Assembly: GCA_015066085.1 (NCBI GenBank)
Contig: SVPA01000008.1
Location: forward strand, 448 to 64,447
Length of the DNA stretch: 64,000 nucleotides
DNA from: Oscillospiraceae bacterium
Lineage (GTDB): Bacteria; Bacillota; Clostridia; Oscillospirales; Acutalibacteraceae
Direction: 5' to 3'
Every line of letters starts with the position of its first letter. Position 1 is the first letter of the stretch. A model generated the notes under the pieces. It was given only the letters and a program-made list of their open reading frames with translations, was not told the origin of the DNA and searched no databases. Below are positions 1 through 64,000 of this stretch, piece by piece. A program made the position numbers and the translations under genes.

Positions 1-828
1 GGTAATAAGAAAAAGTTCGCTTCGGGTGCTCGTATAATTCATATTGATATCGAACCTGCCGAACTCGGTAAAAACATTCCTGCTTATCTTGGAATAATTG
101 CCGACGTAAAAGATGCCGTTTCCCGTCTTATCGAGGCGGTAAAGGAGAAAAAGAATACCGAATGGCGAAACAAGGTAGAAGAATTTAAGGCTAAAAACGA
201 AAACCCGAATTTTGACCCTAATGATATGCGCCCTTTCCAGATAATCGACTGTGTAAATAAATACACAAAGGACGATACGGTTATTGTTACCGATGTCGGT
301 CAACATCAGATGTGGACCGCACAGAGATATAAGTTTAAAAAGCCCCGTACTTTTGTTACCTCGGGCGGTCTTGGAACAATGGGCTTTGGCCTTGGCGCCG
401 CAATCGGAGCCGCAACCGGAACCGAGAGAAAAACCGTACTGTTTACGGGTGACGGAAGTTTCGGTATGAATCTAAATGAACTTGCTACCGCCGTTTCCTT
501 TGATGTTCCGGTTATTATCGTTATTATGAATAACGGAGTTCTCGGAATGGTTCGTCAGTGGCAGAGTATTTTCTATCAGAAACATTATTCTAATACCACT
601 TTAGGCCGAAAGACCAACTTTAAAAAGTTAGCCGAAGCCTTTGGAGCCGACGGATACGAGTGCAATACAATGGAAGAGTTCGAAAAAGCCTTTTCTACCG
701 CTTTTGAAAAGGGAACCCCCGCCGTTATCGACTGTCATATCGATATGGACGAAATGGTTCTTCCTATGACCCCTCCCGGCGGAACAGTAGACCAAATGAT
801 TGTTAAAAAGAAAGATATTAACCTTTAA
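1..828 (+). CDS. ilvB: Acetolactate synthase large (catalytic) subunit, 3' part; the gene starts upstream of the window
   Basis: Frame 1 is open from nt 1 (GNKKKFASGARIIHIDIEP...) and runs into the listed 226..828 ORF. ThDP-binding C-terminal motifs GGLGTMGFGLGAAIGA and GDGSFGMN...NNG. The ACT small subunit follows 15 nt later. Confidence 0.9.
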   Translation, partial: GNKKKFASGARIIHIDIEPAELGKNIPAYLGIIADVKDAVSRLIEAVKEKKNTEWRNKVEEFKAKNENPNFDPNDMRPFQIIDCVNKYTKDDTVIVTDVGQHQMWTAQRYKFKKPRTFVTSGGLGTMGFGLGAAIGAATGTERKTVLFTGDGSFGMNLNELATAVSFDVPVIIVIMNNGVLGMVRQWQSIFYQKHYSNTTLGRKTNFKKLAEAFGADGYECNTMEEFEKAFSTAFEKGTPAVIDCHIDMDEMVLPMTPPGGTVDQMIVKKKDINL

Positions 829-843
829 GAAAGGAGAAAATAG

Positions 844-2429
<1,586 letters not shown>

Positions 2430-2543
2430 CTTAGTACTAAAAAATAGGGGAGGGGCTTTCTGCCCCTCCCACACAAGCAATTTAACGGAGATATAAAAAT
2501 TTTATATTTGCTTTAAATTTCTTGTATTTTCAGGAGGAAACTT

Positions 2544-4205
2544 ATGAAAAGCGATATTATGAAAAAAGGTCCCGAAAGAGCACCCCAACGTTCTCTTTTA
2601 AAGGCGGCCGGTTATTCCGATAACGAAATTAAAAAACCCCTTATCGGTATTGTAAATTCTTTTAACGAAATCGTTCCCGGTCATGTTCACTTACAGCGCA
2701 TTTCTCGCGCCGTTAAAGATGGTGTTTTGGCCGCTGGCGGAACTCCTATGGAATTTAATACTATTGCCGTTTGCGACGGCCTCGCTATGGGTCATGAAGG
2801 AATGAAATATTCTCTCGTTACCCGCGAAATTATTGCCGACAGCGTTGAATGTATGGCTAAAGCCCACGCGCTCGACGGTTTAGTGTTTATTCCTAACTGC
2901 GATAAAATCGTTCCCGGAATGGTAATGGCTGCTTGCCGCCTTAATATTCCTGCTATCTTCGTTTCGGGTGGTCCTATGCTTTCTACCTGTGAATTCGGTG
3001 GCAGAGCCATGGACTTAAACTCGGTTTTCGAAGCGGTAGGTGCTTATAAAAATGGTTCTATTGGCGAAGAAGAACTTTCCTTTGTAGAAGGTAATGCTTG
3101 TCCCGGTTGCGGTTCTTGCTCGGGTATGTTTACCGCAAACTCTATGAACTGCCTTTGCGAAGCGCTTGGTATCGCCCTTAAGGGTAACGGTACTATTCCT
3201 GCAGTTCACGGCGCTCGTCAACGTCTTGCTAAAGCCGCAGGCGAACAAATTATGACCTTAGTAGAAAAAGACATCAAACCTCTCGATATTATTACCGAAA
3301 AGGCTCTTCGTAACGCCCTTACTGTAGATATGGCTCTTGGTTGTTCTACCAATTCGGCTCTTCATCTTGCCGCTATTGCTCACGAAGCGCATATCGATTT
3401 CGACCTTCATATGATTAACGAAATCAGCGAAAAAACCCCCAACCTATGCCATCTTGCTCCCGCAGGTCATCATCATATGCAAGACCTCGAAGCCGCAGGC
3501 GGTGTTTATGCCGTAATGGGCGAACTAGACTTCGCGGGATATCTCGAAACCGACGCTTTAACAGTTACAGGTAAAACAGTTGCCGAAAACATTAAAGGTT
3601 GCCGCTCTAAAGACACTTCGGTTGCAAAAACTGTTGCCGAACCTTATTCCAAAACAGGTGGCCTTGCCGTTCTTTATGGTTCTCTTGCTCCCAACGGTTC
3701 TATCGTTAAGCGCAGTGCCGTTGCTCCCGAAATGCTAACCCACACCGGCCCCGCTCGAGTATTCGATAGCGAAGAAGAAGCAATTAAGGTTATTTACGAA
3801 GGCGGAATCAAACCCGGCGACGTTGTTGTAATTCGCTACGAAGGTCCTGCCGGCGGACCCGGTATGAGAGAAATGCTTTCTCCCACTTCGGCTATTGCGG
3901 GTATGGGTCTCGATAAAGAGGTTGCCCTTATTACCGACGGCCGTTTCTCGGGTGCTACTCGCGGTGCCGCTATTGGTCATACCTCTCCCGAAGCGGTAGA
4001 CGGCGGCCCTATTGCATACGTTAAAGATGGCGACACAATCACTATCGATATTCCGAGTTATTCTATCGAACTAAACGTTTCTTCCGAAGAACTCGAAAAA
4101 CGTAAAGCGGAAACTACCCTTAAGGTTAAAACAAACCTTACAGGTTACCTAAAAAAATATTCTAAACTCGTAAGTTCTGCCGACAAAGGCGCAATAATCG
4201 AATAG
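2544..4205 (+). CDS. ilvD: Dihydroxy-acid dehydratase
   Basis: ILVD/EDD motifs [32 protein letters not shown] and [15 protein letters not shown] caggagga. Confidence 0.95.
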
Positions 4206-4215
4206 GAGAGTAATA

Positions 4216-5715
4216 ATGAGCAGAATTAAAATTTTTGATACAACTCTGCGTGACGGCGAACAGTCGCCCGGTTGTAGTATGAACCTTGCCGAAAAGTTAC
4301 AGGTTGCAAGTCAACTTGAGCGTCTTGGCGTAGATATAATCGAAGCAGGTTTTGCAATTTCTTCCCCCGGCGATTTTGAATCGGTTAAAAGTATCGCAGA
4401 ACTCGTTAAAAATTGTAGCGTTGCTTCTCTTTCTCGCGCCCTCGAAAAAGATATCGACTGCGCTTGGGAAGCGGTTAAAAACGCTGCCGACCCTCGAATT
4501 CATACCTTTATCGCTACTTCTCCCGTTCATATGGAGTATAAACTTAAAATGTCTCCCGAACAGGTTATCGAGCGTACTGCCGCTATGGTAAAATACGCTT
4601 CTAAATATACCTCTAACATTGAATTTTCTTGCGAAGATGCAATGCGTAGCGACCCTGATTTCCTAGTTCGCGTTTGCGATGCCGCTATTAAAAACGGCGC
4701 AAAGGTACTTAACATTCCCGATACCGTTGGTTATACAACCCCCAACGAAATGCGCGCTATGATAGAATACCTTATTAAGAATGTTCCAAACTCCGATAAG
4801 GTAGAATTCTCGGTTCACTGTCATAACGATCTTGGTATGGCGGTTGCTAACGCTTTAGGCGGCGTTCTTGGTGGCGCTCTTCAAATTGAATGTACCGTAA
4901 ACGGTCTTGGCGAACGCGCTGGTAATACCTCGCTCGAAGAGGTTGTAATGGCTATGCATACCCGCCCCGACCTTTATGGCGAACTTCCCAGAATCGATAC
5001 TAAACAAATTTACAGAACAAGTAAACTTGTTTATAACATTATCGGTCAGTCGGCCGCTAATAATAAACCTATTGTTGGCGCTAACGCCTTTGCTCATGAA
5101 TCGGGTATTCATCAACACGGCGTTCTTGCTAATAAGTCTACCTACGAAATTATGACTCCCGAATCGGTTGGTATTCAAACCAACCAAATGGTTTTAGGTA
5201 AACATTCGGGCAAACACGCTTTCTCTGAAAGACTTAAAGAACTTGGTTACGAACTTAATGATGACCAAATTGTAGATGCGTTTACTCGCTTTAAAGAACT
5301 TTGCGATAAAAAGAAAACCGTTACCGACGGAGATATAGAAGCTCTGGTTTCTAATACCGAAGTTATCGACGGAAAGTATAAACTCGTTTCGTTCGACGTT
5401 AAAACTATGGGTAAGGTTGGCGTTTGTTCTTCTATCTGCCTTAAACACGAAGATGAATTCTTCGAACAAAAAAGCCTTGGTGACGGTGCTATCGACGCTC
5501 TCTATGCCGCTATCGATAAAATCGTTATGCCTCCCGAACACGTGCTCGATAAATTTAATATCAGCGCTGTTTCCGAAGGCCAAGATACTTTAGGCGAAGT
5601 TACTCTTAAACTTCAAAGTGGCGGTAAAACCTACTCTGGCAGAGGTCTTTCTACCGACATTATCGAAGCAGGTATTATGGCCTACTTAAATGCAATTAAC
5701 AAACTTATGCAGTAG
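4216..5715 (+). CDS. leuA: 2-isopropylmalate synthase
   Basis: IFDTTLRDGEQSPG, HCHNDLGMAVAN and HESGIHQHG motifs, with a C-terminal LeuA dimerisation/regulatory domain. Confidence 0.95.
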   Translation: MSRIKIFDTTLRDGEQSPGCSMNLAEKLQVASQLERLGVDIIEAGFAISSPGDFESVKSIAELVKNCSVASLSRALEKDIDCAWEAVKNAADPRIHTFIATSPVHMEYKLKMSPEQVIERTAAMVKYASKYTSNIEFSCEDAMRSDPDFLVRVCDAAIKNGAKVLNIPDTVGYTTPNEMRAMIEYLIKNVPNSDKVEFSVHCHNDLGMAVANALGGVLGGALQIECTVNGLGERAGNTSLEEVVMAMHTRPDLYGELPRIDTKQIYRTSKLVYNIIGQSAANNKPIVGANAFAHESGIHQHGVLANKSTYEIMTPESVGIQTNQMVLGKHSGKHAFSERLKELGYELNDDQIVDAFTRFKELCDKKKTVTDGDIEALVSNTEVIDGKYKLVSFDVKTMGKVGVCSSICLKHEDEFFEQKSLGDGAIDALYAAIDKIVMPPEHVLDKFNISAVSEGQDTLGEVTLKLQSGGKTYSGRGLSTDIIEAGIMAYLNAINKLMQ

Positions 5716-5747
5716 TTTTTAAACATTTTATCTAAAGGAGATTTCTT

Positions 5748-7010
5748 ATGGGAATGACAATGACCCAAAAGGTTTTAGCAGCCCACTGTGGAGCTCAAAG
5801 CATAGAAGCAGGGGAACTTATTCTCGTTAATTTAGACCTTGTGCTTGGTAACGATATTACTTCACCCGTTGCTATTTCCGAATATAATAAACTCGGAATA
5901 GACAAGGTTTTCGATAATAAAAAGGTAACAATGGTTATGGACCATTTTGCCCCCAATAAAGATATTAAAGCGGCTGAACAATGTAAAATGTGCCGTAATT
6001 TCTGTGGCGAACAGAATATTGAACATTTTTACGATGTTGGCCAAATGGGTATAGAACACGCCCTTCTTCCCGAAAAGGGTCTTGTCGTTTCGGGCGATGT
6101 TGTAATCGGTGCCGACTCTCATACTTGTACCTACGGAGCCCTCGGTGCTTTCTCAACCGGTGTCGGCTCTACCGATATGGCCTGCGGAATGGCAACAGGA
6201 AAAGCCTGGTTTAAGGTTCCTTCGGCTATTAAATTTACCCTTAAAGGAAAACTCAATAAATATGTTTCCGGTAAAGATGTAATTCTTCACATAATCGGTA
6301 TGATTGGAGTTGACGGTGCTCTTTATCGCTCTATGGAATTTACGGGCGAGGGCGTTTCTTCGCTTTCAATGGCTGATAGACTCTGTATGGCTAATATGGC
6401 TATTGAAGCAGGTGCTAAAAACGGAATTTTCGAAGTAGACGAAGAAACTCTAAAGTATGTTGCAGAACACTCTACCCGTAAACCTACCGTATTTAAGGCC
6501 GATGACGATGCCGTTTATGACCAAGAATACGTTATAGATTTAAGCGAAATTAAATCTACCGTTTCTTACCCCCATCTTCCCGAAAATACCCACCTTGCAG
6601 AAGAATCAGGAGATATCAAGATTGACCAGGTAGTTATCGGCTCTTGTACCAACGGCAGACTTGAAGATTTGGTTGCCGCTGCCGAAATTATGAAGGGTAA
6701 AAAGGTTGCCGAAAACGTACGCTGTATCGTTATTCCTGCTACCCAAAAGGTTTATCTCGATGCTATGGAAATGGGCCTACTTAAAATCTTTATCGAAGCA
6801 GGTGCGGCAGTTTCTACTCCTACTTGTGGTCCTTGTCTTGGTGGTCATATGGGAATTCTTGCCGCAGGCGAAAGAGCGGTTGCTACTACTAACCGTAACT
6901 TTGTTGGCAGAATGGGCCATATCGATTCTGAAATTTATCTTGCTTCTCCCGAAGTTGCGGCCGCTAGTGCCGTAACAGGCAGAATAACCGACCCTATGGA
7001 GGTAATGTAA
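5748..7010 (+). CDS. leuC: 3-isopropylmalate dehydratase large subunit
   Basis: Aconitase-family Fe-S ligand motifs [22 protein letters not shown] and CGPCLG. Confidence 0.95.
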
Positions 7011-7011
7011 T

Positions 7012-7506
7012 ATGAAATTTACAGGAAACGCTATTAAATACGGCGATAATGTAGATACCGATGTTATCATTCCCGCCCGTTATCTTAATACAATTGACAA
7101 AAAGGAACTCGCTTCTCATTGTATGGAAGACCTCGATAAAACCTTTGTAAATCGCGTTCAGGTTGGCGACATTATGGTTGCAGGTAATAACTTTGGTTGT
7201 GGTTCTTCTCGTGAACACGCTCCTATTGCTATTAAAGAAAGCGGAATTTCTCTTGTTATAGCTAATAGTTTTGCAAGAATTTTCTACAGAAACTCTATAA
7301 ATATCGGCCTTGCTATTTTAGAATGTCCCGAAGCTGTAGCCGGCATTAACGAAGGCGATAAGGTAGAAGCCGATCTCGATGGCGGTGCAATTTATAATCG
7401 TACTACGGGAAAAGAGTTTAAAACAAAACCTTTCCCCGAATTTGTACAAAAAATTATTACCGCAGGCGGACTTGTAGAATCTATAAAACAGGGAATAATT
7501 AAATAA
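7012..7506 (+). CDS. leuD: 3-isopropylmalate dehydratase small subunit
   Basis: [14 protein letters not shown] swivel-domain motif. The start lies 1 nt after the leuC stop. Confidence 0.95.
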
Positions 7507-7521
7507 GAAAGAAGAATTTTT

Positions 7522-8592
7522 GTGAATTATAATATTGCTCTTTTAAAAGGGGACGGAATTGGTCCCGAAATAGTTGAAAGCGCTGTAAAAGTGCTATATA
7601 AGGTTGGCGCAAAATATGGCCACACCTTCAACTTTACCGATTATCTTATCGGCGGTATCGCTATCGATACAGTTGGTGACGGTCTACCCAAAGAAACGGT
7701 TGACGGTTGCCTTGCTTCCGATAGCGTTATGCTTGGCGCAGTAGGCGGCCCTAAGTGGGACACTCTACCCGGCGATAAACGCCCCGAAAAGGCGCTGCTC
7801 GGTATTCGTAGCGCTATGGGCCTTTATACAAATCTTCGTCCCGCTAAACTTTACCCCGCTTTAAAAGACGCTTCGCCCCTTCGTACCGATATCGTAGAAA
7901 AAGGATTCGATATTATGATGGTTCGCGAACTTACCGGTGGTATCTACTTTGGCGAACGTGGTCGCCGCCAGGGTAAAAACGGAGAAGAAGCATACGACAC
8001 CGAAGCATATAGCGTTATGGAAATCGAACGTATTGCCAAGGTTGCCTTTGAAACCGCTATGAAAAGAGATAAAAGGGTAATTAGCGTAGATAAAGCAAAC
8101 GTGCTCGAATCTTCTCGCCTTTGGAGAGAAACCGTTCATAAAGTTGCTAAAGACTACCCCGAAGTAGAATGTACCGATATGCTTGTAGACAATACTGCAA
8201 TGCAAATTGTTAGAAATCCCGCCCAGTTCGACGTTGTGGTTACCTCTAACATCTTTGGCGACATTCTTTCCGACGAAGCGTCTCAAATTACGGGTTCTAT
8301 CGGAATGCTCGCTTCGGCTTCTCTTGGCGATACAACTCGCGGCCTTTACGAGCCTATTCACGGTTCTGCTCCCGATATTGCGGGTCAAAACAAGGCTAAC
8401 CCTATTGCTACAATTCTTTCGGCTGCTATGATGCTTCGTTACTCCTTCTCTCTTATGGAAGAGGCCGACTGCATCGAAGAAGCAGTAAACAAGGTTCTCG
8501 ATAAGGGTTATCGTACCGCAGACCTCGCAAAAAGCGGAGAAACTGCTCTTTCTTGTACCGAAATTACCGAAAAAATACTTAGTGAAATCTAA
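7522..8592 (+). CDS. leuB: 3-isopropylmalate dehydrogenase
   Basis: [27 protein letters not shown] and HGSAPDIAG motifs. GTG start. Confidence 0.95.
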
Positions 8593-8649
8593 TAATATTT
8601 TGCTCTCTGGCAGCGTGCTGCCACCCAGCGTGTATGGAGGCTATATAAA

Positions 8650-9726
8650 ATGTTAGATATTAAAATTACAAGAACAACTACCCCTAAAGCAAAACCCGAA
8701 AAGGGCGCGCCACTTGGTTTTGGTAAAATCTTTACCGACCATATGTTTATAATGGACTATACCGAAGGAAAAGGTTGGCACGACCCTAGAATAGTGCCTT
8801 TCCAAAACCTTTCTATGTCTCCCGCTGCAATGGTTTTCCATTACGGCCAAGAAATGTTCGAAGGCCTTAAAGCCTATGTCGGAGCCGATAACAATATTTA
8901 TATGTTCCGCCCCGATATGAACGCAAAGCGCACCAACAAAACTAACGAACGCCTTTGTATTCCAAGTATTCCCGAAGAAGACTTTGTTCAGGCTATTAAA
9001 ACTGTTGTAGAAGTAGATAAAGACTGGGTTCCTACAGGCGTTGGCGAATCTTTATATATTCGTCCCTTTATAATTGCTACCGACGAATATTTAGGAGTAA
9101 AACCCTCCGACACCTATAAATTTATGGTTATCCTTTCTCCCTCGGGCGCTTACTATGCTAGCGGTATTAACCCCGTTGGTATTTGGATAGAAGACGAATA
9201 CGTTCGTGCCGTTAAGGGCGGAATGGGCTTTGCTAAAACTGGCGGCAACTACGCTTGTTCTCTTGCAGGTCAGGTTAAAGCTCATAACGACGGCTATTCT
9301 CAGGTTCTCTGGCTCGATGGTGTAGAAAGAAAGTATATCGAAGAAGTTGGCGCTATGAACATCTTCTTTAAAATCGACGGTAAATTTGTAACACCTATGC
9401 TTAACGGCTCGATTCTTCCAGGTGTTACCCGTGATTCGGTTATTACCCTTTGTAAATCTTGGGGGCTTACTGTTGAAGAACGCCGCCTTTCTATCGACGA
9501 GGTAGTAGAAGCCTATAATAACGGAAAACTCGAAGAAGTTTTCGGAACAGGTACTGCTGCCGTAATTTCTCCCGTAGGTAAACTCCGTATTAAAGATAAT
9601 GTTATGGTTATTAATAATAATCAAATCGGCGAGGTAAGCCAAAAAATCTATAATACCGTAACTGGCATTCAACTTGGAAAGGTTGAAGACAACTTTGGTT
9701 GGCGCTTCCTTGTTTGCAAGGCATAG
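8650..9726 (+). CDS. ilvE: Branched-chain amino acid aminotransferase (fold type IV)
   Basis: 358-aa class IV aminotransferase pattern (FEGLKAY, AKTGGNYA.SL, GTGTAAVISPV). It closes the ilv-leu operon. Confidence 0.9.
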   Translation: MLDIKITRTTTPKAKPEKGAPLGFGKIFTDHMFIMDYTEGKGWHDPRIVPFQNLSMSPAAMVFHYGQEMFEGLKAYVGADNNIYMFRPDMNAKRTNKTNERLCIPSIPEEDFVQAIKTVVEVDKDWVPTGVGESLYIRPFIIATDEYLGVKPSDTYKFMVILSPSGAYYASGINPVGIWIEDEYVRAVKGGMGFAKTGGNYACSLAGQVKAHNDGYSQVLWLDGVERKYIEEVGAMNIFFKIDGKFVTPMLNGSILPGVTRDSVITLCKSWGLTVEERRLSIDEVVEAYNNGKLEEVFGTGTAAVISPVGKLRIKDNVMVINNNQIGEVSQKIYNTVTGIQLGKVEDNFGWRFLVCKA

Positions 9727-9914
9727 TTTACTAAAAAGAAGTAAGCGGTTATGATGATGGTATGTTTATAGCGTGGCTCCCGGCGAAACTATTAAACTTT
9801 AATAAAGCCCCTGCTCCAAACAAAATTTTTGGGGCAGGGAATTGTTGCGTTTTATAGGTTTTATAAAAATATGCAATTTTTTATAAAAATCTGAATATTT
9901 CTTTAGCACACTAC

Positions 9915-9943
9915 TTGACTAAAGTGAAATAATGTGCTATACT
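9915..9943 (+). promoter_or_regulatory. Sigma-A type promoter of the his operon (TTGACT-17 nt-TATACT, with TGn extended -10)
   Basis: TTGACT at 9915-9920, a 17-nt spacer ending in TGc, and TATACT at 9938-9943. The hisZ ATG at 9977 follows aaaggaagg. The leader is therefore only about 27 nt. Confidence 0.6.
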
Positions 9944-9976
9944 CTATTTAAGAAGTAACCCGAAAGGAAGGCTGTT

Positions 9977-11086
9977 ATGCCCGAAAACACTATGCTCAGT
10001 TTTGAAGAAAAAATCTCTATAAAACTTATGGAACTTTTTGGCTCTTTTGGCTATAAAAAGTTTAAAATGAGCAAATTTGAAGAGTACGACCTTTATATTG
10101 AGAATAAAAGTTTCCTAAAAAGTGAAAATATTATCGCTTTTAACGACCCTACAGGTAAACTTTTAGCCCTAAAGCCCGACGTTACCCTTTCTATTGCTAA
10201 AAATACTGCCGATAACGAGTCTGAACCTCGTAAACTTTTCTATAGTGAAAATGTTTATCGCGTATCGGGTAATATGCACGAATTTAAAGAAATCGAGCAA
10301 ATCGGCCTAGAATACATAGGCGAGGTAGATATCTATTCGCTATGCGAAGTAATTACTCTGGCTAAACTCGCTCTTTCTACTATAAGCAGTTCTTATGTGC
10401 TCGACATTTCTCATATGGGCCTTGTAATCGGCCTTTTGGAAAGCACAGGCCTTTCTTACGACCTTCGCGAAAAAATTACCGAGTATATCGGAACCAAAAA
10501 CTCTCACGAAATCAGTCGTATCTGTGCCGAAAATAATGTATCTGCCAGTTTAACCGAAAAACTAACTACCCTGGCTTCGCTTTATGGTAGTATCGATAAA
10601 ATTATTCCCCTAGCCGAAAATTTGGTTGTAAACGATACTACTAAATCTGCCGTAAACGAACTTAAAGAACTTTGCAGCGTTTTAAAGGTTAGCGGTATGG
10701 CCGATAAAATTAATATCGACTTTTCGGTTGTAAGCGACATTAGTTACTATAACGGAATTACCTTTAGAGGTTATATCGAAAAAGTTCCCGGATGTATTCT
10801 TTCGGGCGGCCGCTACGATAATCTTCTTAAAAAACTCGGTAAAAATTCGGGCGCGGTAGGCTTTGCCGTTTATATGGACCTACTATCTAATTTAAATAAA
10901 GATACCGACCGTTTCGATGCTGACGTACTTTTAGTTTATTCTAAAAATACCCCTGCCGAAATCGTTATTAAGGCGGTAAATATCCTTAAAGAAGAGGGAA
11001 ACCGCGTTTTTGCGTCTACCGTTGTTTGTAAAAATATTAAGTATAAACGCCTTGTAAATATAGGCGAAATGAATTTGGAGGGCTAA
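9977..11086 (+). CDS. hisZ: ATP phosphoribosyltransferase regulatory subunit (HisRS paralogue)
   Basis: Class-II aaRS-like core without an anticodon-binding domain (369 aa). It sits immediately upstream of a short-form (210 aa) hisG, which is the known HisZ-dependent arrangement. Confidence 0.8.
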   Translation: MPENTMLSFEEKISIKLMELFGSFGYKKFKMSKFEEYDLYIENKSFLKSENIIAFNDPTGKLLALKPDVTLSIAKNTADNESEPRKLFYSENVYRVSGNMHEFKEIEQIGLEYIGEVDIYSLCEVITLAKLALSTISSSYVLDISHMGLVIGLLESTGLSYDLREKITEYIGTKNSHEISRICAENNVSASLTEKLTTLASLYGSIDKIIPLAENLVVNDTTKSAVNELKELCSVLKVSGMADKINIDFSVVSDISYYNGITFRGYIEKVPGCILSGGRYDNLLKKLGKNSGAVGFAVYMDLLSNLNKDTDRFDADVLLVYSKNTPAEIVIKAVNILKEEGNRVFASTVVCKNIKYKRLVNIGEMNLEG

Positions 11087-11089
11087 TCT

Positions 11090-11722
11090 ATGAGTAACTT
11101 TATAAATATTGCCCTTCCAAAGGGTCGCCTTGGCGAAAAGGTTTATAACCTTTTCGAAAAACTAGGCTATGGTTGCCCCGCGCTACTCGAAAATACCAGA
11201 AAACTCGTTTTCGAAGACGAGCAAAACGGCGTTCGCTACTTTTGGGTAAAACCAAGCGATGTTGCTATCTATGTTGAAACAGGGGTTGCCGATGTAGGGG
11301 TTGTTGGTAAAGATATTTTATTAGAACAAAACCCCGATGTTTACGAACTTTTAGACCTAGGTTTTGGCAAATGCCGTATGGCGGTAGCCGGTAAAAAAGG
11401 CGATATTTTACCGCTCGATAAAACTATTAAGGTTGCCACAAAATTCCCCAACATTGCAAAAAAACATTTTGCTTCTAAAAGCCGCGAAATCGATATTATT
11501 AAACTTAATGGCTCTATCGAACTTGCCCCGATTTTAGGAATGGCCGACGTTATTGTCGATATTGTTGAAACGGGAACAACCCTTAAAGAAAACGATTTAG
11601 ACGTTTACGAAGATATCGTAAATATTAGCGCTCGTTTTATATCGAACAAAACAAGTTTCCGCTTTAAAAACGAAAAAATTGAAGTTATGAAAAGCAGAAT
11701 TGAAAAGGAACTTTTAAAATGA
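11090..11722 (+). CDS. hisG: ATP phosphoribosyltransferase, short form
   Basis: LPKGRL...PSDV..YVE.G.ADVG..GKD and DIVETGTTLKEN motifs. At 210 aa it lacks the C-terminal regulatory domain. Confidence 0.93.
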   Translation: MSNFINIALPKGRLGEKVYNLFEKLGYGCPALLENTRKLVFEDEQNGVRYFWVKPSDVAIYVETGVADVGVVGKDILLEQNPDVYELLDLGFGKCRMAVAGKKGDILPLDKTIKVATKFPNIAKKHFASKSREIDIIKLNGSIELAPILGMADVIVDIVETGTTLKENDLDVYEDIVNISARFISNKTSFRFKNEKIEVMKSRIEKELLK

Positions 11723-12993
11723 TAAAAATTTATGATATAAATAAACTTTCTCTAGACGAAATCCTATCTCGTGAGTCTAGCGTTTCTGGGGTAGAAGATA
11801 TTGTTTCGGATATTATTAAAGATGTTAAGCAAAATGGCGACGCTGCCCTTTATAAATACTCTGAAAAGTTCGATAAGGCCAAACTTTCTTCTCTCGAAGT
11901 TACTAAAGAAGAAATCGAAGAAGCCCTTTCTTTAGTAGAACCTAAGTTTATCGAAATTATTAAAGAAGCGGCCGAAAATATTACCGCTTACCATAAAAAT
12001 CAACTTCAAAAAGGTTTTGAAATTAAAAAGGAAAACGGAGTAATTTTAGGCCAAAAGGTTCTCCCCGTTAAACGCGCGGGGCTTTATGTGCCAGGTGGTA
12101 CTGCGGCCTACCCCTCAACCGTTTTAATGGACTGTATCCCCGCTAAAATAGCTGGTGTCAAAGAACTTTGCATTACAACTCCGCCTATGCAAAACGGAAA
12201 GGTAAACCCCGTTATTTTAGCCGCCGCAAGTATTGCGGGAGCCGATAGAATTTTCAAAATCGGCGGCGCTCAAGCTATTGCCGCATTAGCCTTTGGCACT
12301 GAAACTGTTCCTAAGGTAGATAAAATTGTAGGCCCCGGTAATGTGTTTGTTGCCGAAGCAAAACGCCAGGTTTACGGTACTGTTTCTATCGATATGATAG
12401 CAGGTCCAAGCGAAATTTTAGTTATTGCAGACCAGTCTTGCAACCCTGCTTTCGTTGCGGCCGACCTTCTTTCTCAAGCCGAACACGATAAACTCGCTTC
12501 TGCCGTTTTAGTTACTAACAGCGAAAGCCTTGCAAATAGCGTTCAAGCCGAAATCGAGCGTCAGGTTGCCCTTCTTCCTCGTGAAGAAATCGCCCGTACC
12601 TCTATCGATAATAACGGTAAAATTATTATTGTAGATTCTATCGAAAAAGCAATAGAAATCAGTAACGAAATTGCCCCCGAACATTTAGAAGTTTGCGTAG
12701 ATAACCCCTTTGATTATCTCGATAAAATCGAAAATGCGGGTTCTATTTTCCTCGGTAAAATGTGCCCCGAAGCGCTTGGCGATTATTTTTCGGGCACTAA
12801 TCATACTTTACCTACAAGCGGTACTGCAAGGTTTGCAAGTCCCTTATCGGTAGACGATTTTGTTAAAAAATCTGCCTATAGTTACTATACCCCCTCGGCT
12901 CTAGAAGAGGTGGCAGACAAGGTTGCCTTCTTTGCCGAAAAAGAAGGCCTTTCGGCACACGCAAGAAGTGCTACAATTCGTTTTGAAAAATAA
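11719..12993 (+). CDS. hisD: Histidinol dehydrogenase
   Basis: IDMIAGPSEILVIAD, SQAEHD and HLE.......GSIFLG motifs. 4-nt overlap with hisG. Confidence 0.95.
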   Translation: MIKIYDINKLSLDEILSRESSVSGVEDIVSDIIKDVKQNGDAALYKYSEKFDKAKLSSLEVTKEEIEEALSLVEPKFIEIIKEAAENITAYHKNQLQKGFEIKKENGVILGQKVLPVKRAGLYVPGGTAAYPSTVLMDCIPAKIAGVKELCITTPPMQNGKVNPVILAAASIAGADRIFKIGGAQAIAALAFGTETVPKVDKIVGPGNVFVAEAKRQVYGTVSIDMIAGPSEILVIADQSCNPAFVAADLLSQAEHDKLASAVLVTNSESLANSVQAEIERQVALLPREEIARTSIDNNGKIIIVDSIEKAIEISNEIAPEHLEVCVDNPFDYLDKIENAGSIFLGKMCPEALGDYFSGTNHTLPTSGTARFASPLSVDDFVKKSAYSYYTPSALEEVADKVAFFAEKEGLSAHARSATIRFEK

Positions 12994-13007
12994 AAGAGGT
13001 TTTAAAT

Positions 13008-14072
13008 TTGAGTAAGTTTTTAAGTAGTAGGTTTTCCGCTCTAGAGCCCTATACTCCTGGCGAACAACCGCGCGATATGAAATATGTAAAACTTAATACT
13101 AACGAATCGCCCTTTCCGCCTTCTAAAAAGGTTATAAAAGCGGTAAATTCTAGCGAGGTTTTAAAACTTAACCTCTACCCCGACCCTACCGGAAAAGAAC
13201 TAATTTCCAAACTTGCGGCTACATACGGGGTAGGGGAAGAAAACGTTTTTATATCCAACGGTTCCGACGATATTTTAAACTTTTCCTTTATGGCCTTTTG
13301 CGATAAAGAAAAAGGCGTTTGTTTCCCCGAAATCAGTTACGGTTTTTACGAAGTTTACGCTAAACTTTACGGGCTTGATTATAAAAAAATCCCTCTCCGC
13401 AGTGATTTTTCTATAAACCCCGAAAACTATTATTCTTCGGGTAAAACAGTCGTTATAGCCAACCCAAACGCGCCTACAGGTCTTACCCTTTCTGCTACCG
13501 AAATAGAAGAAATACTTAAAACAAACAGCGATAGCGTAGTTATTATCGATGAAGCCTATGTTGATTTTGGCGCAGAATCCTGCGTTCAACTTACAAAACA
13601 GTACGAAAATCTAATCGTTGTTATGACCTACTCTAAATCTCGTAGTTTAGCGGGCGGTCGACTAGGTTTCGCTATTGCTAATAAAAACCTTATTGCCGAC
13701 CTTAATACTATTAAGTATTCTACCAACCCCTATAATATAAACCGCTTAACAATGGCGGCAGGTATTGCCTCATTAGACAGTGCTGACTACTATAAAAAAT
13801 GCAACCAAAATACAATAGAAGTTCGCGAATATACAAAAACTGAACTCGAAAAACGCGGCTTTGTTTTAACCGACTCAAAGGCTAACTTCCTTTTCGCGAA
13901 ACACCCTAAAATCGGGGGCGAAAAATACTATCTTGCCCTTAAATCTAAAGGCGTTTTAGTTCGCCATTTTGGTAGCGAAAAAATTAAAGATTATGTTCGA
14001 ATTACTATTGGAACAAAGGCTCAAATGGACATACTTCTTAAAACTACCGACCAAATTCTCCGCGAGGTGTAA
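13008..14072 (+). CDS. hisC: Histidinol-phosphate aminotransferase
   Basis: Class II aminotransferase with the PLP-lysine motif TYSKSRSLAGGRLGF. TTG start after aagagg. Confidence 0.9.
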   Translation: MSKFLSSRFSALEPYTPGEQPRDMKYVKLNTNESPFPPSKKVIKAVNSSEVLKLNLYPDPTGKELISKLAATYGVGEENVFISNGSDDILNFSFMAFCDKEKGVCFPEISYGFYEVYAKLYGLDYKKIPLRSDFSINPENYYSSGKTVVIANPNAPTGLTLSATEIEEILKTNSDSVVIIDEAYVDFGAESCVQLTKQYENLIVVMTYSKSRSLAGGRLGFAIANKNLIADLNTIKYSTNPYNINRLTMAAGIASLDSADYYKKCNQNTIEVREYTKTELEKRGFVLTDSKANFLFAKHPKIGGEKYYLALKSKGVLVRHFGSEKIKDYVRITIGTKAQMDILLKTTDQILREV

Positions 14073-14074
14073 TT

Positions 14075-14713
14075 ATGAGAATAGCCGAAATTAAAAGAAA
14101 AACTGCCGAAACCGATATAACCTTAACCCTTAATTTAGATGGTGAAGGTAAAAGCGAAATAAATTCGGGCAACGGTTTTATGGACCATATGTTAACCCTT
14201 TTTGCAAAACACGGCCGTTTCGACCTCACCGTTTTATGTAATGGCGATACTAATGTCGACTTTCATCACTCGGCCGAAGATATCGGTATTTGCTTAGGAC
14301 TCGCTTTTAAAGAAGCGCTAGGTGATATGAAGGGAATTTGCCGCTATGGCGATATTATTCTTCCTATGGATGAAACCCTTATTCTCTGCACAGCCGACCT
14401 ATTAAACAATAATATTAAGGATGAAAATGTTATTCTTTGCGCTACCGATATTTCGGGTAGAAGTTATTTAGGTTTAGACCTGCCTCTACCCTCTAGCCGA
14501 GTAGGCGATTTCGATACCGAACTTGTAGAAGAGTTTTTAATTGCCTTTGTAAATAATGCAAAAATTACCCTTCATATAAAGGAACTTGCGGGTAAAAACA
14601 CCCACCACATTATCGAAGGAACCTTTAAGGCTTTAGGTAGAACCCTCTCTAAAGCAGTAGGTATAAACGAAAAATTTAAAAACGATATTCCCTCCACAAA
14701 AGGAGTTCTTTAA
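14075..14713 (+). CDS. hisB: Imidazoleglycerol-phosphate dehydratase (carries a 17-codon internal duplication)
   Basis: RKTAETDI, FMDHML, HHSAEDIGI, DTELVEEF, NTHHIIEG.FKALGR and IPSTKG motifs. It is 212 aa, against about 195 aa as I recall for typical IGPDs. Confidence 0.92.
   Translation: MRIAEIKRKTAETDITLTLNLDGEGKSEINSGNGFMDHMLTLFAKHGRFDLTVLCNGDTNVDFHHSAEDIGICLGLAFKEALGDMKGICRYGDIILPMDETLILCTADLLNNNIKDENVILCATDISGRSYLGLDLPLPSSRVGDFDTELVEEFLIAFVNNAKITLHIKELAGKNTHHIIEGTFKALGRTLSKAVGINEKFKNDIPSTKGVL
14369..14470 (+). repeat. In-frame 2 x 51-nt diverged tandem duplication inside hisB
   Basis: Unit 1 (14369-14419) encodes DETLILCTADLLNNNIK and unit 2 (14420-14470) encodes DENVILCATDISGRSYL. 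At DNA level gatgaaacccttattctctgc aligns with gatgaaaatgttattctttgc. Confidence 0.6.
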
Positions 14714-15330
14714 TGATAGCAATAATTGATTACGGAGTAGGTAACCTTTTTAGTCTTTCCTCCTCCTTTAAAAGTATTGGGGCAAATACTGTTGTTACGG
14801 GCGACCCTGAAGTAATTAAAAAGGCCGAAAAATTAGTTCTCCCCGGTGTTGGCGCGTTTAGTGATGCGGCCGCAAAACTTCGCGAATCAGGGCTCGATAA
14901 GGTTATTATAGAAGAAGTAAAAAACGGCAAACCTTTGCTTGGAATCTGCCTTGGAATGCAAATGCTCTTTACCGAAAGTTTAGAGTACGGAACCCATAAA
15001 GGGCTTGGCCTTATACCGGGTTCGGTAGTTCCTATGAAGGGGGTTGTTCCGGCCGAACTAAAGGTTCCTCACATAGGTTGGAACGGCCTTATTTTCCCCG
15101 AAAACAAGCCTAAAAGTAAAATTTTTAAATACCTGAACCCCGGCGACCATATGTATTTTGTTCATTCTTTTTATGCAACAAATTGCGAAGACTATGTTTC
15201 TTCTAAAACCGAATATGGCGTGCTTCTTACCGCTTCTGCCGAAAACAAAAATGTTTACGGTGTTCAGTTTCATCCTGAAAAAAGCGGTGAAAAAGGCCTA
15301 TTAATACTTAAAGCATTTTGTGAACTATAG
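14713..15330 (+). CDS. hisH: Imidazole glycerol phosphate synthase, glutamine amidotransferase subunit
   Basis: Class I GATase triad context: GICLGMQ and QFHPEKS. Confidence 0.93.
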   Translation: MIAIIDYGVGNLFSLSSSFKSIGANTVVTGDPEVIKKAEKLVLPGVGAFSDAAAKLRESGLDKVIIEEVKNGKPLLGICLGMQMLFTESLEYGTHKGLGLIPGSVVPMKGVVPAELKVPHIGWNGLIFPENKPKSKIFKYLNPGDHMYFVHSFYATNCEDYVSSKTEYGVLLTASAENKNVYGVQFHPEKSGEKGLLILKAFCEL

Positions 15331-15342
15331 AGGATAAGTTTT

Positions 15343-16056
15343 ATGAATATTTTTCCTGCAATCGACCTTTTTAGCGGCAAAGCCGTTCGACTATTTAAGG
15401 GCGATTATAACCAGATGACAATTTATAGCGACGCTCCCGAAAAGGTTGCGCTCTACTTTAAAGAGTGCGGCGCCGAGTATATACATTTAGTAGATTTAGA
15501 GGGCGCTAAATCGGGCGAAACCCCCAACTTTGAAACCATAAAGAAAATTATCGAGGTTTCGGGTCTAAAGGCCGAAATCGGTGGCGGTATTCGTAGCGAA
15601 GAGGTTATCGATAAATATATAAACGCCGGCGCATACCGCGTTATTTTAGGTACTGCGGCCGCTACTAATCCCGAGTTTTTAGAAAAGGCAGTTAAAAAAT
15701 ATGGTGATAAGATTGCCGTTGGTTGCGACCTTTTAAATGGTAAAGTTGCTACAAAGGGTTGGACCGATACTACCAACGAAACGGGCGAAGAATTTTTTGC
15801 TCGCGCCCAAAAACTCGGTATTAAAACGGTTATTTGTACCGACATTAGTCGCGACGGCGCTATGAAAGGCACTAATTTAGAACTTTATAAAAACCTTTCT
15901 GAAAAATTTAGCATTAACATTATCGCATCGGGTGGCGTTACCGATATGTCCGATATTGAAAACCTTAACAAAATGGACATCTACGGAGCCATTTTAGGTA
16001 AAGCCATATACACAGGCAACATTAACCTTAAATCTGCAATAGAGGCTACAAAATAA
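15343..16056 (+). CDS. hisA: ProFAR isomerase (1-(5-phosphoribosyl)-5-[(5-phosphoribosylamino)methylideneamino]imidazole-4-carboxamide isomerase)
   Basis: IFPAIDL..GK.VRL.KGDY, DLEGAK, GGGIRS and SGGV motifs of the HisA (beta/alpha)8 barrel. Confidence 0.93.
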   Translation: MNIFPAIDLFSGKAVRLFKGDYNQMTIYSDAPEKVALYFKECGAEYIHLVDLEGAKSGETPNFETIKKIIEVSGLKAEIGGGIRSEEVIDKYINAGAYRVILGTAAATNPEFLEKAVKKYGDKIAVGCDLLNGKVATKGWTDTTNETGEEFFARAQKLGIKTVICTDISRDGAMKGTNLELYKNLSEKFSINIIASGGVTDMSDIENLNKMDIYGAILGKAIYTGNINLKSAIEATK

Positions 16057-16814
16057 TGATAACTAAAAGAATAATCCCTTGTTTAGATGTAAAAGACGGT
16101 AGGGTAGTAAAGGGCGTAAACTTTCTAGGTTTGGCCGACGTTTCTTCCCCCGTAAAACTTGCCGAGTTTTATAGCCAAAACGGTGCTGATGAACTCGTTT
16201 TTTACGACATTACCGCTTCTAGCGACGGCCGTAAACTCTTTACCGAAATTTTAACCGAAGTTGCTTCTAAAATTTTTATTCCCTTAACCGTTGGTGGCGG
16301 AATAAATACATTAGACGATTTCGATAGGGTGCTTAAGTGCGGTGCCGATAAGGTAAGCGTAAATTCGGGCGCTATTAAAAACCCTAACCTTATTGCCGAG
16401 GCGGCTAAGAAATACGGCGACCAATGTGTTGTTCTTTCGGCCGATATTAAACGAGTAAACGGTAAATTTACCCTTTTTGCAAAGGGGGGCCGAGAAAACA
16501 CCTGTATCGACGCTATCGAATGGATCAAACGCGGTGCCGAAAACGGTGCGGGAGAAATTGTTGTTAACTCTATCGATACCGACGGTGTTAAAAACGGGTT
16601 CGACCTTAATATGTTAGAGGCTGTGTGCAGTGCCGTAAATGTTCCCGTAATCGCTTCGGGCGGCGCCGGTAACATTGACCATTTTAAAACACTATTCAGT
16701 ACCTTACCTAAGGTAGATGCGGGCCTTGCCGCCTCTATTTTCCACTTTGGAGAGGTAAGTATTAAAGACCTTAAAGAAGAACTTTATTTAAACGGAGTAA
16801 ACGTTAGGAGATAG
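16056..16814 (+). CDS. hisF: Imidazole glycerol phosphate synthase cyclase subunit
   Basis: KRIIPCLDVKDGRVVKG, ADELVFYDITAS, VGGGI and ASGGAG motifs. Confidence 0.95.
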   Translation: MITKRIIPCLDVKDGRVVKGVNFLGLADVSSPVKLAEFYSQNGADELVFYDITASSDGRKLFTEILTEVASKIFIPLTVGGGINTLDDFDRVLKCGADKVSVNSGAIKNPNLIAEAAKKYGDQCVVLSADIKRVNGKFTLFAKGGRENTCIDAIEWIKRGAENGAGEIVVNSIDTDGVKNGFDLNMLEAVCSAVNVPVIASGGAGNIDHFKTLFSTLPKVDAGLAASIFHFGEVSIKDLKEELYLNGVNVRR

Positions 16815-16817
16815 TTT

Positions 16818-17468
16818 ATGTTAGATATAAATACCCTTAAATTTGACGAAAAAGGCTTAATTCCTGCAATAGTTGTAGACGCAACTTCTAAAAAGGTTTT
16901 AACCCTTGCCTATATGAATAAAGAAAGTTTAGAAATTTCGATTAAAGAGCAAAAAACCTGTTTCTACTCCCGTTCAAGAAATGAACTTTGGAGAAAGGGC
17001 GAAACCTCGGGCAATTTCCAACATATTGTTAGCATTACTGCCGACTGCGATAACGACGCATTGGTTGTTTTAGTTAATAAAGACGGTCCCGCTTGCCATA
17101 CCGGTACCGACTCTTGCTTTACTAAAACTGTTTTCGAAAGCGATACTAATTCGGTCTTTTCTATGGACACCCTTTATAACCTTTTAGTAGGCCGTAAAAA
17201 TGATAAACCCGAAGGTTCTTATACTACCTACCTTTTCGAAAAGGGAATAGATAAAATTCTTAAAAAGGTAGGCGAAGAATGTACCGAAGTTATTATTGGT
17301 GCTAAATCGGGCGATAAGGCCGAAACGGTTTACGAAATTGCCGACCTCGCTTATCATGTAATGGTTTTAATGGTTGAAATGGGAATTTCTGTAGACGATA
17401 TTAAGGCCGAACTCGCTTCCCGTCATATAATCGACCATAAGGTTAAACAGGAGAAAATGACTAAATGA
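16818..17468 (+). CDS. hisI: Bifunctional phosphoribosyl-AMP cyclohydrolase / phosphoribosyl-ATP pyrophosphatase
   Basis: The N-terminal HisI domain has the SRSR.ELW.KGETSG and DCD.DAL...V...GPACHTG motifs. The C-terminal HisE domain has the KK.GEE..E and E.ADL.YH motifs. Confidence 0.93.
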
Positions 17469-18277
17469 TTTGTGACCTTCACACTCATACAACCTATTGC
17501 GATGGCGCGAATACTCCAAAGGAAATGCTGCTTTCTGCAATAGAAAAAGGCCTTAAAACTTACGGCTTTTCTTCCCATTCGTATTTAAGTTTTGACAGTT
17601 CTTGGAATATGAATGAGAACGAGCAGAAAAAGTATATTGCCGAAATACTCTCTCTTCGTGATAAATATAAAGACCAAATTGATGTTTTGCTCGGCACCGA
17701 GTATGACCTGTTAAGCGAAATAGACCTTACGCCCTTTGATTATGTTATAGGCTCATGTCACGGCTTTTTCAAAGACGGCAACTATATCTCGGTTGACCAT
17801 AGCCAAAAGGTCTTTGAAGAAGTTTTAGAACGTTTTTACGGCGGTGACGCTTACGCCTTTGCAAGTGATTATTTTGAAAAAATGACAACCGCGTCTGACA
17901 AAAAGGAAATAACCTTTTTCGGTCACTTCGACCTTATAAATAAGTTTAATAGGGATTTCAGGTTTTTTGATGAAAATAATATAAGATATAAAAATCCAAT
18001 GCTTTGTGCCCTTGAGAAACTTGCCAAAACAGAAAAGCCTTTTGAACTTAATACTTCTCATACATTCCGCCAAAACGAAAAAGAGGCTTCTGTTTCGGCT
18101 CGCTGTTGGCTGTCTGCCCTTTGTGAAATGGGCGGAAAAATAATCATAAACAGCGACGCCCATAGTACCGACAGAATAGGCTATAACTTTGAGAACGCTA
18201 AAGCATTCGCCAAAGACTGCGGTTTTAAAACTGTCCTTGCTTTAACCGGTAACGGTTTTTGTGAAATTAAACTTTAA
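17465..18277 (+). CDS. hisK: Histidinol-phosphatase, PHP family (HisJ/HisK type)
   Basis: PHP-domain N-terminus [12 protein letters not shown], plus later H/D ligands (SSHS, GHFD, NSDAH). 4-nt overlap with hisIE, at the end of the his operon. Confidence 0.8.
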
Positions 18278-18282
18278 CAAAA

Positions 18283-18321
18283 AAACTTCCTAAACCTTAA
18301 AAGTTTAGGAAGTTTTTTGTT
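18283..18321. terminator. Bidirectional rho-independent terminator between the convergent his operon and ACP gene
   Basis: Stem aaacttcctaaac / gtttaggaagttt, flanked by an A-run on the left and a T-run on the right. Confidence 0.8.
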
Positions 18322-18324
18322 TTA

Positions 18325-18546
18325 TTATATTCTGCTTTCAAGATATCCGCAGACATCGCCAACCGTTTCAAAATAAACAAATTCGGTAAACTTAAAACCA
18401 AATGCATCCTCAATCTCCATTGAAAGCATCATAAGAGCGAGCGAGTCAAAACCAAGGTCCTCAATAAGACGGGTATCTTCCGTAATAGTTGAAAGGTCAA
18501 TATCAGGGAGTATGTTTGCGAGCAATTCTTTTAACTGTTCAAGCAT
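18325..18546 (-). CDS. Acyl carrier protein, specialised (non-housekeeping-like)
   Basis: 73 aa. The phosphopantetheine attachment motif is LGFDSLALMML (Ser in DSL). GGAGAA RBS inside the 3' end of the upstream gene. The start lies 2 nt after the stop of the GNAT-like gene. Confidence 0.8.
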   Translation of the reverse strand: MLEQLKELLANILPDIDLSTITEDTRLIEDLGFDSLALMMLSMEIEDAFGFKFTEFVYFETVGDVCGYLESRI

Positions 18547-18548
18547 AT

Positions 18549-19673
18549 TTATTCTCCAATCTTTTTAATATAAGAGCGTCTGCGTTTGTGCTGACGGGCA
18601 GAAAAATATTTCCACTGCGACTGAACCGCCGTGTTTGTTTCAAGGTTAAGGTTTGTTTCACAGGATAAAATCTTGCCCTCTTCAAGAACATCAAGCAGCG
18701 TGTCCACAATAACCGCATTAACCCCTGAATTCTGATATTTGGGTCTAACGGCTACAAGACCCAAGTCGAGTACTTTTGGATTTTTAACAATCTTTAAAAG
18801 TCTTAAAAGAGCAAAAGGGGTGAGCCTTCCTCCGCTTTTTTTAAAAGCGTCCCCAATTGCAGGGAAACAAAGACCAAGCGCTACAACATCATCATTTTCG
18901 TCACAAATAAAAATAACATACTTTTTGTTTATGATTAACATAAACTGGCCGATAAGTTCGTCTTGAGCCTCTTTTGAAATAGGAACCGTTCCGTAAAGAT
19001 GACGGTAACATTCATCAATGCAGTCAAAAAAACCGTCTCGGTATTTGTTTATGTACTTTCTCTTAGATAAATTAGTATCTGCAAGATGAAGTTTGTTAAG
19101 TTCAAGGCTTCGGTTTGCAACCTTTTTTAACATAAGGTTTCGGTTCTCCGGCTTTTTAAGTTCATATTCAAGCCAGTCAACGTCCTTCTTTAAACCGGCA
19201 CCCTCTAAAAGTCTGCCGTAATATTCGAAGTTGTACTGCTCTTCAAAGGTTGAGTTTTCGCTAAACCCCTCAACAAGCAGTCCCTCTCGGTCAAGGTCGC
19301 TAAATCCAAGCGGACCGCAGATTTCGGTCATGTTGTTTTCTGTTCCCCAGTTTTCAACCGCCGAAATTAAGGCCGAGGCTACCTCTTGGTCGTCTACACA
19401 GTCAAATCTTGTAAAACGCACTTGCGAAACCTTGTGAATACTATTAAACTGGTGCTGAATGATTCCGTGAATTCTTCCGACAGTATTCCCGTCCCTTTCA
19501 GCAAGAAAGAAAACCGAAGAAGAATCATTTGAATTTCCGCCCGATTTAAGAAGTTTCTTTTCGTCACTATAAAGAGGAGGAACAAAATAGGGGCAATTTT
19601 TATAAAGTCTTAAAGGAAACTCAATAAATTCTTTAATATCGTGCCGATTTTTAACCTCTCTTATTTCTACCAT
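18549..19673 (-). CDS. Uncharacterised two-lobed GNAT-like (acyltransferase-fold) protein, 374 aa
   Basis: I trimmed the start to the ATG at 19673 (MVEIREVKNRHDIKEFIEFPLRLYKNCPYFVPPL), which follows GGAGGA and lies 1 nt after the degV stop. The remaining ORF-track N-terminus overlaps degV. The C-terminal part (LGLVAVRPKYQNSGVNAVI) resembles an acetyl/acyl-CoA-binding GNAT motif A. GPLGFSDLDREGLLVEGF is another motif that looks conserved to me, from recollection of similar sequences. Confidence 0.55.
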   Translation of the reverse strand: MVEIREVKNRHDIKEFIEFPLRLYKNCPYFVPPLYSDEKKLLKSGGNSNDSSSVFFLAERDGNTVGRIHGIIQHQFNSIHKVSQVRFTRFDCVDDQEVASALISAVENWGTENNMTEICGPLGFSDLDREGLLVEGFSENSTFEEQYNFEYYGRLLEGAGLKKDVDWLEYELKKPENRNLMLKKVANRSLELNKLHLADTNLSKRKYINKYRDGFFDCIDECYRHLYGTVPISKEAQDELIGQFMLIINKKYVIFICDENDDVVALGLCFPAIGDAFKKSGGRLTPFALLRLLKIVKNPKVLDLGLVAVRPKYQNSGVNAVIVDTLLDVLEEGKILSCETNLNLETNTAVQSQWKYFSARQHKRRRSYIKKIGE

Positions 19674-19674
19674 A

Positions 19675-20577
19675 TCAGTCCTCCAACGGCTCGTCTTCTC
19701 TGCGAAGAAACGCAAGACCGTACCCCGCAAGCCAAGGTCCGTTATGACAACCGCTGACAGGGGACATAATAACTGCTTCGTGGTTGGTTTCAATACCGAA
19801 TTTACCCTCAATATCTTTAAGTGTAGTTATAAGGGACGGTCCTGTATATATGTGCCAAAGCAGATAATCTTTCGGGTCACGGTCGCCTATGATTTCTTTA
19901 AGAATTTCACAGGTTCTTGCAAGGGCTTTCTTTTGTGTGCGAACGCTTTCAAGGGCAACACACTCTCCGTCCTTGTTGAAGTGGACAACAGGGCAAATAT
20001 TAAGCATTTGTCCCATAAAAGCCTTTCCGCCTTTAAGTCTTCCGTTGTAAATAAGATAATCAAGTTTTCCGTCAATGCCCATAAATACCTGACGCTTCAT
20101 CATCCACTTAATTTCTTTTAAGATTTCCTCGCTTGACATACCCTTGTCAGCAAATTCTTTTGCCTTAATCGCAAGCAAACCTTCACCGAAACAAGTGATT
20201 TTTGTATCAATTACATTAATTTTAAGACGGTCTTCATATTCCTTTGCAATAAGGCAAATTTTGTTGTATGTGCCGCCAAGTGCCGACGAAATTGCAAAAA
20301 CCATTGCCTCGTCATAACCTTCTGCAATTGCGTTTTCAAAACAATCCTGAATATCTTTTGTGTCTGGCATACCCGTGTGGGGAAGATTGTTTTTTGGGTT
20401 CTCAATGGTTTCAAGTTTTTCGTAAAAATCTACAGGGTCAAGGTCGAGTCCCTCTTTATATTCTTTTCCCTCAAAGAATATATGAACTCTTATAATGTCA
20501 ATACCAAGGTTTCTGTAGCGTTCAGGTGCATATTCTATACAGCCTGTTGATGTGCACATAATTTTAATTTTAGACAT
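19675..20577 (-). CDS. DegV family fatty-acid-binding protein (FakB-like)
   Basis: DegV-family length (300 aa) and pattern (I.....STG......Y..LGIDI...H; SS.LGGTY; P..G.H.GP). RBS gagagg. Confidence 0.85.
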   Translation of the reverse strand: MSKIKIMCTSTGCIEYAPERYRNLGIDIIRVHIFFEGKEYKEGLDLDPVDFYEKLETIENPKNNLPHTGMPDTKDIQDCFENAIAEGYDEAMVFAISSALGGTYNKICLIAKEYEDRLKINVIDTKITCFGEGLLAIKAKEFADKGMSSEEILKEIKWMMKRQVFMGIDGKLDYLIYNGRLKGGKAFMGQMLNICPVVHFNKDGECVALESVRTQKKALARTCEILKEIIGDRDPKDYLLWHIYTGPSLITTLKDIEGKFGIETNHEAVIMSPVSGCHNGPWLAGYGLAFLRREDEPLED

Positions 20578-20591
20578 TATTTTTACCTCTC

Positions 20592-21581
20592 TTAAATTGT
20601 ATTTTTTGCGGTGTCGAAAATCTCTTTGTTTTGAGCAATATTAAGAAACATTTGAGAAATCGAGGTAATAACCTTTTCGCCCGAATTACCCCTTGCTTTT
20701 ATAACGGGTTTTTTAAGACCTAAAATATTTCCTCCGCCAAGAGAACCGATATCATAAACACTCATAAGGTGGTTAGCAAGGGCTAAAACCTCGTTTGAAC
20801 CTTCTCTTTTTGCGTATTTTACAATATCCGTAATAATTCTTGTAGCCGTGCCTTCGGTAACCTTAAATACTTGATTTCCGGCAAAACCGTCGCAAACAAG
20901 AACGTCGCATTCGCCGGAGAGAGCACGGTTGCCCTCAATGTTTCCAATAAAGCAAAGTCGCTCGTCTTCGGCTAAAATGGGGAAGGTTTCTTTAACCAAA
21001 GCGTTTCCCTTTGAAGCCTCTGCCCCGTTAGATAAGAGGGCAACCTTTGGGTTTTCTATGCGATAGGTATCACGCATAAATTCGGAACCGAGCAGTGCAA
21101 AATGATGCAACATTTCGGGGGTACAGTCGATAGTAGCGCCTGTGTCAACAAGGCAGGTGAATGACCCGTCTTGACAGGGGAGAACCGCCGACAAACAAGG
21201 TCTTACCCTTCTTTCTTTCGAGAGATGTCGCATACCTCCCGCAAGAAGAACTCCTGTATTTCCCGCCGAAATCATTCCGAAAAGGTCGTCCCTTTCAGAA
21301 AGGGCTTTAAGGGCAACAAGCATTGAAGAGTTGGGCTTTTTGAAAATTGCGTCTCCCGGCTTGTCAAAATTTGTAACCTCGTCTTTAGCGTCTAAAATTT
21401 CAACTCTATCCATCGGCATATCAAGTTTACTGCATTCTTCGGCGATAAACTCTTCGTCGCCAACAAGAACAAAAGCAATATCGGGTAGTTTTTTAAGGGC
21501 AAGAGCGGCCCCACTAATAAAAACCGAAGGTCCGTTATCAGAACCCTTTGTATCTATTACAACTTTAATAGGACTAATCAT
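20592..21581 (-). CDS. plsX: Phosphate acyltransferase PlsX (acyl-ACP:phosphate transacylase), divergent N-terminus
   Basis: SAGNTGVLLAG, VDTGATIDC, LLSNGAE..KGN, DVLVCDGFAGNQ and KARGNS motifs. The N-terminal motif reads VIDTKGSDNGP, where Bacillus-type PlsX has AVDAMGGD.AP. RBS aggagg. Confidence 0.85.
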   Translation of the reverse strand: MISPIKVVIDTKGSDNGPSVFISGAALALKKLPDIAFVLVGDEEFIAEECSKLDMPMDRVEILDAKDEVTNFDKPGDAIFKKPNSSMLVALKALSERDDLFGMISAGNTGVLLAGGMRHLSKERRVRPCLSAVLPCQDGSFTCLVDTGATIDCTPEMLHHFALLGSEFMRDTYRIENPKVALLSNGAEASKGNALVKETFPILAEDERLCFIGNIEGNRALSGECDVLVCDGFAGNQVFKVTEGTATRIITDIVKYAKREGSNEVLALANHLMSVYDIGSLGGGNILGLKKPVIKARGNSGEKVITSISQMFLNIAQNKEIFDTAKNTI

Positions 21582-21599
21582 AATTACCTCCTAAATTAC

Positions 21600-23267
21600 T
21601 TACTCAATAGCAACAAAGTAGTCATAAAGCGGTTGACCGCCCTCATATACCGTAACTTCGCAGTCGGGATAATTTTCACTAATGGCGTTTGTCAAAGCAA
21701 CACGCCTTTCGGCAGAAACATCTTTACCGCAAAAAAGAGTAATGATTTCGCAAAAATCCGTGTCAGATTTTTCAAGGAGTTCAAGTAAAGCATCTTCAGC
21801 AGTCTTCGCTACGGCAGAAATTTTGCCCCCGCTTATTGCCATAAAATCGCCTTTCTTTATTGATACACCGTCAATATTAGCGTCTCTTACCGCTTTAGTA
21901 ATTTCTCCGTCTATAACGCTGTTTGCTGCCCGTGTTGCGCTCTGTTTGATAGACTCAGTGTTGGTAATACCCGGAGTGATTACCGAAAGAGCGCTGAACC
22001 CTTGCATAAGATTCTTGGTCTCAATAATATGAACCTTTGCCTCACTAAAAAGTTCAGCCGACTGTTTTGCGGCAAGAAGAATGTTTTTATTGTTAGGAAG
22101 AACAATTATATTATCGCTGTTACACTTTTTAAATGCGTCAATAAATTCTCTTGTAGAGGGGTTAGCCGTCTGACCACCCTCGATAATAATATCTGCCCCC
22201 ATATCAGTAAAAAGGGAAGACATACCCTCTCCGTTTGCTACCGCAACGACACAAAAAGGTTTTTTATCGGCGGTTTTAGTTTTTTCTTCGCCCGAATGGC
22301 TTACTGACATGTTTTCAATTTTTACGGTAAGAAATTCGCCGAAAGACTGAACTTTAGAAAGAATATCGCCGGGCGTAAAGGTGTGAACATGAACCTTAAC
22401 AATATCATCCTGCTTGTATGCGACAATGCTTTCCCCGCCGAGTTCGTTTAGCATATCAAGAACTCTGCTAACCTCAAAATTGTCGGGGTCAACCTTGTCG
22501 GTGGTTAGCCTTAAAAGGAACTCGGTACAGTAGCCGAATTCAAGTTTGCTATCCCTTGTAAACGAGTCAATGTTTACCTGTGCGGTTTCGTTTTTATCTA
22601 TAGTAGAAGAATATTCCGGAATCTCTTCGCCCGTTAAAACCGAAAGCATTCCTTCGGCAACGCAAAGATAACCCGCCGCCCCCGAGTCTACAACATCTGC
22701 CTGTGCAAGCACGGGTAGAATTTCTTTTGTCTGCTCAAGAGAGCGACGTGCCTGTTCAACGTGACTTTTAAAGAAATCTTCAAAAGAGGAGTTGTCACTG
22801 AGTAGGGAAGAAGCGTATTCCGTGCTTTCTCTGAAAACTGTAAGAATAGTTCCTTCGGTTGGGTTTTGAACAGCAGAGTAGGATTTTTGAATACCGCTTT
22901 GGTATGCCTTTGCGAATTCGTTTACTCTTACAAAACCATAATCTTTAAGACCTTCGTTTATTCCGGCAAAAATCTGCGAAAGAATAACTCCCGAATTACC
23001 TCTTGCGGAAAGAAGAACGCCTTTTGCAAAGTTTTTGGAAATTTCGCTTATGTTGTCGGTTTCACTACTTAAGGTCTTAATACCGCCGTCAAAGGTTTTT
23101 GCCATATTAGTTCCGGTATCTCCATCAGGAACTGGAAAAACATTAAGTTGATTAAGCCTTTCAATATTTGCCGCAAGTCTTGAAGCACCGCCAATAAGCA
23201 TTTTTGCAAACAAAACGCCGTCAAGCGTTTGTGTGCTTTTGGTATCACGCTCACAGTCTTTATTCAT
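21600..23267 (-). CDS. fakA: Fatty acid kinase catalytic subunit (DAK2/DhaL domain protein, YloV/FakA family)
   Basis: DhaL motifs FPVPDGDTGTNM and ARGNSGVILSQ. At 555 aa, with a C-terminal FakA-type domain. RBS ggagag. Confidence 0.85.
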   Translation of the reverse strand: MNKDCERDTKSTQTLDGVLFAKMLIGGASRLAANIERLNQLNVFPVPDGDTGTNMAKTFDGGIKTLSSETDNISEISKNFAKGVLLSARGNSGVILSQIFAGINEGLKDYGFVRVNEFAKAYQSGIQKSYSAVQNPTEGTILTVFRESTEYASSLLSDNSSFEDFFKSHVEQARRSLEQTKEILPVLAQADVVDSGAAGYLCVAEGMLSVLTGEEIPEYSSTIDKNETAQVNIDSFTRDSKLEFGYCTEFLLRLTTDKVDPDNFEVSRVLDMLNELGGESIVAYKQDDIVKVHVHTFTPGDILSKVQSFGEFLTVKIENMSVSHSGEEKTKTADKKPFCVVAVANGEGMSSLFTDMGADIIIEGGQTANPSTREFIDAFKKCNSDNIIVLPNNKNILLAAKQSAELFSEAKVHIIETKNLMQGFSALSVITPGITNTESIKQSATRAANSVIDGEITKAVRDANIDGVSIKKGDFMAISGGKISAVAKTAEDALLELLEKSDTDFCEIITLFCGKDVSAERRVALTNAISENYPDCEVTVYEGGQPLYDYFVAIE

Positions 23268-23348
23268 ATCAGTCTCTCCTCAAACTAAAAATGAAAGTTT
23301 ATCTACTAAAATTTAACATAAAAACCTAAACTGAAAAGAAACTTTGTC

Positions 23349-23392
23349 GAAAAAAGTAAAAGAGAGTCGGAATTTGTTATTCCGACTCTCTT
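23349..23392 (-). terminator. Rho-independent terminator after the histidine kinase gene
   Basis: Stem agagagtcggaat / attccgactctct, followed on the minus strand by TTTACTTTTTTC. It separates the two-component operon from the fakA operon. Confidence 0.8.
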
Positions 23393-23396
23393 TGTA

Positions 23397-24479
23397 TTAT
23401 TGTGTCTTTGGAAGAAAAACGGTAAATTCGGTTACTGAGTTTGATGATTCAACCGAAATTTCTCCGCCGTGAAGTTCAATAATCTTTTTAACAATAGCAA
23501 GTCCTATGCCGTTTCCCTCGCTGCTATGCGAGGTATCGGCTTGATAGAATTTGTTAAATATCTTTTTAAGTTCATCGTCTTCAATGTAACTTCCGCTGTT
23601 TATAACCGAAACCGAAAGAAGATTTTCTTTTTCAATTATTTTAATTTCAACCTGTGCACCGTTTGGTGAAAATTTAATAGCGTTGTCGATAAGATTTATC
23701 CAAATCTGTTTTAAAAGTTCTTCGTTTGCCTCAATTTCAACCTCTCCAACATCAAGGTTAAGTATAGTGTTTTTCTTAACCCACTTGTTTTCAAGCAGTA
23801 ATACCGCCCCTCTGATTTGTTCGGATAGATTAAACTTTGAAACATCGGTAAGAATCAACTGATTTTCAACCTTTGTAAGATTAAGAACATTATTTGCCAT
23901 TTCGGCAAGTCTTAGTGACTCTTCTTCAATAATATCGATATATTCGCTTTTTTGTTCTTCGGTAAGATTTCCCCGCTTAATAAGTTTTGCAAAACCCGCA
24001 ATAGAAACAATAGGAGTTTTGAATTCGTGCGAGAAGTTATTGATAAAATCAGTCCTGAGCATCTCAACCCCTTCAAGTTCCTCTGCCATCGTATTAAAAC
24101 TGTCAATAACATCTTTTACTGCAGGGTGGGAGTCCATTCTCTTGCCAAATTGAACTCTTGCCTTGTAGTCTCCTGCGGCAAGTCGGTTAATCTGACCAAT
24201 TAGAACGGTAAAAGGTTTAAGCGGATATTTAACCGTTAAAAAAGCAACCGAAAAACCAATAACCAAACTGCTTATTGCCATAAATATTAGAAGTTCCGTA
24301 AGGTCGGGCATACTTGGAAGACCAAAATCAATCCAGCCAACCGAAGAAAAAACATAGGCAAGAATTGTTGCAATTACAATAGAAATTGCTTGAATAATAA
24401 AGATTGCCAAGGAAAAATAAACGGTCATTGAAAGGCGGAGTTTTCTGGAGGATTTGGGTTTAAGGTTTATTATTTTCAT
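23397..24479 (-). CDS. Sensor histidine kinase (two TM segments, HAMP, HisKA, HATPase_c)
   Basis: H-box FSHEFKTPI, N-box LIDNAIKFS, G-box GNGIGLAIVKKI. 4-nt overlap with the response regulator gene. Confidence 0.9.
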   Translation of the reverse strand: MKIINLKPKSSRKLRLSMTVYFSLAIFIIQAISIVIATILAYVFSSVGWIDFGLPSMPDLTELLIFMAISSLVIGFSVAFLTVKYPLKPFTVLIGQINRLAAGDYKARVQFGKRMDSHPAVKDVIDSFNTMAEELEGVEMLRTDFINNFSHEFKTPIVSIAGFAKLIKRGNLTEEQKSEYIDIIEEESLRLAEMANNVLNLTKVENQLILTDVSKFNLSEQIRGAVLLLENKWVKKNTILNLDVGEVEIEANEELLKQIWINLIDNAIKFSPNGAQVEIKIIEKENLLSVSVINSGSYIEDDELKKIFNKFYQADTSHSSEGNGIGLAIVKKIIELHGGEISVESSNSVTEFTVFLPKTQ

Positions 24480-25150
24480 ATTTTCTTTACCGCCTTATAG
24501 CCCAGTCCGCGAACAGATTCAATTGAAAACTCCTCAAAATGTTCAAACCTTTTGCGAAGTCTGCCTATATGCACTGTAACCGTTTCCCAACCCGTGTTAC
24601 TGTCTGCCCCCCAAATTTCGTCCATAAGTTGAATTCTGGTAAATATTTTTCCGGGGTAGGATAGAAGTTTATATAAAAGCAAAAACTCTTTTTGCGGAAG
24701 TTCCTGAACCTCGCTGCCTCTTGATACTGTAAGGGTATCAAAGTCAATAACAACCTCGCCAACAACAATTTTGCGTTCGTTGGCAATTCTGGCTCTGCGA
24801 AGAAGCGCCTTAATACGAAGCAGGAGTTCGTCCTGGTCAATCGGCTTGGTCATATAATCGTCTGTTCCTACTAAAAAGCCTTGCTTTTTGTCGTCGGGTT
24901 GCTGTTTTGCCGAAACCATAAGTATAGGCAAAAACTCATCCGACTTGCGAAGTGTTTTTGTTAACTCGTATCCGTCCATTTTCGGCATCATAATATCGAG
25001 AACGACCAAATCAATGTGTTCTTTGTCAATTACCTCAAGAGCCAAAATGCCGTTTTCTGCGGTAAATACAGTATATTTTTCATTTTCAAGAACAGCCTTT
25101 ATTAGTGTTCGGGTGTTTCTGTCATCTTCAACAACAAGAATATTGAACAT
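24476..25150 (-). CDS. OmpR/PhoB-family response regulator
   Basis: Receiver domain (ILVVEDD, DLVVLDIMMPKMDG, SAK) plus a winged-helix trans_reg_C domain (LL..P.K.F.R..L......G.......TV.VHI.RLRKK). Confidence 0.92.
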   Translation of the reverse strand: MFNILVVEDDRNTRTLIKAVLENEKYTVFTAENGILALEVIDKEHIDLVVLDIMMPKMDGYELTKTLRKSDEFLPILMVSAKQQPDDKKQGFLVGTDDYMTKPIDQDELLLRIKALLRRARIANERKIVVGEVVIDFDTLTVSRGSEVQELPQKEFLLLYKLLSYPGKIFTRIQLMDEIWGADSNTGWETVTVHIGRLRKRFEHFEEFSIESVRGLGYKAVKKI

Positions 25151-25190
25151 AAGCCATCTCCTTTTGAAAATTGCAGTTTTTTACATTATA

Positions 25191-25847
25191 TCACTTTCGC
25201 TTTGAAAGGGCAAGTATATAGCGGTAAAGACAAACAAGACCCGTGCCAAGAAGAACACCGACTACAATATCGGAAAACCAATGAACTCCCGAAATAAATC
25301 TTCCAACAACCATAAAAACTGTGAATATAAGGGTTAAGACTACTGTAAATCTCTTCAAAAAAATGTTTTTTATTCGGGTTTTAAACTGCATTAAAGCGGT
25401 AGGCATAATTGATAAAACAAGCAGAGTTGTTGAGGATGGATACGACGCCTCCAAAACCCCGTCTATTAGTGTTGGTCTGTGGTTCACAATAACTGTATCA
25501 AAGAATAAATACAATGCAACCGTAATAATGTACAATCCACCAAGGACGAGAATGCTGTAATCAACCTTTAAAATGCTTTTCCTTTTTATCATCTGATAAA
25601 GACCTAATAATCCAAAACAAAAGGCAACAAACAGCAGAACAATTGAAAGCAGGTCGGTAATATAATAAAGTCCCCAATTTACGCCTGTAAGCCTAAAAAC
25701 AAAACCGTTAAGTGCTGAAAAACCAACCATTGACCCGCCCGGCCCAATGGGTTCGGTGTCAACGGTGCTGATAAGCACTGTCCAAACCGCAAAACCTAAA
25801 AGCAAAGCAACCGGTAAAATCAACCCTTTTTTATTCGTTTTTTTCAA
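25191..25847 (-). CDS. PAP2-superfamily membrane phosphatase (lipid/undecaprenyl-PP phosphatase-like)
   Basis: Multi-TM protein with PAP2-like motifs VNHRP, SYPSSTT and GRFISGVHWFSD. TTG start after agggagg. First gene of the PAP2-RR-HK operon. Confidence 0.7.
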   Translation of the reverse strand: MKKTNKKGLILPVALLLGFAVWTVLISTVDTEPIGPGGSMVGFSALNGFVFRLTGVNWGLYYITDLLSIVLLFVAFCFGLLGLYQMIKRKSILKVDYSILVLGGLYIITVALYLFFDTVIVNHRPTLIDGVLEASYPSSTTLLVLSIMPTALMQFKTRIKNIFLKRFTVVLTLIFTVFMVVGRFISGVHWFSDIVVGVLLGTGLVCLYRYILALSKRK

Positions 25848-25942
25848 AGAAAAAACCTCCCTTTTTAAATTCGGTAAAAACCTGAATCTATTCTAAAGGA
25901 AGGTCAATTTTTTTCAAGAAACCCGTTGTCACAATCGTGACA

Positions 25943-26296
25943 CTAATCGTGTCTTATAACTAAAAATACCTTTATAACAAAGAAAATTATAAGAAATATT
26001 GTTGCATAAGGCTGTAAACTCAAAACAAGAAGAATAACGGCCAGAATATTTAGTATAAGTGATATTTTTCGTTTAATTCTGTTCCAAAAAAGACAGGAAA
26101 CCTGCTGTAATGCGAGGGTTAAGACCCCGAAAATGACGAGAGAAATAATTAAAATATAATACGAGATAATAAGGTAGGGAGAAACTGCGGTTAAATCAAT
26201 TAGCGAAACGGCTAAACTCACTCCGGCTACTCTTTGCGCAAAGAAAGGTAAAAAGAAAAGTAAAAGGGAAGAAATATCTAAAATTCCAAACATCAA
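25943..26296 (-). CDS. Small polytopic membrane protein (about 4 TM), unknown function
   Basis: 117 aa, almost entirely hydrophobic segments. 4-nt overlap with the upstream XRE gene. AT-rich by eye. Confidence 0.5.
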   Translation of the reverse strand: MMFGILDISSLLLFFLPFFAQRVAGVSLAVSLIDLTAVSPYLIISYYILIISLVIFGVLTLALQQVSCLFWNRIKRKISLILNILAVILLVLSLQPYATIFLIIFFVIKVFLVIRHD

Positions 26297-26538
26297 ATCG
26301 CAAATTTTGTTTTGCGGTCCTGTTCAGCAATTGTAATGAGTTCGTCTCCGGAAAGAAGTTGGTCAATTGTTACCGAAAACAACTTTGAAATTGCTTTAAG
26401 AGATTCCAAACTTGGAAGTCCTTTGCCAAGTTCCCACTTTGAAACCGCCGTTCTTGAAACATAAAGAGCGTTAGCAAGTTCTTCTTGTGTAAGCCCTTTT
26501 TGACGGCGCAGTTCCTGTAATTTTTCATTAAACTCCAT
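26293..26538 (-). CDS. XRE-family helix-turn-helix transcriptional regulator
   Basis: MEFNEKLQELRRQKGLTQEELANALYVSRTAVSKWELGKGLPSLESL is a classic HTH_3 domain. I placed the start at the ATG at 26538; the ORF-track TTG start at 26562 would overlap the upstream gene. Confidence 0.85.
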   Translation of the reverse strand: MEFNEKLQELRRQKGLTQEELANALYVSRTAVSKWELGKGLPSLESLKAISKLFSVTIDQLLSGDELITIAEQDRKTKFAI

Positions 26539-26551
26539 AACAAAACTCTCT

Positions 26552-27076
26552 TTACAAATCAAAATTTATCTCATATTTTTCGTCTATAAGAATATAGTGA
26601 ACGTTATTTTCCTTGGATAGTTTTAGTGCTTCCTGATTGTCTTTTAATACATTTTCTAATGTAAAATATTCATCATCAATACGACTTTCTATAATGTTTG
26701 CATATCTCTTAATATCATCAAAATGATTTTTTATATATTTTTCACTCATTATAAGACAACAGTATTTAATATTATTAAGATATTCCTCTGTAAAGTCCTT
26801 CTCCCAGTCAAACGGAATATAACAGCCTTCAATAATTAAATTCTGCTTATTTTCAACGGCAGTTTTAATAATTTCACAAACGATGGGCCATAAATATTCA
26901 GTCAGGTCATTATCATTGCTTAGCGGTGTAAGTGTTGTCTGTTTACTGCGGATAAGACCCATTTTTAAATGGTCTATCGATAAATACGGATATTTATATC
27001 TTTGAAGCAGTTTCTGTGCCAACGCAGTTTTCCCAACATGCGACGCTCCTGTAATTAAAACAACCATTACCCTCAT
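26552..27076 (-). CDS. Small P-loop NTPase/kinase-like protein (adenylate/2-phosphoglycerate kinase-like), unknown function
   Basis: Walker A ITGASHVGKT close to the N-terminus, 174 aa, markedly AT-rich by eye. The alternative start at 27067 (MVVLITG) has better RBS spacing. Confidence 0.55.
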   Translation of the reverse strand: MRVMVVLITGASHVGKTALAQKLLQRYKYPYLSIDHLKMGLIRSKQTTLTPLSNDNDLTEYLWPIVCEIIKTAVENKQNLIIEGCYIPFDWEKDFTEEYLNNIKYCCLIMSEKYIKNHFDDIKRYANIIESRIDDEYFTLENVLKDNQEALKLSKENNVHYILIDEKYEINFDL

Positions 27077-27097
27077 TCCTTTTTCGTTTGTATTTAA

Positions 27098-27126
27098 ATT
27101 ATATCATAAATTGTTTTTATAATCAA
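27098..27126 (-). promoter_or_regulatory. Sigma-A promoter for the P-loop/XRE/membrane module (TTGATT-17-TATAAT, TGn extended -10)
   Basis: Minus strand reads ttgatt ataaaaacaatttatga tataat. The -35 is at 27126-27121 and the -10 at 27103-27098. Confidence 0.6.
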
Positions 27127-27138
27127 TAAAAACACCTT

Positions 27139-27231
27139 ACCCTCTCGGGTTCGACTCTCCATTCAAAAAAGCAAAAAAGAGCAGATACCTTGCGGTATTG
27201 CTCCTTTTCTATTTGGTGGAGGCGAGGGGAG
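27139..27231 (-). repeat. Distal copy of the tmRNA 3'-end/terminator/flank unit (unit 1)
   Basis: Holds a perfect 21-mer, atttggtggaggcgaggggag (27211-27231), identical to 27420-27440. It also has its own terminator hairpin (27165-27205) and the T-arm-like segment accctctcgggttcgactctcca (27139-27161), which matches accctcacgggttcgactccca at 27345-27366. Confidence 0.8.
27165..27205 (-). terminator. Rho-independent terminator following the duplicated tmRNA 3'-end fragment
   Basis: Minus strand reads gagcaatacc gcaa ggtatctgctc followed by TTTTTTGCTTTTTT. Confidence 0.7.
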
Positions 27232-27344
27232 CGACCGTATGCTTCGCATACTGTTGGCTTGTCGACCGTTGGCTTTGCCAACAGTACCCGCCTTCGCCGC
27301 TTTGCCTAAAAAACAGTGTCACACACTGTTTTCCTAAACGGCAA

Positions 27345-27440
27345 ACCCTCACGGGTTCGACTCCCAATTTTCAGTCAAAACAACAAAACACCCCACTCTT
27401 TCGAGTGAGGCGCTTTGTTATTTGGTGGAGGCGAGGGGAG
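27345..27440 (-). repeat. Proximal copy of the same unit (unit 2), whose 21-mer is the genuine tmRNA 3' end
   Basis: Same order of elements as unit 1: a T-arm-like 22-mer, an A/T-rich spacer, a terminator hairpin, then atttggtggaggcgaggggag. It is offset by about 206-209 nt from unit 1. Confidence 0.8.
27377..27410 (-). terminator. Rho-independent terminator of ssrA
   Basis: Minus strand reads cctcactc gaaa gagtgggg followed by TGTTTTGTTGTTTT, starting 12 nt after the CCA end. Confidence 0.75.
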
Positions 27441-27769
27441 TCGAACCCCTGTCCGAAAGCCAATCCCAATCAGCATCTCCGAGCGCAGACGGTCATTAAC
27501 ATTCCCTTACACAAAAGCAGGCCGTCACGCTTTTGTGCTTAGTAGCCGAAACTGCATGACAAGGCTATCGGCATTACCTTGTTCACGTTCACCGCTAATC
27601 GACGCCCTCGCCGGTCCGCGGTATTACCGGGTCGGACGGCTGCTTAATTAAGCAGCAAGAGCAACTTTAGAGTTGTTGTTTAATTTTATAATTTGCGGCT
27701 TTTAAAGAGGTACCGCACCTCTGCTCGCTTCCAATTGTTCAAAGCCCCCGTCGAAACCTTTACGCCCCC
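27423..27769 (-). ncRNA. ssrA: Transfer-messenger RNA (tmRNA)
   Basis: The 5' end GGGGGCGTAAAGGTTTCGACGGGG pairs with the 3' end CGCCTCCACCA, giving a G3:U wobble in the acceptor stem. T-arm GGGGTTCGACTCCCC and encoded CCA are present. The internal tag frame ends ...AAC AAC AAC TCT AAA GTT GCT CTT GCT GCT TAA (NNNSKVALAA-stop). It lies 9 nt downstream of smpB. I could not assign the resume codon. Confidence 0.92.
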
Positions 27770-27777
27770 ATGTATAA

Positions 27778-28242
27778 TTAGCGATTTTGTTCTTTTAGTG
27801 CACGCTGCATATCTCGGTTTGCAGATTTTTCGGCGGCAACTGCGCGCTTGTCATATAGTTTTTTACCCTTGCAAAGTCCAAGTTGAACCTTAACAAGAGA
27901 GCCCTTAAAGTAAAGAGATAACGGAACAAGAGCAAGACCTTGCTGTTTTACTAAACCAAAAAGTCTCATAATTTCTTTTTTGTGAAGAAGAAGTCTTCTT
28001 ACTCTCATAGGGTCTTTGTTAAAAATATTCCCGTGTTCATAAGGAGATATGTGCATCTGTTTAATGAACATCTGACCGTCATCAACACTGCACCAAGCAT
28101 CTTTCAGATTAACGCCTCCTTGACGGATAGACTTAATTTCAGTTCCGGTAAGTTCAATTCCTGCCTCAAAACTTTCAATAACAAAATACTCATGGTAAGC
28201 ATTTTTGTTAGTAGTAATCGTTTTTGTGTTCTCCATCTGCAC
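27778..28242 (-). CDS. smpB: SsrA-binding protein
   Basis: N.KA.H.Y.....[21 protein letters not shown] and LVPL.LYFK....K..LGL.KGKK motifs. Confidence 0.95.
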
Positions 28243-28302
28243 ACCTCCTTTTAGCCTATTGAGTATAACATATTACAAAATTCATATCAAGTGAATTTTG
28301 TC

Positions 28303-28343
28303 GAAAAATAAAGCACCTCGCAGGAACTACCCGAGAGATGCTT
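28303..28343 (-). terminator. Rho-independent terminator after the 155-aa coiled-coil gene
   Basis: Minus strand reads aaagcatctc ... gaggtgcttt (one G:U pair) followed by ATTTTTC. Confidence 0.55.
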
Positions 28344-28353
28344 TAAAGGAAAA

Positions 28354-28821
28354 CTATTCGTCCTTTGCAGGAGCAGAAGGTACTGCTTGCTTAAGAGCAG
28401 CACGGGTTTTTCTTACCTCACCAAGATTAGCGGTAAGGCCTTCATCGGCTCTGCGCATAATGTCATCAACAAAGTCCTGTGCAGCCTTTCTCATTTGGCG
28501 GCTCTTAGACTGAGCAGTAGTAATGATTTCGCTTGCCTTTTCCTGAGCAAGTTTGGTAATCTCTTCTTGAGTAACCATAGCCTTTGCTCTTTCTTCTGCC
28601 GAACGGATAATTCCGTCAGCCTCTCTTTTTGCGTTAGTGATGATATCGGTGCGGTCTGCTACGATACCACGAGCCTGTTTAATCTCGCCGGGGATGTTAA
28701 GACGAATGTCATCAATAAGAGCGCGGAGTTTTTCTACGTCAACAACGGTCTTCTTTCCGGGAAGTTTCATACCTCCTTCAAGCACTTCGTCAAACTGTTC
28801 GAGTAAATCTTCAATAGACAT
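28354..28821 (-). CDS. Coiled-coil protein resembling ATP-synthase b / V-ATPase G-type helices, function unknown
   Basis: 155 aa, charged heptad-like sequence (AKREADGIIRSAEERAKAMV...EKASEIITTAQ). The start lies 3 nt after the coaD stop. Confidence 0.45.
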   Translation of the reverse strand: MSIEDLLEQFDEVLEGGMKLPGKKTVVDVEKLRALIDDIRLNIPGEIKQARGIVADRTDIITNAKREADGIIRSAEERAKAMVTQEEITKLAQEKASEIITTAQSKSRQMRKAAQDFVDDIMRRADEGLTANLGEVRKTRAALKQAVPSAPAKDE

Positions 28822-28824
28822 AGT

Positions 28825-29319
28825 TTAGTCTCCTTTCTTTAATCTTTTTACTATATCGTTATGGATTGCGTGGGGAACAAAGTCCGTGATGTCTCCGCCC
28901 ATACTTGCAATCTGTTTTACCATGCTTGAACTTAAATACATATTCTCAGCACTGGTTGTGAGAAATATAGTTTCGACATCAGGATTAAGTTTTTTATTGG
29001 TAAGCGCCATCTGGAATTCATATTCAAAGTCTGTAACAGCGCGTAAACCCTTAACAATAACATCGGCGTTTTTATTAGCGGCATAGTTTGCAAGCAAGCC
29101 GTCAAAATGGTCAACTTCAACGTTCTCAATATGAGATACCGACTTCTTTATCATTTCGACCCGCTCGTCAATGGTAAAACAGCCACTATTCTTATGAACA
29201 TTAGACATTACCACAACAATGACCTTATTGAACATTTTTGCGCCTCTTGAAATAATATCAAGATGACCAAGCGTTATAGGGTCAAAACTGCCGGGGTAAA
29301 TAGCAACAGTATTTTTCAT
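28825..29319 (-). CDS. coaD: Phosphopantetheine adenylyltransferase
   Basis: YPGSFDPITLGHLDI nucleotidyltransferase motif, 164 aa. Confidence 0.95.
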   Translation of the reverse strand: MKNTVAIYPGSFDPITLGHLDIISRGAKMFNKVIVVVMSNVHKNSGCFTIDERVEMIKKSVSHIENVEVDHFDGLLANYAANKNADVIVKGLRAVTDFEYEFQMALTNKKLNPDVETIFLTTSAENMYLSSSMVKQIASMGGDITDFVPHAIHNDIVKRLKKGD

Positions 29320-29859
29320 TTAATTTTCCTTTTTATATGTGGTCACATTTATCTTCCCATAGCGATATCGCTTAAAAACCGAAAAACCGTTAACGCTTTC
29401 GGGAAGAGTAACTTCAAAGGGGTGTTCGCAGATTATAATTCCGAAATCGGACATCTTTTTTGATACGGCTTCAAGCGATTTTTCAAGAAGACCTGCGGCA
29501 TAAGGCGGGTCAAGAAAAGCAATATCAAAGGTTTCTTTTGTAAGCGACAAAAAGGAAAGGGCGTCACTTCTTATAACGGTTGAATTTTCGCCAAAACCAA
29601 CAGAAAAAATATTTTCCTTTAAAACCCTAATAGAATCATTAGATGAGTCAACGAAAACAGATGAAAGAGCGCCTCGGCTTAACGCCTCAAGTCCCATTTG
29701 ACCGCTTCCGGCAAAAAGGTCAAGAAAACGTCTTCCCTCAATATCAAACTGAATTGCACTGAAAATACCTTCTTTTACCTTGTCTGAGGTTGGCCGGACA
29801 TCGCTTCCGGGAAGGGTTTGCAGACGGCGTCCTTTTGCAGTTCCGCTGATTATTCTCAT
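29320..29859 (-). CDS. rsmD: 16S rRNA (guanine966-N2)-methyltransferase
   Basis: MRIISG..KGR.L....G...RPTSD.VKE..F, LDLFAGSG and FLDPPY motifs. Abuts coaD, as in the ylbH-coaD pairs of Firmicutes. Confidence 0.9.
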   Translation of the reverse strand: MRIISGTAKGRRLQTLPGSDVRPTSDKVKEGIFSAIQFDIEGRRFLDLFAGSGQMGLEALSRGALSSVFVDSSNDSIRVLKENIFSVGFGENSTVIRSDALSFLSLTKETFDIAFLDPPYAAGLLEKSLEAVSKKMSDFGIIICEHPFEVTLPESVNGFSVFKRYRYGKINVTTYKKEN

Positions 29860-29950
29860 ATAATATCACCTTATTCCTATATATTATCACATAAAAATAC
29901 TAGTTTTGTCAATAGTATTCTTAATTTTTCATAAAATTACAAAAACTCAT

Positions 29951-29989
29951 AAAAATAAAAACCTTCCGCAGCAGTTGCCACGGAAGGTT
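29951..29989 (-). terminator. Rho-independent terminator after gap
   Basis: Minus strand reads aaccttccg tggcaactgctg cggaaggtt followed by TTTTTATTTTTAT. Confidence 0.75.
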
Positions 29990-30011
29990 AGGTTCTAAAG
30001 TTTTATGCTAA

Positions 30012-31043
30012 TTAAAGTTCAGCAAAATACTTAATGGTGCGAACCATCTGGCTGGTGTAGGAGTTCTCGTTATCATACCAAGAAACAACCTGAACTTCGT
30101 AAAGGTCATCAGCAATTTTAGCGACCATAGTCTGAGTTGCGTCAAAGAGAGAACCAAAACGCATACCAACAACGTCAGAAGAAACGATTTCGTCAGTGTT
30201 GTAGCCGAAAGATTCAGAAGCAGCAGCCTTCATAGCAGCGTTGATACCTTCTTTGGTTACGTCAGCACCCTTAACGACAGCGGTAAGAATGGTGGTAGAA
30301 CCGGTAGCAACGGGAACACGCTGAGCAGAACCGATAAGTTTGCCGTTGAGTTCGGGAATTACAAGGCCGATAGCCTTAGCAGCGCCGGTAGAGTTAGGAA
30401 CGATGTTAGCAGCGCCTGCACGAGCACGACGAAGGTCGCCTTTTCTGTGAGGACCGTCAAGAATCATCTGGTCACCGGTGTAAGCGTGAATAGTGCTCAT
30501 GATACCGCTCTGAATAGGAGCATAATCGTTAAGAGCTTTTGCCATGGGAGCAAGGCAGTTGGTGGTGCAGGAAGCAGCAGAGATGATGGTGTCATCAGCG
30601 GTAAGAGTATCTTCGTTAACGCTGAATACAACGGTCTTGAGGTCGTTGCCTGCGGGAGCAGAAATAACAACCTTTTTAGCGCCTGCATCAATGTGAGCCT
30701 GGCTCTTGTCCTTAGAGCAGTAGAAACCGGTGCATTCGAGAACTACATCGATATCGAGTTCGCCCCAGGGAAGGTCTTTAGCATCTTTTTCAGCATAGAT
30801 TTTGAGGGTTTTGCCGTCAACAGTGATAGTACCTGCTTCGTCATCAGCCTCTACAGTGTGAAGGCCTTCGCCAACTTTACCACAGTAGCCGCCCTGTGCG
30901 GTGTCATACTTTAAAAGATGAGCAAGCATAGAGGGTTTGGTAAGGTCGTTGATAGCTACTACATCGTAACCTTCAGCACCGAACATTTGACGGAAAGCAA
31001 GACGACCGATACGGCCGAATCCGTTAATTGCAACTTTAACCAT
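30012..31043 (-). CDS. gap: Glyceraldehyde-3-phosphate dehydrogenase (type I)
   Basis: [13 protein letters not shown], active site [10 protein letters not shown], and WYDNE near the C-terminus. Confidence 0.95.
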
Positions 31044-31234
31044 TGGAAAATTCCTCCTAAAAAATATAGTTTGCCTATCTATTGTAACCTAAAATAAGCA
31101 ATTTTGCAAGATGTTCGTTTAAAATTTAACAAATTTTTTCGCTTTTTTAAGTATTTTGGAACTTATAACTATTAAAGGGGGTAAAAAATAAAAGTTTTTA
31201 TACCTTTTAACATACAAAAAGAGTATTTTTGCAT

Positions 31235-32821
31235 TTAATTTGAATTTAAATTTCTAATTACAGCCTCGGCGCACTTAATTCCGTCAACCGCCGCCGACAT
31301 AATTCCACCCGCATATCCTGCACCCTCTCCGCAAGGATAAAGACCTTTAACGCTGACAGAATTAAATTCATCATTCCTCACAATTCGAACAGGGGAGGAA
31401 CTTCTGGTTTCGGGCGCAACAAGCACAGAACCGCCCTCAAAACCGCAAATTTTCTTACTTAAAAGCGGAATACCTTCTTTAAGTGACGAATTTATAAAAT
31501 CGGGGAAAATTTCTGAAATTTCTGAAAATACACCTTGAGGTTTTATGGAAGGGCAAATGCTTGGAGTTTGATTGTCGCCGTAAAGATATCCGTTGACGGT
31601 CTGGATAGGAACCCCTTTTCCTTTTGTCAGTTTGTATGCGTTTTGTTCAAGTTTTCTTTGAAAGCGAACCCCCTCAAGAACGTCATCACCCTCAAGGTCA
31701 CAAGGCAGCACTTCGGTAAGAATTGCACTGTTAGCATTTTTCGAATTACGAGCCGAGTAACTCATTCCGTTAACCGCAATACCGTTTTCTTCGCTTGAAG
31801 CGTTAACAACTTCTCCTCCCGGGCACATACAAAAGGTATAAACCCCTCTGCCCGACGGGAGATGAACGGCAAGTTTATAGTCGGCAGAACCAAGTGCTTT
31901 ATGGTTTGCAAAACTACCGTATAAAAATTCATTTAAATCTTTTTGACTGTGTTCAATTCTCATTCCAACTGCAAAAGGCTTTCTTATCATCTCAACATTA
32001 TTTTTTATGAGCATATCAAAGGTATCCCTTGCAGAATGGCCTATTGCCAGAATAAGACTGGAACAAAAAAGAGTATAGGTTTCGCCTGAACTTGTTATTT
32101 CGGCTGAAACGAGTTTGCCGTTTTTGAAGTTGATTTTTTCAAGACGGCTTGAAAATCTTACCTGGCCACCAAGGGCAATAATTTCCTCTCGGATATTCTT
32201 TATAACCGTTGCAAGAATATCGGTGCCAATGTGAGGTTTAGCGTCCGTCAGAATATTTTTTTGAGCCCCGTTTTCGCAGAAAAGCCTTAAAACTTCTTTC
32301 TGTCTGGGGTCTTTAGTCCCTGTGGTAAGTTTTCCGTCGGAGAATGCACCCGCACCTCCCTCACCGAACTGAACGTTAGATTCAGGATTAAGTTTTCCGC
32401 CGTTCCAAAAATCAAAAACATCTTCAGTGCGAGAAGCAACGTCCTTACCCCTTTCAATAACGATAGGACAAAGACCTGCCTTTGCTAATGTGTATGCGGC
32501 AAATATTCCCGCAGGACCAAAACCGACGACAAGCGGTTTTTCAAAAACATCTTTTTTACACTTTTCGTATTTGTAAGGATTTTCGTTAAAAATCTGACTG
32601 TTTTTAATTTTCTTTATGGCTTGTTGCTCATTATTTAAAACTTCAACTATAACCGAGCAACAGAAATGAACTTTATCTTTATGTCTTGCATCGACAGATT
32701 TTCTGTAAAGTCTTGCACTCGTCAGATTTACATTTTTAAAGGCATTGTGTTGCCTGAGTTCTTTCAGCAGATTATCAAAATCTGTGTCTAGCGACAGATT
32801 TATATTGTTTACGAGAATCAT
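31235..32821 (-). CDS. Uncharacterised FAD-dependent dehydrogenase (COG2509-like)
   Basis: Dinucleotide-binding GFGPAGIFAAYTLAKAG and C-terminal YPCGEGAGYAGGI. 528 aa. Confidence 0.7.
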   Translation of the reverse strand: MILVNNINLSLDTDFDNLLKELRQHNAFKNVNLTSARLYRKSVDARHKDKVHFCCSVIVEVLNNEQQAIKKIKNSQIFNENPYKYEKCKKDVFEKPLVVGFGPAGIFAAYTLAKAGLCPIVIERGKDVASRTEDVFDFWNGGKLNPESNVQFGEGGAGAFSDGKLTTGTKDPRQKEVLRLFCENGAQKNILTDAKPHIGTDILATVIKNIREEIIALGGQVRFSSRLEKINFKNGKLVSAEITSSGETYTLFCSSLILAIGHSARDTFDMLIKNNVEMIRKPFAVGMRIEHSQKDLNEFLYGSFANHKALGSADYKLAVHLPSGRGVYTFCMCPGGEVVNASSEENGIAVNGMSYSARNSKNANSAILTEVLPCDLEGDDVLEGVRFQRKLEQNAYKLTKGKGVPIQTVNGYLYGDNQTPSICPSIKPQGVFSEISEIFPDFINSSLKEGIPLLSKKICGFEGGSVLVAPETRSSSPVRIVRNDEFNSVSVKGLYPCGEGAGYAGGIMSAAVDGIKCAEAVIRNLNSN

Positions 32822-34059
32822 TTTTTTACCTCTGCAAATTCAGCAGCAGACCTTGCTGCAACCATACCGCTCGTCCAAGCCCAAGCAAGATTAAATCCTC
32901 CGCAGTCCCCGTCAATATCTAAAAGTTCTCCGCAGGCAAAAAAACCGGGATATTTTTTCGACATAAGGGAGTCAGGGTTGAACTCATCGGTGGAAATGCC
33001 ACCTGCGCTGACCTGTGAATTTACAAACCCGGTATTTCCCGTAACCTTGAATTTAAAACATTTTAGTGCGTCAGCAAGATTATTTGCTGTCTTTTGGTCG
33101 ATAATCGAAACACTGTCGCTTAGTTTAAGGCCAATATATTTCATGACAACCTGACCCAACCGCTTGTTAAGCATACCCGTAAAGAAGTCCTCTGTTTTTC
33201 GGTAGGACAGATTTTGTGCTCTTGAAATAAGAATTTTACAAAGTTCTTCTTTTTCAGTGTCGGGGAAAAGGTCAAGTGCAATTTCGTGTTTTAAATCTTG
33301 TCTAAACGCCCCTCTTGATATGTTCATTATTGCGGGGCCGGAAAGTCCGTAATCGCAGAAAAGCACCTCGCCGAATTCTGACTTTACGGGTTGGTCGTTT
33401 CTTAAAAGGGTTGCACTTGCTAAAGTTTTAATCCCTTTAAGTTGTTTTACATAATCGGTTTGGGTCTTAACCTGAACAATAGACGGAGTAATCTTAACCG
33501 TTTTAAAGCCGTTACTCTTTAGTATCCTATAAAAACTGCCGTCGCTTCCAAGTCTTTCTCCGCCCGAATATAGTCCCGTACAGGCAATAACCGTTTTTGC
33601 GGTAATGATTCCGCTTTGAGAGAAAAGTTTAAAATCTTTAGAAAACTTAATGTCGTCAATTTTGCAGTTGCAGATTGTCTTTACTCCAAGTCGGTCACAT
33701 TCAAATCTTAAGCAGTCAACAACAGACGAAGCCTGTAAAGAAGAGGGAAAGCCTTTATTTTCTTCGAAAACAAAAGGAACACCTACGCTCGAAAAGAACT
33801 CTTCAATAGTTTTGTTTCCGTCTTCTCCCATAACCTTCATAGCAAACTCAACCGATTCTCCGTGGAAACGGTCAGCCGATAGGTTTCGATTGGTAAGATT
33901 ACATCTGCCGTTTCCCGTAGTAATCAGTTTTTTTCCAACTCGGTCGAGGGCCTCGAATATATACACTTCTGATGAGGGGGAAATTCGTTTGGCTGTAATT
34001 GCGGCGGCAAGGCCCGAAGCACCCCCGCCAATTATGGCTATATCAGCAAAAAAATTCAT
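32818..34059 (-). CDS. NAD(P)/FAD-dependent oxidoreductase, HI0933/BaiN-like family
   Basis: IIGGGASGLAAAI near the N-terminus, GNGRCNLTN, and C-terminal GELLDIDG.CGG.NL.WA. 4-nt overlap with the upstream gene. Confidence 0.78.
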   Translation of the reverse strand: MNFFADIAIIGGGASGLAAAITAKRISPSSEVYIFEALDRVGKKLITTGNGRCNLTNRNLSADRFHGESVEFAMKVMGEDGNKTIEEFFSSVGVPFVFEENKGFPSSLQASSVVDCLRFECDRLGVKTICNCKIDDIKFSKDFKLFSQSGIITAKTVIACTGLYSGGERLGSDGSFYRILKSNGFKTVKITPSIVQVKTQTDYVKQLKGIKTLASATLLRNDQPVKSEFGEVLFCDYGLSGPAIMNISRGAFRQDLKHEIALDLFPDTEKEELCKILISRAQNLSYRKTEDFFTGMLNKRLGQVVMKYIGLKLSDSVSIIDQKTANNLADALKCFKFKVTGNTGFVNSQVSAGGISTDEFNPDSLMSKKYPGFFACGELLDIDGDCGGFNLAWAWTSGMVAARSAAEFAEVKK

Positions 34060-34067
34060 TATATCTC

Positions 34068-34643
34068 CTAAAATTTAAAGATTATTCCGGCAGCGGCACC
34101 GATTGCAATATATATAATCGGGTGCTTTTTAAATTTTAAAATTCCAAAAAGTAAAAGCCCGAAAAGAGCAACTGCTTTAAGGTCGAAAAACTCTAAAAGG
34201 GAAGTTCCCGCAAAATTAAAAAACAAAGGGGTCATCATAGAGATAAGCGACACAGCAAGTAGACCTATTGTAGCGGGTCTAAGGCAGAAAAAGGTTTTCT
34301 CAACCAAACTGCTCTGGCGGAATTTCTGTAAAAACCCTGCGATTATCATAATGATTACAAGACTTGGAAGAACAAGTGCGGTTGTTGCAATCAATGCTCC
34401 GAAAATGCCGCCTAAAATACCATACTCTTCAACGCCCGATGTATATCCTACATAGGTTGCCATATTTATTCCGATAGGACCCGGGGTAGACTCCGAAACG
34501 GCTATCATATTAGAAAGTTCTTCGGCATCAAACCAATTATAGTTTTCTGCCATTTTCATAAGAAAAGGAATGGTAGCAAGGCCGCCGCCAACGGCAAAAA
34601 GCCCTGTTTTAAAAAATTCCCAAAAAATTAGCAAGAAGGTCAT
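34068..34643 (-). CDS. Chromate transporter family protein (short-chain CHR, second half)
   Basis: F.KTGLFA.GGG.A..P motif, polytopic, 191 aa. 4-nt overlap with its partner gene. Confidence 0.78.
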   Translation of the reverse strand: MTFLLIFWEFFKTGLFAVGGGLATIPFLMKMAENYNWFDAEELSNMIAVSESTPGPIGINMATYVGYTSGVEEYGILGGIFGALIATTALVLPSLVIIMIIAGFLQKFRQSSLVEKTFFCLRPATIGLLAVSLISMMTPLFFNFAGTSLLEFFDLKAVALFGLLLFGILKFKKHPIIYIAIGAAAGIIFKF

Positions 34644-35212
34644 TTTACTGCCTCCTTTACTTTCTTTTTGTCTTGAATTTTATCCAAAAAGTATTTGGCT
34701 AAAACTCCAACTATTGCAGCAACGATAATAACAATAATAGGTGATGCGTCAAGGAAAAATGAAGCCAGAAAGGAAGCAAGAGCAATGCCTACGGTAAAAG
34801 CATCTTTTATACCGCTTTTAACAAGTTTTAAAATTGCCTGAACAATAAGGGCACATACAGCGACGGAAACTCCCGCAAATGCGTTTTTAACAATTTCGTT
34901 TCCTGCAACAAATCCTAAAACCGTGGCTAAAAGGGTAATTATAATCAGTGAAGGAGTAACCACACCAATGGTTGCAAAAATACCGCCTAAAATACCCTTG
35001 CGCTTAAATCCGATAAAGGTTGCGGTATTAACCGCAATAATTCCGGGGGTGCATTGTCCAACCGCGAAATAATCCATAATTTCGTCCATAGTAACATAAT
35101 TGCGTTTTTCAGCGAGTTCGCGCTCTAATATCGGAAGCATAGCGTATCCGCCGCCAAAGGTCATAATTCCAATTTTGAAAAAAAGACCGAAAAGATTAAA
35201 AAGTTCTTTCAT
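34640..35212 (-). CDS. Chromate transporter family protein (short-chain CHR, first half)
   Basis: FFKIGIMTFGGGYAMLP motif, polytopic, 190 aa. Confidence 0.78.
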   Translation of the reverse strand: MKELFNLFGLFFKIGIMTFGGGYAMLPILERELAEKRNYVTMDEIMDYFAVGQCTPGIIAVNTATFIGFKRKGILGGIFATIGVVTPSLIIITLLATVLGFVAGNEIVKNAFAGVSVAVCALIVQAILKLVKSGIKDAFTVGIALASFLASFFLDASPIIVIIVAAIVGVLAKYFLDKIQDKKKVKEAVK

Positions 35213-35904
35213 TATGAGTTCCTTTCAATGTTTAAAAGAGTAGCAGTGTTATCATTTACTTTAAATGAAACGGTCAGCCCCTCAAAGTCAAGTTTATAAA
35301 TTCTTTCGGGGTCATTTTGATAGGCGGGTCTGGGGTCTTGAGCAATGATTTCGGTAATGTTTTGCAAAAAAGCGTCATCATTTTTCTTTTTGATTTCGTC
35401 AGGTATAATAACTTCAAGCAGAATCCTTTTAACGCTTCCCGTAAAACCGTCTGATGCGTCAGGCTTACAGTCTGCGTAAGGAATATACGGTTTTATATCA
35501 TAAATCGGGGTTTTGTCTAAAAGGTCAGCCCCTGAAACGTGAAGAACGGGTCCCAACTTTTCGTCCATTTCAATTTTGTCAAGTTTAACACATGAAAGGC
35601 CCAAAGGATTAGGTCTGAAAGGCGAACGGGTTGCAAAAACGCCCGTGCGCTTGTTCCCGCCAAGTCTTGGAGGACGAACGGTAGGGGACCATTCGTCGCG
35701 CACTGCCTCACTAAACTGCCAGATAAGCCAGATGTGCGAAAAGCCCTCTAAATCTCTGAAGGCTTCTTTTACTCTGTATTCAGGCTCAAAAACAATTTTC
35801 GCTTTAACCGAACCGCAAAGTCCGCTTTGCCTTGGAATTCCGAATTTTTCGGAAAACCCGTTTCTAATTTCGGCAATTTTTTCAACCGTAAAAGTGTCCT
35901 TCAT
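35212..35904 (-). CDS. trmO: tRNA (N6-threonylcarbamoyladenosine(37)-N6)-methyltransferase TrmO (TsaA/YaeB family)
   Basis: IPRQSG, FSH.WLIW.F, RPPRLGG...GVFATRSP.RPNP.GLS and D..PI.DIKPY motifs. I placed the start at the ATG at 35904, after aagggtg. Confidence 0.85.
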   Translation of the reverse strand: MKDTFTVEKIAEIRNGFSEKFGIPRQSGLCGSVKAKIVFEPEYRVKEAFRDLEGFSHIWLIWQFSEAVRDEWSPTVRPPRLGGNKRTGVFATRSPFRPNPLGLSCVKLDKIEMDEKLGPVLHVSGADLLDKTPIYDIKPYIPYADCKPDASDGFTGSVKRILLEVIIPDEIKKKNDDAFLQNITEIIAQDPRPAYQNDPERIYKLDFEGLTVSFKVNDNTATLLNIERNS

Positions 35905-36055
35905 TTTGCACACCCTTATTTACTATAAAATATTATACTGAATTTAGTATAATATTCGCAACTTGAAAAATCAATAATAATTTGGCAAAACAGGGTAGAA
36001 ATAACGGTTTAATTGTGATACAATGAAAAACAATGTATAAAAATCGGAGGGAATT

Positions 36056-37435
36056 ATGCAAAGAGAGAAACTGGGCTCAAGACTTGGATTTATTTTGCTT
36101 AGTGCTGGTTGTGCGATAGGAATAGGGAATGTTTGGAAGTTCCCTTGGATGGTAGGAGAGTACGGCGGAGGCGCCTTTGTTTTGCTCTATGCCCTCTTTT
36201 TGATTGTTATGGGCGTTCCGGTAATGACAATGGAGTTTGCTTTGGGACGTGCTTCAAGGAAAAGTCCTATTGACCTTTACCGCCCTATTGAACCTAAAGG
36301 AACCAAATGGCATCTTCACGGATATGGAATGTTTGCGGGTCTAATAATTCTTATGATGTTCTATACCTCTGTGGCGGGTTGGATGCTTAAATATTTTCTC
36401 TTAATGGTATCGGGCAAGTTTGTTGGAATTAGCGATACTGCCGTTAATGAAACCTTCTTGTCTATGCTATCGAGTCCTTTTGAGATGATTTGCTTTACCT
36501 TCTTGGTAATTATCGCAGGTTTTCTTGTTTGTTCTTTCAGCCTTCAAAAAGGGCTTGAACGTGTTTCAAAATATATGATGATAGTTCTGCTGGTAATAAT
36601 GGTAGCCCTTGCGGTTTACAGTATTTTTTTACCCGGGGGAAAAGAAGGAATCAAATTTTATCTTGTTCCCGATTTAACTAAAATGGACACCGTTTCCGAG
36701 TTTGGGAGGGTGGCTTCGGGCGCTATGCAACAAGCCTTCTTCACTCTTTCACTCGGTATCGGTTCAATGGCAATTTTCGGCAGTTATTTTGGTAAAGAAC
36801 GCTCTTTGTTTGGCGAATCTGTTAATATTGCAATTCTTGATACCTTTGTTGCAATAACCTCGGGTCTTATTATTTTCCCCGCGTGTTTTGCTTTCGGCGT
36901 TGAGGTTGATAACGGACCTGCTTTGATTTTTATGACCTTGCCCCGTGTGTTTAATAATATTGCGCAGCCTTTTGGACAGATTGTGGGAAGTTTGTTCTTT
37001 ATCTTCCTGTTCTTTGCCGCTTTTACAACGGTTATTGCTGTTTTTCAGGCAATCGTCGCCTGTTGTCAGGAAAAGTTTCTTTGGTCAAAGAAAAAGACTT
37101 GTTTTATCTGTTGTATATCAATGATGGCTCTTTCTCTGCCTTGCGTCTTCGGTTTTCTTACTTCGTTTGATTTTCTCGGAAAAAGTTGGCAGGTACTGGA
37201 TATTGAAGATTTCATCGTTTCAAACCTATTGATTCCAATCGGTTCGATAATAATAGTGCTTTTCTGCACTATCAAACGCCATGGTTGGGGTTTTGAAAAT
37301 TTTAGAAACGAAGCCAATACAGGAAAAGGTCTTAAAATTGCAAAATGGATGAAACCCTACTTCCTCTATGTACTTCCAATAATAGTGGTTGCAGTCTTTG
37401 TTTTAAGTTTGCTTAGTTTCTTTAAGATAATTTAG
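36056..37435 (+). CDS. Sodium-dependent transporter, neurotransmitter:sodium symporter (SNF) family
   Basis: LGFILLSAGCAIGIGNVWKFPW signature, about 11-12 TM. Confidence 0.85.
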   Translation: MQREKLGSRLGFILLSAGCAIGIGNVWKFPWMVGEYGGGAFVLLYALFLIVMGVPVMTMEFALGRASRKSPIDLYRPIEPKGTKWHLHGYGMFAGLIILMMFYTSVAGWMLKYFLLMVSGKFVGISDTAVNETFLSMLSSPFEMICFTFLVIIAGFLVCSFSLQKGLERVSKYMMIVLLVIMVALAVYSIFLPGGKEGIKFYLVPDLTKMDTVSEFGRVASGAMQQAFFTLSLGIGSMAIFGSYFGKERSLFGESVNIAILDTFVAITSGLIIFPACFAFGVEVDNGPALIFMTLPRVFNNIAQPFGQIVGSLFFIFLFFAAFTTVIAVFQAIVACCQEKFLWSKKKTCFICCISMMALSLPCVFGFLTSFDFLGKSWQVLDIEDFIVSNLLIPIGSIIIVLFCTIKRHGWGFENFRNEANTGKGLKIAKWMKPYFLYVLPIIVVAVFVLSLLSFFKII

Positions 37436-37449
37436 TTCAGGAGAAAACC

Positions 37450-38883
37450 ATGGAACAGTTTGAAAAAATATTAACATCAATTGATGATGTTGTTTGGGGT
37501 CCTATACTCATTATACTAATAATGGCGGTCGGACTTTGGTTAACCTTTAAAACACGATTAGTTCAGGTTTTCCACCTTCCTCGTGCCCTAAAATGCATAT
37601 TTAAAGAAGAAGAAGGCGCAAAGGGTGAGGTTTCTTCCTTTGGCGCTCTTTGTACCGCCCTTTCGGCAACAATCGGAACGGGTAATATCGTAGGCGTTGC
37701 AACGGCTATTGTAGCCGGTGGTCCCGGAGCACTTTTCTGGATGGTTCTTGCCGCTTTCTTTGGTATGGCTACCAAATATGCCGAAGGACTGCTTGCCGTT
37801 AAATACCGCACAATAGATAACGAAGGTCATGCGCTTGGAGGTCCTTTTTACTACATAGAAAAAGGTATGGGCAAAGGTTGGAAATGGCTTGCGTGCTTAT
37901 TTGCAACCTTCGGTGTTGGTGCCGGACTTTTCGGTATCGGAACCTTTACACAGGTTCAGAGTGTAACCTCGGCAATTAAAAACTTTTTCGACCCTGAAGG
38001 AACAAATATTGCTTTCGAACTCTTTGGAAACAAATATAGTTGGGCTGTTGTAATCGGCGGTTTAATAATAACCGTAGCCGCTGCCCTTGTAATTATCGGC
38101 GGAATAAAAAGAATTTCCAAGGTGTCGGAACTTGTAGTTCCCTCTATGGCGGTTATATATGTTCTTCTTTGCGTTATACTCCTTGTTTGCAATATCACAA
38201 AAATTCCTGCCGCCATTGTTGTAATTTTGGAAAGTGCTTTTGGTCTTCGTGCTGTTGCGGGAGGAGTCCTTGGTGCAATTATTCTAGCAATGCAAAAGGG
38301 CGTTGCCCGTGGTATCTTCTCTAATGAAGCGGGTCTTGGTTCCGCTCCTATTGCCGCTGCAGCCGCTCAAACAAAAGAGCCCGTTCGACAGGGCCTTGTT
38401 ACAATGACAGGTACCTTTATAGATACTATCGTGATTTGCTCTTGTACAGGTCTTGCTATAGTTCTAACGGGAGCCTGGGATACAGGCCTTGAAGGCATCG
38501 CTGTTACTACCTATGCCTTCCAAAGCGGAATTCCCTTTATTTCGGCGGAGTTTGCCTCTTTTGCTTTAATGTTGTGTCTTATCTTCTTCGCCTTTACAAC
38601 CATTCTCGGTTGGGACTATTATAGCGAACGCTGTCTTGAATATCTTACCGGCGGCAAAAAATGGGCAGTTCAGGTCTTCCGTTGGATATATATTGCTGCC
38701 GTATTTGTAGGCCCATATATGACTTTGAGCGCGGTTTGGACAATGGCAGATATTTTTAACGGACTTATGGCTTTTCCGAATATTATTGCACTCTTAGCCT
38801 TAAGCGGAGTTGTAGCAAAGGAAACAAAGAGTTATTTTGACCGTCAAAAACCGGGCGAAATTCTAAAGAAAAAGCAAAAATAA
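37450..38883 (+). CDS. Alanine/glycine:cation symporter (AGCS) family
   Basis: S.F.ALCTALSATIGTGNIVGVATAI..GGPGA.FWM signature. 14 nt downstream of the SNF gene. Confidence 0.88.
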   Translation: MEQFEKILTSIDDVVWGPILIILIMAVGLWLTFKTRLVQVFHLPRALKCIFKEEEGAKGEVSSFGALCTALSATIGTGNIVGVATAIVAGGPGALFWMVLAAFFGMATKYAEGLLAVKYRTIDNEGHALGGPFYYIEKGMGKGWKWLACLFATFGVGAGLFGIGTFTQVQSVTSAIKNFFDPEGTNIAFELFGNKYSWAVVIGGLIITVAAALVIIGGIKRISKVSELVVPSMAVIYVLLCVILLVCNITKIPAAIVVILESAFGLRAVAGGVLGAIILAMQKGVARGIFSNEAGLGSAPIAAAAAQTKEPVRQGLVTMTGTFIDTIVICSCTGLAIVLTGAWDTGLEGIAVTTYAFQSGIPFISAEFASFALMLCLIFFAFTTILGWDYYSERCLEYLTGGKKWAVQVFRWIYIAAVFVGPYMTLSAVWTMADIFNGLMAFPNIIALLALSGVVAKETKSYFDRQKPGEILKKKQK

Positions 38884-38895
38884 AAAAAATTATAC

Positions 38896-38930
38896 AAGCA
38901 CGGGAAATCTAAATTTCCGTGCTTATTTTA
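38896..38930 (+). terminator. Rho-independent terminator after the AGCS gene
   Basis: aagcacgggaaat / atttccgtgctt (one bulge), followed by ATTTTATT. Confidence 0.7.
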
Positions 38931-38959
38931 TTGAAATTATATAAATTTAAGTGTATAAT
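38931..38959 (+). promoter_or_regulatory. Sigma-A promoter of the MATE gene (TTGAAA-17-TATAAT)
   Basis: ttgaaa at 38931-38936, a 17-nt spacer, tataat at 38954-38959. Confidence 0.6.
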
Positions 38960-38990
38960 AAAAGTAATGAGTTTATCTGAGGGTGAGCGA

Positions 38991-40370
38991 ATGCACAAAC
39001 AAAACAGAGGAATGGTAGAGGGTCCGCTTTTTTCGGGGATGATGTTTTATACCATTCCGATTATAATAAGCGGAATTCTTCAACTTCTTTTCAATGCGGC
39101 CGACCTTGTAATAGTCGGTCAATTTGGTCAGTCGGGAAGTAATGCGGTTGCTGCCGTAGGCTGTACAGGAGCAATTTCTGCTCTTATAATTAACTTTTTT
39201 ATTGGTTTTTCGGCGGGAAGCGGAGTAACTGTTGCCCATGCAATCGGAGCAAAGGACAGTGACTATGTTCATAAAGCCGTCCATACAATAATTCCTTTAG
39301 CAATAATTGGCGGAACTGTTATTTCGGTTATTGGTGTCTTCCTTGCAGAGCCCCTTTTAATTTTAATGGATACACCCGCCGAAATATTGCCCCTTGCCAT
39401 AACTTATATGCAAATAATCTTTGCGGGCACTTTGCCTAATGTGGTTTACAATTTCGGCTCCTCGGTTCTTCGTGCCGCGGGAGATTCTAAACGGCCCCTA
39501 TATTTTTTACTTATTGCAGGGGTTATAAATTTAGGACTTAACTTAATTTTTGTTTTGTGCCTTAAAATGGATATTGCGGGCGTTGCCCTTGCAACTATAA
39601 TTTCTTATTTGGTTTCGGCTGTTTTAGTAGTCTTCGCTTTAATTAAAAGGCAAGATGATTGTAAATTAAATCTTAAAAAAATTCGCTTTCACCCAGAACC
39701 TCTTAAAAAAATATTTAGAATGGGCTTTCCTGCGGGAATTCAGTCTTCTATTTTCTCGGTCTCAAATGTAATAATTCAAACTTCGCTTAACGGACTTGAC
39801 GCTATTCCGCAGTACGCCGGTGTTGTTGCGGGAAGCGCCGCCGCCACAAATATCCAAAACTTTGCCTTTATGACAAACGAAGGCTTTAGGCAAACAGCAA
39901 TGAACTATATCGGTCAAAACTCGGCGGCAGGCCGTTTTGACCGAGTTCGGAAAATTTCTCACATTTGTTTTATGTCCACCGCCGTTTTAGGAGTTATTGT
40001 TGGAATTTTACTAACGATATTTTCAAAACCGCTCCTTTCAATCTATATTACCGACTCACCCCAAGCGGTTTATTGGGGTAGTGTCAGAATGATGTATATT
40101 TGTCTTCCGTTTTTTATAGCGGGTCTTATGGATGTAACAACAGGCGTATTAAGAGGTCTTGGTCAATCTGTTTTCCCAATGATTGCCTCAATAATGGGAA
40201 TTTGTGTTTTGCGCGTCGCGTGGATTTATACCATCTTTAAGATTCCTGCTTTTCACACACCCGAGTCGCTCTTTATCTCTTATATAATCTCTTGGGTACT
40301 TACCTTTATAGTTCAATATGTAGTAATAAAAATTGTTATAAATAAAAAGTTAAGAGCACATAAAAGATAG
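38991..40370 (+). CDS. MATE family efflux transporter
   Basis: 12-TM pattern with P.....L.Q.LFN..D...VG and typical MATE repeats. I moved the start to the ATG at 38991 (after gagggtga), because the ORF-track start overlaps a terminator and a promoter. Confidence 0.85.
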   Translation: MHKQNRGMVEGPLFSGMMFYTIPIIISGILQLLFNAADLVIVGQFGQSGSNAVAAVGCTGAISALIINFFIGFSAGSGVTVAHAIGAKDSDYVHKAVHTIIPLAIIGGTVISVIGVFLAEPLLILMDTPAEILPLAITYMQIIFAGTLPNVVYNFGSSVLRAAGDSKRPLYFLLIAGVINLGLNLIFVLCLKMDIAGVALATIISYLVSAVLVVFALIKRQDDCKLNLKKIRFHPEPLKKIFRMGFPAGIQSSIFSVSNVIIQTSLNGLDAIPQYAGVVAGSAAATNIQNFAFMTNEGFRQTAMNYIGQNSAAGRFDRVRKISHICFMSTAVLGVIVGILLTIFSKPLLSIYITDSPQAVYWGSVRMMYICLPFFIAGLMDVTTGVLRGLGQSVFPMIASIMGICVLRVAWIYTIFKIPAFHTPESLFISYIISWVLTFIVQYVVIKIVINKKLRAHKR

Positions 40371-40384
40371 AGGAGATAATAAGA

Positions 40385-41167
40385 ATGAAGGTTAATCTTC
40401 ACACCCATACCTTCCTTTGCGGTCATGCAACGGGAACACCCGAAGAATATATTAAAAGAGCAATAGAAAACGACATTAAAGTATTAGGCTTTTCGGAACA
40501 CGCTCCCTTCGTTTTTCCTGACGGCTTTGAGTTTAGTTATCGTGTTCCTATGTCAAGAGCCGAAGAATATGTTGAAACTTTAAAATTCTTACGAGAAAAA
40601 TATAAAGATGAGATAAAAATCCATATCGGTTTTGAAATTGAGTATTTTCCTCTTTATTTTAAGGATATGTACAAAATCGTAAAAGAACTTGGAGCAGAAT
40701 ATCTTATACTTGGACAGCACTTTATAAAGAATGGCTATCCTGATGGTTGTTATGTTGGAATGACACAACGGCCTATGTCTGACCTTACTGAGTATGTAGA
40801 CTGTGTAATTGAGGCAATAAATACGGGTGTATTTACTTATATAGCCCACCCCGACTTAATTGAGGCGACTTCCGATATGCAGTTGTACAGGCAGGAAATG
40901 ACCCGTCTTTGTAAAGAGGCAAAAAAATGCGATATACCGCTTGAAATAAATTTCTACGGAATTCGTGACCACCGTTTTTATCCGTTTGATGAATTTTGGA
41001 AAATCGCGGGTCAAGTTGGCTGTAAAGCGGTCTTCGGTTTTGACTCTCACGATACTCCATCTGCCTTTGACGAATACTCAATACCATTCGCAAAGGAAAT
41101 CGTTTCTAAATACGGGCTAATCTTAGTTGAAGAGCCCGAAATTATTCCTTTACCCAGTCGGTTTTAA
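40385..41167 (+). CDS. PHP-domain phosphoesterase, HisJ-family histidinol-phosphatase paralogue
   Basis: VNLHTHTFLCGHA, GFSEH, HIGFE and AHPDL metal-ligand motifs. It is a second PHP paralogue, outside the his operon. Confidence 0.72.
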   Translation: MKVNLHTHTFLCGHATGTPEEYIKRAIENDIKVLGFSEHAPFVFPDGFEFSYRVPMSRAEEYVETLKFLREKYKDEIKIHIGFEIEYFPLYFKDMYKIVKELGAEYLILGQHFIKNGYPDGCYVGMTQRPMSDLTEYVDCVIEAINTGVFTYIAHPDLIEATSDMQLYRQEMTRLCKEAKKCDIPLEINFYGIRDHRFYPFDEFWKIAGQVGCKAVFGFDSHDTPSAFDEYSIPFAKEIVSKYGLILVEEPEIIPLPSRF

Positions 41168-41220
41168 AAGATTGAAATAATAAGTAAAATGTAATAAAGT
41201 AACTATATGAGGTGTCCGTT

Positions 41221-41844
41221 ATGAATAAAAACTTTGTTATAACAATCGGTCGAGAGTTCGGAAGCGGAGGACACGAAATTGCGTGTAAAGTTGCCCAAAA
41301 ACTTGGCATCAAGGTTTATGATAAAGAGTTTATCGGTATGATTGCTAAAAACAGCGGAATGAGCGAGGAGATTCTTCGAGAAATTGATGAAACCGCAACA
41401 AATAGTTTTTTATACGCTCTTTCTTCGGGCGCTTTTTCGGGGGCTCAAATGTTAACCTCAAGGTCGGTAACCCTTCCGATTACCGATAAAGCCTATATAA
41501 ATTGCTCAAACATTATTAAAGATATTGCCGATAAAGAATCTTGCGTAATAGTAGGACGTTGTGCAAATTCAATTCTAAAAGACAGAGATAATGTTCTTTC
41601 CGTATTCGTATACGCCGACCTTAAGCAGCGAATAAAACGTATAAGTGAGGGCAAGGGCATTTCTTATGAAGAGGCGGAAACTCTGATTAAAAAAACTGAT
41701 AAAAAGAGAGCGAACTATCATAACTATTATGCCGATACCCGTTGGGGCGCAAGAACGGCATACGACCTGTGTATAAACAGTAAAATCGGCACTGAAACGG
41801 CATCGGAAATGATAGTGACCGCCGTTAGTGCTTTACAAAAATAA
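41221..41844 (+). CDS. Cytidylate kinase-like family protein (P-loop)
   Basis: ITIGREFGSGGHEIA near the N-terminus and the RANYHNYY motif near the C-terminus. Start at the ATG at 41221, after gaggtg. Confidence 0.7.
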   Translation: MNKNFVITIGREFGSGGHEIACKVAQKLGIKVYDKEFIGMIAKNSGMSEEILREIDETATNSFLYALSSGAFSGAQMLTSRSVTLPITDKAYINCSNIIKDIADKESCVIVGRCANSILKDRDNVLSVFVYADLKQRIKRISEGKGISYEEAETLIKKTDKKRANYHNYYADTRWGARTAYDLCINSKIGTETASEMIVTAVSALQK

Positions 41845-41897
41845 TTCACTAAAACACCTCGTCTTTCGTAATATATATTGCGAAAGGCAGTGATTTA

Positions 41898-44584
<2,687 letters not shown>

Positions 44585-44588
44585 ACAC

Positions 44589-44621
44589 AAAAAAATCCTC
44601 GCTAAAAGCGAGGATTTTTTG
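44589..44621. terminator. Bidirectional rho-independent terminator between convergent ligA and secF
   Basis: aaaaatcctcgc taaaa gcgaggattttt, with an A-run and a T-run on either side. Confidence 0.8.
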
Positions 44622-44631
44622 TTTGTAAATA

Positions 44632-45585
44632 TTATCTTCTTTTCTTGCTTTTGGCTTTTTTGGGGCCTTTCTTTTCCTGCTTGTTTTTCCAGATAACCCA
44701 AAGGGGCGCCGAAATAAACAGTGATGAAAGAGAACCGGAAACAAGACCGAAAGCCATAGGAATTGCAAAACTTCTGAGACTTGAAATACCAAAAATTTCT
44801 GCAACAACTATAATCATAACAACCGCAAGGAATGTAGTTGTAGTTGTAACAATGGTTCTAATCTTAACAGTGTTAAGACTCTCGTTTACAAGTTCTGCGG
44901 TAGTAGCGTTGGGATAGATTCCCTTGTTTTCACGAACACGGTCGTAAATAACGATTGTGTCGTTGAGCGAGTAACCGAGAATTGTAAGAATAACGGCTAA
45001 GAAGGTCATATCAACTTCAAGACCGAACATTGTGCAGGTAAAGAAGGCAACCAAAATATCAATTATAAGGGCAACAAATGCTGTAATTGCTGCCGAAACA
45101 CCGCCGATTTTTCTAAAACGGATTCCAACATATAAGATAACTAAAACGGCAGTAATCAGTACAGAAACCATTGCCTTTGCAAAGAAGTTTCCCGCAACGC
45201 TTCCTGCTACCGAGTTAGATTCTGCAAGTTTTATGTTGTTATTTGGGAACTGCTTTGCAAGTATTGTGTCAAGGTTTTGCTGAGCCTCGTTGGAAAGGGC
45301 TTCGCTGCTAGCCAAAGTAATTGTAATCTTCTGGCTGTCGCCTGTAAGACCTGAACTTGTTGTAACGGAAACTTTTTTAGAAAGTGTTTCCTCGGTTAAA
45401 GCATCTACCTTATCGGTATCAAGTTCTCCCGAGTAGGAGTAAACAAGTCTTGTACCACCCTTAAAATCAATAGAAAGGTTAACTCCGAAAATAAGGGTTA
45501 AAATGGTTGCAATAAGGAAGAAAATTGCATATCCGATTAAAACAAACTTAAAGCATTTATTAAAATCAATATTCTTCTTAAACAT
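44632..45585 (-). CDS. secF: Protein translocase subunit SecF
   Basis: DF.GGT, then a 6-TM region with the YDR.REN motif. 8-nt overlap with secD. Confidence 0.9.
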   Translation of the reverse strand: MFKKNIDFNKCFKFVLIGYAIFFLIATILTLIFGVNLSIDFKGGTRLVYSYSGELDTDKVDALTEETLSKKVSVTTSSGLTGDSQKITITLASSEALSNEAQQNLDTILAKQFPNNNIKLAESNSVAGSVAGNFFAKAMVSVLITAVLVILYVGIRFRKIGGVSAAITAFVALIIDILVAFFTCTMFGLEVDMTFLAVILTILGYSLNDTIVIYDRVRENKGIYPNATTAELVNESLNTVKIRTIVTTTTTFLAVVMIIVVAEIFGISSLRSFAIPMAFGLVSGSLSSLFISAPLWVIWKNKQEKKGPKKAKSKKRR

Positions 45586-46966
45586 TTTTCTTACCTCCGT
45601 ATAAAGCAGGTTTTCTGAACACTTTTATGCGGGAAATGCTCTTAACCATAAGTCTGGAAGCAACAATACCGAGAATAAGGTTGAATATTGTACCAATAAG
45701 TAAGGTGTAACCGAAGGAATAAATGCTACCCGTAATGGTCGTTCCAAAGAGGTTCATAATGGGGGAAAGAAGGGTTGAAAGAACATTGTTTTCGGCACCA
45801 AACGAGCCCATAAGCACGAGAGATACGATAATAATTGTCATATTGCCGTCGATAATTGCACTAAGACTGTTCTTATAACCCGAAGCAATAGCACCGTCGA
45901 TAGTTTTGCCTTTTTCAAATTCTTCACGAATTCGTTCAGCGGCAATAACATTACAGTCAACACCCACACCGATAGAAAGGATAATACCTGCGATACCGGG
46001 AATGGTAAGGGTGAAACTGTCAAATACGGGGAAGTAACCTGAGATACATGCAATCATTGCACCAACCTGACCGAGAAGAGCGATTGAAGCAACAGCACCG
46101 AGAAGTCTGTAACGAAGAATCATAATTACGCAAATTACTGCAAACGCACAGATTCCGGCGATTAGCATTACCATAAGAGCGTTAGAGCCAAGGGTCGGAG
46201 TAATAATCTGCATCTTTGATTCATCAACAGTAAGACCAAAGGGAAGTGCACCCGAATGAATCTGGTTAGCAAGAGAAGCGGCGCTTTCTGCAGTAAAGTC
46301 GCCTGTTATAACGGCTTCTCCGTTGGTAATGGCGTTTTGAACTTTGGCGTCTGAAATTCTGTATTCGTCATCAGTGCCGCCGTCCATCCATATAGAAATG
46401 GTGCTTCCAATATTCTCGCTTGTAGCCTGAGCAAACTGTGATGTGCCGACTGCGTCAAACTTAAGTGCAACATGATGTCCCATTTGACTGTTATAAGCGT
46501 AGGTTGCCGAAACAACTCTTGAGCCGTCCACTAAAACCGTGTCAGAGGTTGAGCCTTTACAGAAGGTTAACTTAGCGGTTTGACCGAGTTCGTCAATCTG
46601 TGCTTTAGGGTCAAAATCGGTCTGGTCAGAAGACCAAGGGAAACGAACGATAATTTGATGATTATCTACATCGGTGTAAACCTCATAGTCGGTTATGTTT
46701 TTACCAACCAGTCGAGTTTCGATAATTGCTTTGGCCGCAGCCATATCATTGTCGGTAATTTTATCGACATCTTTATCGGGAGCGAAAACGGCTTCAACAC
46801 CGCCCCTTATGTCGATACCCCAACGAATATCTTTTGCTCCTTTAAAATAAAGGTTGCGTGTGTCGCCGAAATAGTTCTCCACGCCGAAGAACGCCGTATA
46901 GGTAAGTGCAAGAATAATCGCAACAATTGCGAAAAACACCCACTTGCCGGTTTTTTTTGCTTTCAT
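45578..46966 (-). CDS. secD: Protein translocase subunit SecD
   Basis: GIDIRGG periplasmic-domain motif and a C-terminal 6-TM region with G.GVD.NV...ERIREE. Confidence 0.9.
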   Translation of the reverse strand: MKAKKTGKWVFFAIVAIILALTYTAFFGVENYFGDTRNLYFKGAKDIRWGIDIRGGVEAVFAPDKDVDKITDNDMAAAKAIIETRLVGKNITDYEVYTDVDNHQIIVRFPWSSDQTDFDPKAQIDELGQTAKLTFCKGSTSDTVLVDGSRVVSATYAYNSQMGHHVALKFDAVGTSQFAQATSENIGSTISIWMDGGTDDEYRISDAKVQNAITNGEAVITGDFTAESAASLANQIHSGALPFGLTVDESKMQIITPTLGSNALMVMLIAGICAFAVICVIMILRYRLLGAVASIALLGQVGAMIACISGYFPVFDSFTLTIPGIAGIILSIGVGVDCNVIAAERIREEFEKGKTIDGAIASGYKNSLSAIIDGNMTIIIVSLVLMGSFGAENNVLSTLLSPIMNLFGTTITGSIYSFGYTLLIGTIFNLILGIVASRLMVKSISRIKVFRKPALYGGKKNV

Positions 46967-47063
46967 TGGCTTTAACCTCCGATAATAAAATACTGAACAT
47001 CTTTTTTAGTTCAATAAAACTAAAGTTAATTATACTGTGAAAAAATCTTTAAGTCAACCTTAA

Positions 47064-48341
47064 TTATATATTCTTTAACAGTTTTTCAAGTGCCGCATAT
47101 TTTACTGCAATACATAGCACTTTAGCGGCAAGGTCGAGTTCGTCAACAGAGGGGAAAGAGGGGGCAATACGAAGATTGCTGTCATCAGGGTCTTTTCCGT
47201 AGGGGAAGGTTGCTCCCGGTGTTGTAATTATCAGACCAACCTCTTTGCAGAGTTCTCCGACTCGTTTAGCACAGCAGGGGAGAACTTCCATACTTATAAA
47301 GTATCCGCCTCTGGGTCTGGTCCAAGTGGCAATTTCCTTGCCGCCAAGAGCCTCTTCAAATCTTTTAAGACAAGCCTCAAACTTTGGACGAAGAATGTCA
47401 GAATGCTTTTTCATCTGTGAAAGTAAAGCCTCATATGTGGGGAACATTCTTGCGTGAGCAAGTTGATTTATCTTGTTTGGACCAATTGTTTGAACGGTCA
47501 TTCGTGATTTAAGGAGTTTAATGTTCAGGTCACTTGCGGCAACCGCAGCAACTCCGGAACCGGGATAGGTAATTTTAGAAGTTGAGGTAAACTGGAACAC
47601 CATATCCTCATTTGAATGCTTTTTACATTCTTCATAAATGTTTAAAAGCGAGTCACTCTCGTCATATAGGTCGTGAATTACATAAGCGTTGTCCCACATA
47701 ATTCTGAAATCTTTAGCGGCAGGTTTAAGTGACGCAATTCTTTTAACGGTTTCGTCGCTATAGGTAAGGCCTAAAGGATTGGAATATTTTGGAACACACC
47801 ACATGCCCTTAACAAGCGGGTCTTTTACAAGTTCTTCAATAGCGTCCATATCAGGTCCGTTATTGGTGTACTTTACTGTAATCATTTCAATACCGAAGTA
47901 CTCGCAGATGCCAAAATGGCGGTCATATCCCGGAGCCGGACAAAGAAATTTGATTTTTCCTTGGTTTAGCCAGGGCCCCTGACCAAAACCTGTAACCATT
48001 CCTTGTGTGATTATATCAAACATAAGATTTAACGAAGCGTTGTTTGAACATATAATGTTTTCGGGGTTCATGCCAAGAACCTGACCAAAAAGTCTTTTAA
48101 CTTCAGCAAGTCCGTCAAGGCCGCCGTAGTTACGGCAATCGGTTCCGTTTTCGGATTTATATCCTTTATCGCCACCGACATAAGAAAGAAGACCGTCAAC
48201 TAAATCAAGTTGGTCGGCACCGGGCTTTCCTCGCGACATATCTAAAACCAAAGAAGCGTTTTTAACCTCTTCAAATTCTCGTTTTACCGATTCAAATTCT
48301 GTCTTAAGGGCTTCTTTAGACATTGATAAATAACTAGACAT
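47064..48341 (-). CDS. PLP-dependent aminotransferase (class I/II fold, aspartate-aminotransferase-like)
   Basis: DMSRGKPG.DQLDL near the N-terminus and FTSTSKITYPGSG (candidate PLP lysine). 425 aa. Confidence 0.7.
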   Translation of the reverse strand: MSSYLSMSKEALKTEFESVKREFEEVKNASLVLDMSRGKPGADQLDLVDGLLSYVGGDKGYKSENGTDCRNYGGLDGLAEVKRLFGQVLGMNPENIICSNNASLNLMFDIITQGMVTGFGQGPWLNQGKIKFLCPAPGYDRHFGICEYFGIEMITVKYTNNGPDMDAIEELVKDPLVKGMWCVPKYSNPLGLTYSDETVKRIASLKPAAKDFRIMWDNAYVIHDLYDESDSLLNIYEECKKHSNEDMVFQFTSTSKITYPGSGVAAVAASDLNIKLLKSRMTVQTIGPNKINQLAHARMFPTYEALLSQMKKHSDILRPKFEACLKRFEEALGGKEIATWTRPRGGYFISMEVLPCCAKRVGELCKEVGLIITTPGATFPYGKDPDDSNLRIAPSFPSVDELDLAAKVLCIAVKYAALEKLLKNI

Positions 48342-48370
48342 CAGTTTTCCTCCAAATATAATATTTACAT

Positions 48371-48399
48371 ATTATACTACCAATCTTCTTTTATTTCAA
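48371..48399 (-). promoter_or_regulatory. Sigma-A promoter of the aminotransferase gene (TTGAAA-17-TATAAT)
   Basis: Minus strand reads ttgaaa taaaagaagattggtag tataat. Confidence 0.6.
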
Positions 48400-48460
48400 G
48401 AAATTATTTATTCATATTGAAAAACACAACAATATATACAATAAATTGACCTTGTTTTCC

Positions 48461-48489
48461 TTGACAGACAATAAATGTAGTGGTATTAT
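48461..48489 (+). promoter_or_regulatory. Sigma-A promoter of rny (TTGACA-17-TATTAT, TGn extended -10)
   Basis: ttgaca at 48461-48466 and tattat at 48484-48489, preceded by tgg. This leaves a leader of about 130 nt before the ATG at 48621. Confidence 0.6.
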
Positions 48490-48620
48490 ATTAAGTGGTA
48501 ATTGTGGGAAGATGTTTCTTTTTTTAGACTTTGGCGGGTCTAAAAGACTATTCCTTACCCGAGGTAATGCTTCAGCCTCGAAAAATAAATGTTGTTTAAT
48601 ATAAAGGAGGTGCATTTTTA

Positions 48621-50186
48621 ATGCCCGAAATGTTTAGTGAACCTATGTTTTATGTAATTACTGGCATCGTCGCCGTTGTTATTGCGTTAATTTTCTTCCT
48701 TTTAGGTACTGCTTTCAGAAAAATGAAGGCTGAAAAAACTATTGGTTCGGCCGAAACCGAAGCCAAACGCATACTCTCCGACGCTATTCAAAATGCCGAA
48801 GCCCGCAAAAAAGAACTTCTGATTGAAGCAAAAGACGAAGCCCATCAACTTCGCACCGAAACCGACCGTGACCTTCGTGAGAGAAGAAGCGAGGTTCAGC
48901 GTCAGGAAAGACGCCTTCAACAGAAGGAAGAAACCCTTGATAAGAAGATTGAAAACTTTGAAATCAAGGAAGAAAATATTGCAAAACGTGCTAAAGAAGT
49001 AGAAGCAAAACTTGAAGAAAGTGAGCAAATTAAACGCAGTCAACTTGAAATGCTTGAAAGAATTTCAGGCTATTCAAAGGAACAGGCTAAAGATTATCTT
49101 CTTTCTGTTTTAGACGGCGAACTTACTCACGCAAAGGCTGTTAAAATCAGCGAATTTGAACAGCGCACAAAAGAAGAAAGCGAAAATATTGCCCGTGAAA
49201 TTCTTTCCCGTGCAATTCAGCGTTGTGCTGCAGACCATTCGTCTGAGGTAACCGTTTCGGTTGTTCCTCTCCCGAATGACGAAATGAAAGGCCGCATAAT
49301 CGGTCGTGAGGGCCGTAATATTCGTGCTCTCGAAACCGCAACGGGTGTTGACCTTATTATTGATGATACGCCCGAAGCAATTACCGTTTCCAGTTTTGAC
49401 CCGATTCGCCGCGAGGTTGCCCGTCTTGCTATTGAAAAACTCATTACCGACGGAAGAATTCACCCCGCTCGTATTGAGGAAATGGTAGCCAAGGCACAGG
49501 CCGATGTAAATAACACTATTAAGCGTGAAGGTGAGCGTGCTATGCTTGATGCCGGCATACATAACCTTCATCCTGAAATTGTTAAACTTCTCGGTAAACT
49601 TTACTACCGTACAAGTTACGGTCAGAATGTTCTTAACCACTCGCTTGAGGTCTGTCATCTTTCGGGTATAATTGCCGCTGAAATGGGTGTAAATGTAACC
49701 CTTGCAAAACGTGCAGGTCTTTTACACGATATCGGTAAGGCAATTGACCACGAGCAAGAGGGTACTCATATTCAACTTGGTGTTGAGGCAGCGAAAAAAT
49801 ATAAGGAAAATGAAGATGTTATTCATGCTATCCACGCTCACCACGGCGATGTAGAGGCAAAAACGGTTATTGCTTGTATTGTTCAGGCTGCCGACGCTAT
49901 TTCCGCCGCCCGTCCCGGTGCCCGTAGAGAGAATATTGAGAACTATATTAAACGTCTTGAGAAACTTGAGGAAATCGCCAATTCCTTCAGCGGCGTTGAA
50001 AACTCCTTTGCTATTCAGGCAGGCAGAGAGGTTCGTATTGTCGTTAAACCCGAGGTTATCAGTGATGACCAGATGGTTATTGTTGCAAGAGATATTGCAA
50101 ACAAGATTGAAAACGAACTTGACTATCCCGGTCAAATCAAGGTTAATGTAATCCGCGAAAACCGAGCAATCGACTACGCAAAATAA
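48621..50186 (+). CDS. rny: Ribonuclease Y
   Basis: N-terminal TM anchor, long coiled coil, KH domain ([15 protein letters not shown]) and HD domain (LLHDIGKA). 521 aa. Confidence 0.95.
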
Positions 50187-50191
50187 ACTAA

Positions 50192-50221
50192 AGAGCCAAG
50201 TTGAAACTTGGCTCTTTTTTT
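50192..50221 (+). terminator. Rho-independent terminator after rny
   Basis: agagccaagt tgaa acttggctct followed by TTTTTT. Confidence 0.8.
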
Positions 50222-50281
50222 GTAGATTTTTAAATTCATTTATGGTATAATGAAATAGTTATAGCATTCGAGGTGAATTTT

Positions 50282-50971
50282 ATGAGAATGAGAAAGAAAA
50301 AACACGCTGCCGACCGACTTGATGTTTGCAGAGAACTTATTTTGCCTCTCGCACAGCATGAGGTTGATTACCGAAAGGCAGAAAGCAATCCATCTTATTA
50401 TGATATTCAGGAGATTTTTGGAAATAAAAACCCTTTACACCTTGAAATAGGCTGTGGAAAGGGTCAGTTTATCTGTGAACTTGCCAAAAGGAATCCCAAT
50501 ATAAATTATGTCGCAATAGAGGTTTGTGATGATGTTGCCGTAATTGCGTGTGAGAAGGCAAAAAAAGAAGACCTTAAAAATGTCCGTTTTATGATAACGG
50601 GAGCCGAGTATCTTCTAAAATATTTCCCCAAAAACTCGGTAGAGCGAATTTATCTTAACTTTTCTTGTCCCTTTCCAAAGGTGCGTTATGCTAAACACCG
50701 TCTGACCTCGCCAATATTTTTGCCAATGTATAAAAAGGTGCTTATAAACGGCGGGGAAATTCATCAAAAAACCGATAATATGCACTTTTTTGAGTATTCG
50801 CTTGAAAAATATTCCGAGCAAAATTTCTCTCTTAAAAATCTTTCTCTAGACCTTCATAACAGCGGTTTTGAAGGTAACATTATAACCGAGTATGAAAAGC
50901 GCTTTTTAGACCTTGGACAGCCTATCTATCGGGTCGAGGCAATTTGCAAAAAAGGAGAAAACAATGACTAA
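50282..50971 (+). CDS. trmB: tRNA (guanine46-N7)-methyltransferase
   Basis: LEIGCGKGQF SAM motif and NFSCPFPK / H...RL motifs. Start at the ATG at 50282, after gaggtg. An extended -10 (tgg tataat) sits at 50243-50251. Confidence 0.88.
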   Translation: MRMRKKKHAADRLDVCRELILPLAQHEVDYRKAESNPSYYDIQEIFGNKNPLHLEIGCGKGQFICELAKRNPNINYVAIEVCDDVAVIACEKAKKEDLKNVRFMITGAEYLLKYFPKNSVERIYLNFSCPFPKVRYAKHRLTSPIFLPMYKKVLINGGEIHQKTDNMHFFEYSLEKYSEQNFSLKNLSLDLHNSGFEGNIITEYEKRFLDLGQPIYRVEAICKKGENND

Positions 50972-52082
50972 AATCGATATTTTTTCGGGCTTTTTAGGAG
51001 CCGGTAAAACAACCCTTATTAAAAAACTTATAACCGAGGCGTATAAAGGAGAAAAGGTTGTTTTAATCGAAAATGAATTTGGCGAAATTGGTATTGACGG
51101 CGGTTTCTTAAAAGACGCTGGAATTGAAATAACCGAAATGAATTCGGGTTGTATTTGCTGCACCCTTGTCGGTGATTTTACCGAAGCGCTTAAAAAGGTC
51201 CTTGCTGAATACACCCCTGACCGAATTGTTATCGAACCGTCGGGCGTCGGAAAACTTTCCGATGTTATTCGTGCTGTCGAGAAAATAGATTCAAAAGATA
51301 CCGTTTTAAATGCTTTCACAACGGTTGTTGACGCTAAAAAATGTAAGGTTTATCTAAAGAATTTCGGAGAATTCTTTATTGACCAGGTTGAGAATGCTTC
51401 GGCAATAGTTTTAAGCCATACCGCAGGTATAGATAACGAAAAACTTCACAACTGTATACACCTCTTGCGAGAACATAATAGCAACGCTACTATTGTTTCA
51501 ACCGATTGGAATCTGCTCACAGGAGCCCAAATTTTAGAGGCAACCGAAAAGAAAAATACCCTTGAGCATCATATTCACAGTCTTGAGCACCATCACGACC
51601 ACGATGAGCACTGCGACTGCGGATGTCATGACCACGAACATCATCATGACCACGACGAGCACTGCGACTGCGGTTGTCACGACCACGAGCATCATCATGA
51701 CCACGACGAGCACTGCGACTGCGGTTGTCACGACCACGAACATCATCATGACCACGACGAGCACTGCGACTGCGGTTGTCATGACCACGAACATCATCAC
51801 CATGCCGATGAAGTGTTCTCCTCTTTTGGAAGAGAAACGGCAAAGAAATTTACCGCCGAGTTTATAAAAGAGGCTCTGTCAGAACTTGAAAACCAAGAAA
51901 AATACGGAATTATACTTCGTGCAAAGGGCATTGTCGAAGGCGAAAACGGAGAGTGGATTCACTTTGACTACATTCCTGGAGAGCCTGATGTTCGTTTAGG
52001 CAGAGCCGAAATAATTGGTCGACTTTGTGTTATCGGTTCGAAAATTAACGAACAAGCAATTGCTGAACTGTTTGGAGTGTGA
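50964..52082 (+). CDS. G3E-family (CobW/COG0523-like) GTPase metallochaperone with a His/Cys-rich repeat linker
   Basis: Walker A GFLGAGKTTLIKKL, ENEFGE, the metal-binding motif GCICCTL, and EPSGV. It has a C-terminal CobW_C-like domain. Start at the ATG at 50964 after aaaggagaaa, overlapping the trmB stop by 8 nt. Confidence 0.8.
   Translation: MTKIDIFSGFLGAGKTTLIKKLITEAYKGEKVVLIENEFGEIGIDGGFLKDAGIEITEMNSGCICCTLVGDFTEALKKVLAEYTPDRIVIEPSGVGKLSDVIRAVEKIDSKDTVLNAFTTVVDAKKCKVYLKNFGEFFIDQVENASAIVLSHTAGIDNEKLHNCIHLLREHNSNATIVSTDWNLLTGAQILEATEKKNTLEHHIHSLEHHHDHDEHCDCGCHDHEHHHDHDEHCDCGCHDHEHHHDHDEHCDCGCHDHEHHHDHDEHCDCGCHDHEHHHHADEVFSSFGRETAKKFTAEFIKEALSELENQEKYGIILRAKGIVEGENGEWIHFDYIPGEPDVRLGRAEIIGRLCVIGSKINEQAIAELFGV
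51588..51791 (+). repeat. Four perfect-at-protein-level tandem copies of a 51-nt unit encoding HHHDHDEHCDCGCHDHE
   Basis: Units lie at 51588-51638, 51639-51689, 51690-51740 and 51741-51791. All nucleotide differences between them are synonymous (cac/cat, gat/gac, gga/ggt, gaa/gag). Confidence 0.95.
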
Positions 52083-52086
52083 ATAA

Positions 52087-53031
52087 ATGAAAGATATTCC
52101 GATTTATCTGTTTACCGGATTTTTAGATTCGGGAAAAACAAAATTCATCCAAGAAACTCTTGAAGATGAGCGTTTTAACGCAGGAGAGAAAACCCTTCTG
52201 CTTCTCTGTGAGGAGGGCGAGGAAGAATATGACCTCTCAAAAATGCCTTATCAGAATATTTATATTCGAAAGATAGAAAGTAAAACCGACCTTACGGCTA
52301 AAAATATTGAAAAGTTTTTAAAAGAAACCTCTGCCGAGCGAGTTATAGTTGAATATAACGGAATGTGGCTTTTAGAGGAACTGTTTAAGGCTTTGCCAAG
52401 GTACTGTATAATAAGTCAGGAAATCTGTTTTTTTGAAGAGAGTACGGCTCTTACCTATAACGCTAATATGCGACAACTCGTTTATGATAAAATCTCAACC
52501 GCAGAACTTGTTGTCTTTAACCGTTGCCCCGAAAACTTCGACTTTATGCCCCTTCATAAACTTGTAAGGGGTGCAAACCGCCGTAGTAATATCGCCTACG
52601 AGTATGAAAACGGTTATGTTAAGTATGACGATTTAGAAGACCCTCTGCCTTTTGATGTAAATGCAGATGTTATTGAAATATCGGATATAGACTATGCTCT
52701 ATGGTTTCAGGATATGATGAGCGATATGTCCAAATACATCGGTAAAACATTAAAATTCAAGGGAATTGTCGCTCGTGACGGAAAAATTCCCGACGATACT
52801 TTTGTTGTTGGGCGCCACGTAATGACCTGTTGCGCAGATGATATTCAGTATTGCGGAATTGCTTGTGACTGGAATAGTGCTAAAACGCTTAAAACAAACG
52901 ATTGGATAATTGTTACAGCAAAACTTTCGGTAGGAAACCATAAACTGTATCGTTCAAAAGGACCTTATCTTACTGCAACGGCAGTTGCTCTTTCTTCAAA
53001 ACCCGAAACAGAGGTTGCAACCTTCTATTAA
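52087..53031 (+). CDS. Degenerate G3E-like P-loop domain fused to a C-terminal CCxxD domain (DUF1980/TIGR03943-like)
   Basis: Walker A GFLDSGKTKFIQ is present but the CxCC motif is absent. The C-terminal FVVGRHVMTCCADDIQYCG resembles, from memory, the conserved CCxxD motif of TIGR03943-type proteins. It begins 4 nt after the CobW-like gene. Confidence 0.5.
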   Translation: MKDIPIYLFTGFLDSGKTKFIQETLEDERFNAGEKTLLLLCEEGEEEYDLSKMPYQNIYIRKIESKTDLTAKNIEKFLKETSAERVIVEYNGMWLLEELFKALPRYCIISQEICFFEESTALTYNANMRQLVYDKISTAELVVFNRCPENFDFMPLHKLVRGANRRSNIAYEYENGYVKYDDLEDPLPFDVNADVIEISDIDYALWFQDMMSDMSKYIGKTLKFKGIVARDGKIPDDTFVVGRHVMTCCADDIQYCGIACDWNSAKTLKTNDWIIVTAKLSVGNHKLYRSKGPYLTATAVALSSKPETEVATFY

Positions 53032-53034
53032 ACG

Positions 53035-53064
53035 AAAAAACGGCTTCGAAAGAAGCCGTTTTTC
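53035..53064. terminator. Bidirectional rho-independent terminator between the convergent G3E module and FkbM gene
   Basis: aaaacggcttc gaaa gaagccgtttt, flanked by A and T runs. Confidence 0.8.
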
Positions 53065-54093
53065 TTATACAAAATAAAAGTTTGTGTCCCAAGCGGGAAC
53101 ATATCTATAATGCCTCATATAGATTTTATAATCAGGATTTAGTTTATGAACCAAAAGGGGAATAGCAAAATAATCTTCACTTTTATGATAAGCCGAAATA
53201 AGCATTTTCGGTTTATCTCTTTTTATTGTGTTTTCTCCGCCTAAAATGGCGTTATATTCATTACCCTCAACATCAAATTTAATGTAATCAAAGCGAGTAT
53301 TCTTTGCTAAAAAGTCAATATTTACAGCATCGGTAAAATCTTCTCCGCCAAGCACAGTACCTCTTGACCCTTTAAAAGAAAAGGGGAGAGAGCCGATTTC
53401 ATTTGACACCGCCGCATTGATTAGTTTGATGTTTAATTCTTTGGTGTTTTTTAGAAGTTTATTAAAACTTTTAGGGTCGGGTTCAACTGCCGTAATATTA
53501 CTGAACCTGCCAACCCGATTTACAAAGTCTAAAACAGTATCTCCGTTATATGCTCCAAGGTCAAGAAAACTGTCGCCCTCTTTAAGTTTTAAAATATTTT
53601 CAAAGGCCTCGTCTTCGTTTGTTTCACAGTCAAAAAGGCGGTTAATATCTCCGTCAAGTTTAAAAAGTACCGTTTGTTCAAAAACCTTTCTGGACTGTTC
53701 GTCGCACAGTAAAGAATAGGCCAAGTTAAGTTCTTTTGCGTGTTTTTTTGCATATTCAAGGTTGAAAATTTCACCGTTTGAAACCGGAACTTCGGGAGCA
53801 AGTAATGTTGTGGATTTCATAATATTCTTAATGTTTTCGGTAACTTCCGGTCGGTTTGAACCAAAACAGAAAAGTGCGACAAAGTCGCCGAATTTCTCCT
53901 TCGCTTGTTCAAAACTTAAAACCTTAAATCCTCTGAAAACTCGCTCTCTAACGAAACCCGAACTTGCAAAAACTCCGCTTACCTTAATCCCAAGACGCTC
54001 AAGTTCATTAAGTATCTTGTCTGCGCCGTTTCCTGTTCCGTAAAGAAGTATAGGTTTTTCTTCGCCTTTAAGCCTTGTCCAAATGTCTGTCAT
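53065..54093 (-). CDS. FkbM-family SAM-dependent methyltransferase with an N-terminal Rossmann-like extension
   Basis: LDLGAYNGD SAM motif and the FkbM signature FDYIKFDVEGNE. 26-nt overlap with the upstream GNAT gene. Confidence 0.7.
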   Translation of the reverse strand: MTDIWTRLKGEEKPILLYGTGNGADKILNELERLGIKVSGVFASSGFVRERVFRGFKVLSFEQAKEKFGDFVALFCFGSNRPEVTENIKNIMKSTTLLAPEVPVSNGEIFNLEYAKKHAKELNLAYSLLCDEQSRKVFEQTVLFKLDGDINRLFDCETNEDEAFENILKLKEGDSFLDLGAYNGDTVLDFVNRVGRFSNITAVEPDPKSFNKLLKNTKELNIKLINAAVSNEIGSLPFSFKGSRGTVLGGEDFTDAVNIDFLAKNTRFDYIKFDVEGNEYNAILGGENTIKRDKPKMLISAYHKSEDYFAIPLLVHKLNPDYKIYMRHYRYVPAWDTNFYFV

Positions 54094-54568
54094 ACTGATA
54101 TGCCCTCATAGGTCCGTAGTCGGGAACATAAATTGTTCCGCAATGAATAAATCCGAGTTTTTCAAGACTGTGTTGCATAACTATGTTATCTGAATGTGTA
54201 TCAACCTTAATGTTGTCGGAATATTTAAGACAATAGTCTACACAGTCTTTAAGAATTCCCTTAACTCTGCCTGAAGAGGCAATCCTGTGAATAACACAGT
54301 AGGGTCGGTCATTGAGCCATTTTCCCTCAATATATTCATAGGTCGGGTCGGGGCCTTTATCAAAAAGAAAGACCCCGTCAATAGTTTCGTCGTTTTTTAT
54401 CACATATAGATTTTGAACAGAAATATTTTCAAGAATTGACTGTTTTGGCGGGTGGCAGTCTTTCCACTGATTAGGGTTGCCGTTTTCTCGCATAAACTGT
54501 CTTGCCCGTTTATAAATCTCCAAAATCTCTTCAAGGTCGCTAATTTGGGCTTTTGAAATAGTCTTCAT
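54068..54568 (-). CDS. GNAT-family N-acetyltransferase
   Basis: 166 aa. IHRIASSGRVKGILKDCVDYC and SLEKLGF are GNAT motif A/B-like. The start ATG shares ATGA with the stop of the upstream ABC gene. Confidence 0.7.
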   Translation of the reverse strand: MKTISKAQISDLEEILEIYKRARQFMRENGNPNQWKDCHPPKQSILENISVQNLYVIKNDETIDGVFLFDKGPDPTYEYIEGKWLNDRPYCVIHRIASSGRVKGILKDCVDYCLKYSDNIKVDTHSDNIVMQHSLEKLGFIHCGTIYVPDYGPMRAYQYDRHLDKA

Positions 54569-56541
54569 CAGTCAAGTTCCTTTTTACCTGTGTATAGTTC
54601 GTAGTAGCGACCCTTTTGTTTAAGAAGTTCGCTATGGTCTCCTCGTTCAATAATTTCGCCTTGTTCTAAAACCATAATTGCGTTTGAGTTTCTAACGGTC
54701 GAAAGTCTGTGGGCAATAACAAAGGTTGTTCTGTCCTTCATAAGTCGGTCCATACCTTTTTCAATATGCCGTTCGGTCCTTGTATCTACCGAACTCGTTG
54801 CTTCGTCAAGAACGAGTATAGGCGCTTTTGAAAGGGAGGCCCTTGCAATATTAAGGAGTTGTCGCTGTCCTTGGGAAAGGTTGGAGCCGTCGCCCGTAAT
54901 CATTGTGTCATATCCGTTTTCAAGTCTTGTTATAAAGGAATGAGCACTTGCGGTTTTTGCCGCCTCAATAACCTCCTCGTCGGTAGCGTCAAGCCGTCCG
55001 TAACGGATGTTTTCCATAACCGTTCCCGTAAATAAATGGGTGTCCTGAAGTACCATTGCTATATTTTCGCGAAGAATATTTCTCGGATAGTCCTTAATGT
55101 CAACTCCGTCAATAGTTATACTTCCGCTGTGAATGTCATAAAATCGGTTGAGAAGATTGGTAATGGTGGTTTTACCCGCACCCGTTGAGCCAACAAAGGC
55201 AATTTTTTGACCGGGTTTAGCGTATAACGAAATGTTTTTAAGGACAAGTTTGTCCTGTGTATAACCAAAACTTACATCTTTTAGTTCAATATGGCCCGTA
55301 ATTTCGGTATGATAAGCAGAATCTTCGCTATCAGCAGGTTCGCCGTCCATTTCCATAACGGCAAATACTCTTTCTGCACCGGCAAGGGCTGAGAAAATTG
55401 CCGTCATCTGCATTGAAATTTGGTTAATCGGCATATTAAAATGTCTGGTATAGTTTGCAAAAACTGTAAGTCCGCCCGGTGTAAAACCGCTTGTAACCAT
55501 CATAAGTCCGCCAACACCGATAGTAATGCCGTAACTTATCATACTAACATTATGGGTAACCGGTCCCATAATTCCGCCAAAGAATTGAGCCTTGAACTGT
55601 TTGTCACGCATATCGTTGTTAAGCAGGTCAAATTCTTCTGTACAAGTGTCTTCGTGATTAAAAACTTTGATAACCTTCTGTCCTGCAACCGTTTCTTCAA
55701 TATATCCGTTTACAGCGCCGAGTGCCGCTTGTTGACCGGAATAGTACTTTCGTGAAGCCTTTCCAATCATAATTCCGCAATAGGTGAATATAGGAATAAA
55801 TACAACCGTAATGAGTGTAAGAATCCAGTTGGTTGTTATCATAAAGAAAAGAGTACCGATAATTGTAACAGCCCCCGAAAACAGAGCCGTAACCGAATGG
55901 TTAAGCATTGCGTCAAGATTATCAATATCGTTGGTAAAACGGCTCATAATCTCTCCGGTGGGATTTTGGTCAAAATATTTAACCGGTAAAGTCTGAACCT
56001 TTACGAACAGTTCGTTTCTTATTTTCTCAAGCGTGTTTTGTGTAATTGAGAGCATAATTCTCGACTGTAAATAAGAAGAGATTATGCCAATTAAATAAAC
56101 GGCTCCCAAAAATATAATAGCACAAACTACATAGGTCAGCACTTCTGCAAAACGGCTTGATGCCATAATATTGGTTAAAAACGGAATTTCGGTAATACTC
56201 TCAATTATATTATCCATAGCAACCGCCATAATTCCGTCTTTTGCTTCGGTTGGAACCTGACCGATTCGGTTAATTATCGGAAGCAAAGTAAATGCACCAA
56301 TAAGAGAGGTTACGGTGCTGGTTGCCATGCAGAGCAAAACAACAACGAGTTTTAAACTGTGTGGTTTAAAATAGGCGAGTAGTCGCATAATGGTTTTCTT
56401 GGTGTTTTTTGGTTTTCCGCCCATTCTGCCACCGTGTCGGTGTCCACCTCGACCCATCATTGGACCAATAGGTCTTTTTTGGTCGTGTTTGCTACCGGAG
56501 GAATACTGCTTTTGCAGTTCTGTTAGACTTCTTCCTGCCAC
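54568..56541 (-). CDS. ABC exporter, fused permease/ATPase (heterodimer partner B)
   Basis: Gly/His/Arg-rich N-terminus and 6 TM. Walker A GSTGAGKTT, signature LSQGQRQLL, Walker B ILVLDEATS. Confidence 0.9.
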   Translation of the reverse strand: MAGRSLTELQKQYSSGSKHDQKRPIGPMMGRGGHRHGGRMGGKPKNTKKTIMRLLAYFKPHSLKLVVVLLCMATSTVTSLIGAFTLLPIINRIGQVPTEAKDGIMAVAMDNIIESITEIPFLTNIMASSRFAEVLTYVVCAIIFLGAVYLIGIISSYLQSRIMLSITQNTLEKIRNELFVKVQTLPVKYFDQNPTGEIMSRFTNDIDNLDAMLNHSVTALFSGAVTIIGTLFFMITTNWILTLITVVFIPIFTYCGIMIGKASRKYYSGQQAALGAVNGYIEETVAGQKVIKVFNHEDTCTEEFDLLNNDMRDKQFKAQFFGGIMGPVTHNVSMISYGITIGVGGLMMVTSGFTPGGLTVFANYTRHFNMPINQISMQMTAIFSALAGAERVFAVMEMDGEPADSEDSAYHTEITGHIELKDVSFGYTQDKLVLKNISLYAKPGQKIAFVGSTGAGKTTITNLLNRFYDIHSGSITIDGVDIKDYPRNILRENIAMVLQDTHLFTGTVMENIRYGRLDATDEEVIEAAKTASAHSFITRLENGYDTMITGDGSNLSQGQRQLLNIARASLSKAPILVLDEATSSVDTRTERHIEKGMDRLMKDRTTFVIAHRLSTVRNSNAIMVLEQGEIIERGDHSELLKQKGRYYELYTGKKELD

Positions 56542-56543
56542 AA

Positions 56544-58292
56544 CTATTCCTCCTTTTTATCCATTTGTGAGTAGTAAATCTCACCGTATTCTGTACAGTT
56601 TTTAATCAGTTCATCGTGAGAACCGATACCTGTGATTTTTCCTTCGTCCATGACAATTATGGTATCGCAGTCCTTTACCGAAGAAATTCTTTGAGCAATT
56701 ATAATTTTTGTTGATTCAGCAAGTTCTTCTTTAAAGGCTTTTCTAATCATTTTTTCTGTTGCTGTATCAACTGCACTGGTTGAATCGTCAAGAATAAGAA
56801 TTTTTGGCTTTTTAAGAAGTGCTCTTGCAATACAGAGCCTTTGCTTTTGTCCGCCCGATACATTTACTCCGCCTTGCTCAAGAACAGTATCATATCCGTC
56901 GCTGAAACTTGTTATAAAACCGTGAGCCTGTGCAAACTCTGCCGCCGTTTTAAGTTCTTGGTCGGTTGCGTCTTCGTTGCCCCAACGCAGATTGTTTTCA
57001 ATCGTACCCGAGAAAAGCAGATTTTTTTGAAGAACAACGCCAATACCCTGGCGAAGATTGTAAAGGGAATAATCTTTTACATTTACTCCGTCAACAAGAA
57101 CTTCTCCGCTGTCAACATCGTAAAGTCTTGGTATCATTGAAACAAGGGTTGTTTTTCCGCAACCCGTTGAGCCGATAATACCTACCGTTTGACCCGCCTC
57201 AATTTCAAAATTGATTGAACTTAGAACAGACTCTTCGTTATTTTTATAATAACGGAAAGAAACATTATTAAACTTTATTTCTCCCTTATTAACCTGACGG
57301 TCAGGATACTTTGCGGATGTGTCGTCAAGGTCAATATCCTCGTCAAGAACTTCCTTTATACGCTTGGCTGAAGCAAGGGCTCTCGATGAGGTCATAAGCA
57401 TCATTGTTACCATCATAAGAGAAGAAAGAATTTGGGTAACATAGGTTATAAATGCCGATAGGTCACCAATTGCCATACCGCCGATAGTACCCGCCTCTTC
57501 AAGAACAATATTTGCTCCAAACCAAAGCACAATAAGGGTTGTGATATTCATAAACACCGTCATAACAGGTCCCATAAATATCATAACCTTCATTGCTGAC
57601 ATACCCGCATTCTTAAGGTTGCGGTTAACGCTGAAAAACTTTTCGGTTTCGTGCTTTTCTCTAACAAAGGATTTAACTACCCGTACATTTGTAATGTTTT
57701 CTTGAACGGTATTGTTGACGGCATCAATCTTTACCTGCATTTTTGCAAAAAGTGGGAAGCCTTTTGAAATAATAAGCAGGATAGTTATAAGCATCAAAGG
57801 AATGGTTACAAGAAGAACAATCGAAAGGTCGGGACGCATCGTTACTGCCATTATAATTGCGCCGATAAGCATACCCGGAGAGCGTAAACACATTCTAAGA
57901 AGCATATTAACAAAGTTTTGAAGTTGTGTTACGTCGTTTGTAAGTCTTGTAACAAGAGAACCGGTTGAAAACTTATCAATATTTGCAAAAGAGAACTTTT
58001 GAACCTTTCTGTATACATCGTCACGAAGGTCGGCCGCGAAATTAACCGAAGCCTTTGCTCCAAAGTAAGCACCGCCAACTCCGCCTATCATCATAATAAC
58101 CGCAGTAAGAATCATATAACCTGCGGTACCTATACTGCCAAGGGCAGTAAGAGTGCCGTCTTCCGCTCCGTTAATAACAATAGCAAGAAATTTCGGCATT
58201 AAAACCTCGCCGATAACCTCAATAATCATACAAAGCGGACCAAGTATGAAATAGGGGAGGTAAGGCTTTACATATTTAAACCAACGCTTCAA
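56544..58292 (-). CDS. ABC exporter, fused permease/ATPase (heterodimer partner A)
   Basis: 6 TM. Walker A GSTGCGKTT, signature VSGGQKQRLCIARAL, Walker B ILILDDSTS. Confidence 0.9.
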   Translation of the reverse strand: MKRWFKYVKPYLPYFILGPLCMIIEVIGEVLMPKFLAIVINGAEDGTLTALGSIGTAGYMILTAVIMMIGGVGGAYFGAKASVNFAADLRDDVYRKVQKFSFANIDKFSTGSLVTRLTNDVTQLQNFVNMLLRMCLRSPGMLIGAIIMAVTMRPDLSIVLLVTIPLMLITILLIISKGFPLFAKMQVKIDAVNNTVQENITNVRVVKSFVREKHETEKFFSVNRNLKNAGMSAMKVMIFMGPVMTVFMNITTLIVLWFGANIVLEEAGTIGGMAIGDLSAFITYVTQILSSLMMVTMMLMTSSRALASAKRIKEVLDEDIDLDDTSAKYPDRQVNKGEIKFNNVSFRYYKNNEESVLSSINFEIEAGQTVGIIGSTGCGKTTLVSMIPRLYDVDSGEVLVDGVNVKDYSLYNLRQGIGVVLQKNLLFSGTIENNLRWGNEDATDQELKTAAEFAQAHGFITSFSDGYDTVLEQGGVNVSGGQKQRLCIARALLKKPKILILDDSTSAVDTATEKMIRKAFKEELAESTKIIIAQRISSVKDCDTIIVMDEGKITGIGSHDELIKNCTEYGEIYYSQMDKKEE

Positions 58293-58293
58293 A

Positions 58294-58746
58294 TTAATCT
58301 TCCTTTCCCGAAAATTGCTTGAGGTTAAAAATTACCTTATCAAGCAAAGCAACAAGTGTTTCTCTTTCTTCTGCCGAAATACCCTCAAAAGTTTTTTCGT
58401 CAACACATTCAAAAACCTGTCTTGAATATTCAACGACCTCTTTACCTTTCTGTGTAATTCGAATCTCATTATAGCGGTTATCCGTCTTAGCACAGTTACG
58501 CTCGATATAACCGCCACATTCCAATTTTTTAAGGCTGACCGCTACTGCGGCGGGACTTATCTCAAAATGCTCTGCGATGTCCTTTTGTGAAACCTCGCCG
58601 TTTTTACGATATAGGTACATTAGAATCATATGTTGGCTTTTATGCACACCGGTTGTACTGATTTTGCTTTCAATGGCATGGTGGTGCATACGGCCAATAC
58701 ACATAAATTTGTGCTGAATATCCCTAGAGGAGAGCGGTTTTTTCAT
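58294..58746 (-). CDS. MarR-family transcriptional regulator
   Basis: Winged-helix pattern (SQHMILMYLY..GEVSQKDIAEHFEISPAAVAVSLKKLE..GYIER...DNR). Start at the ATG at 58746, after gaggtg. Its stop lies 1 nt before the ABC gene. Confidence 0.85.
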   Translation of the reverse strand: MKKPLSSRDIQHKFMCIGRMHHHAIESKISTTGVHKSQHMILMYLYRKNGEVSQKDIAEHFEISPAAVAVSLKKLECGGYIERNCAKTDNRYNEIRITQKGKEVVEYSRQVFECVDEKTFEGISAEERETLVALLDKVIFNLKQFSGKED

Positions 58747-58781
58747 AGTTATAATCACCTCAATAATTAACCCATTAACAA

Positions 58782-58793
58782 TTAACGCGTTAA
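58782..58793. promoter_or_regulatory. Perfect 12-bp palindrome TTAACGCGTTAA within a run of TTAAC motifs; candidate MarR operator
   Basis: aattaacccattaacaattaacgcgttaact contains four TTAAC motifs. It lies 36 nt upstream of the MarR start codon. Confidence 0.45.
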
Positions 58794-58901
58794 CTATTAT
58801 ATCATATCAGATTGCAAAGTCAATATAAACTTTTCGCCATAAAAAAACATTCACAAAATATAACTAAAAATGAATAAATATGAGGAGTATTCAAAAAATA
58901 C

Positions 58902-58930
58902 TTGCATTTATTCATCAAATTGATTATAAT
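58902..58930 (+). promoter_or_regulatory. Sigma-A promoter of the amino-acid ABC operon (TTGCAT-17-TATAAT)
   Basis: ttgcat at 58902-58907 and tataat at 58925-58930. The RBS aaggagg precedes the ATG at 58972. Confidence 0.6.
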
Positions 58931-58971
58931 GAATGTACAAAATTTGTTTTTCTTAAGGAGGAAAAACTGTT

Positions 58972-59730
58972 ATGAAAAAAATTATTGCTTTACTTTTGGC
59001 TTGTATGCTCATGGTAACCTGTTTCGCAGGCTGCGGCGGTAATGATTTTACTACCGTTAAAGAAGGAAAACTTATTATGGCTACTAACGCCTATTTCCAA
59101 CCCTATGAGTATTATGACGGCGACAAAATTGTAGGTATCGATGCTGAAATCGCTGCCGCTATTGCAGAAAAACTCGGTCTTGAGCTTGAAATTCAGGATA
59201 TGGCTTTCGACTCAATTATTACCGCAGTTTCTGAAGGTTCTGTTGACTTCGGTCTTGCCGGAATGACTATTACTGAGGACCGCCTTAAAGATGTAGATTT
59301 CTCTATAAGTTATGCTACCGGCGTTCAGTCTATAATAGTTCCCGAAAATTCAGCAATCAAAACGGTTGATGACCTTTATGCTGATGGTGCTGCCTATAAG
59401 GTTGGCGTTCAACTTGGAACTACAGGCGATATTTATGCTACCGACGATTTTGGCGATGAACTCGTAACTTCTTTCACTACAGGTAATGAAGCAGTTAACG
59501 CCCTTCTTGGCGGCGATGTAGACTGCGTAATAATTGATAATGAACCCGCTAAGGCTTTTGTTGCTAACAATACCGGTCTTAAAATTCTCGACACCTCTTA
59601 TGCCGATGAAGATTATGCCGCTTGCATCAAAAAGGGTAATGATGCTCTTCGCGAAGCAATAGATAATGCTATTGAAGAACTCATTGCTGACGGAACCATT
59701 GACATAATTGTTGATAAGTACATTAAATAG
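58972..59730 (+). CDS. Amino-acid ABC transporter substrate-binding lipoprotein (family 3 SBP)
   Basis: Signal peptide with lipobox CFAGCGG. PBP type-2 polar amino-acid pattern (G.D.E.A..IA..LG, F..AG...T..R). Confidence 0.9.
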   Translation: MKKIIALLLACMLMVTCFAGCGGNDFTTVKEGKLIMATNAYFQPYEYYDGDKIVGIDAEIAAAIAEKLGLELEIQDMAFDSIITAVSEGSVDFGLAGMTITEDRLKDVDFSISYATGVQSIIVPENSAIKTVDDLYADGAAYKVGVQLGTTGDIYATDDFGDELVTSFTTGNEAVNALLGGDVDCVIIDNEPAKAFVANNTGLKILDTSYADEDYAACIKKGNDALREAIDNAIEELIADGTIDIIVDKYIK

Positions 59731-59753
59731 TGGTTCAGTTTAAATAAATATTC

Positions 59754-59783
59754 AAAGCAGGAATGATTTTTCATTCCTGCTTT
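59754..59783 (+). terminator. 13-bp hairpin between the SBP and permease genes (partial terminator or mRNA stabiliser)
   Basis: aaagcaggaatga tttt tcattcctgcttt. There is no long T-run after the stem. Confidence 0.4.
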
Positions 59784-59793
59784 AAGTTGTATA

Positions 59794-61203
59794 ATGGAGA
59801 AATTAATGATTAAGAAAATCAGTAAAAAAGCACTCATTTGGGCAACGGTGATTGTTGTTCTTTTAGGCTTAGTTACGGGTCTTATTGTTGGCAGTTTTGC
59901 TGATATGAAGCCTTCTAGAGAATTTACTGTAACACAAGCCGAAGAATTTATAAATACAGCCCTTAAAAACCTTCCAAAGTCGGTTTCTAAGGGTGCTGTC
60001 TGGGTTGCTGAAAAAAGCACTGTAAAGGTAAATAGCGTAAAGTACGGGGAAGAGAAGAATGTAATTCTTGACTGCACCTATTCTACGGTAGATATAGCAG
60101 CGGCGATAGAAGAGAACAAACAACTTATAATAAATACCGCCTATTCTAAATACATAGAGGGTAAAAACGCGGGCGAAATGCAGAACGCTACTAAAATTCG
60201 TCAAGCAATAACCGAAGAACTTCTTGCTGTTTGCGAAACTGCAAAGCCTACAAGCGGGAATATTACCCTGACTCTTTATGAGGTTAAAAAGGGTGAGTTT
60301 GTTCTTCATTACAGTGATACTGCTGTTGATACCTGTCTCGGAGGAATTTTAAGTGTTGGTAAAACGGTTGACACTTTAAATTCGGTTAAGTATGAAGGAA
60401 AGGTTGTAGATATTACTAACAACAATTCTCTTCGCACCGCAATTAAAGACAGTTTTAAACTCGTTAACTATGATACCCAAAAACCTGAGGTTGGGAACTT
60501 TATTGTAAAATGGTGCTCTAAATTTGCCTACGATTTTAACCGTAACTTTATTGAAAAGGATAGATGGCTCTATCTTGTAGAGGGCCTTGGAACAACCCTT
60601 GCAATTACCGCTCTTGCCGGTCTTATGGGAATGGTTCTTGGTTTCCTTGTTGCAATAATTCGTTGCACCAATGAGTTAACGGGCAAACTAAAGATAATAG
60701 ATAAGGTTTGCCGTTTCTATTTAACCCTTGTCCGCGGAACGCCCGTAATGGTACAACTGCTTATTATCTATTTTGTAATACTTCTTCCGATAGGTATTCC
60801 TAAATTTATTTCGGCAGTTTTGTGCTTTGGTCTTAACAGCGGTGCTTATGTTGCCGAAATTGTTCGAGGCGGAATTATGTCGGTTGATAAGGGCCAGACC
60901 GAAGCAGGAAGAAGCCTTGGTTTCAACTATGCTCAAACAATGCTTCACTTTGTGGCTCCTCAAGCATTTAAAGCCGTTCTTCCCGCCCTTGCAAACGAAT
61001 TTATAACTCTTTTAAAGGAATCTTCGGTTGCCTTCTATATTGGTGTTGCCGATTTAACACAGGGCGGTCTTAAAATTCGTTCGCTAACCTATAGTAGTTT
61101 TATGCCACTAATTGCTGTTGCACTAATTTATTTGGTAATAGTGTTAATACTTACCCGCCTTGTAGGTATTCTTGAAAGGAGGCTGCGTAAGAGTGACCAC
61201 TAA
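59794..61203 (+). CDS. Amino-acid ABC transporter permease (HEQRo type) with an N-terminal extension of about 250 aa
   Basis: The C-terminal roughly 215 aa carry the polar amino-acid permease pattern (GL..T..I........G.......R; EAGRSLG; LP.L.NEFI.L.K.SS). The N-terminal part has one TM ([21 protein letters not shown]) followed by about 220 aa with no motif I recognise. The alternative start ATG at 59806 follows ggag. Confidence 0.82.
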
Positions 61204-61933
61204 CAGCGTTCTTATAAAAACTGAAAATCTTCAAAAATCGTTTGGAGAACTTGATGTTCTTTGCGGAATTGATATGGAAATCAAAAAGGGCGAAGTAGTT
61301 GTAGTAATTGGACCTTCCGGTTCGGGAAAATCAACCTTCCTTCGTTGCCTTAATCGTCTTGAAGAGCCAACAGGCGGCCACATTCTTTTTGATGGTGCCG
61401 ATATTACAGACCCTAAGTGTAATATCAATATTCATCGTCAGAAAATGGGAATGGTCTTCCAGCAGTTTAACCTTTTTCCGCATATGACCGTTCTAAGAAA
61501 CCTTACTATTGCTCCGATGAAGTTACTTGGTGTGTCAAAAGAAGATGCAGAAACAAAGGCTTTAGAACTTCTAAAAACAGTAGGTTTGGAAGAAAAAGCA
61601 ACCGCATATCCAAATCAACTTTCCGGCGGACAAAAACAGCGTGTTGCTATTGTTCGCGCTCTTGCAATGAACCCCGATGTAATGCTCTTTGACGAACCAA
61701 CCTCTGCTCTTGACCCCGAAATGGTTGGAGAAGTTCTTGAGGTTATGAAAGGTCTTGCAAAAGAGGGAATGACAATGGTTGTCGTAACTCACGAAATGGG
61801 ATTTGCCCGTGAGGTTGCCGACCGAGTTGTATTTATGGCTGACGGAGTTATTGCCGAAGAGGGAACTCCCGAGCAAATTTTCCAAAACCCTCAAAACCCG
61901 AGAACAAAACAATTTTTACAAAAGGTACTTTAA
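61193..61933 (+). CDS. Amino-acid ABC transporter ATP-binding protein
   Basis: Walker [10 protein letters not shown], signature [15 protein letters not shown], Walker [13 protein letters not shown] chose the GTG start at 61193, 10 nt after aaggagg, which overlaps the permease stop. Confidence 0.9.
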
Positions 61934-61961
61934 AAAAGATGTGCTTTGCACATCTTTTTTT
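61934..61961 (+). terminator. Rho-independent terminator after the ABC importer operon
   Basis: aaaagatgtgc ttt gcacatctttt followed by a T-run. Confidence 0.8.
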
Positions 61962-61971
61962 CATAAACACC

Positions 61972-62000
61972 TTGATATGAATAGACAAGTATGGTAGAAT
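61972..62000 (+). promoter_or_regulatory. Sigma-A promoter of the second MATE gene (TTGATA-17-TAGAAT, TGn extended -10)
   Basis: ttgata at 61972-61977 and tagaat at 61995-62000, preceded by tgg. Confidence 0.55.
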
Positions 62001-62028
62001 AGCGTGTGGTAAAAAAAGAGGTGTTATT

Positions 62029-63390
62029 TTGTCAGAGAAAATAGAAAATAAAATGGGAACTATGCCGATGAATCGGCTCATAATTACAATGTCCCTTCCT
62101 ATGATGGCGTCAATGCTTATTCAGGCGCTTTATAATATTGTTGACAGTATGTTTGTTGCCCAAATCTGTGAGGAGGCTTTAACCGCCCTTTCCCTTGCTT
62201 TTCCCGTTCAAAACCTTATGATTGGTTTTGCTACGGGTACAGGGGTCGGTATGAACGCCCTTCTCTCAAAGGCTCTTGGCGAAAAGGACTATCAAAAGGT
62301 CAATCGAGCCGCTTCTAACGGTTTCTGTCTTGAAATGTTTGCCGCTCTTTTGTTTGTTCTTTTTGGAATTTTCGGTTCTCGCTTTTTCTTCAGCATTCAA
62401 ACTGATGACCAACTGATAATTGATTACGGAACGAAGTATGTGTCAATTTGTGCAATAGGTTCTGTTTTTCTGTTTTTACAAATAACCTTTGAAAGAATGA
62501 TGCAGTCAACCGGAAAAACTGTTCTTTCAATGATTACCCAAGGGCTTGGCGCAATTGTTAATATCGCTCTTGACCCAATTCTTATTTTTGTTTTTGACCT
62601 TGATGTTGTTGGCGCGGCTCTCGCTACCGTTTTAGGACAGGCTTGTTCTGCCCTTGTAGGTTTTATTTTAAATAGGCGCTTTAATACCGAAGTAAACTTA
62701 AGGTTCAGACAAATCCGCCTTCACAAAGAAACTATAAAGAAAATTTATGCGGTAGGTATCCCCTCAATTATTATGCTTGCAATTGGCTCAGCAATGAACT
62801 TTTTGCTTAATAGTATGCTTATCAACTTCTTCTCTAGCACCGCCGCCGCAGTTCTCGGTGTATATTATAAAATTCAGTCGTTTGTCTTTATGCCCCTGTT
62901 TGGAATGAATAATGGTATCGTCCCGATAATTGCTTACAACTATGGAGCAGGAAAGCGTAAACGAATTACAAGATGTATTCGTCTTTCTGTGCTTTACGCT
63001 TGTGTACTAATGGCAATAGGGCTTCTTATATTTAACCTTTTACCAAATGAACTTCTTTATATGTTCGATGCTTCAGAGCAAATGTTAAAAATAGGCGTAC
63101 CCGCTTTCCGAATAATATCAATAAGTTATGTCTTTGCCGGTTACTGCATAGTAATGGGCTCTGTTTTTCAGGCTTTTGGCAGAGGATTTCTTTCAATGAT
63201 AGTGTCAATTTGCCGTCAACTTGTTGTGCTTGTTCCCTCAGCATATCTTCTTTCTGTCTTCTTTAGAGATAATGTAAATATGTTTTGGTTTTCTTTCCCG
63301 ATTGCTGAAATTATGTCGATGACGGTCAGCACAATTTGCCTTATTTATATTTATAAAAAGGTTATTAAAAAAATCCCTAATAACTTGTAA
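62029..63390 (+). CDS. MATE family efflux transporter
   Basis: 12-TM MATE pattern (P.M.SML.QALYNIVDS.FV). TTG start 5 nt after agaggtg. Confidence 0.85.
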   Translation: MSEKIENKMGTMPMNRLIITMSLPMMASMLIQALYNIVDSMFVAQICEEALTALSLAFPVQNLMIGFATGTGVGMNALLSKALGEKDYQKVNRAASNGFCLEMFAALLFVLFGIFGSRFFFSIQTDDQLIIDYGTKYVSICAIGSVFLFLQITFERMMQSTGKTVLSMITQGLGAIVNIALDPILIFVFDLDVVGAALATVLGQACSALVGFILNRRFNTEVNLRFRQIRLHKETIKKIYAVGIPSIIMLAIGSAMNFLLNSMLINFFSSTAAAVLGVYYKIQSFVFMPLFGMNNGIVPIIAYNYGAGKRKRITRCIRLSVLYACVLMAIGLLIFNLLPNELLYMFDASEQMLKIGVPAFRIISISYVFAGYCIVMGSVFQAFGRGFLSMIVSICRQLVVLVPSAYLLSVFFRDNVNMFWFSFPIAEIMSMTVSTICLIYIYKKVIKKIPNNL

Positions 63391-63408
63391 AAATATTATG
63401 TTTTAATA

Positions 63409-63437
63409 TTGACAGTTTTTCTCTTTTATGATATAAT
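63409..63437 (+). promoter_or_regulatory. Sigma-A promoter upstream of pyrC (TTGACA-17-TATAAT, TGn extended -10)
   Basis: ttgaca at 63409-63414 and tataat at 63432-63437, preceded by tga. Confidence 0.65.
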
Positions 63438-63510
63438 TACTCAAATTGCAAAGGGTCTTTTTAATGGCTTTGTACGGCAAGTTGAAAATTTCATCATTTT
63501 TGCGAAATTT

Positions 63511-63538
63511 ATGCTTGCCGAAAGGCAAGCATTTTTTA
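63511..63538 (+). terminator. Leader terminator (attenuator) between the promoter and the pyrC start codon
   Basis: atgcttgcc gaaa ggcaagcat followed by TTTTTT. The upstream cggcaag (63475-63481) can pair with cttgccg (63514-63520) to form an alternative antiterminator. Confidence 0.6.
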
Positions 63539-63561
63539 AGGCAAACTGAAAGGAGACTGTT

Positions 63562-64000
63562 ATGAAATACCTACTTAAATCAGCAAAAGCGTATATAGGT
63601 AATTCGTTTGAATCGGTCGACCTGCTTGTTGAGAACGGGGTTTTCGTTTCTATTGGTAAAGAACTTCCTGTTTTAGACGCTACTATTATCCCTTGTGACA
63701 GACTTACTGTTTTTCCCGGTTTCTCAGATGTTCATGTTCATCTGAGAGAGCCGGGTTTTTCTTATAAAGAAACCGTTTCGTCGGGAACTCTTGCCGCGGC
63801 AAGAGGCGGTTATACCAACATTTGCTCAATGCCAAACCTAAAACCCTGTCCCGATAGTTCAGATAATTTAAAACTGCAACTTGATTTGATAAAAGAAAAT
63901 GCAGTTATAAATGTTTATCCTTTTGGTACAATAACCAAAGCACAACTTGGAGAAACTCTGTCTGATATGGAAGATATGTCACAGGATGTTATCGGGTTTT
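63562..64000 (+). CDS. pyrC: Dihydroorotase, 5' part; it continues beyond the window
   Basis: My own translation gives MKYLLKSAKAYIG...FPGFSDVHVHLREPGFSYKETVSSGTLAAARGGYTNICSMPNLKP, with the metal-ligand HxH motif and the MPN motif. RBS aaaggag. It is absent from the ORF track because no stop codon falls inside the window. Confidence 0.85.
   Translation, partial: MKYLLKSAKAYIGNSFESVDLLVENGVFVSIGKELPVLDATIIPCDRLTVFPGFSDVHVHLREPGFSYKETVSSGTLAAARGGYTNICSMPNLKPCPDSSDNLKLQLDLIKENAVINVYPFGTITKAQLGETLSDMEDMSQDVIGF

Follow-up and report, generated by a model that had tools for sequence, protein, structure and literature searches.

Two of the described systems closest to the locus analysed here supply its background. 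In the FakA/FakB-PlsX pathway of Firmicutes such as S. aureus and Streptococcus, FakA, a DegV/FakB protein and PlsX convert a fatty acid to acyl-phosphate and then to acyl-ACP. The other is the proteobacterial sphingolipid cluster, in which a specialised ACP and a dedicated activating enzyme steer free fatty acids into the pathway (PMC9386255). CC_1154, the bacterial ceramide synthase of Caulobacter, is an N-acyltransferase of long-chain bases required for dihydroceramide synthesis, and yghO (ECD_02850) of E. coli has been listed as its orthologue (PMC9386255). In E. coli strains whose locus is intact, the neighbours of yghO were found to encode a fatty acyl-AMP ligase, an NAD-epimerase, an ACP, Spt and LptFG.

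Here we analysed a 64-kb stretch of DNA (the window) from a gut bacterium of the Oscillospiraceae (Clostridia) that carries an operon of fakA, plsX, degV, a tandem-GNAT gene and an ACP gene. The original prediction had placed five packed minus-strand genes within 18325-23267, and all five open reading frames were found at the same coordinates. The gaps from fakA to the ACP gene, 18, 14, 1 and 2 nt, were confirmed by direct reading of the sequence, as was a ribosome binding site of the GGAG, GGAGG or GAGAGG type before each of the five starts. The intrinsic terminators said to bracket the set (23349-23392 and 18283-18321) were recovered as hairpins a few bases off. One of them, a minus-strand hairpin at 23359-23393 with a 15-bp stem (6 GC pairs) and a following T-run, lies directly 3' of the histidine-kinase gene upstream of fakA. 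This terminator-like element closes the preceding two-component operon and sets the 5' limit of the five-gene unit. The other, at 18280-18318, has a 16-bp stem with A-runs and T-runs at its flanks and lies between the ACP gene and a convergent PHP-family gene ending at 18277; it resembles a bidirectional terminator common to both.

The first gene, fakA (21600-23267, 555 aa, GAGGAG ribosome binding site at 23276-23281), encodes a fatty acid kinase catalytic subunit of the YloV type. The protein has the Pfam domains PF02734 (Dak2), PF21645 (FakA_M) and PF13684 (FakA_C), and scored 554.6 bits against TIGR03599 (cutoff 396). The degV gene (19675-20577, 300 aa) encodes a FakB-type fatty-acid-binding protein that matches PF02645 and TIGR00762, aligns with DegV/FakB structures and keeps the LPxT, ISSxxxGT, GRL and HxG motifs. 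It was the best conserved gene of the operon, with 68-87% identity across loci.

The plsX gene (20592-21581, 329 aa) encodes a divergent phosphate acyltransferase, an enzyme that interconverts acyl-phosphate and acyl-ACP. It scored 235 bits against PF02504 and 234.8 bits against TIGR00182, slightly below the cutoff of 243.4, and its best PDB matches were the PlsX structures 1u7n, 1vi1 and 6a1k. The diverged N-terminal motif noted in the original prediction is real, with DTKGSDNGP in place of the canonical DxxGGDxxP. In addition, the window copy and those of loci L002 and L017 carry Arg where the conserved K-x-H-G motif has its His. The ACP (18325-18546, 73 aa) had likewise been judged unlike a housekeeping AcpP, and the scores agree with this. 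It gave 41.9 bits against PF00550 and missed the cutoffs of all NCBIfam ACP models (about 65-146 bits), the best being 42 bits against 71. The phosphopantetheine serine is present in DSL, helix II is unusual and hydrophobic (DSLALMMLSMEIEDAF), two residues of AcpP are missing, and the protein has a pI of 4.05. By sequence comparison, the PlsX and ACP of the window clearly belong to a separate, divergent lineage.

The remaining gene (18549-19673, 374 aa) encodes a predicted N-acyltransferase. Its mechanical open reading frame opens at TTG 19811, inside degV; we took ATG 19673 as the start because a ribosome binding site is present (GGAGG at 19680-19684) and the homologues all begin M-[VI]-x-I. 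This start lies 1 nt past the degV stop. Pfam gave only a weak match to PF00583 (E 2.9e-5, residues 247-340). The protein had originally been presented as the unexplained component of the operon, a description that no longer holds: hhalign aligned it over its full length to E. coli YghO (probability 100%, E 1.9e-49, 363 columns), and we assign it on this basis to the YghO/bCerS (bacterial ceramide synthase) family. With phmmer, YghO matched the copy of locus L001, which is 96% identical to the window protein, at E 6e-32, and all 45 locus copies at E 1e-19 to 2e-50. With only about 25% identity to YghO, the protein may differ from it in substrate specificity. The two lobes predicted earlier were seen as a tandem fold in a confident AlphaFold model (pLDDT 94.6), whose top Foldseek matches in the PDB were tandem GNATs. 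The pyrophosphate/pantetheine-binding motif A (Q-x-x-G-x-N/A) is kept, as YQNSGVNA in the C-lobe. No membrane segment was predicted in the model; a conserved C-terminal basic stretch, QHKRRRSYIKK, might aid binding to the membrane surface. The families first proposed for comparison with the protein, NMT, FemX, OlsB and PF13444, were rejected by the Pfam and Foldseek comparison, and PF13444 had no sequence match in the window GNAT or in any of 72 family members.

A census of gene neighbourhoods was positive for the linkage, which is conserved across genomes and phyla. The degV gene was found directly upstream of the GNAT gene in 29 of 43 related loci, and fakA lay upstream in 19 of 30. An adjacent plsX was seen in 18 loci, as was an adjacent ACP gene. 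In all-against-all clustering, no neighbour family other than FakA, DegV and PlsX recurred in more than five loci; the clustering omitted open reading frames below 80 aa, so the linkage of ACP was counted on its own. The complete order of five genes was seen again in other Clostridia and in three MAGs of spirochaetes. Since the combination recurs in dozens of genomes, it is far beyond chance. Its composition varies: Lachnospiraceae loci have the GNAT gene between fakA-degV and a canonical, apparently housekeeping plsX/acpP pair, and Christensenellaceae loci have fakA-degV(-degV)-GNAT without plsX or ACP, so a dedicated ACP is not essential to the GNAT. None of the more distant homologues (at most 42% identity; Bacteroidales, Anaerolineae, Marinimicrobia and Acholeplasma) shared an operon with fakA or plsX, and a weak DegV match lay near just two of them (adjacent in L036, about 2 kb downstream in L040).

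Taken together, we consider it somewhat probable that the operon is a self-contained module sending free (exogenous) fatty acid into an N-acylated lipid. FakA would phosphorylate a fatty acid held by the FakB-type DegV, and the divergent PlsX would shift the acyl group from the acyl-phosphate to the specialised ACP of the operon. The tandem GNAT could then move the acyl chain off the thioester and onto the amino group of an acceptor that would be made or imported elsewhere than by the operon; no spt, cerR or other acceptor-making gene was linked in any of the 46 loci or in the 64-kb window. Analogy with the bCerS enzymes points to a long-chain amino alcohol or other lipid-like amine as acceptor. 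Which way the flux runs, the use of acyl-ACP as donor, the N-acylation of a lipid-like amine and the identity of the product are all inferred. As the GNAT is homologous to a known lipid N-acyltransferase, an N-acyl lipid made from scavenged fatty acid is a reasonable reading. The idea of an acyl-ACP-dependent N-acyltransferase acting on scavenged fatty acids is thus partly supported, by linkage, fold and bCerS homology; the orphan status of the protein is not, nor is membership in the families proposed for comparison.

A possible, though less likely, explanation is that the operon serves housekeeping in a fatty-acid-dependent organism, as the cell's sole means of turning external fatty acid into acyl-phosphate for PlsY and into acyl-ACP for PlsC. 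The divergence would then reflect relaxed constraint after loss of FASII, and the GNAT would be a mere side branch of phospholipid metabolism; the two explanations overlap partly, since an N-acyl lipid could still be the product of the GNAT. FakA is a normal YloV-type protein, the GC content of the operon (0.41) matches that of the window (0.40), and the surroundings are core chromosomal genes (his, ilv/leu, tmRNA/smpB, gap, ligA, secDF), with no fab genes within the 64 kb. In Eubacterium ruminantium and similar loci the GNAT gene lies beside fakA-degV, among a canonical plsX (344-354 bits against the cutoff of 243) and a canonical acpP (74-91 bits against 70). However, the window PlsX was no nearer to a canonical copy from an Oscillospiraceae MAG (38% identity) than to those of Lachnospiraceae (34-37%), and window-type PlsX was 54-56% identical to that of the spirochaete operon. 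This pattern fits a separate lineage whose genes move together in one operon; it does not fit vertical descent of housekeeping genes. The ACPs also make up a sharply distinct subfamily, conserved across phyla, with 53-54% identity to the spirochaete MAG copies against 32-36% to canonical Clostridial ones; for DegV the values were 68-70% and 24-26%. Window-type PlsX, DegV and ACP thus constitute a distinct lineage that accompanies the GNAT. The spirochaete copies, if the MAGs are correctly binned, were presumably transferred into genomes already making lipids.

DegV, not ACP, is the most constant partner of the GNAT, so the donor may be something else than acyl-ACP. The GNAT might draw the acyl group directly from acyl-phosphate held by DegV/FakB, with PlsX and ACP serving the phospholipid branch only. 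Such a role would suit the immediate adjacency of degV, the stronger conservation of operon-type DegV between phyla in comparison to FakA (44-48%), and the Christensenellaceae loci with two degV genes and neither plsX nor ACP. It is nevertheless improbable, as thioester donors are known for GNATs including the bCerS family, motif A is kept, the ACP gene begins only 2 nt past the GNAT stop, and we know of no acyl-phosphate-dependent GNAT. Least probable in our view is an acetyl-CoA-dependent acetyltransferase that modifies FakA, DegV, ACP or a small amine and regulates fatty-acid uptake, building no lipid. The generic acetyltransferase family PF00583 is all that Pfam finds, and Eis, MshD, glucosamine N-acetyltransferase and VipF are among the structural neighbours. 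The closest characterised relatives, CC_1154 and YghO, are however long-chain N-acyltransferases of a lipid pathway, and a shared substrate accounts more readily for the persistent linkage to genes of fatty-acid activation. YghO was also on the strain list of E. coli GNATs overexpressed in a lysine acetyltransferase screen, and reportedly was not among the enzymes found positive.

In comparison to the Firmicute Fak-PlsX pathway, the locus has FakA, DegV/FakB and PlsX, each with the domains and motifs expected of it, but encodes them together with a GNAT and an atypical ACP in a single operon. The PlsX is below its equivalog cutoff and has lost the K-x-H-G His, and FakA and DegV score far under the S. 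aureus equivalog cutoffs. The N-acyl amino acid synthases and OlsB/GlsB (PF13444), with the Clostridial fatty-acid-amide pathway, share the proposed outcome, an amide-linked acyl chain in gut bacteria, but the PF13444 enzymes are single-domain GNAT-like proteins, whereas the window GNAT is tandem. The bCerS systems differ in their hosts, window-type operons being found in Clostridia and spirochaetes, neither of which is, to our knowledge, known for sphingolipid production. They differ also in spt/cerR, absent from the operon, the window and every related locus, and in activation, which relies on the acyl-AMP-ligase-type AasR in Proteobacteria and on FakA/FakB and PlsX here. In Proteobacteria the specialised acyl-ACP feeds Spt, while in this operon the GNAT is the only candidate consumer. 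The likeness lies in full-length homology to CC_1154 (CCNA_01212) and YghO, proteins of about 375-390 aa, in a soluble tandem-GNAT fold without a transmembrane segment, in a family chemistry of N-acylation of a lipid amine, and in a gene cluster where a specialised ACP occurs together with dedicated machinery that activates free fatty acids. The logic would parallel that of the proteobacterial cluster, in which AasR and AcpR direct free fatty acids into the pathway containing YghO/CC_1154, with a Firmicute-style Fak and PlsX probably taking the activating role. Fatty-acid salvage machinery joined to a relative of bacterial ceramide synthase suggests an undescribed route to an N-acylated lipid.

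The 374-aa tandem-GNAT protein (18549-19673, minus strand), which the original prediction had left as the unexplained member of the operon, was found to belong to the YghO/bCerS family. The GNAT family profile (A3) and E. coli YghO aligned over their full length (hhalign probability 100%, E 1.9e-49, 363 columns, about 25% identity), and phmmer with YghO matched all 45 locus copies at E values from 1e-19 to 2e-50. This homology was measured against YghO, and the link to the Caulobacter ceramide synthase CC_1154 (CerS/bCerS) is made through the orthology of YghO and CC_1154 taken from PMC9386255 and through synteny. That paper gives 'aca: CC_1154, yghO ECD_02850' as the acyl-CoA N-acyltransferase genes needed for dihydroceramide synthesis. 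Based on this listing and on the homology to YghO, the window GNAT belongs, judged by its sequence, to the bacterial ceramide synthase family as a distant member.

The intact yghO locus of other E. coli strains (L048, strain 2011C_3361, 1-10103) has yghO adjoining genes for a fatty acyl-AMP ligase, an NAD-dependent epimerase, an ACP and serine palmitoyltransferase (spt), and also carries a second lptF/lptG pair. At the E. coli K-12 locus (L047, 11044-13341) yghO abuts IS5, and the sphingolipid-type cluster next to it is missing; the RefSeq name of the K-12 gene is still 'putative DNA-binding transcriptional regulator YghO'. Homologues of Spt or of the ceramide reductase CerR were found neither in the 46 loci with a GNAT homologue from our genome-collection census nor in the 64-kb window. 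According to the literature, Spt and CerR-type genes are also unlinked in Bacteroidota. The Bacteroidales homologues of the GNAT (36-39% identical; Dysgonomonadaceae, Parabacteroides, Tannerella) are named only 'hypothetical' or 'GNAT', and the homologue search did not prove a link between them and the proposed Bacteroides CerS BF9343_4218.

The fold of the protein was predicted with AlphaFold from 72 diverse members (pLDDT 94.6, pTM 0.90). Foldseek against the PDB placed tandem GNATs at the top, with TM scores of just 0.5-0.6 (2wpw, 7q3a and 5kf1; clavulanate-pathway tandem GNAT, MAB_4324, glucosamine N-acetyltransferase, MshD and Eis). The description as a two-lobed GNAT is therefore correct, and the model predicts a soluble polypeptide with two GNAT lobes, of the type of about 375-390 aa. 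Pfam gave a weak generic GNAT signal alone, in the C-terminal half, and NCBIfam nothing useful. Among solved structures no close relative was found by sequence or profile, the hits being generic single-domain ones at E 4.5e-4 or weaker. The four families against which a comparison had been proposed were all negative: PF13444 and OlsB/GlsB matched neither the window protein nor any of the 72 members at E <= 0.01, FemX and MprF-C had no Pfam hits, with FemA, FemX and L-PGS just at Foldseek ranks 43-47 (TM 0.35-0.45 in either normalisation), and NMT was absent from the Foldseek top 50 and from the Pfam hits. The family is very large, with more than 6,000 proteins scored in one search and, among representatives of 50%-identity clusters, at least 385 at E <= 1e-30 and 4,356 at E <= 1e-3. 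Its members are annotated merely as 'GNAT family' or 'hypothetical', and neither Pfam nor NCBIfam has a dedicated model for the family.

The five minus-strand genes of the operon (18325-23267) were recovered by the ORF listing exactly where they had been placed: fakA at 21600-23267, plsX at 20592-21581, degV at 19675-20577, the GNAT gene, and the ACP gene at 18325-18546. Direct reading of the strand confirmed the gaps of 18, 14, 1 and 2 nt and the ribosome-binding site claimed for each gene (GAGGAG, AGGAGG, GAGAGG, GGAGG and GGAG precede the five starts). The mechanical ORF of the GNAT gene starts with a TTG at 19811, within degV; 374 aa is taken as the correct length because the ATG at 19673 has a ribosome-binding site and agrees with the N-termini of all homologues. 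Terminator-like hairpins were found at both ends of the operon, as anticipated, one on the minus strand at 23393-23359 after the upstream histidine-kinase gene, and one at 18280-18318 that is common to the ACP gene side and the convergent PHP-family gene. A sigma-70 consensus scan of the 90-nt leader (23268-23358) gave no promoter match. The natural reading is that the five genes would form one transcript.

Beyond the upstream hairpin, on the same strand, lie genes for a histidine kinase (23397-24479), an OmpR-type response regulator (24476-25150) and a PAP2-family membrane phosphatase (25191-25847). Together they could form an envelope- or lipid-related sensory unit, and their pairing with the operon was not kept in the other loci. 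The plus strand holds long biosynthetic gene runs at 226-18277, with an ilv/leu cluster (ketol-acid reductoisomerase, dihydroxy-acid dehydratase, a LeuA-like protein, an aconitase-family protein and isopropylmalate dehydrogenase) followed by a his operon, whose last gene is the PHP-family gene (17465-18277) convergent on the ACP gene. ARAGORN detected a tmRNA at 27423-27769 on the minus strand, next to smpB (27778-28242, minus strand). Its tag peptide, ANYKIKQQL*, is without the usual hydrophobic ending of the LAA type and may reflect a mis-set resume codon or be an unusual tag. The phosphopantetheine adenylyltransferase gene coaD (28825-29319, minus strand) is about 9 kb from the operon, and in locus L044 the unlinked Bacteroidales homologue of the GNAT is followed two genes further on by another coaD (13005-13472, plus strand); this closeness is probably a coincidence. 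The window also contains a YunB sporulation gene (41898-42596), which suggests that the host is a spore-former.

The partner proteins were assigned with domain and family searches. FakA has the complete Dak2, FakA_M and FakA_C architecture and passes TIGR03599 (554.6 bits against a cutoff of 396), but misses the S. aureus equivalog NF038248 (451 against 975). DegV passes both PF02645 (188 bits) and TIGR00762 (199.5 bits), and when aligned to the solved DegV/FakB structures 3lup and 3fys it retains LPxT, ISSxxxGT, GRL and HxG, the Thr, Ser, Arg and His motifs that bind the ligand in FakB structures. PlsX clearly exceeds the PF02504 cutoff (235 bits against 29), has PlsX structures as its best PDB matches and falls just short of the TIGR00182 equivalog (234.8 bits against 243.4); it belongs to a divergent subgroup of the PlsX family. 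Its diverged motif had been rightly noticed, with DTKGSDNGP replacing DxxGGDxxP, and an Arg stands in place of the His in K-x-H-G. The ACP has the generic PP-binding family match and the DSL serine, with a pI of 4.05. The impression that the carrier does not look like a housekeeping AcpP held up: it reached at best 42 bits with the NCBIfam ACP models, where the cutoff is 71; helix II (DSLALMMLSM; DSLALMMLSMEIEDAF) is hydrophobic where AcpP has the acidic DSLDxVELV; and 2 residues are deleted by comparison with AcpP. In comparison, the AcpP proteins of Eubacterium ruminantium ATCC 17233 (L026) and of a Hadza-gut Clostridia MAG (L030) pass the NCBIfam cutoff with 74-91 bits, and the canonical PlsX neighbours in these loci score 344-354 bits against TIGR00182.

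A census of the neighbours of GNAT homologues, which the original prediction had proposed, was positive. One scan of a species-representative genome collection gave the 46 loci, whose ORFs were searched with the five window proteins. Of the 43 loci with enough upstream sequence, 29 had DegV immediately before the GNAT; FakA lay no further than 4.5 kb upstream in 19 of 30, PlsX was adjacent in 18 loci and an ACP gene was downstream in 18 of 43. All-against-all clustering of the neighbours gave no further family in more than 5 loci (ACP linkage was scored separately since ORFs under 80 aa were excluded here), and the rare lineage-specific families were unrelated housekeeping genes, such as ruvCAB-queA-tgt-yajC downstream of the GNAT in Christensenellaceae and parE-like, coaD and peptidase genes in Bacteroidales. 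No conserved acceptor-making neighbour was found in the census loci.

Three arrangements were seen. Type I, fakA-plsX-degV-GNAT-ACP, occurs in the window and in Oscillospirales-like Clostridia (L001-L012, L017 and L029, several of which are short contigs with part of the set only), and L013-L015, from three spirochaete MAGs independent of one another, have it too. Type II, fakA-degV-GNAT-plsX-(HAD)-acpP, occurs in E. ruminantium ATCC 17233 and related loci, and its plsX and acpP are the canonical ones (344-354 and 74-91 bits). Type III, fakA-degV(-degV)-GNAT without plsX or ACP, is that of Christensenellaceae. Homologues at or below 42% identity (Bacteroidales, Anaerolineae, Marinimicrobia, Acholeplasma) had no operon linkage to fakA or plsX, and a weak DegV match was found near two of them (adjacent in L036, about 2 kb downstream in L040). 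One Christensenella MAG (L033, 8833-11125) has two tandem GNAT copies, and the Hadza-gut Clostridia MAG CAKVPH01 (L025, L030) carries a copy linked to fakA-degV-plsX-acpP besides an unlinked one. The operon-type DegV is the best conserved gene of the set (68-87% identity between the window gene and those of L001-L024). It has CTSTGC at the N-terminus, where canonical DegV proteins have a D-S-T/A motif, and may represent a subfamily of FakB proteins dedicated to the GNAT branch.

The set could also be housekeeping, belonging to a fatty-acid-dependent organism whose sole PlsX and ACP have drifted. We consider this possible, if unlikely. The GC content of the operon equals that of the window (0.41 and 0.40), its surroundings in the 64-kb window are core genes, and the GNAT could under this explanation still make an N-acyl lipid. 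Against it, sequence comparison sets the type I PlsX, DegV and ACP apart as a separate lineage. The spirochaete operons were closer in identity to the window than the type II Clostridial loci were for FakA (44-48% versus 38-41%), PlsX (54-56% versus 34-37%), DegV (68-70% versus 24-26%), the GNAT (59% versus 49-50%) and ACP (53-54% versus 32-36%), a pattern that fits a module moving as a unit and not a vertical housekeeping set. The canonical-type PlsX of another Oscillospiraceae MAG (L031) is only 38% identical to that of the window. The spirochaete contigs, from MAGs labelled Sphaerochaetaceae, Spirochaetaceae and Spirochaetales, have a GC content of 0.50-0.53 versus 0.40 in the window and carry the whole five-gene operon, its proteins being 44-70% identical to those of the Clostridial copy. 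Provided that these 6-14 kb contigs are correctly binned, the module as a whole may have been transferred across phyla.

FakA and FakB convert fatty acid to acyl-phosphate, and PlsX interconverts acyl-phosphate and acyl-ACP. In the operon, FakA with the FakB-type DegV would produce the acyl-phosphate, PlsX would exchange it with acyl-ACP, and the tandem GNAT would, by family precedent, N-acylate a lipid amine from a thioester donor. Acyl-ACP is favoured as this donor because motif A is retained and the ACP gene is spaced by 2 nt. There is a striking parallel in Proteobacteria, where a dedicated acyl-ACP synthetase (AasR) and the specialised carrier AcpR channel free fatty acids into the sphingolipid pathway; by analogy, Fak and PlsX with a specialised ACP would take this part in the operon. 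Direct hand-off of DegV-bound acyl-phosphate to the GNAT is an unlikely but conceivable alternative, suggested by how constantly DegV adjoins the GNAT and how very strongly it is conserved, and a purely regulatory acetyltransferase role for the GNAT is the least supported explanation. Extending the acyl-ACP route, gut and rumen Clostridia and some spirochaetes might use a Fak-PlsX-ACP-fed ceramide-synthase homologue to make N-acyl or ceramide-like lipids wholly from scavenged blocks, i.e. diet- or host-derived fatty acids together with a salvaged sphingoid base or other amine; taken jointly, this is a speculative proposal that we hold to be improbable.

All parts of the operon are of known families, and the proposed chemistry is that of a known enzyme family. 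Literature searches on FakA- or DegV-linked GNATs, Fak with ceramide, and tandem GNATs with ACP gave no paper describing the gene combination, and a bCerS-family enzyme joined to Fak/PlsX/ACP salvage in Clostridia and spirochaetes without Spt was in none of the papers searched. To our knowledge, the only role described for the Fak/PlsX system is to feed phospholipid synthesis, the bCerS family has been described only together with Spt in de novo sphingolipid synthesis, and neither gut and rumen Clostridia nor the spirochaetes concerned count as producers of sphingolipids or aminolipids. Ceramides and N-acyl amides of this kind are potent signalling molecules in the host. That anaerobes abundant in gut and rumen carry a conserved operon joining Fak to a bCerS-family enzyme points to a salvage route by which fatty acids from the diet or the host end up in amide-linked lipids. 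If the all-scavenged proposal were true, it would mean a class of bioactive lipids from the microbiota that has not been seen before, and the first N-acylation pathway that depends on Fak. The operon is a testable five-gene set with a cultured carrier available, E. ruminantium ATCC 17233, and through it a function could be assigned to a protein family of thousands of members.
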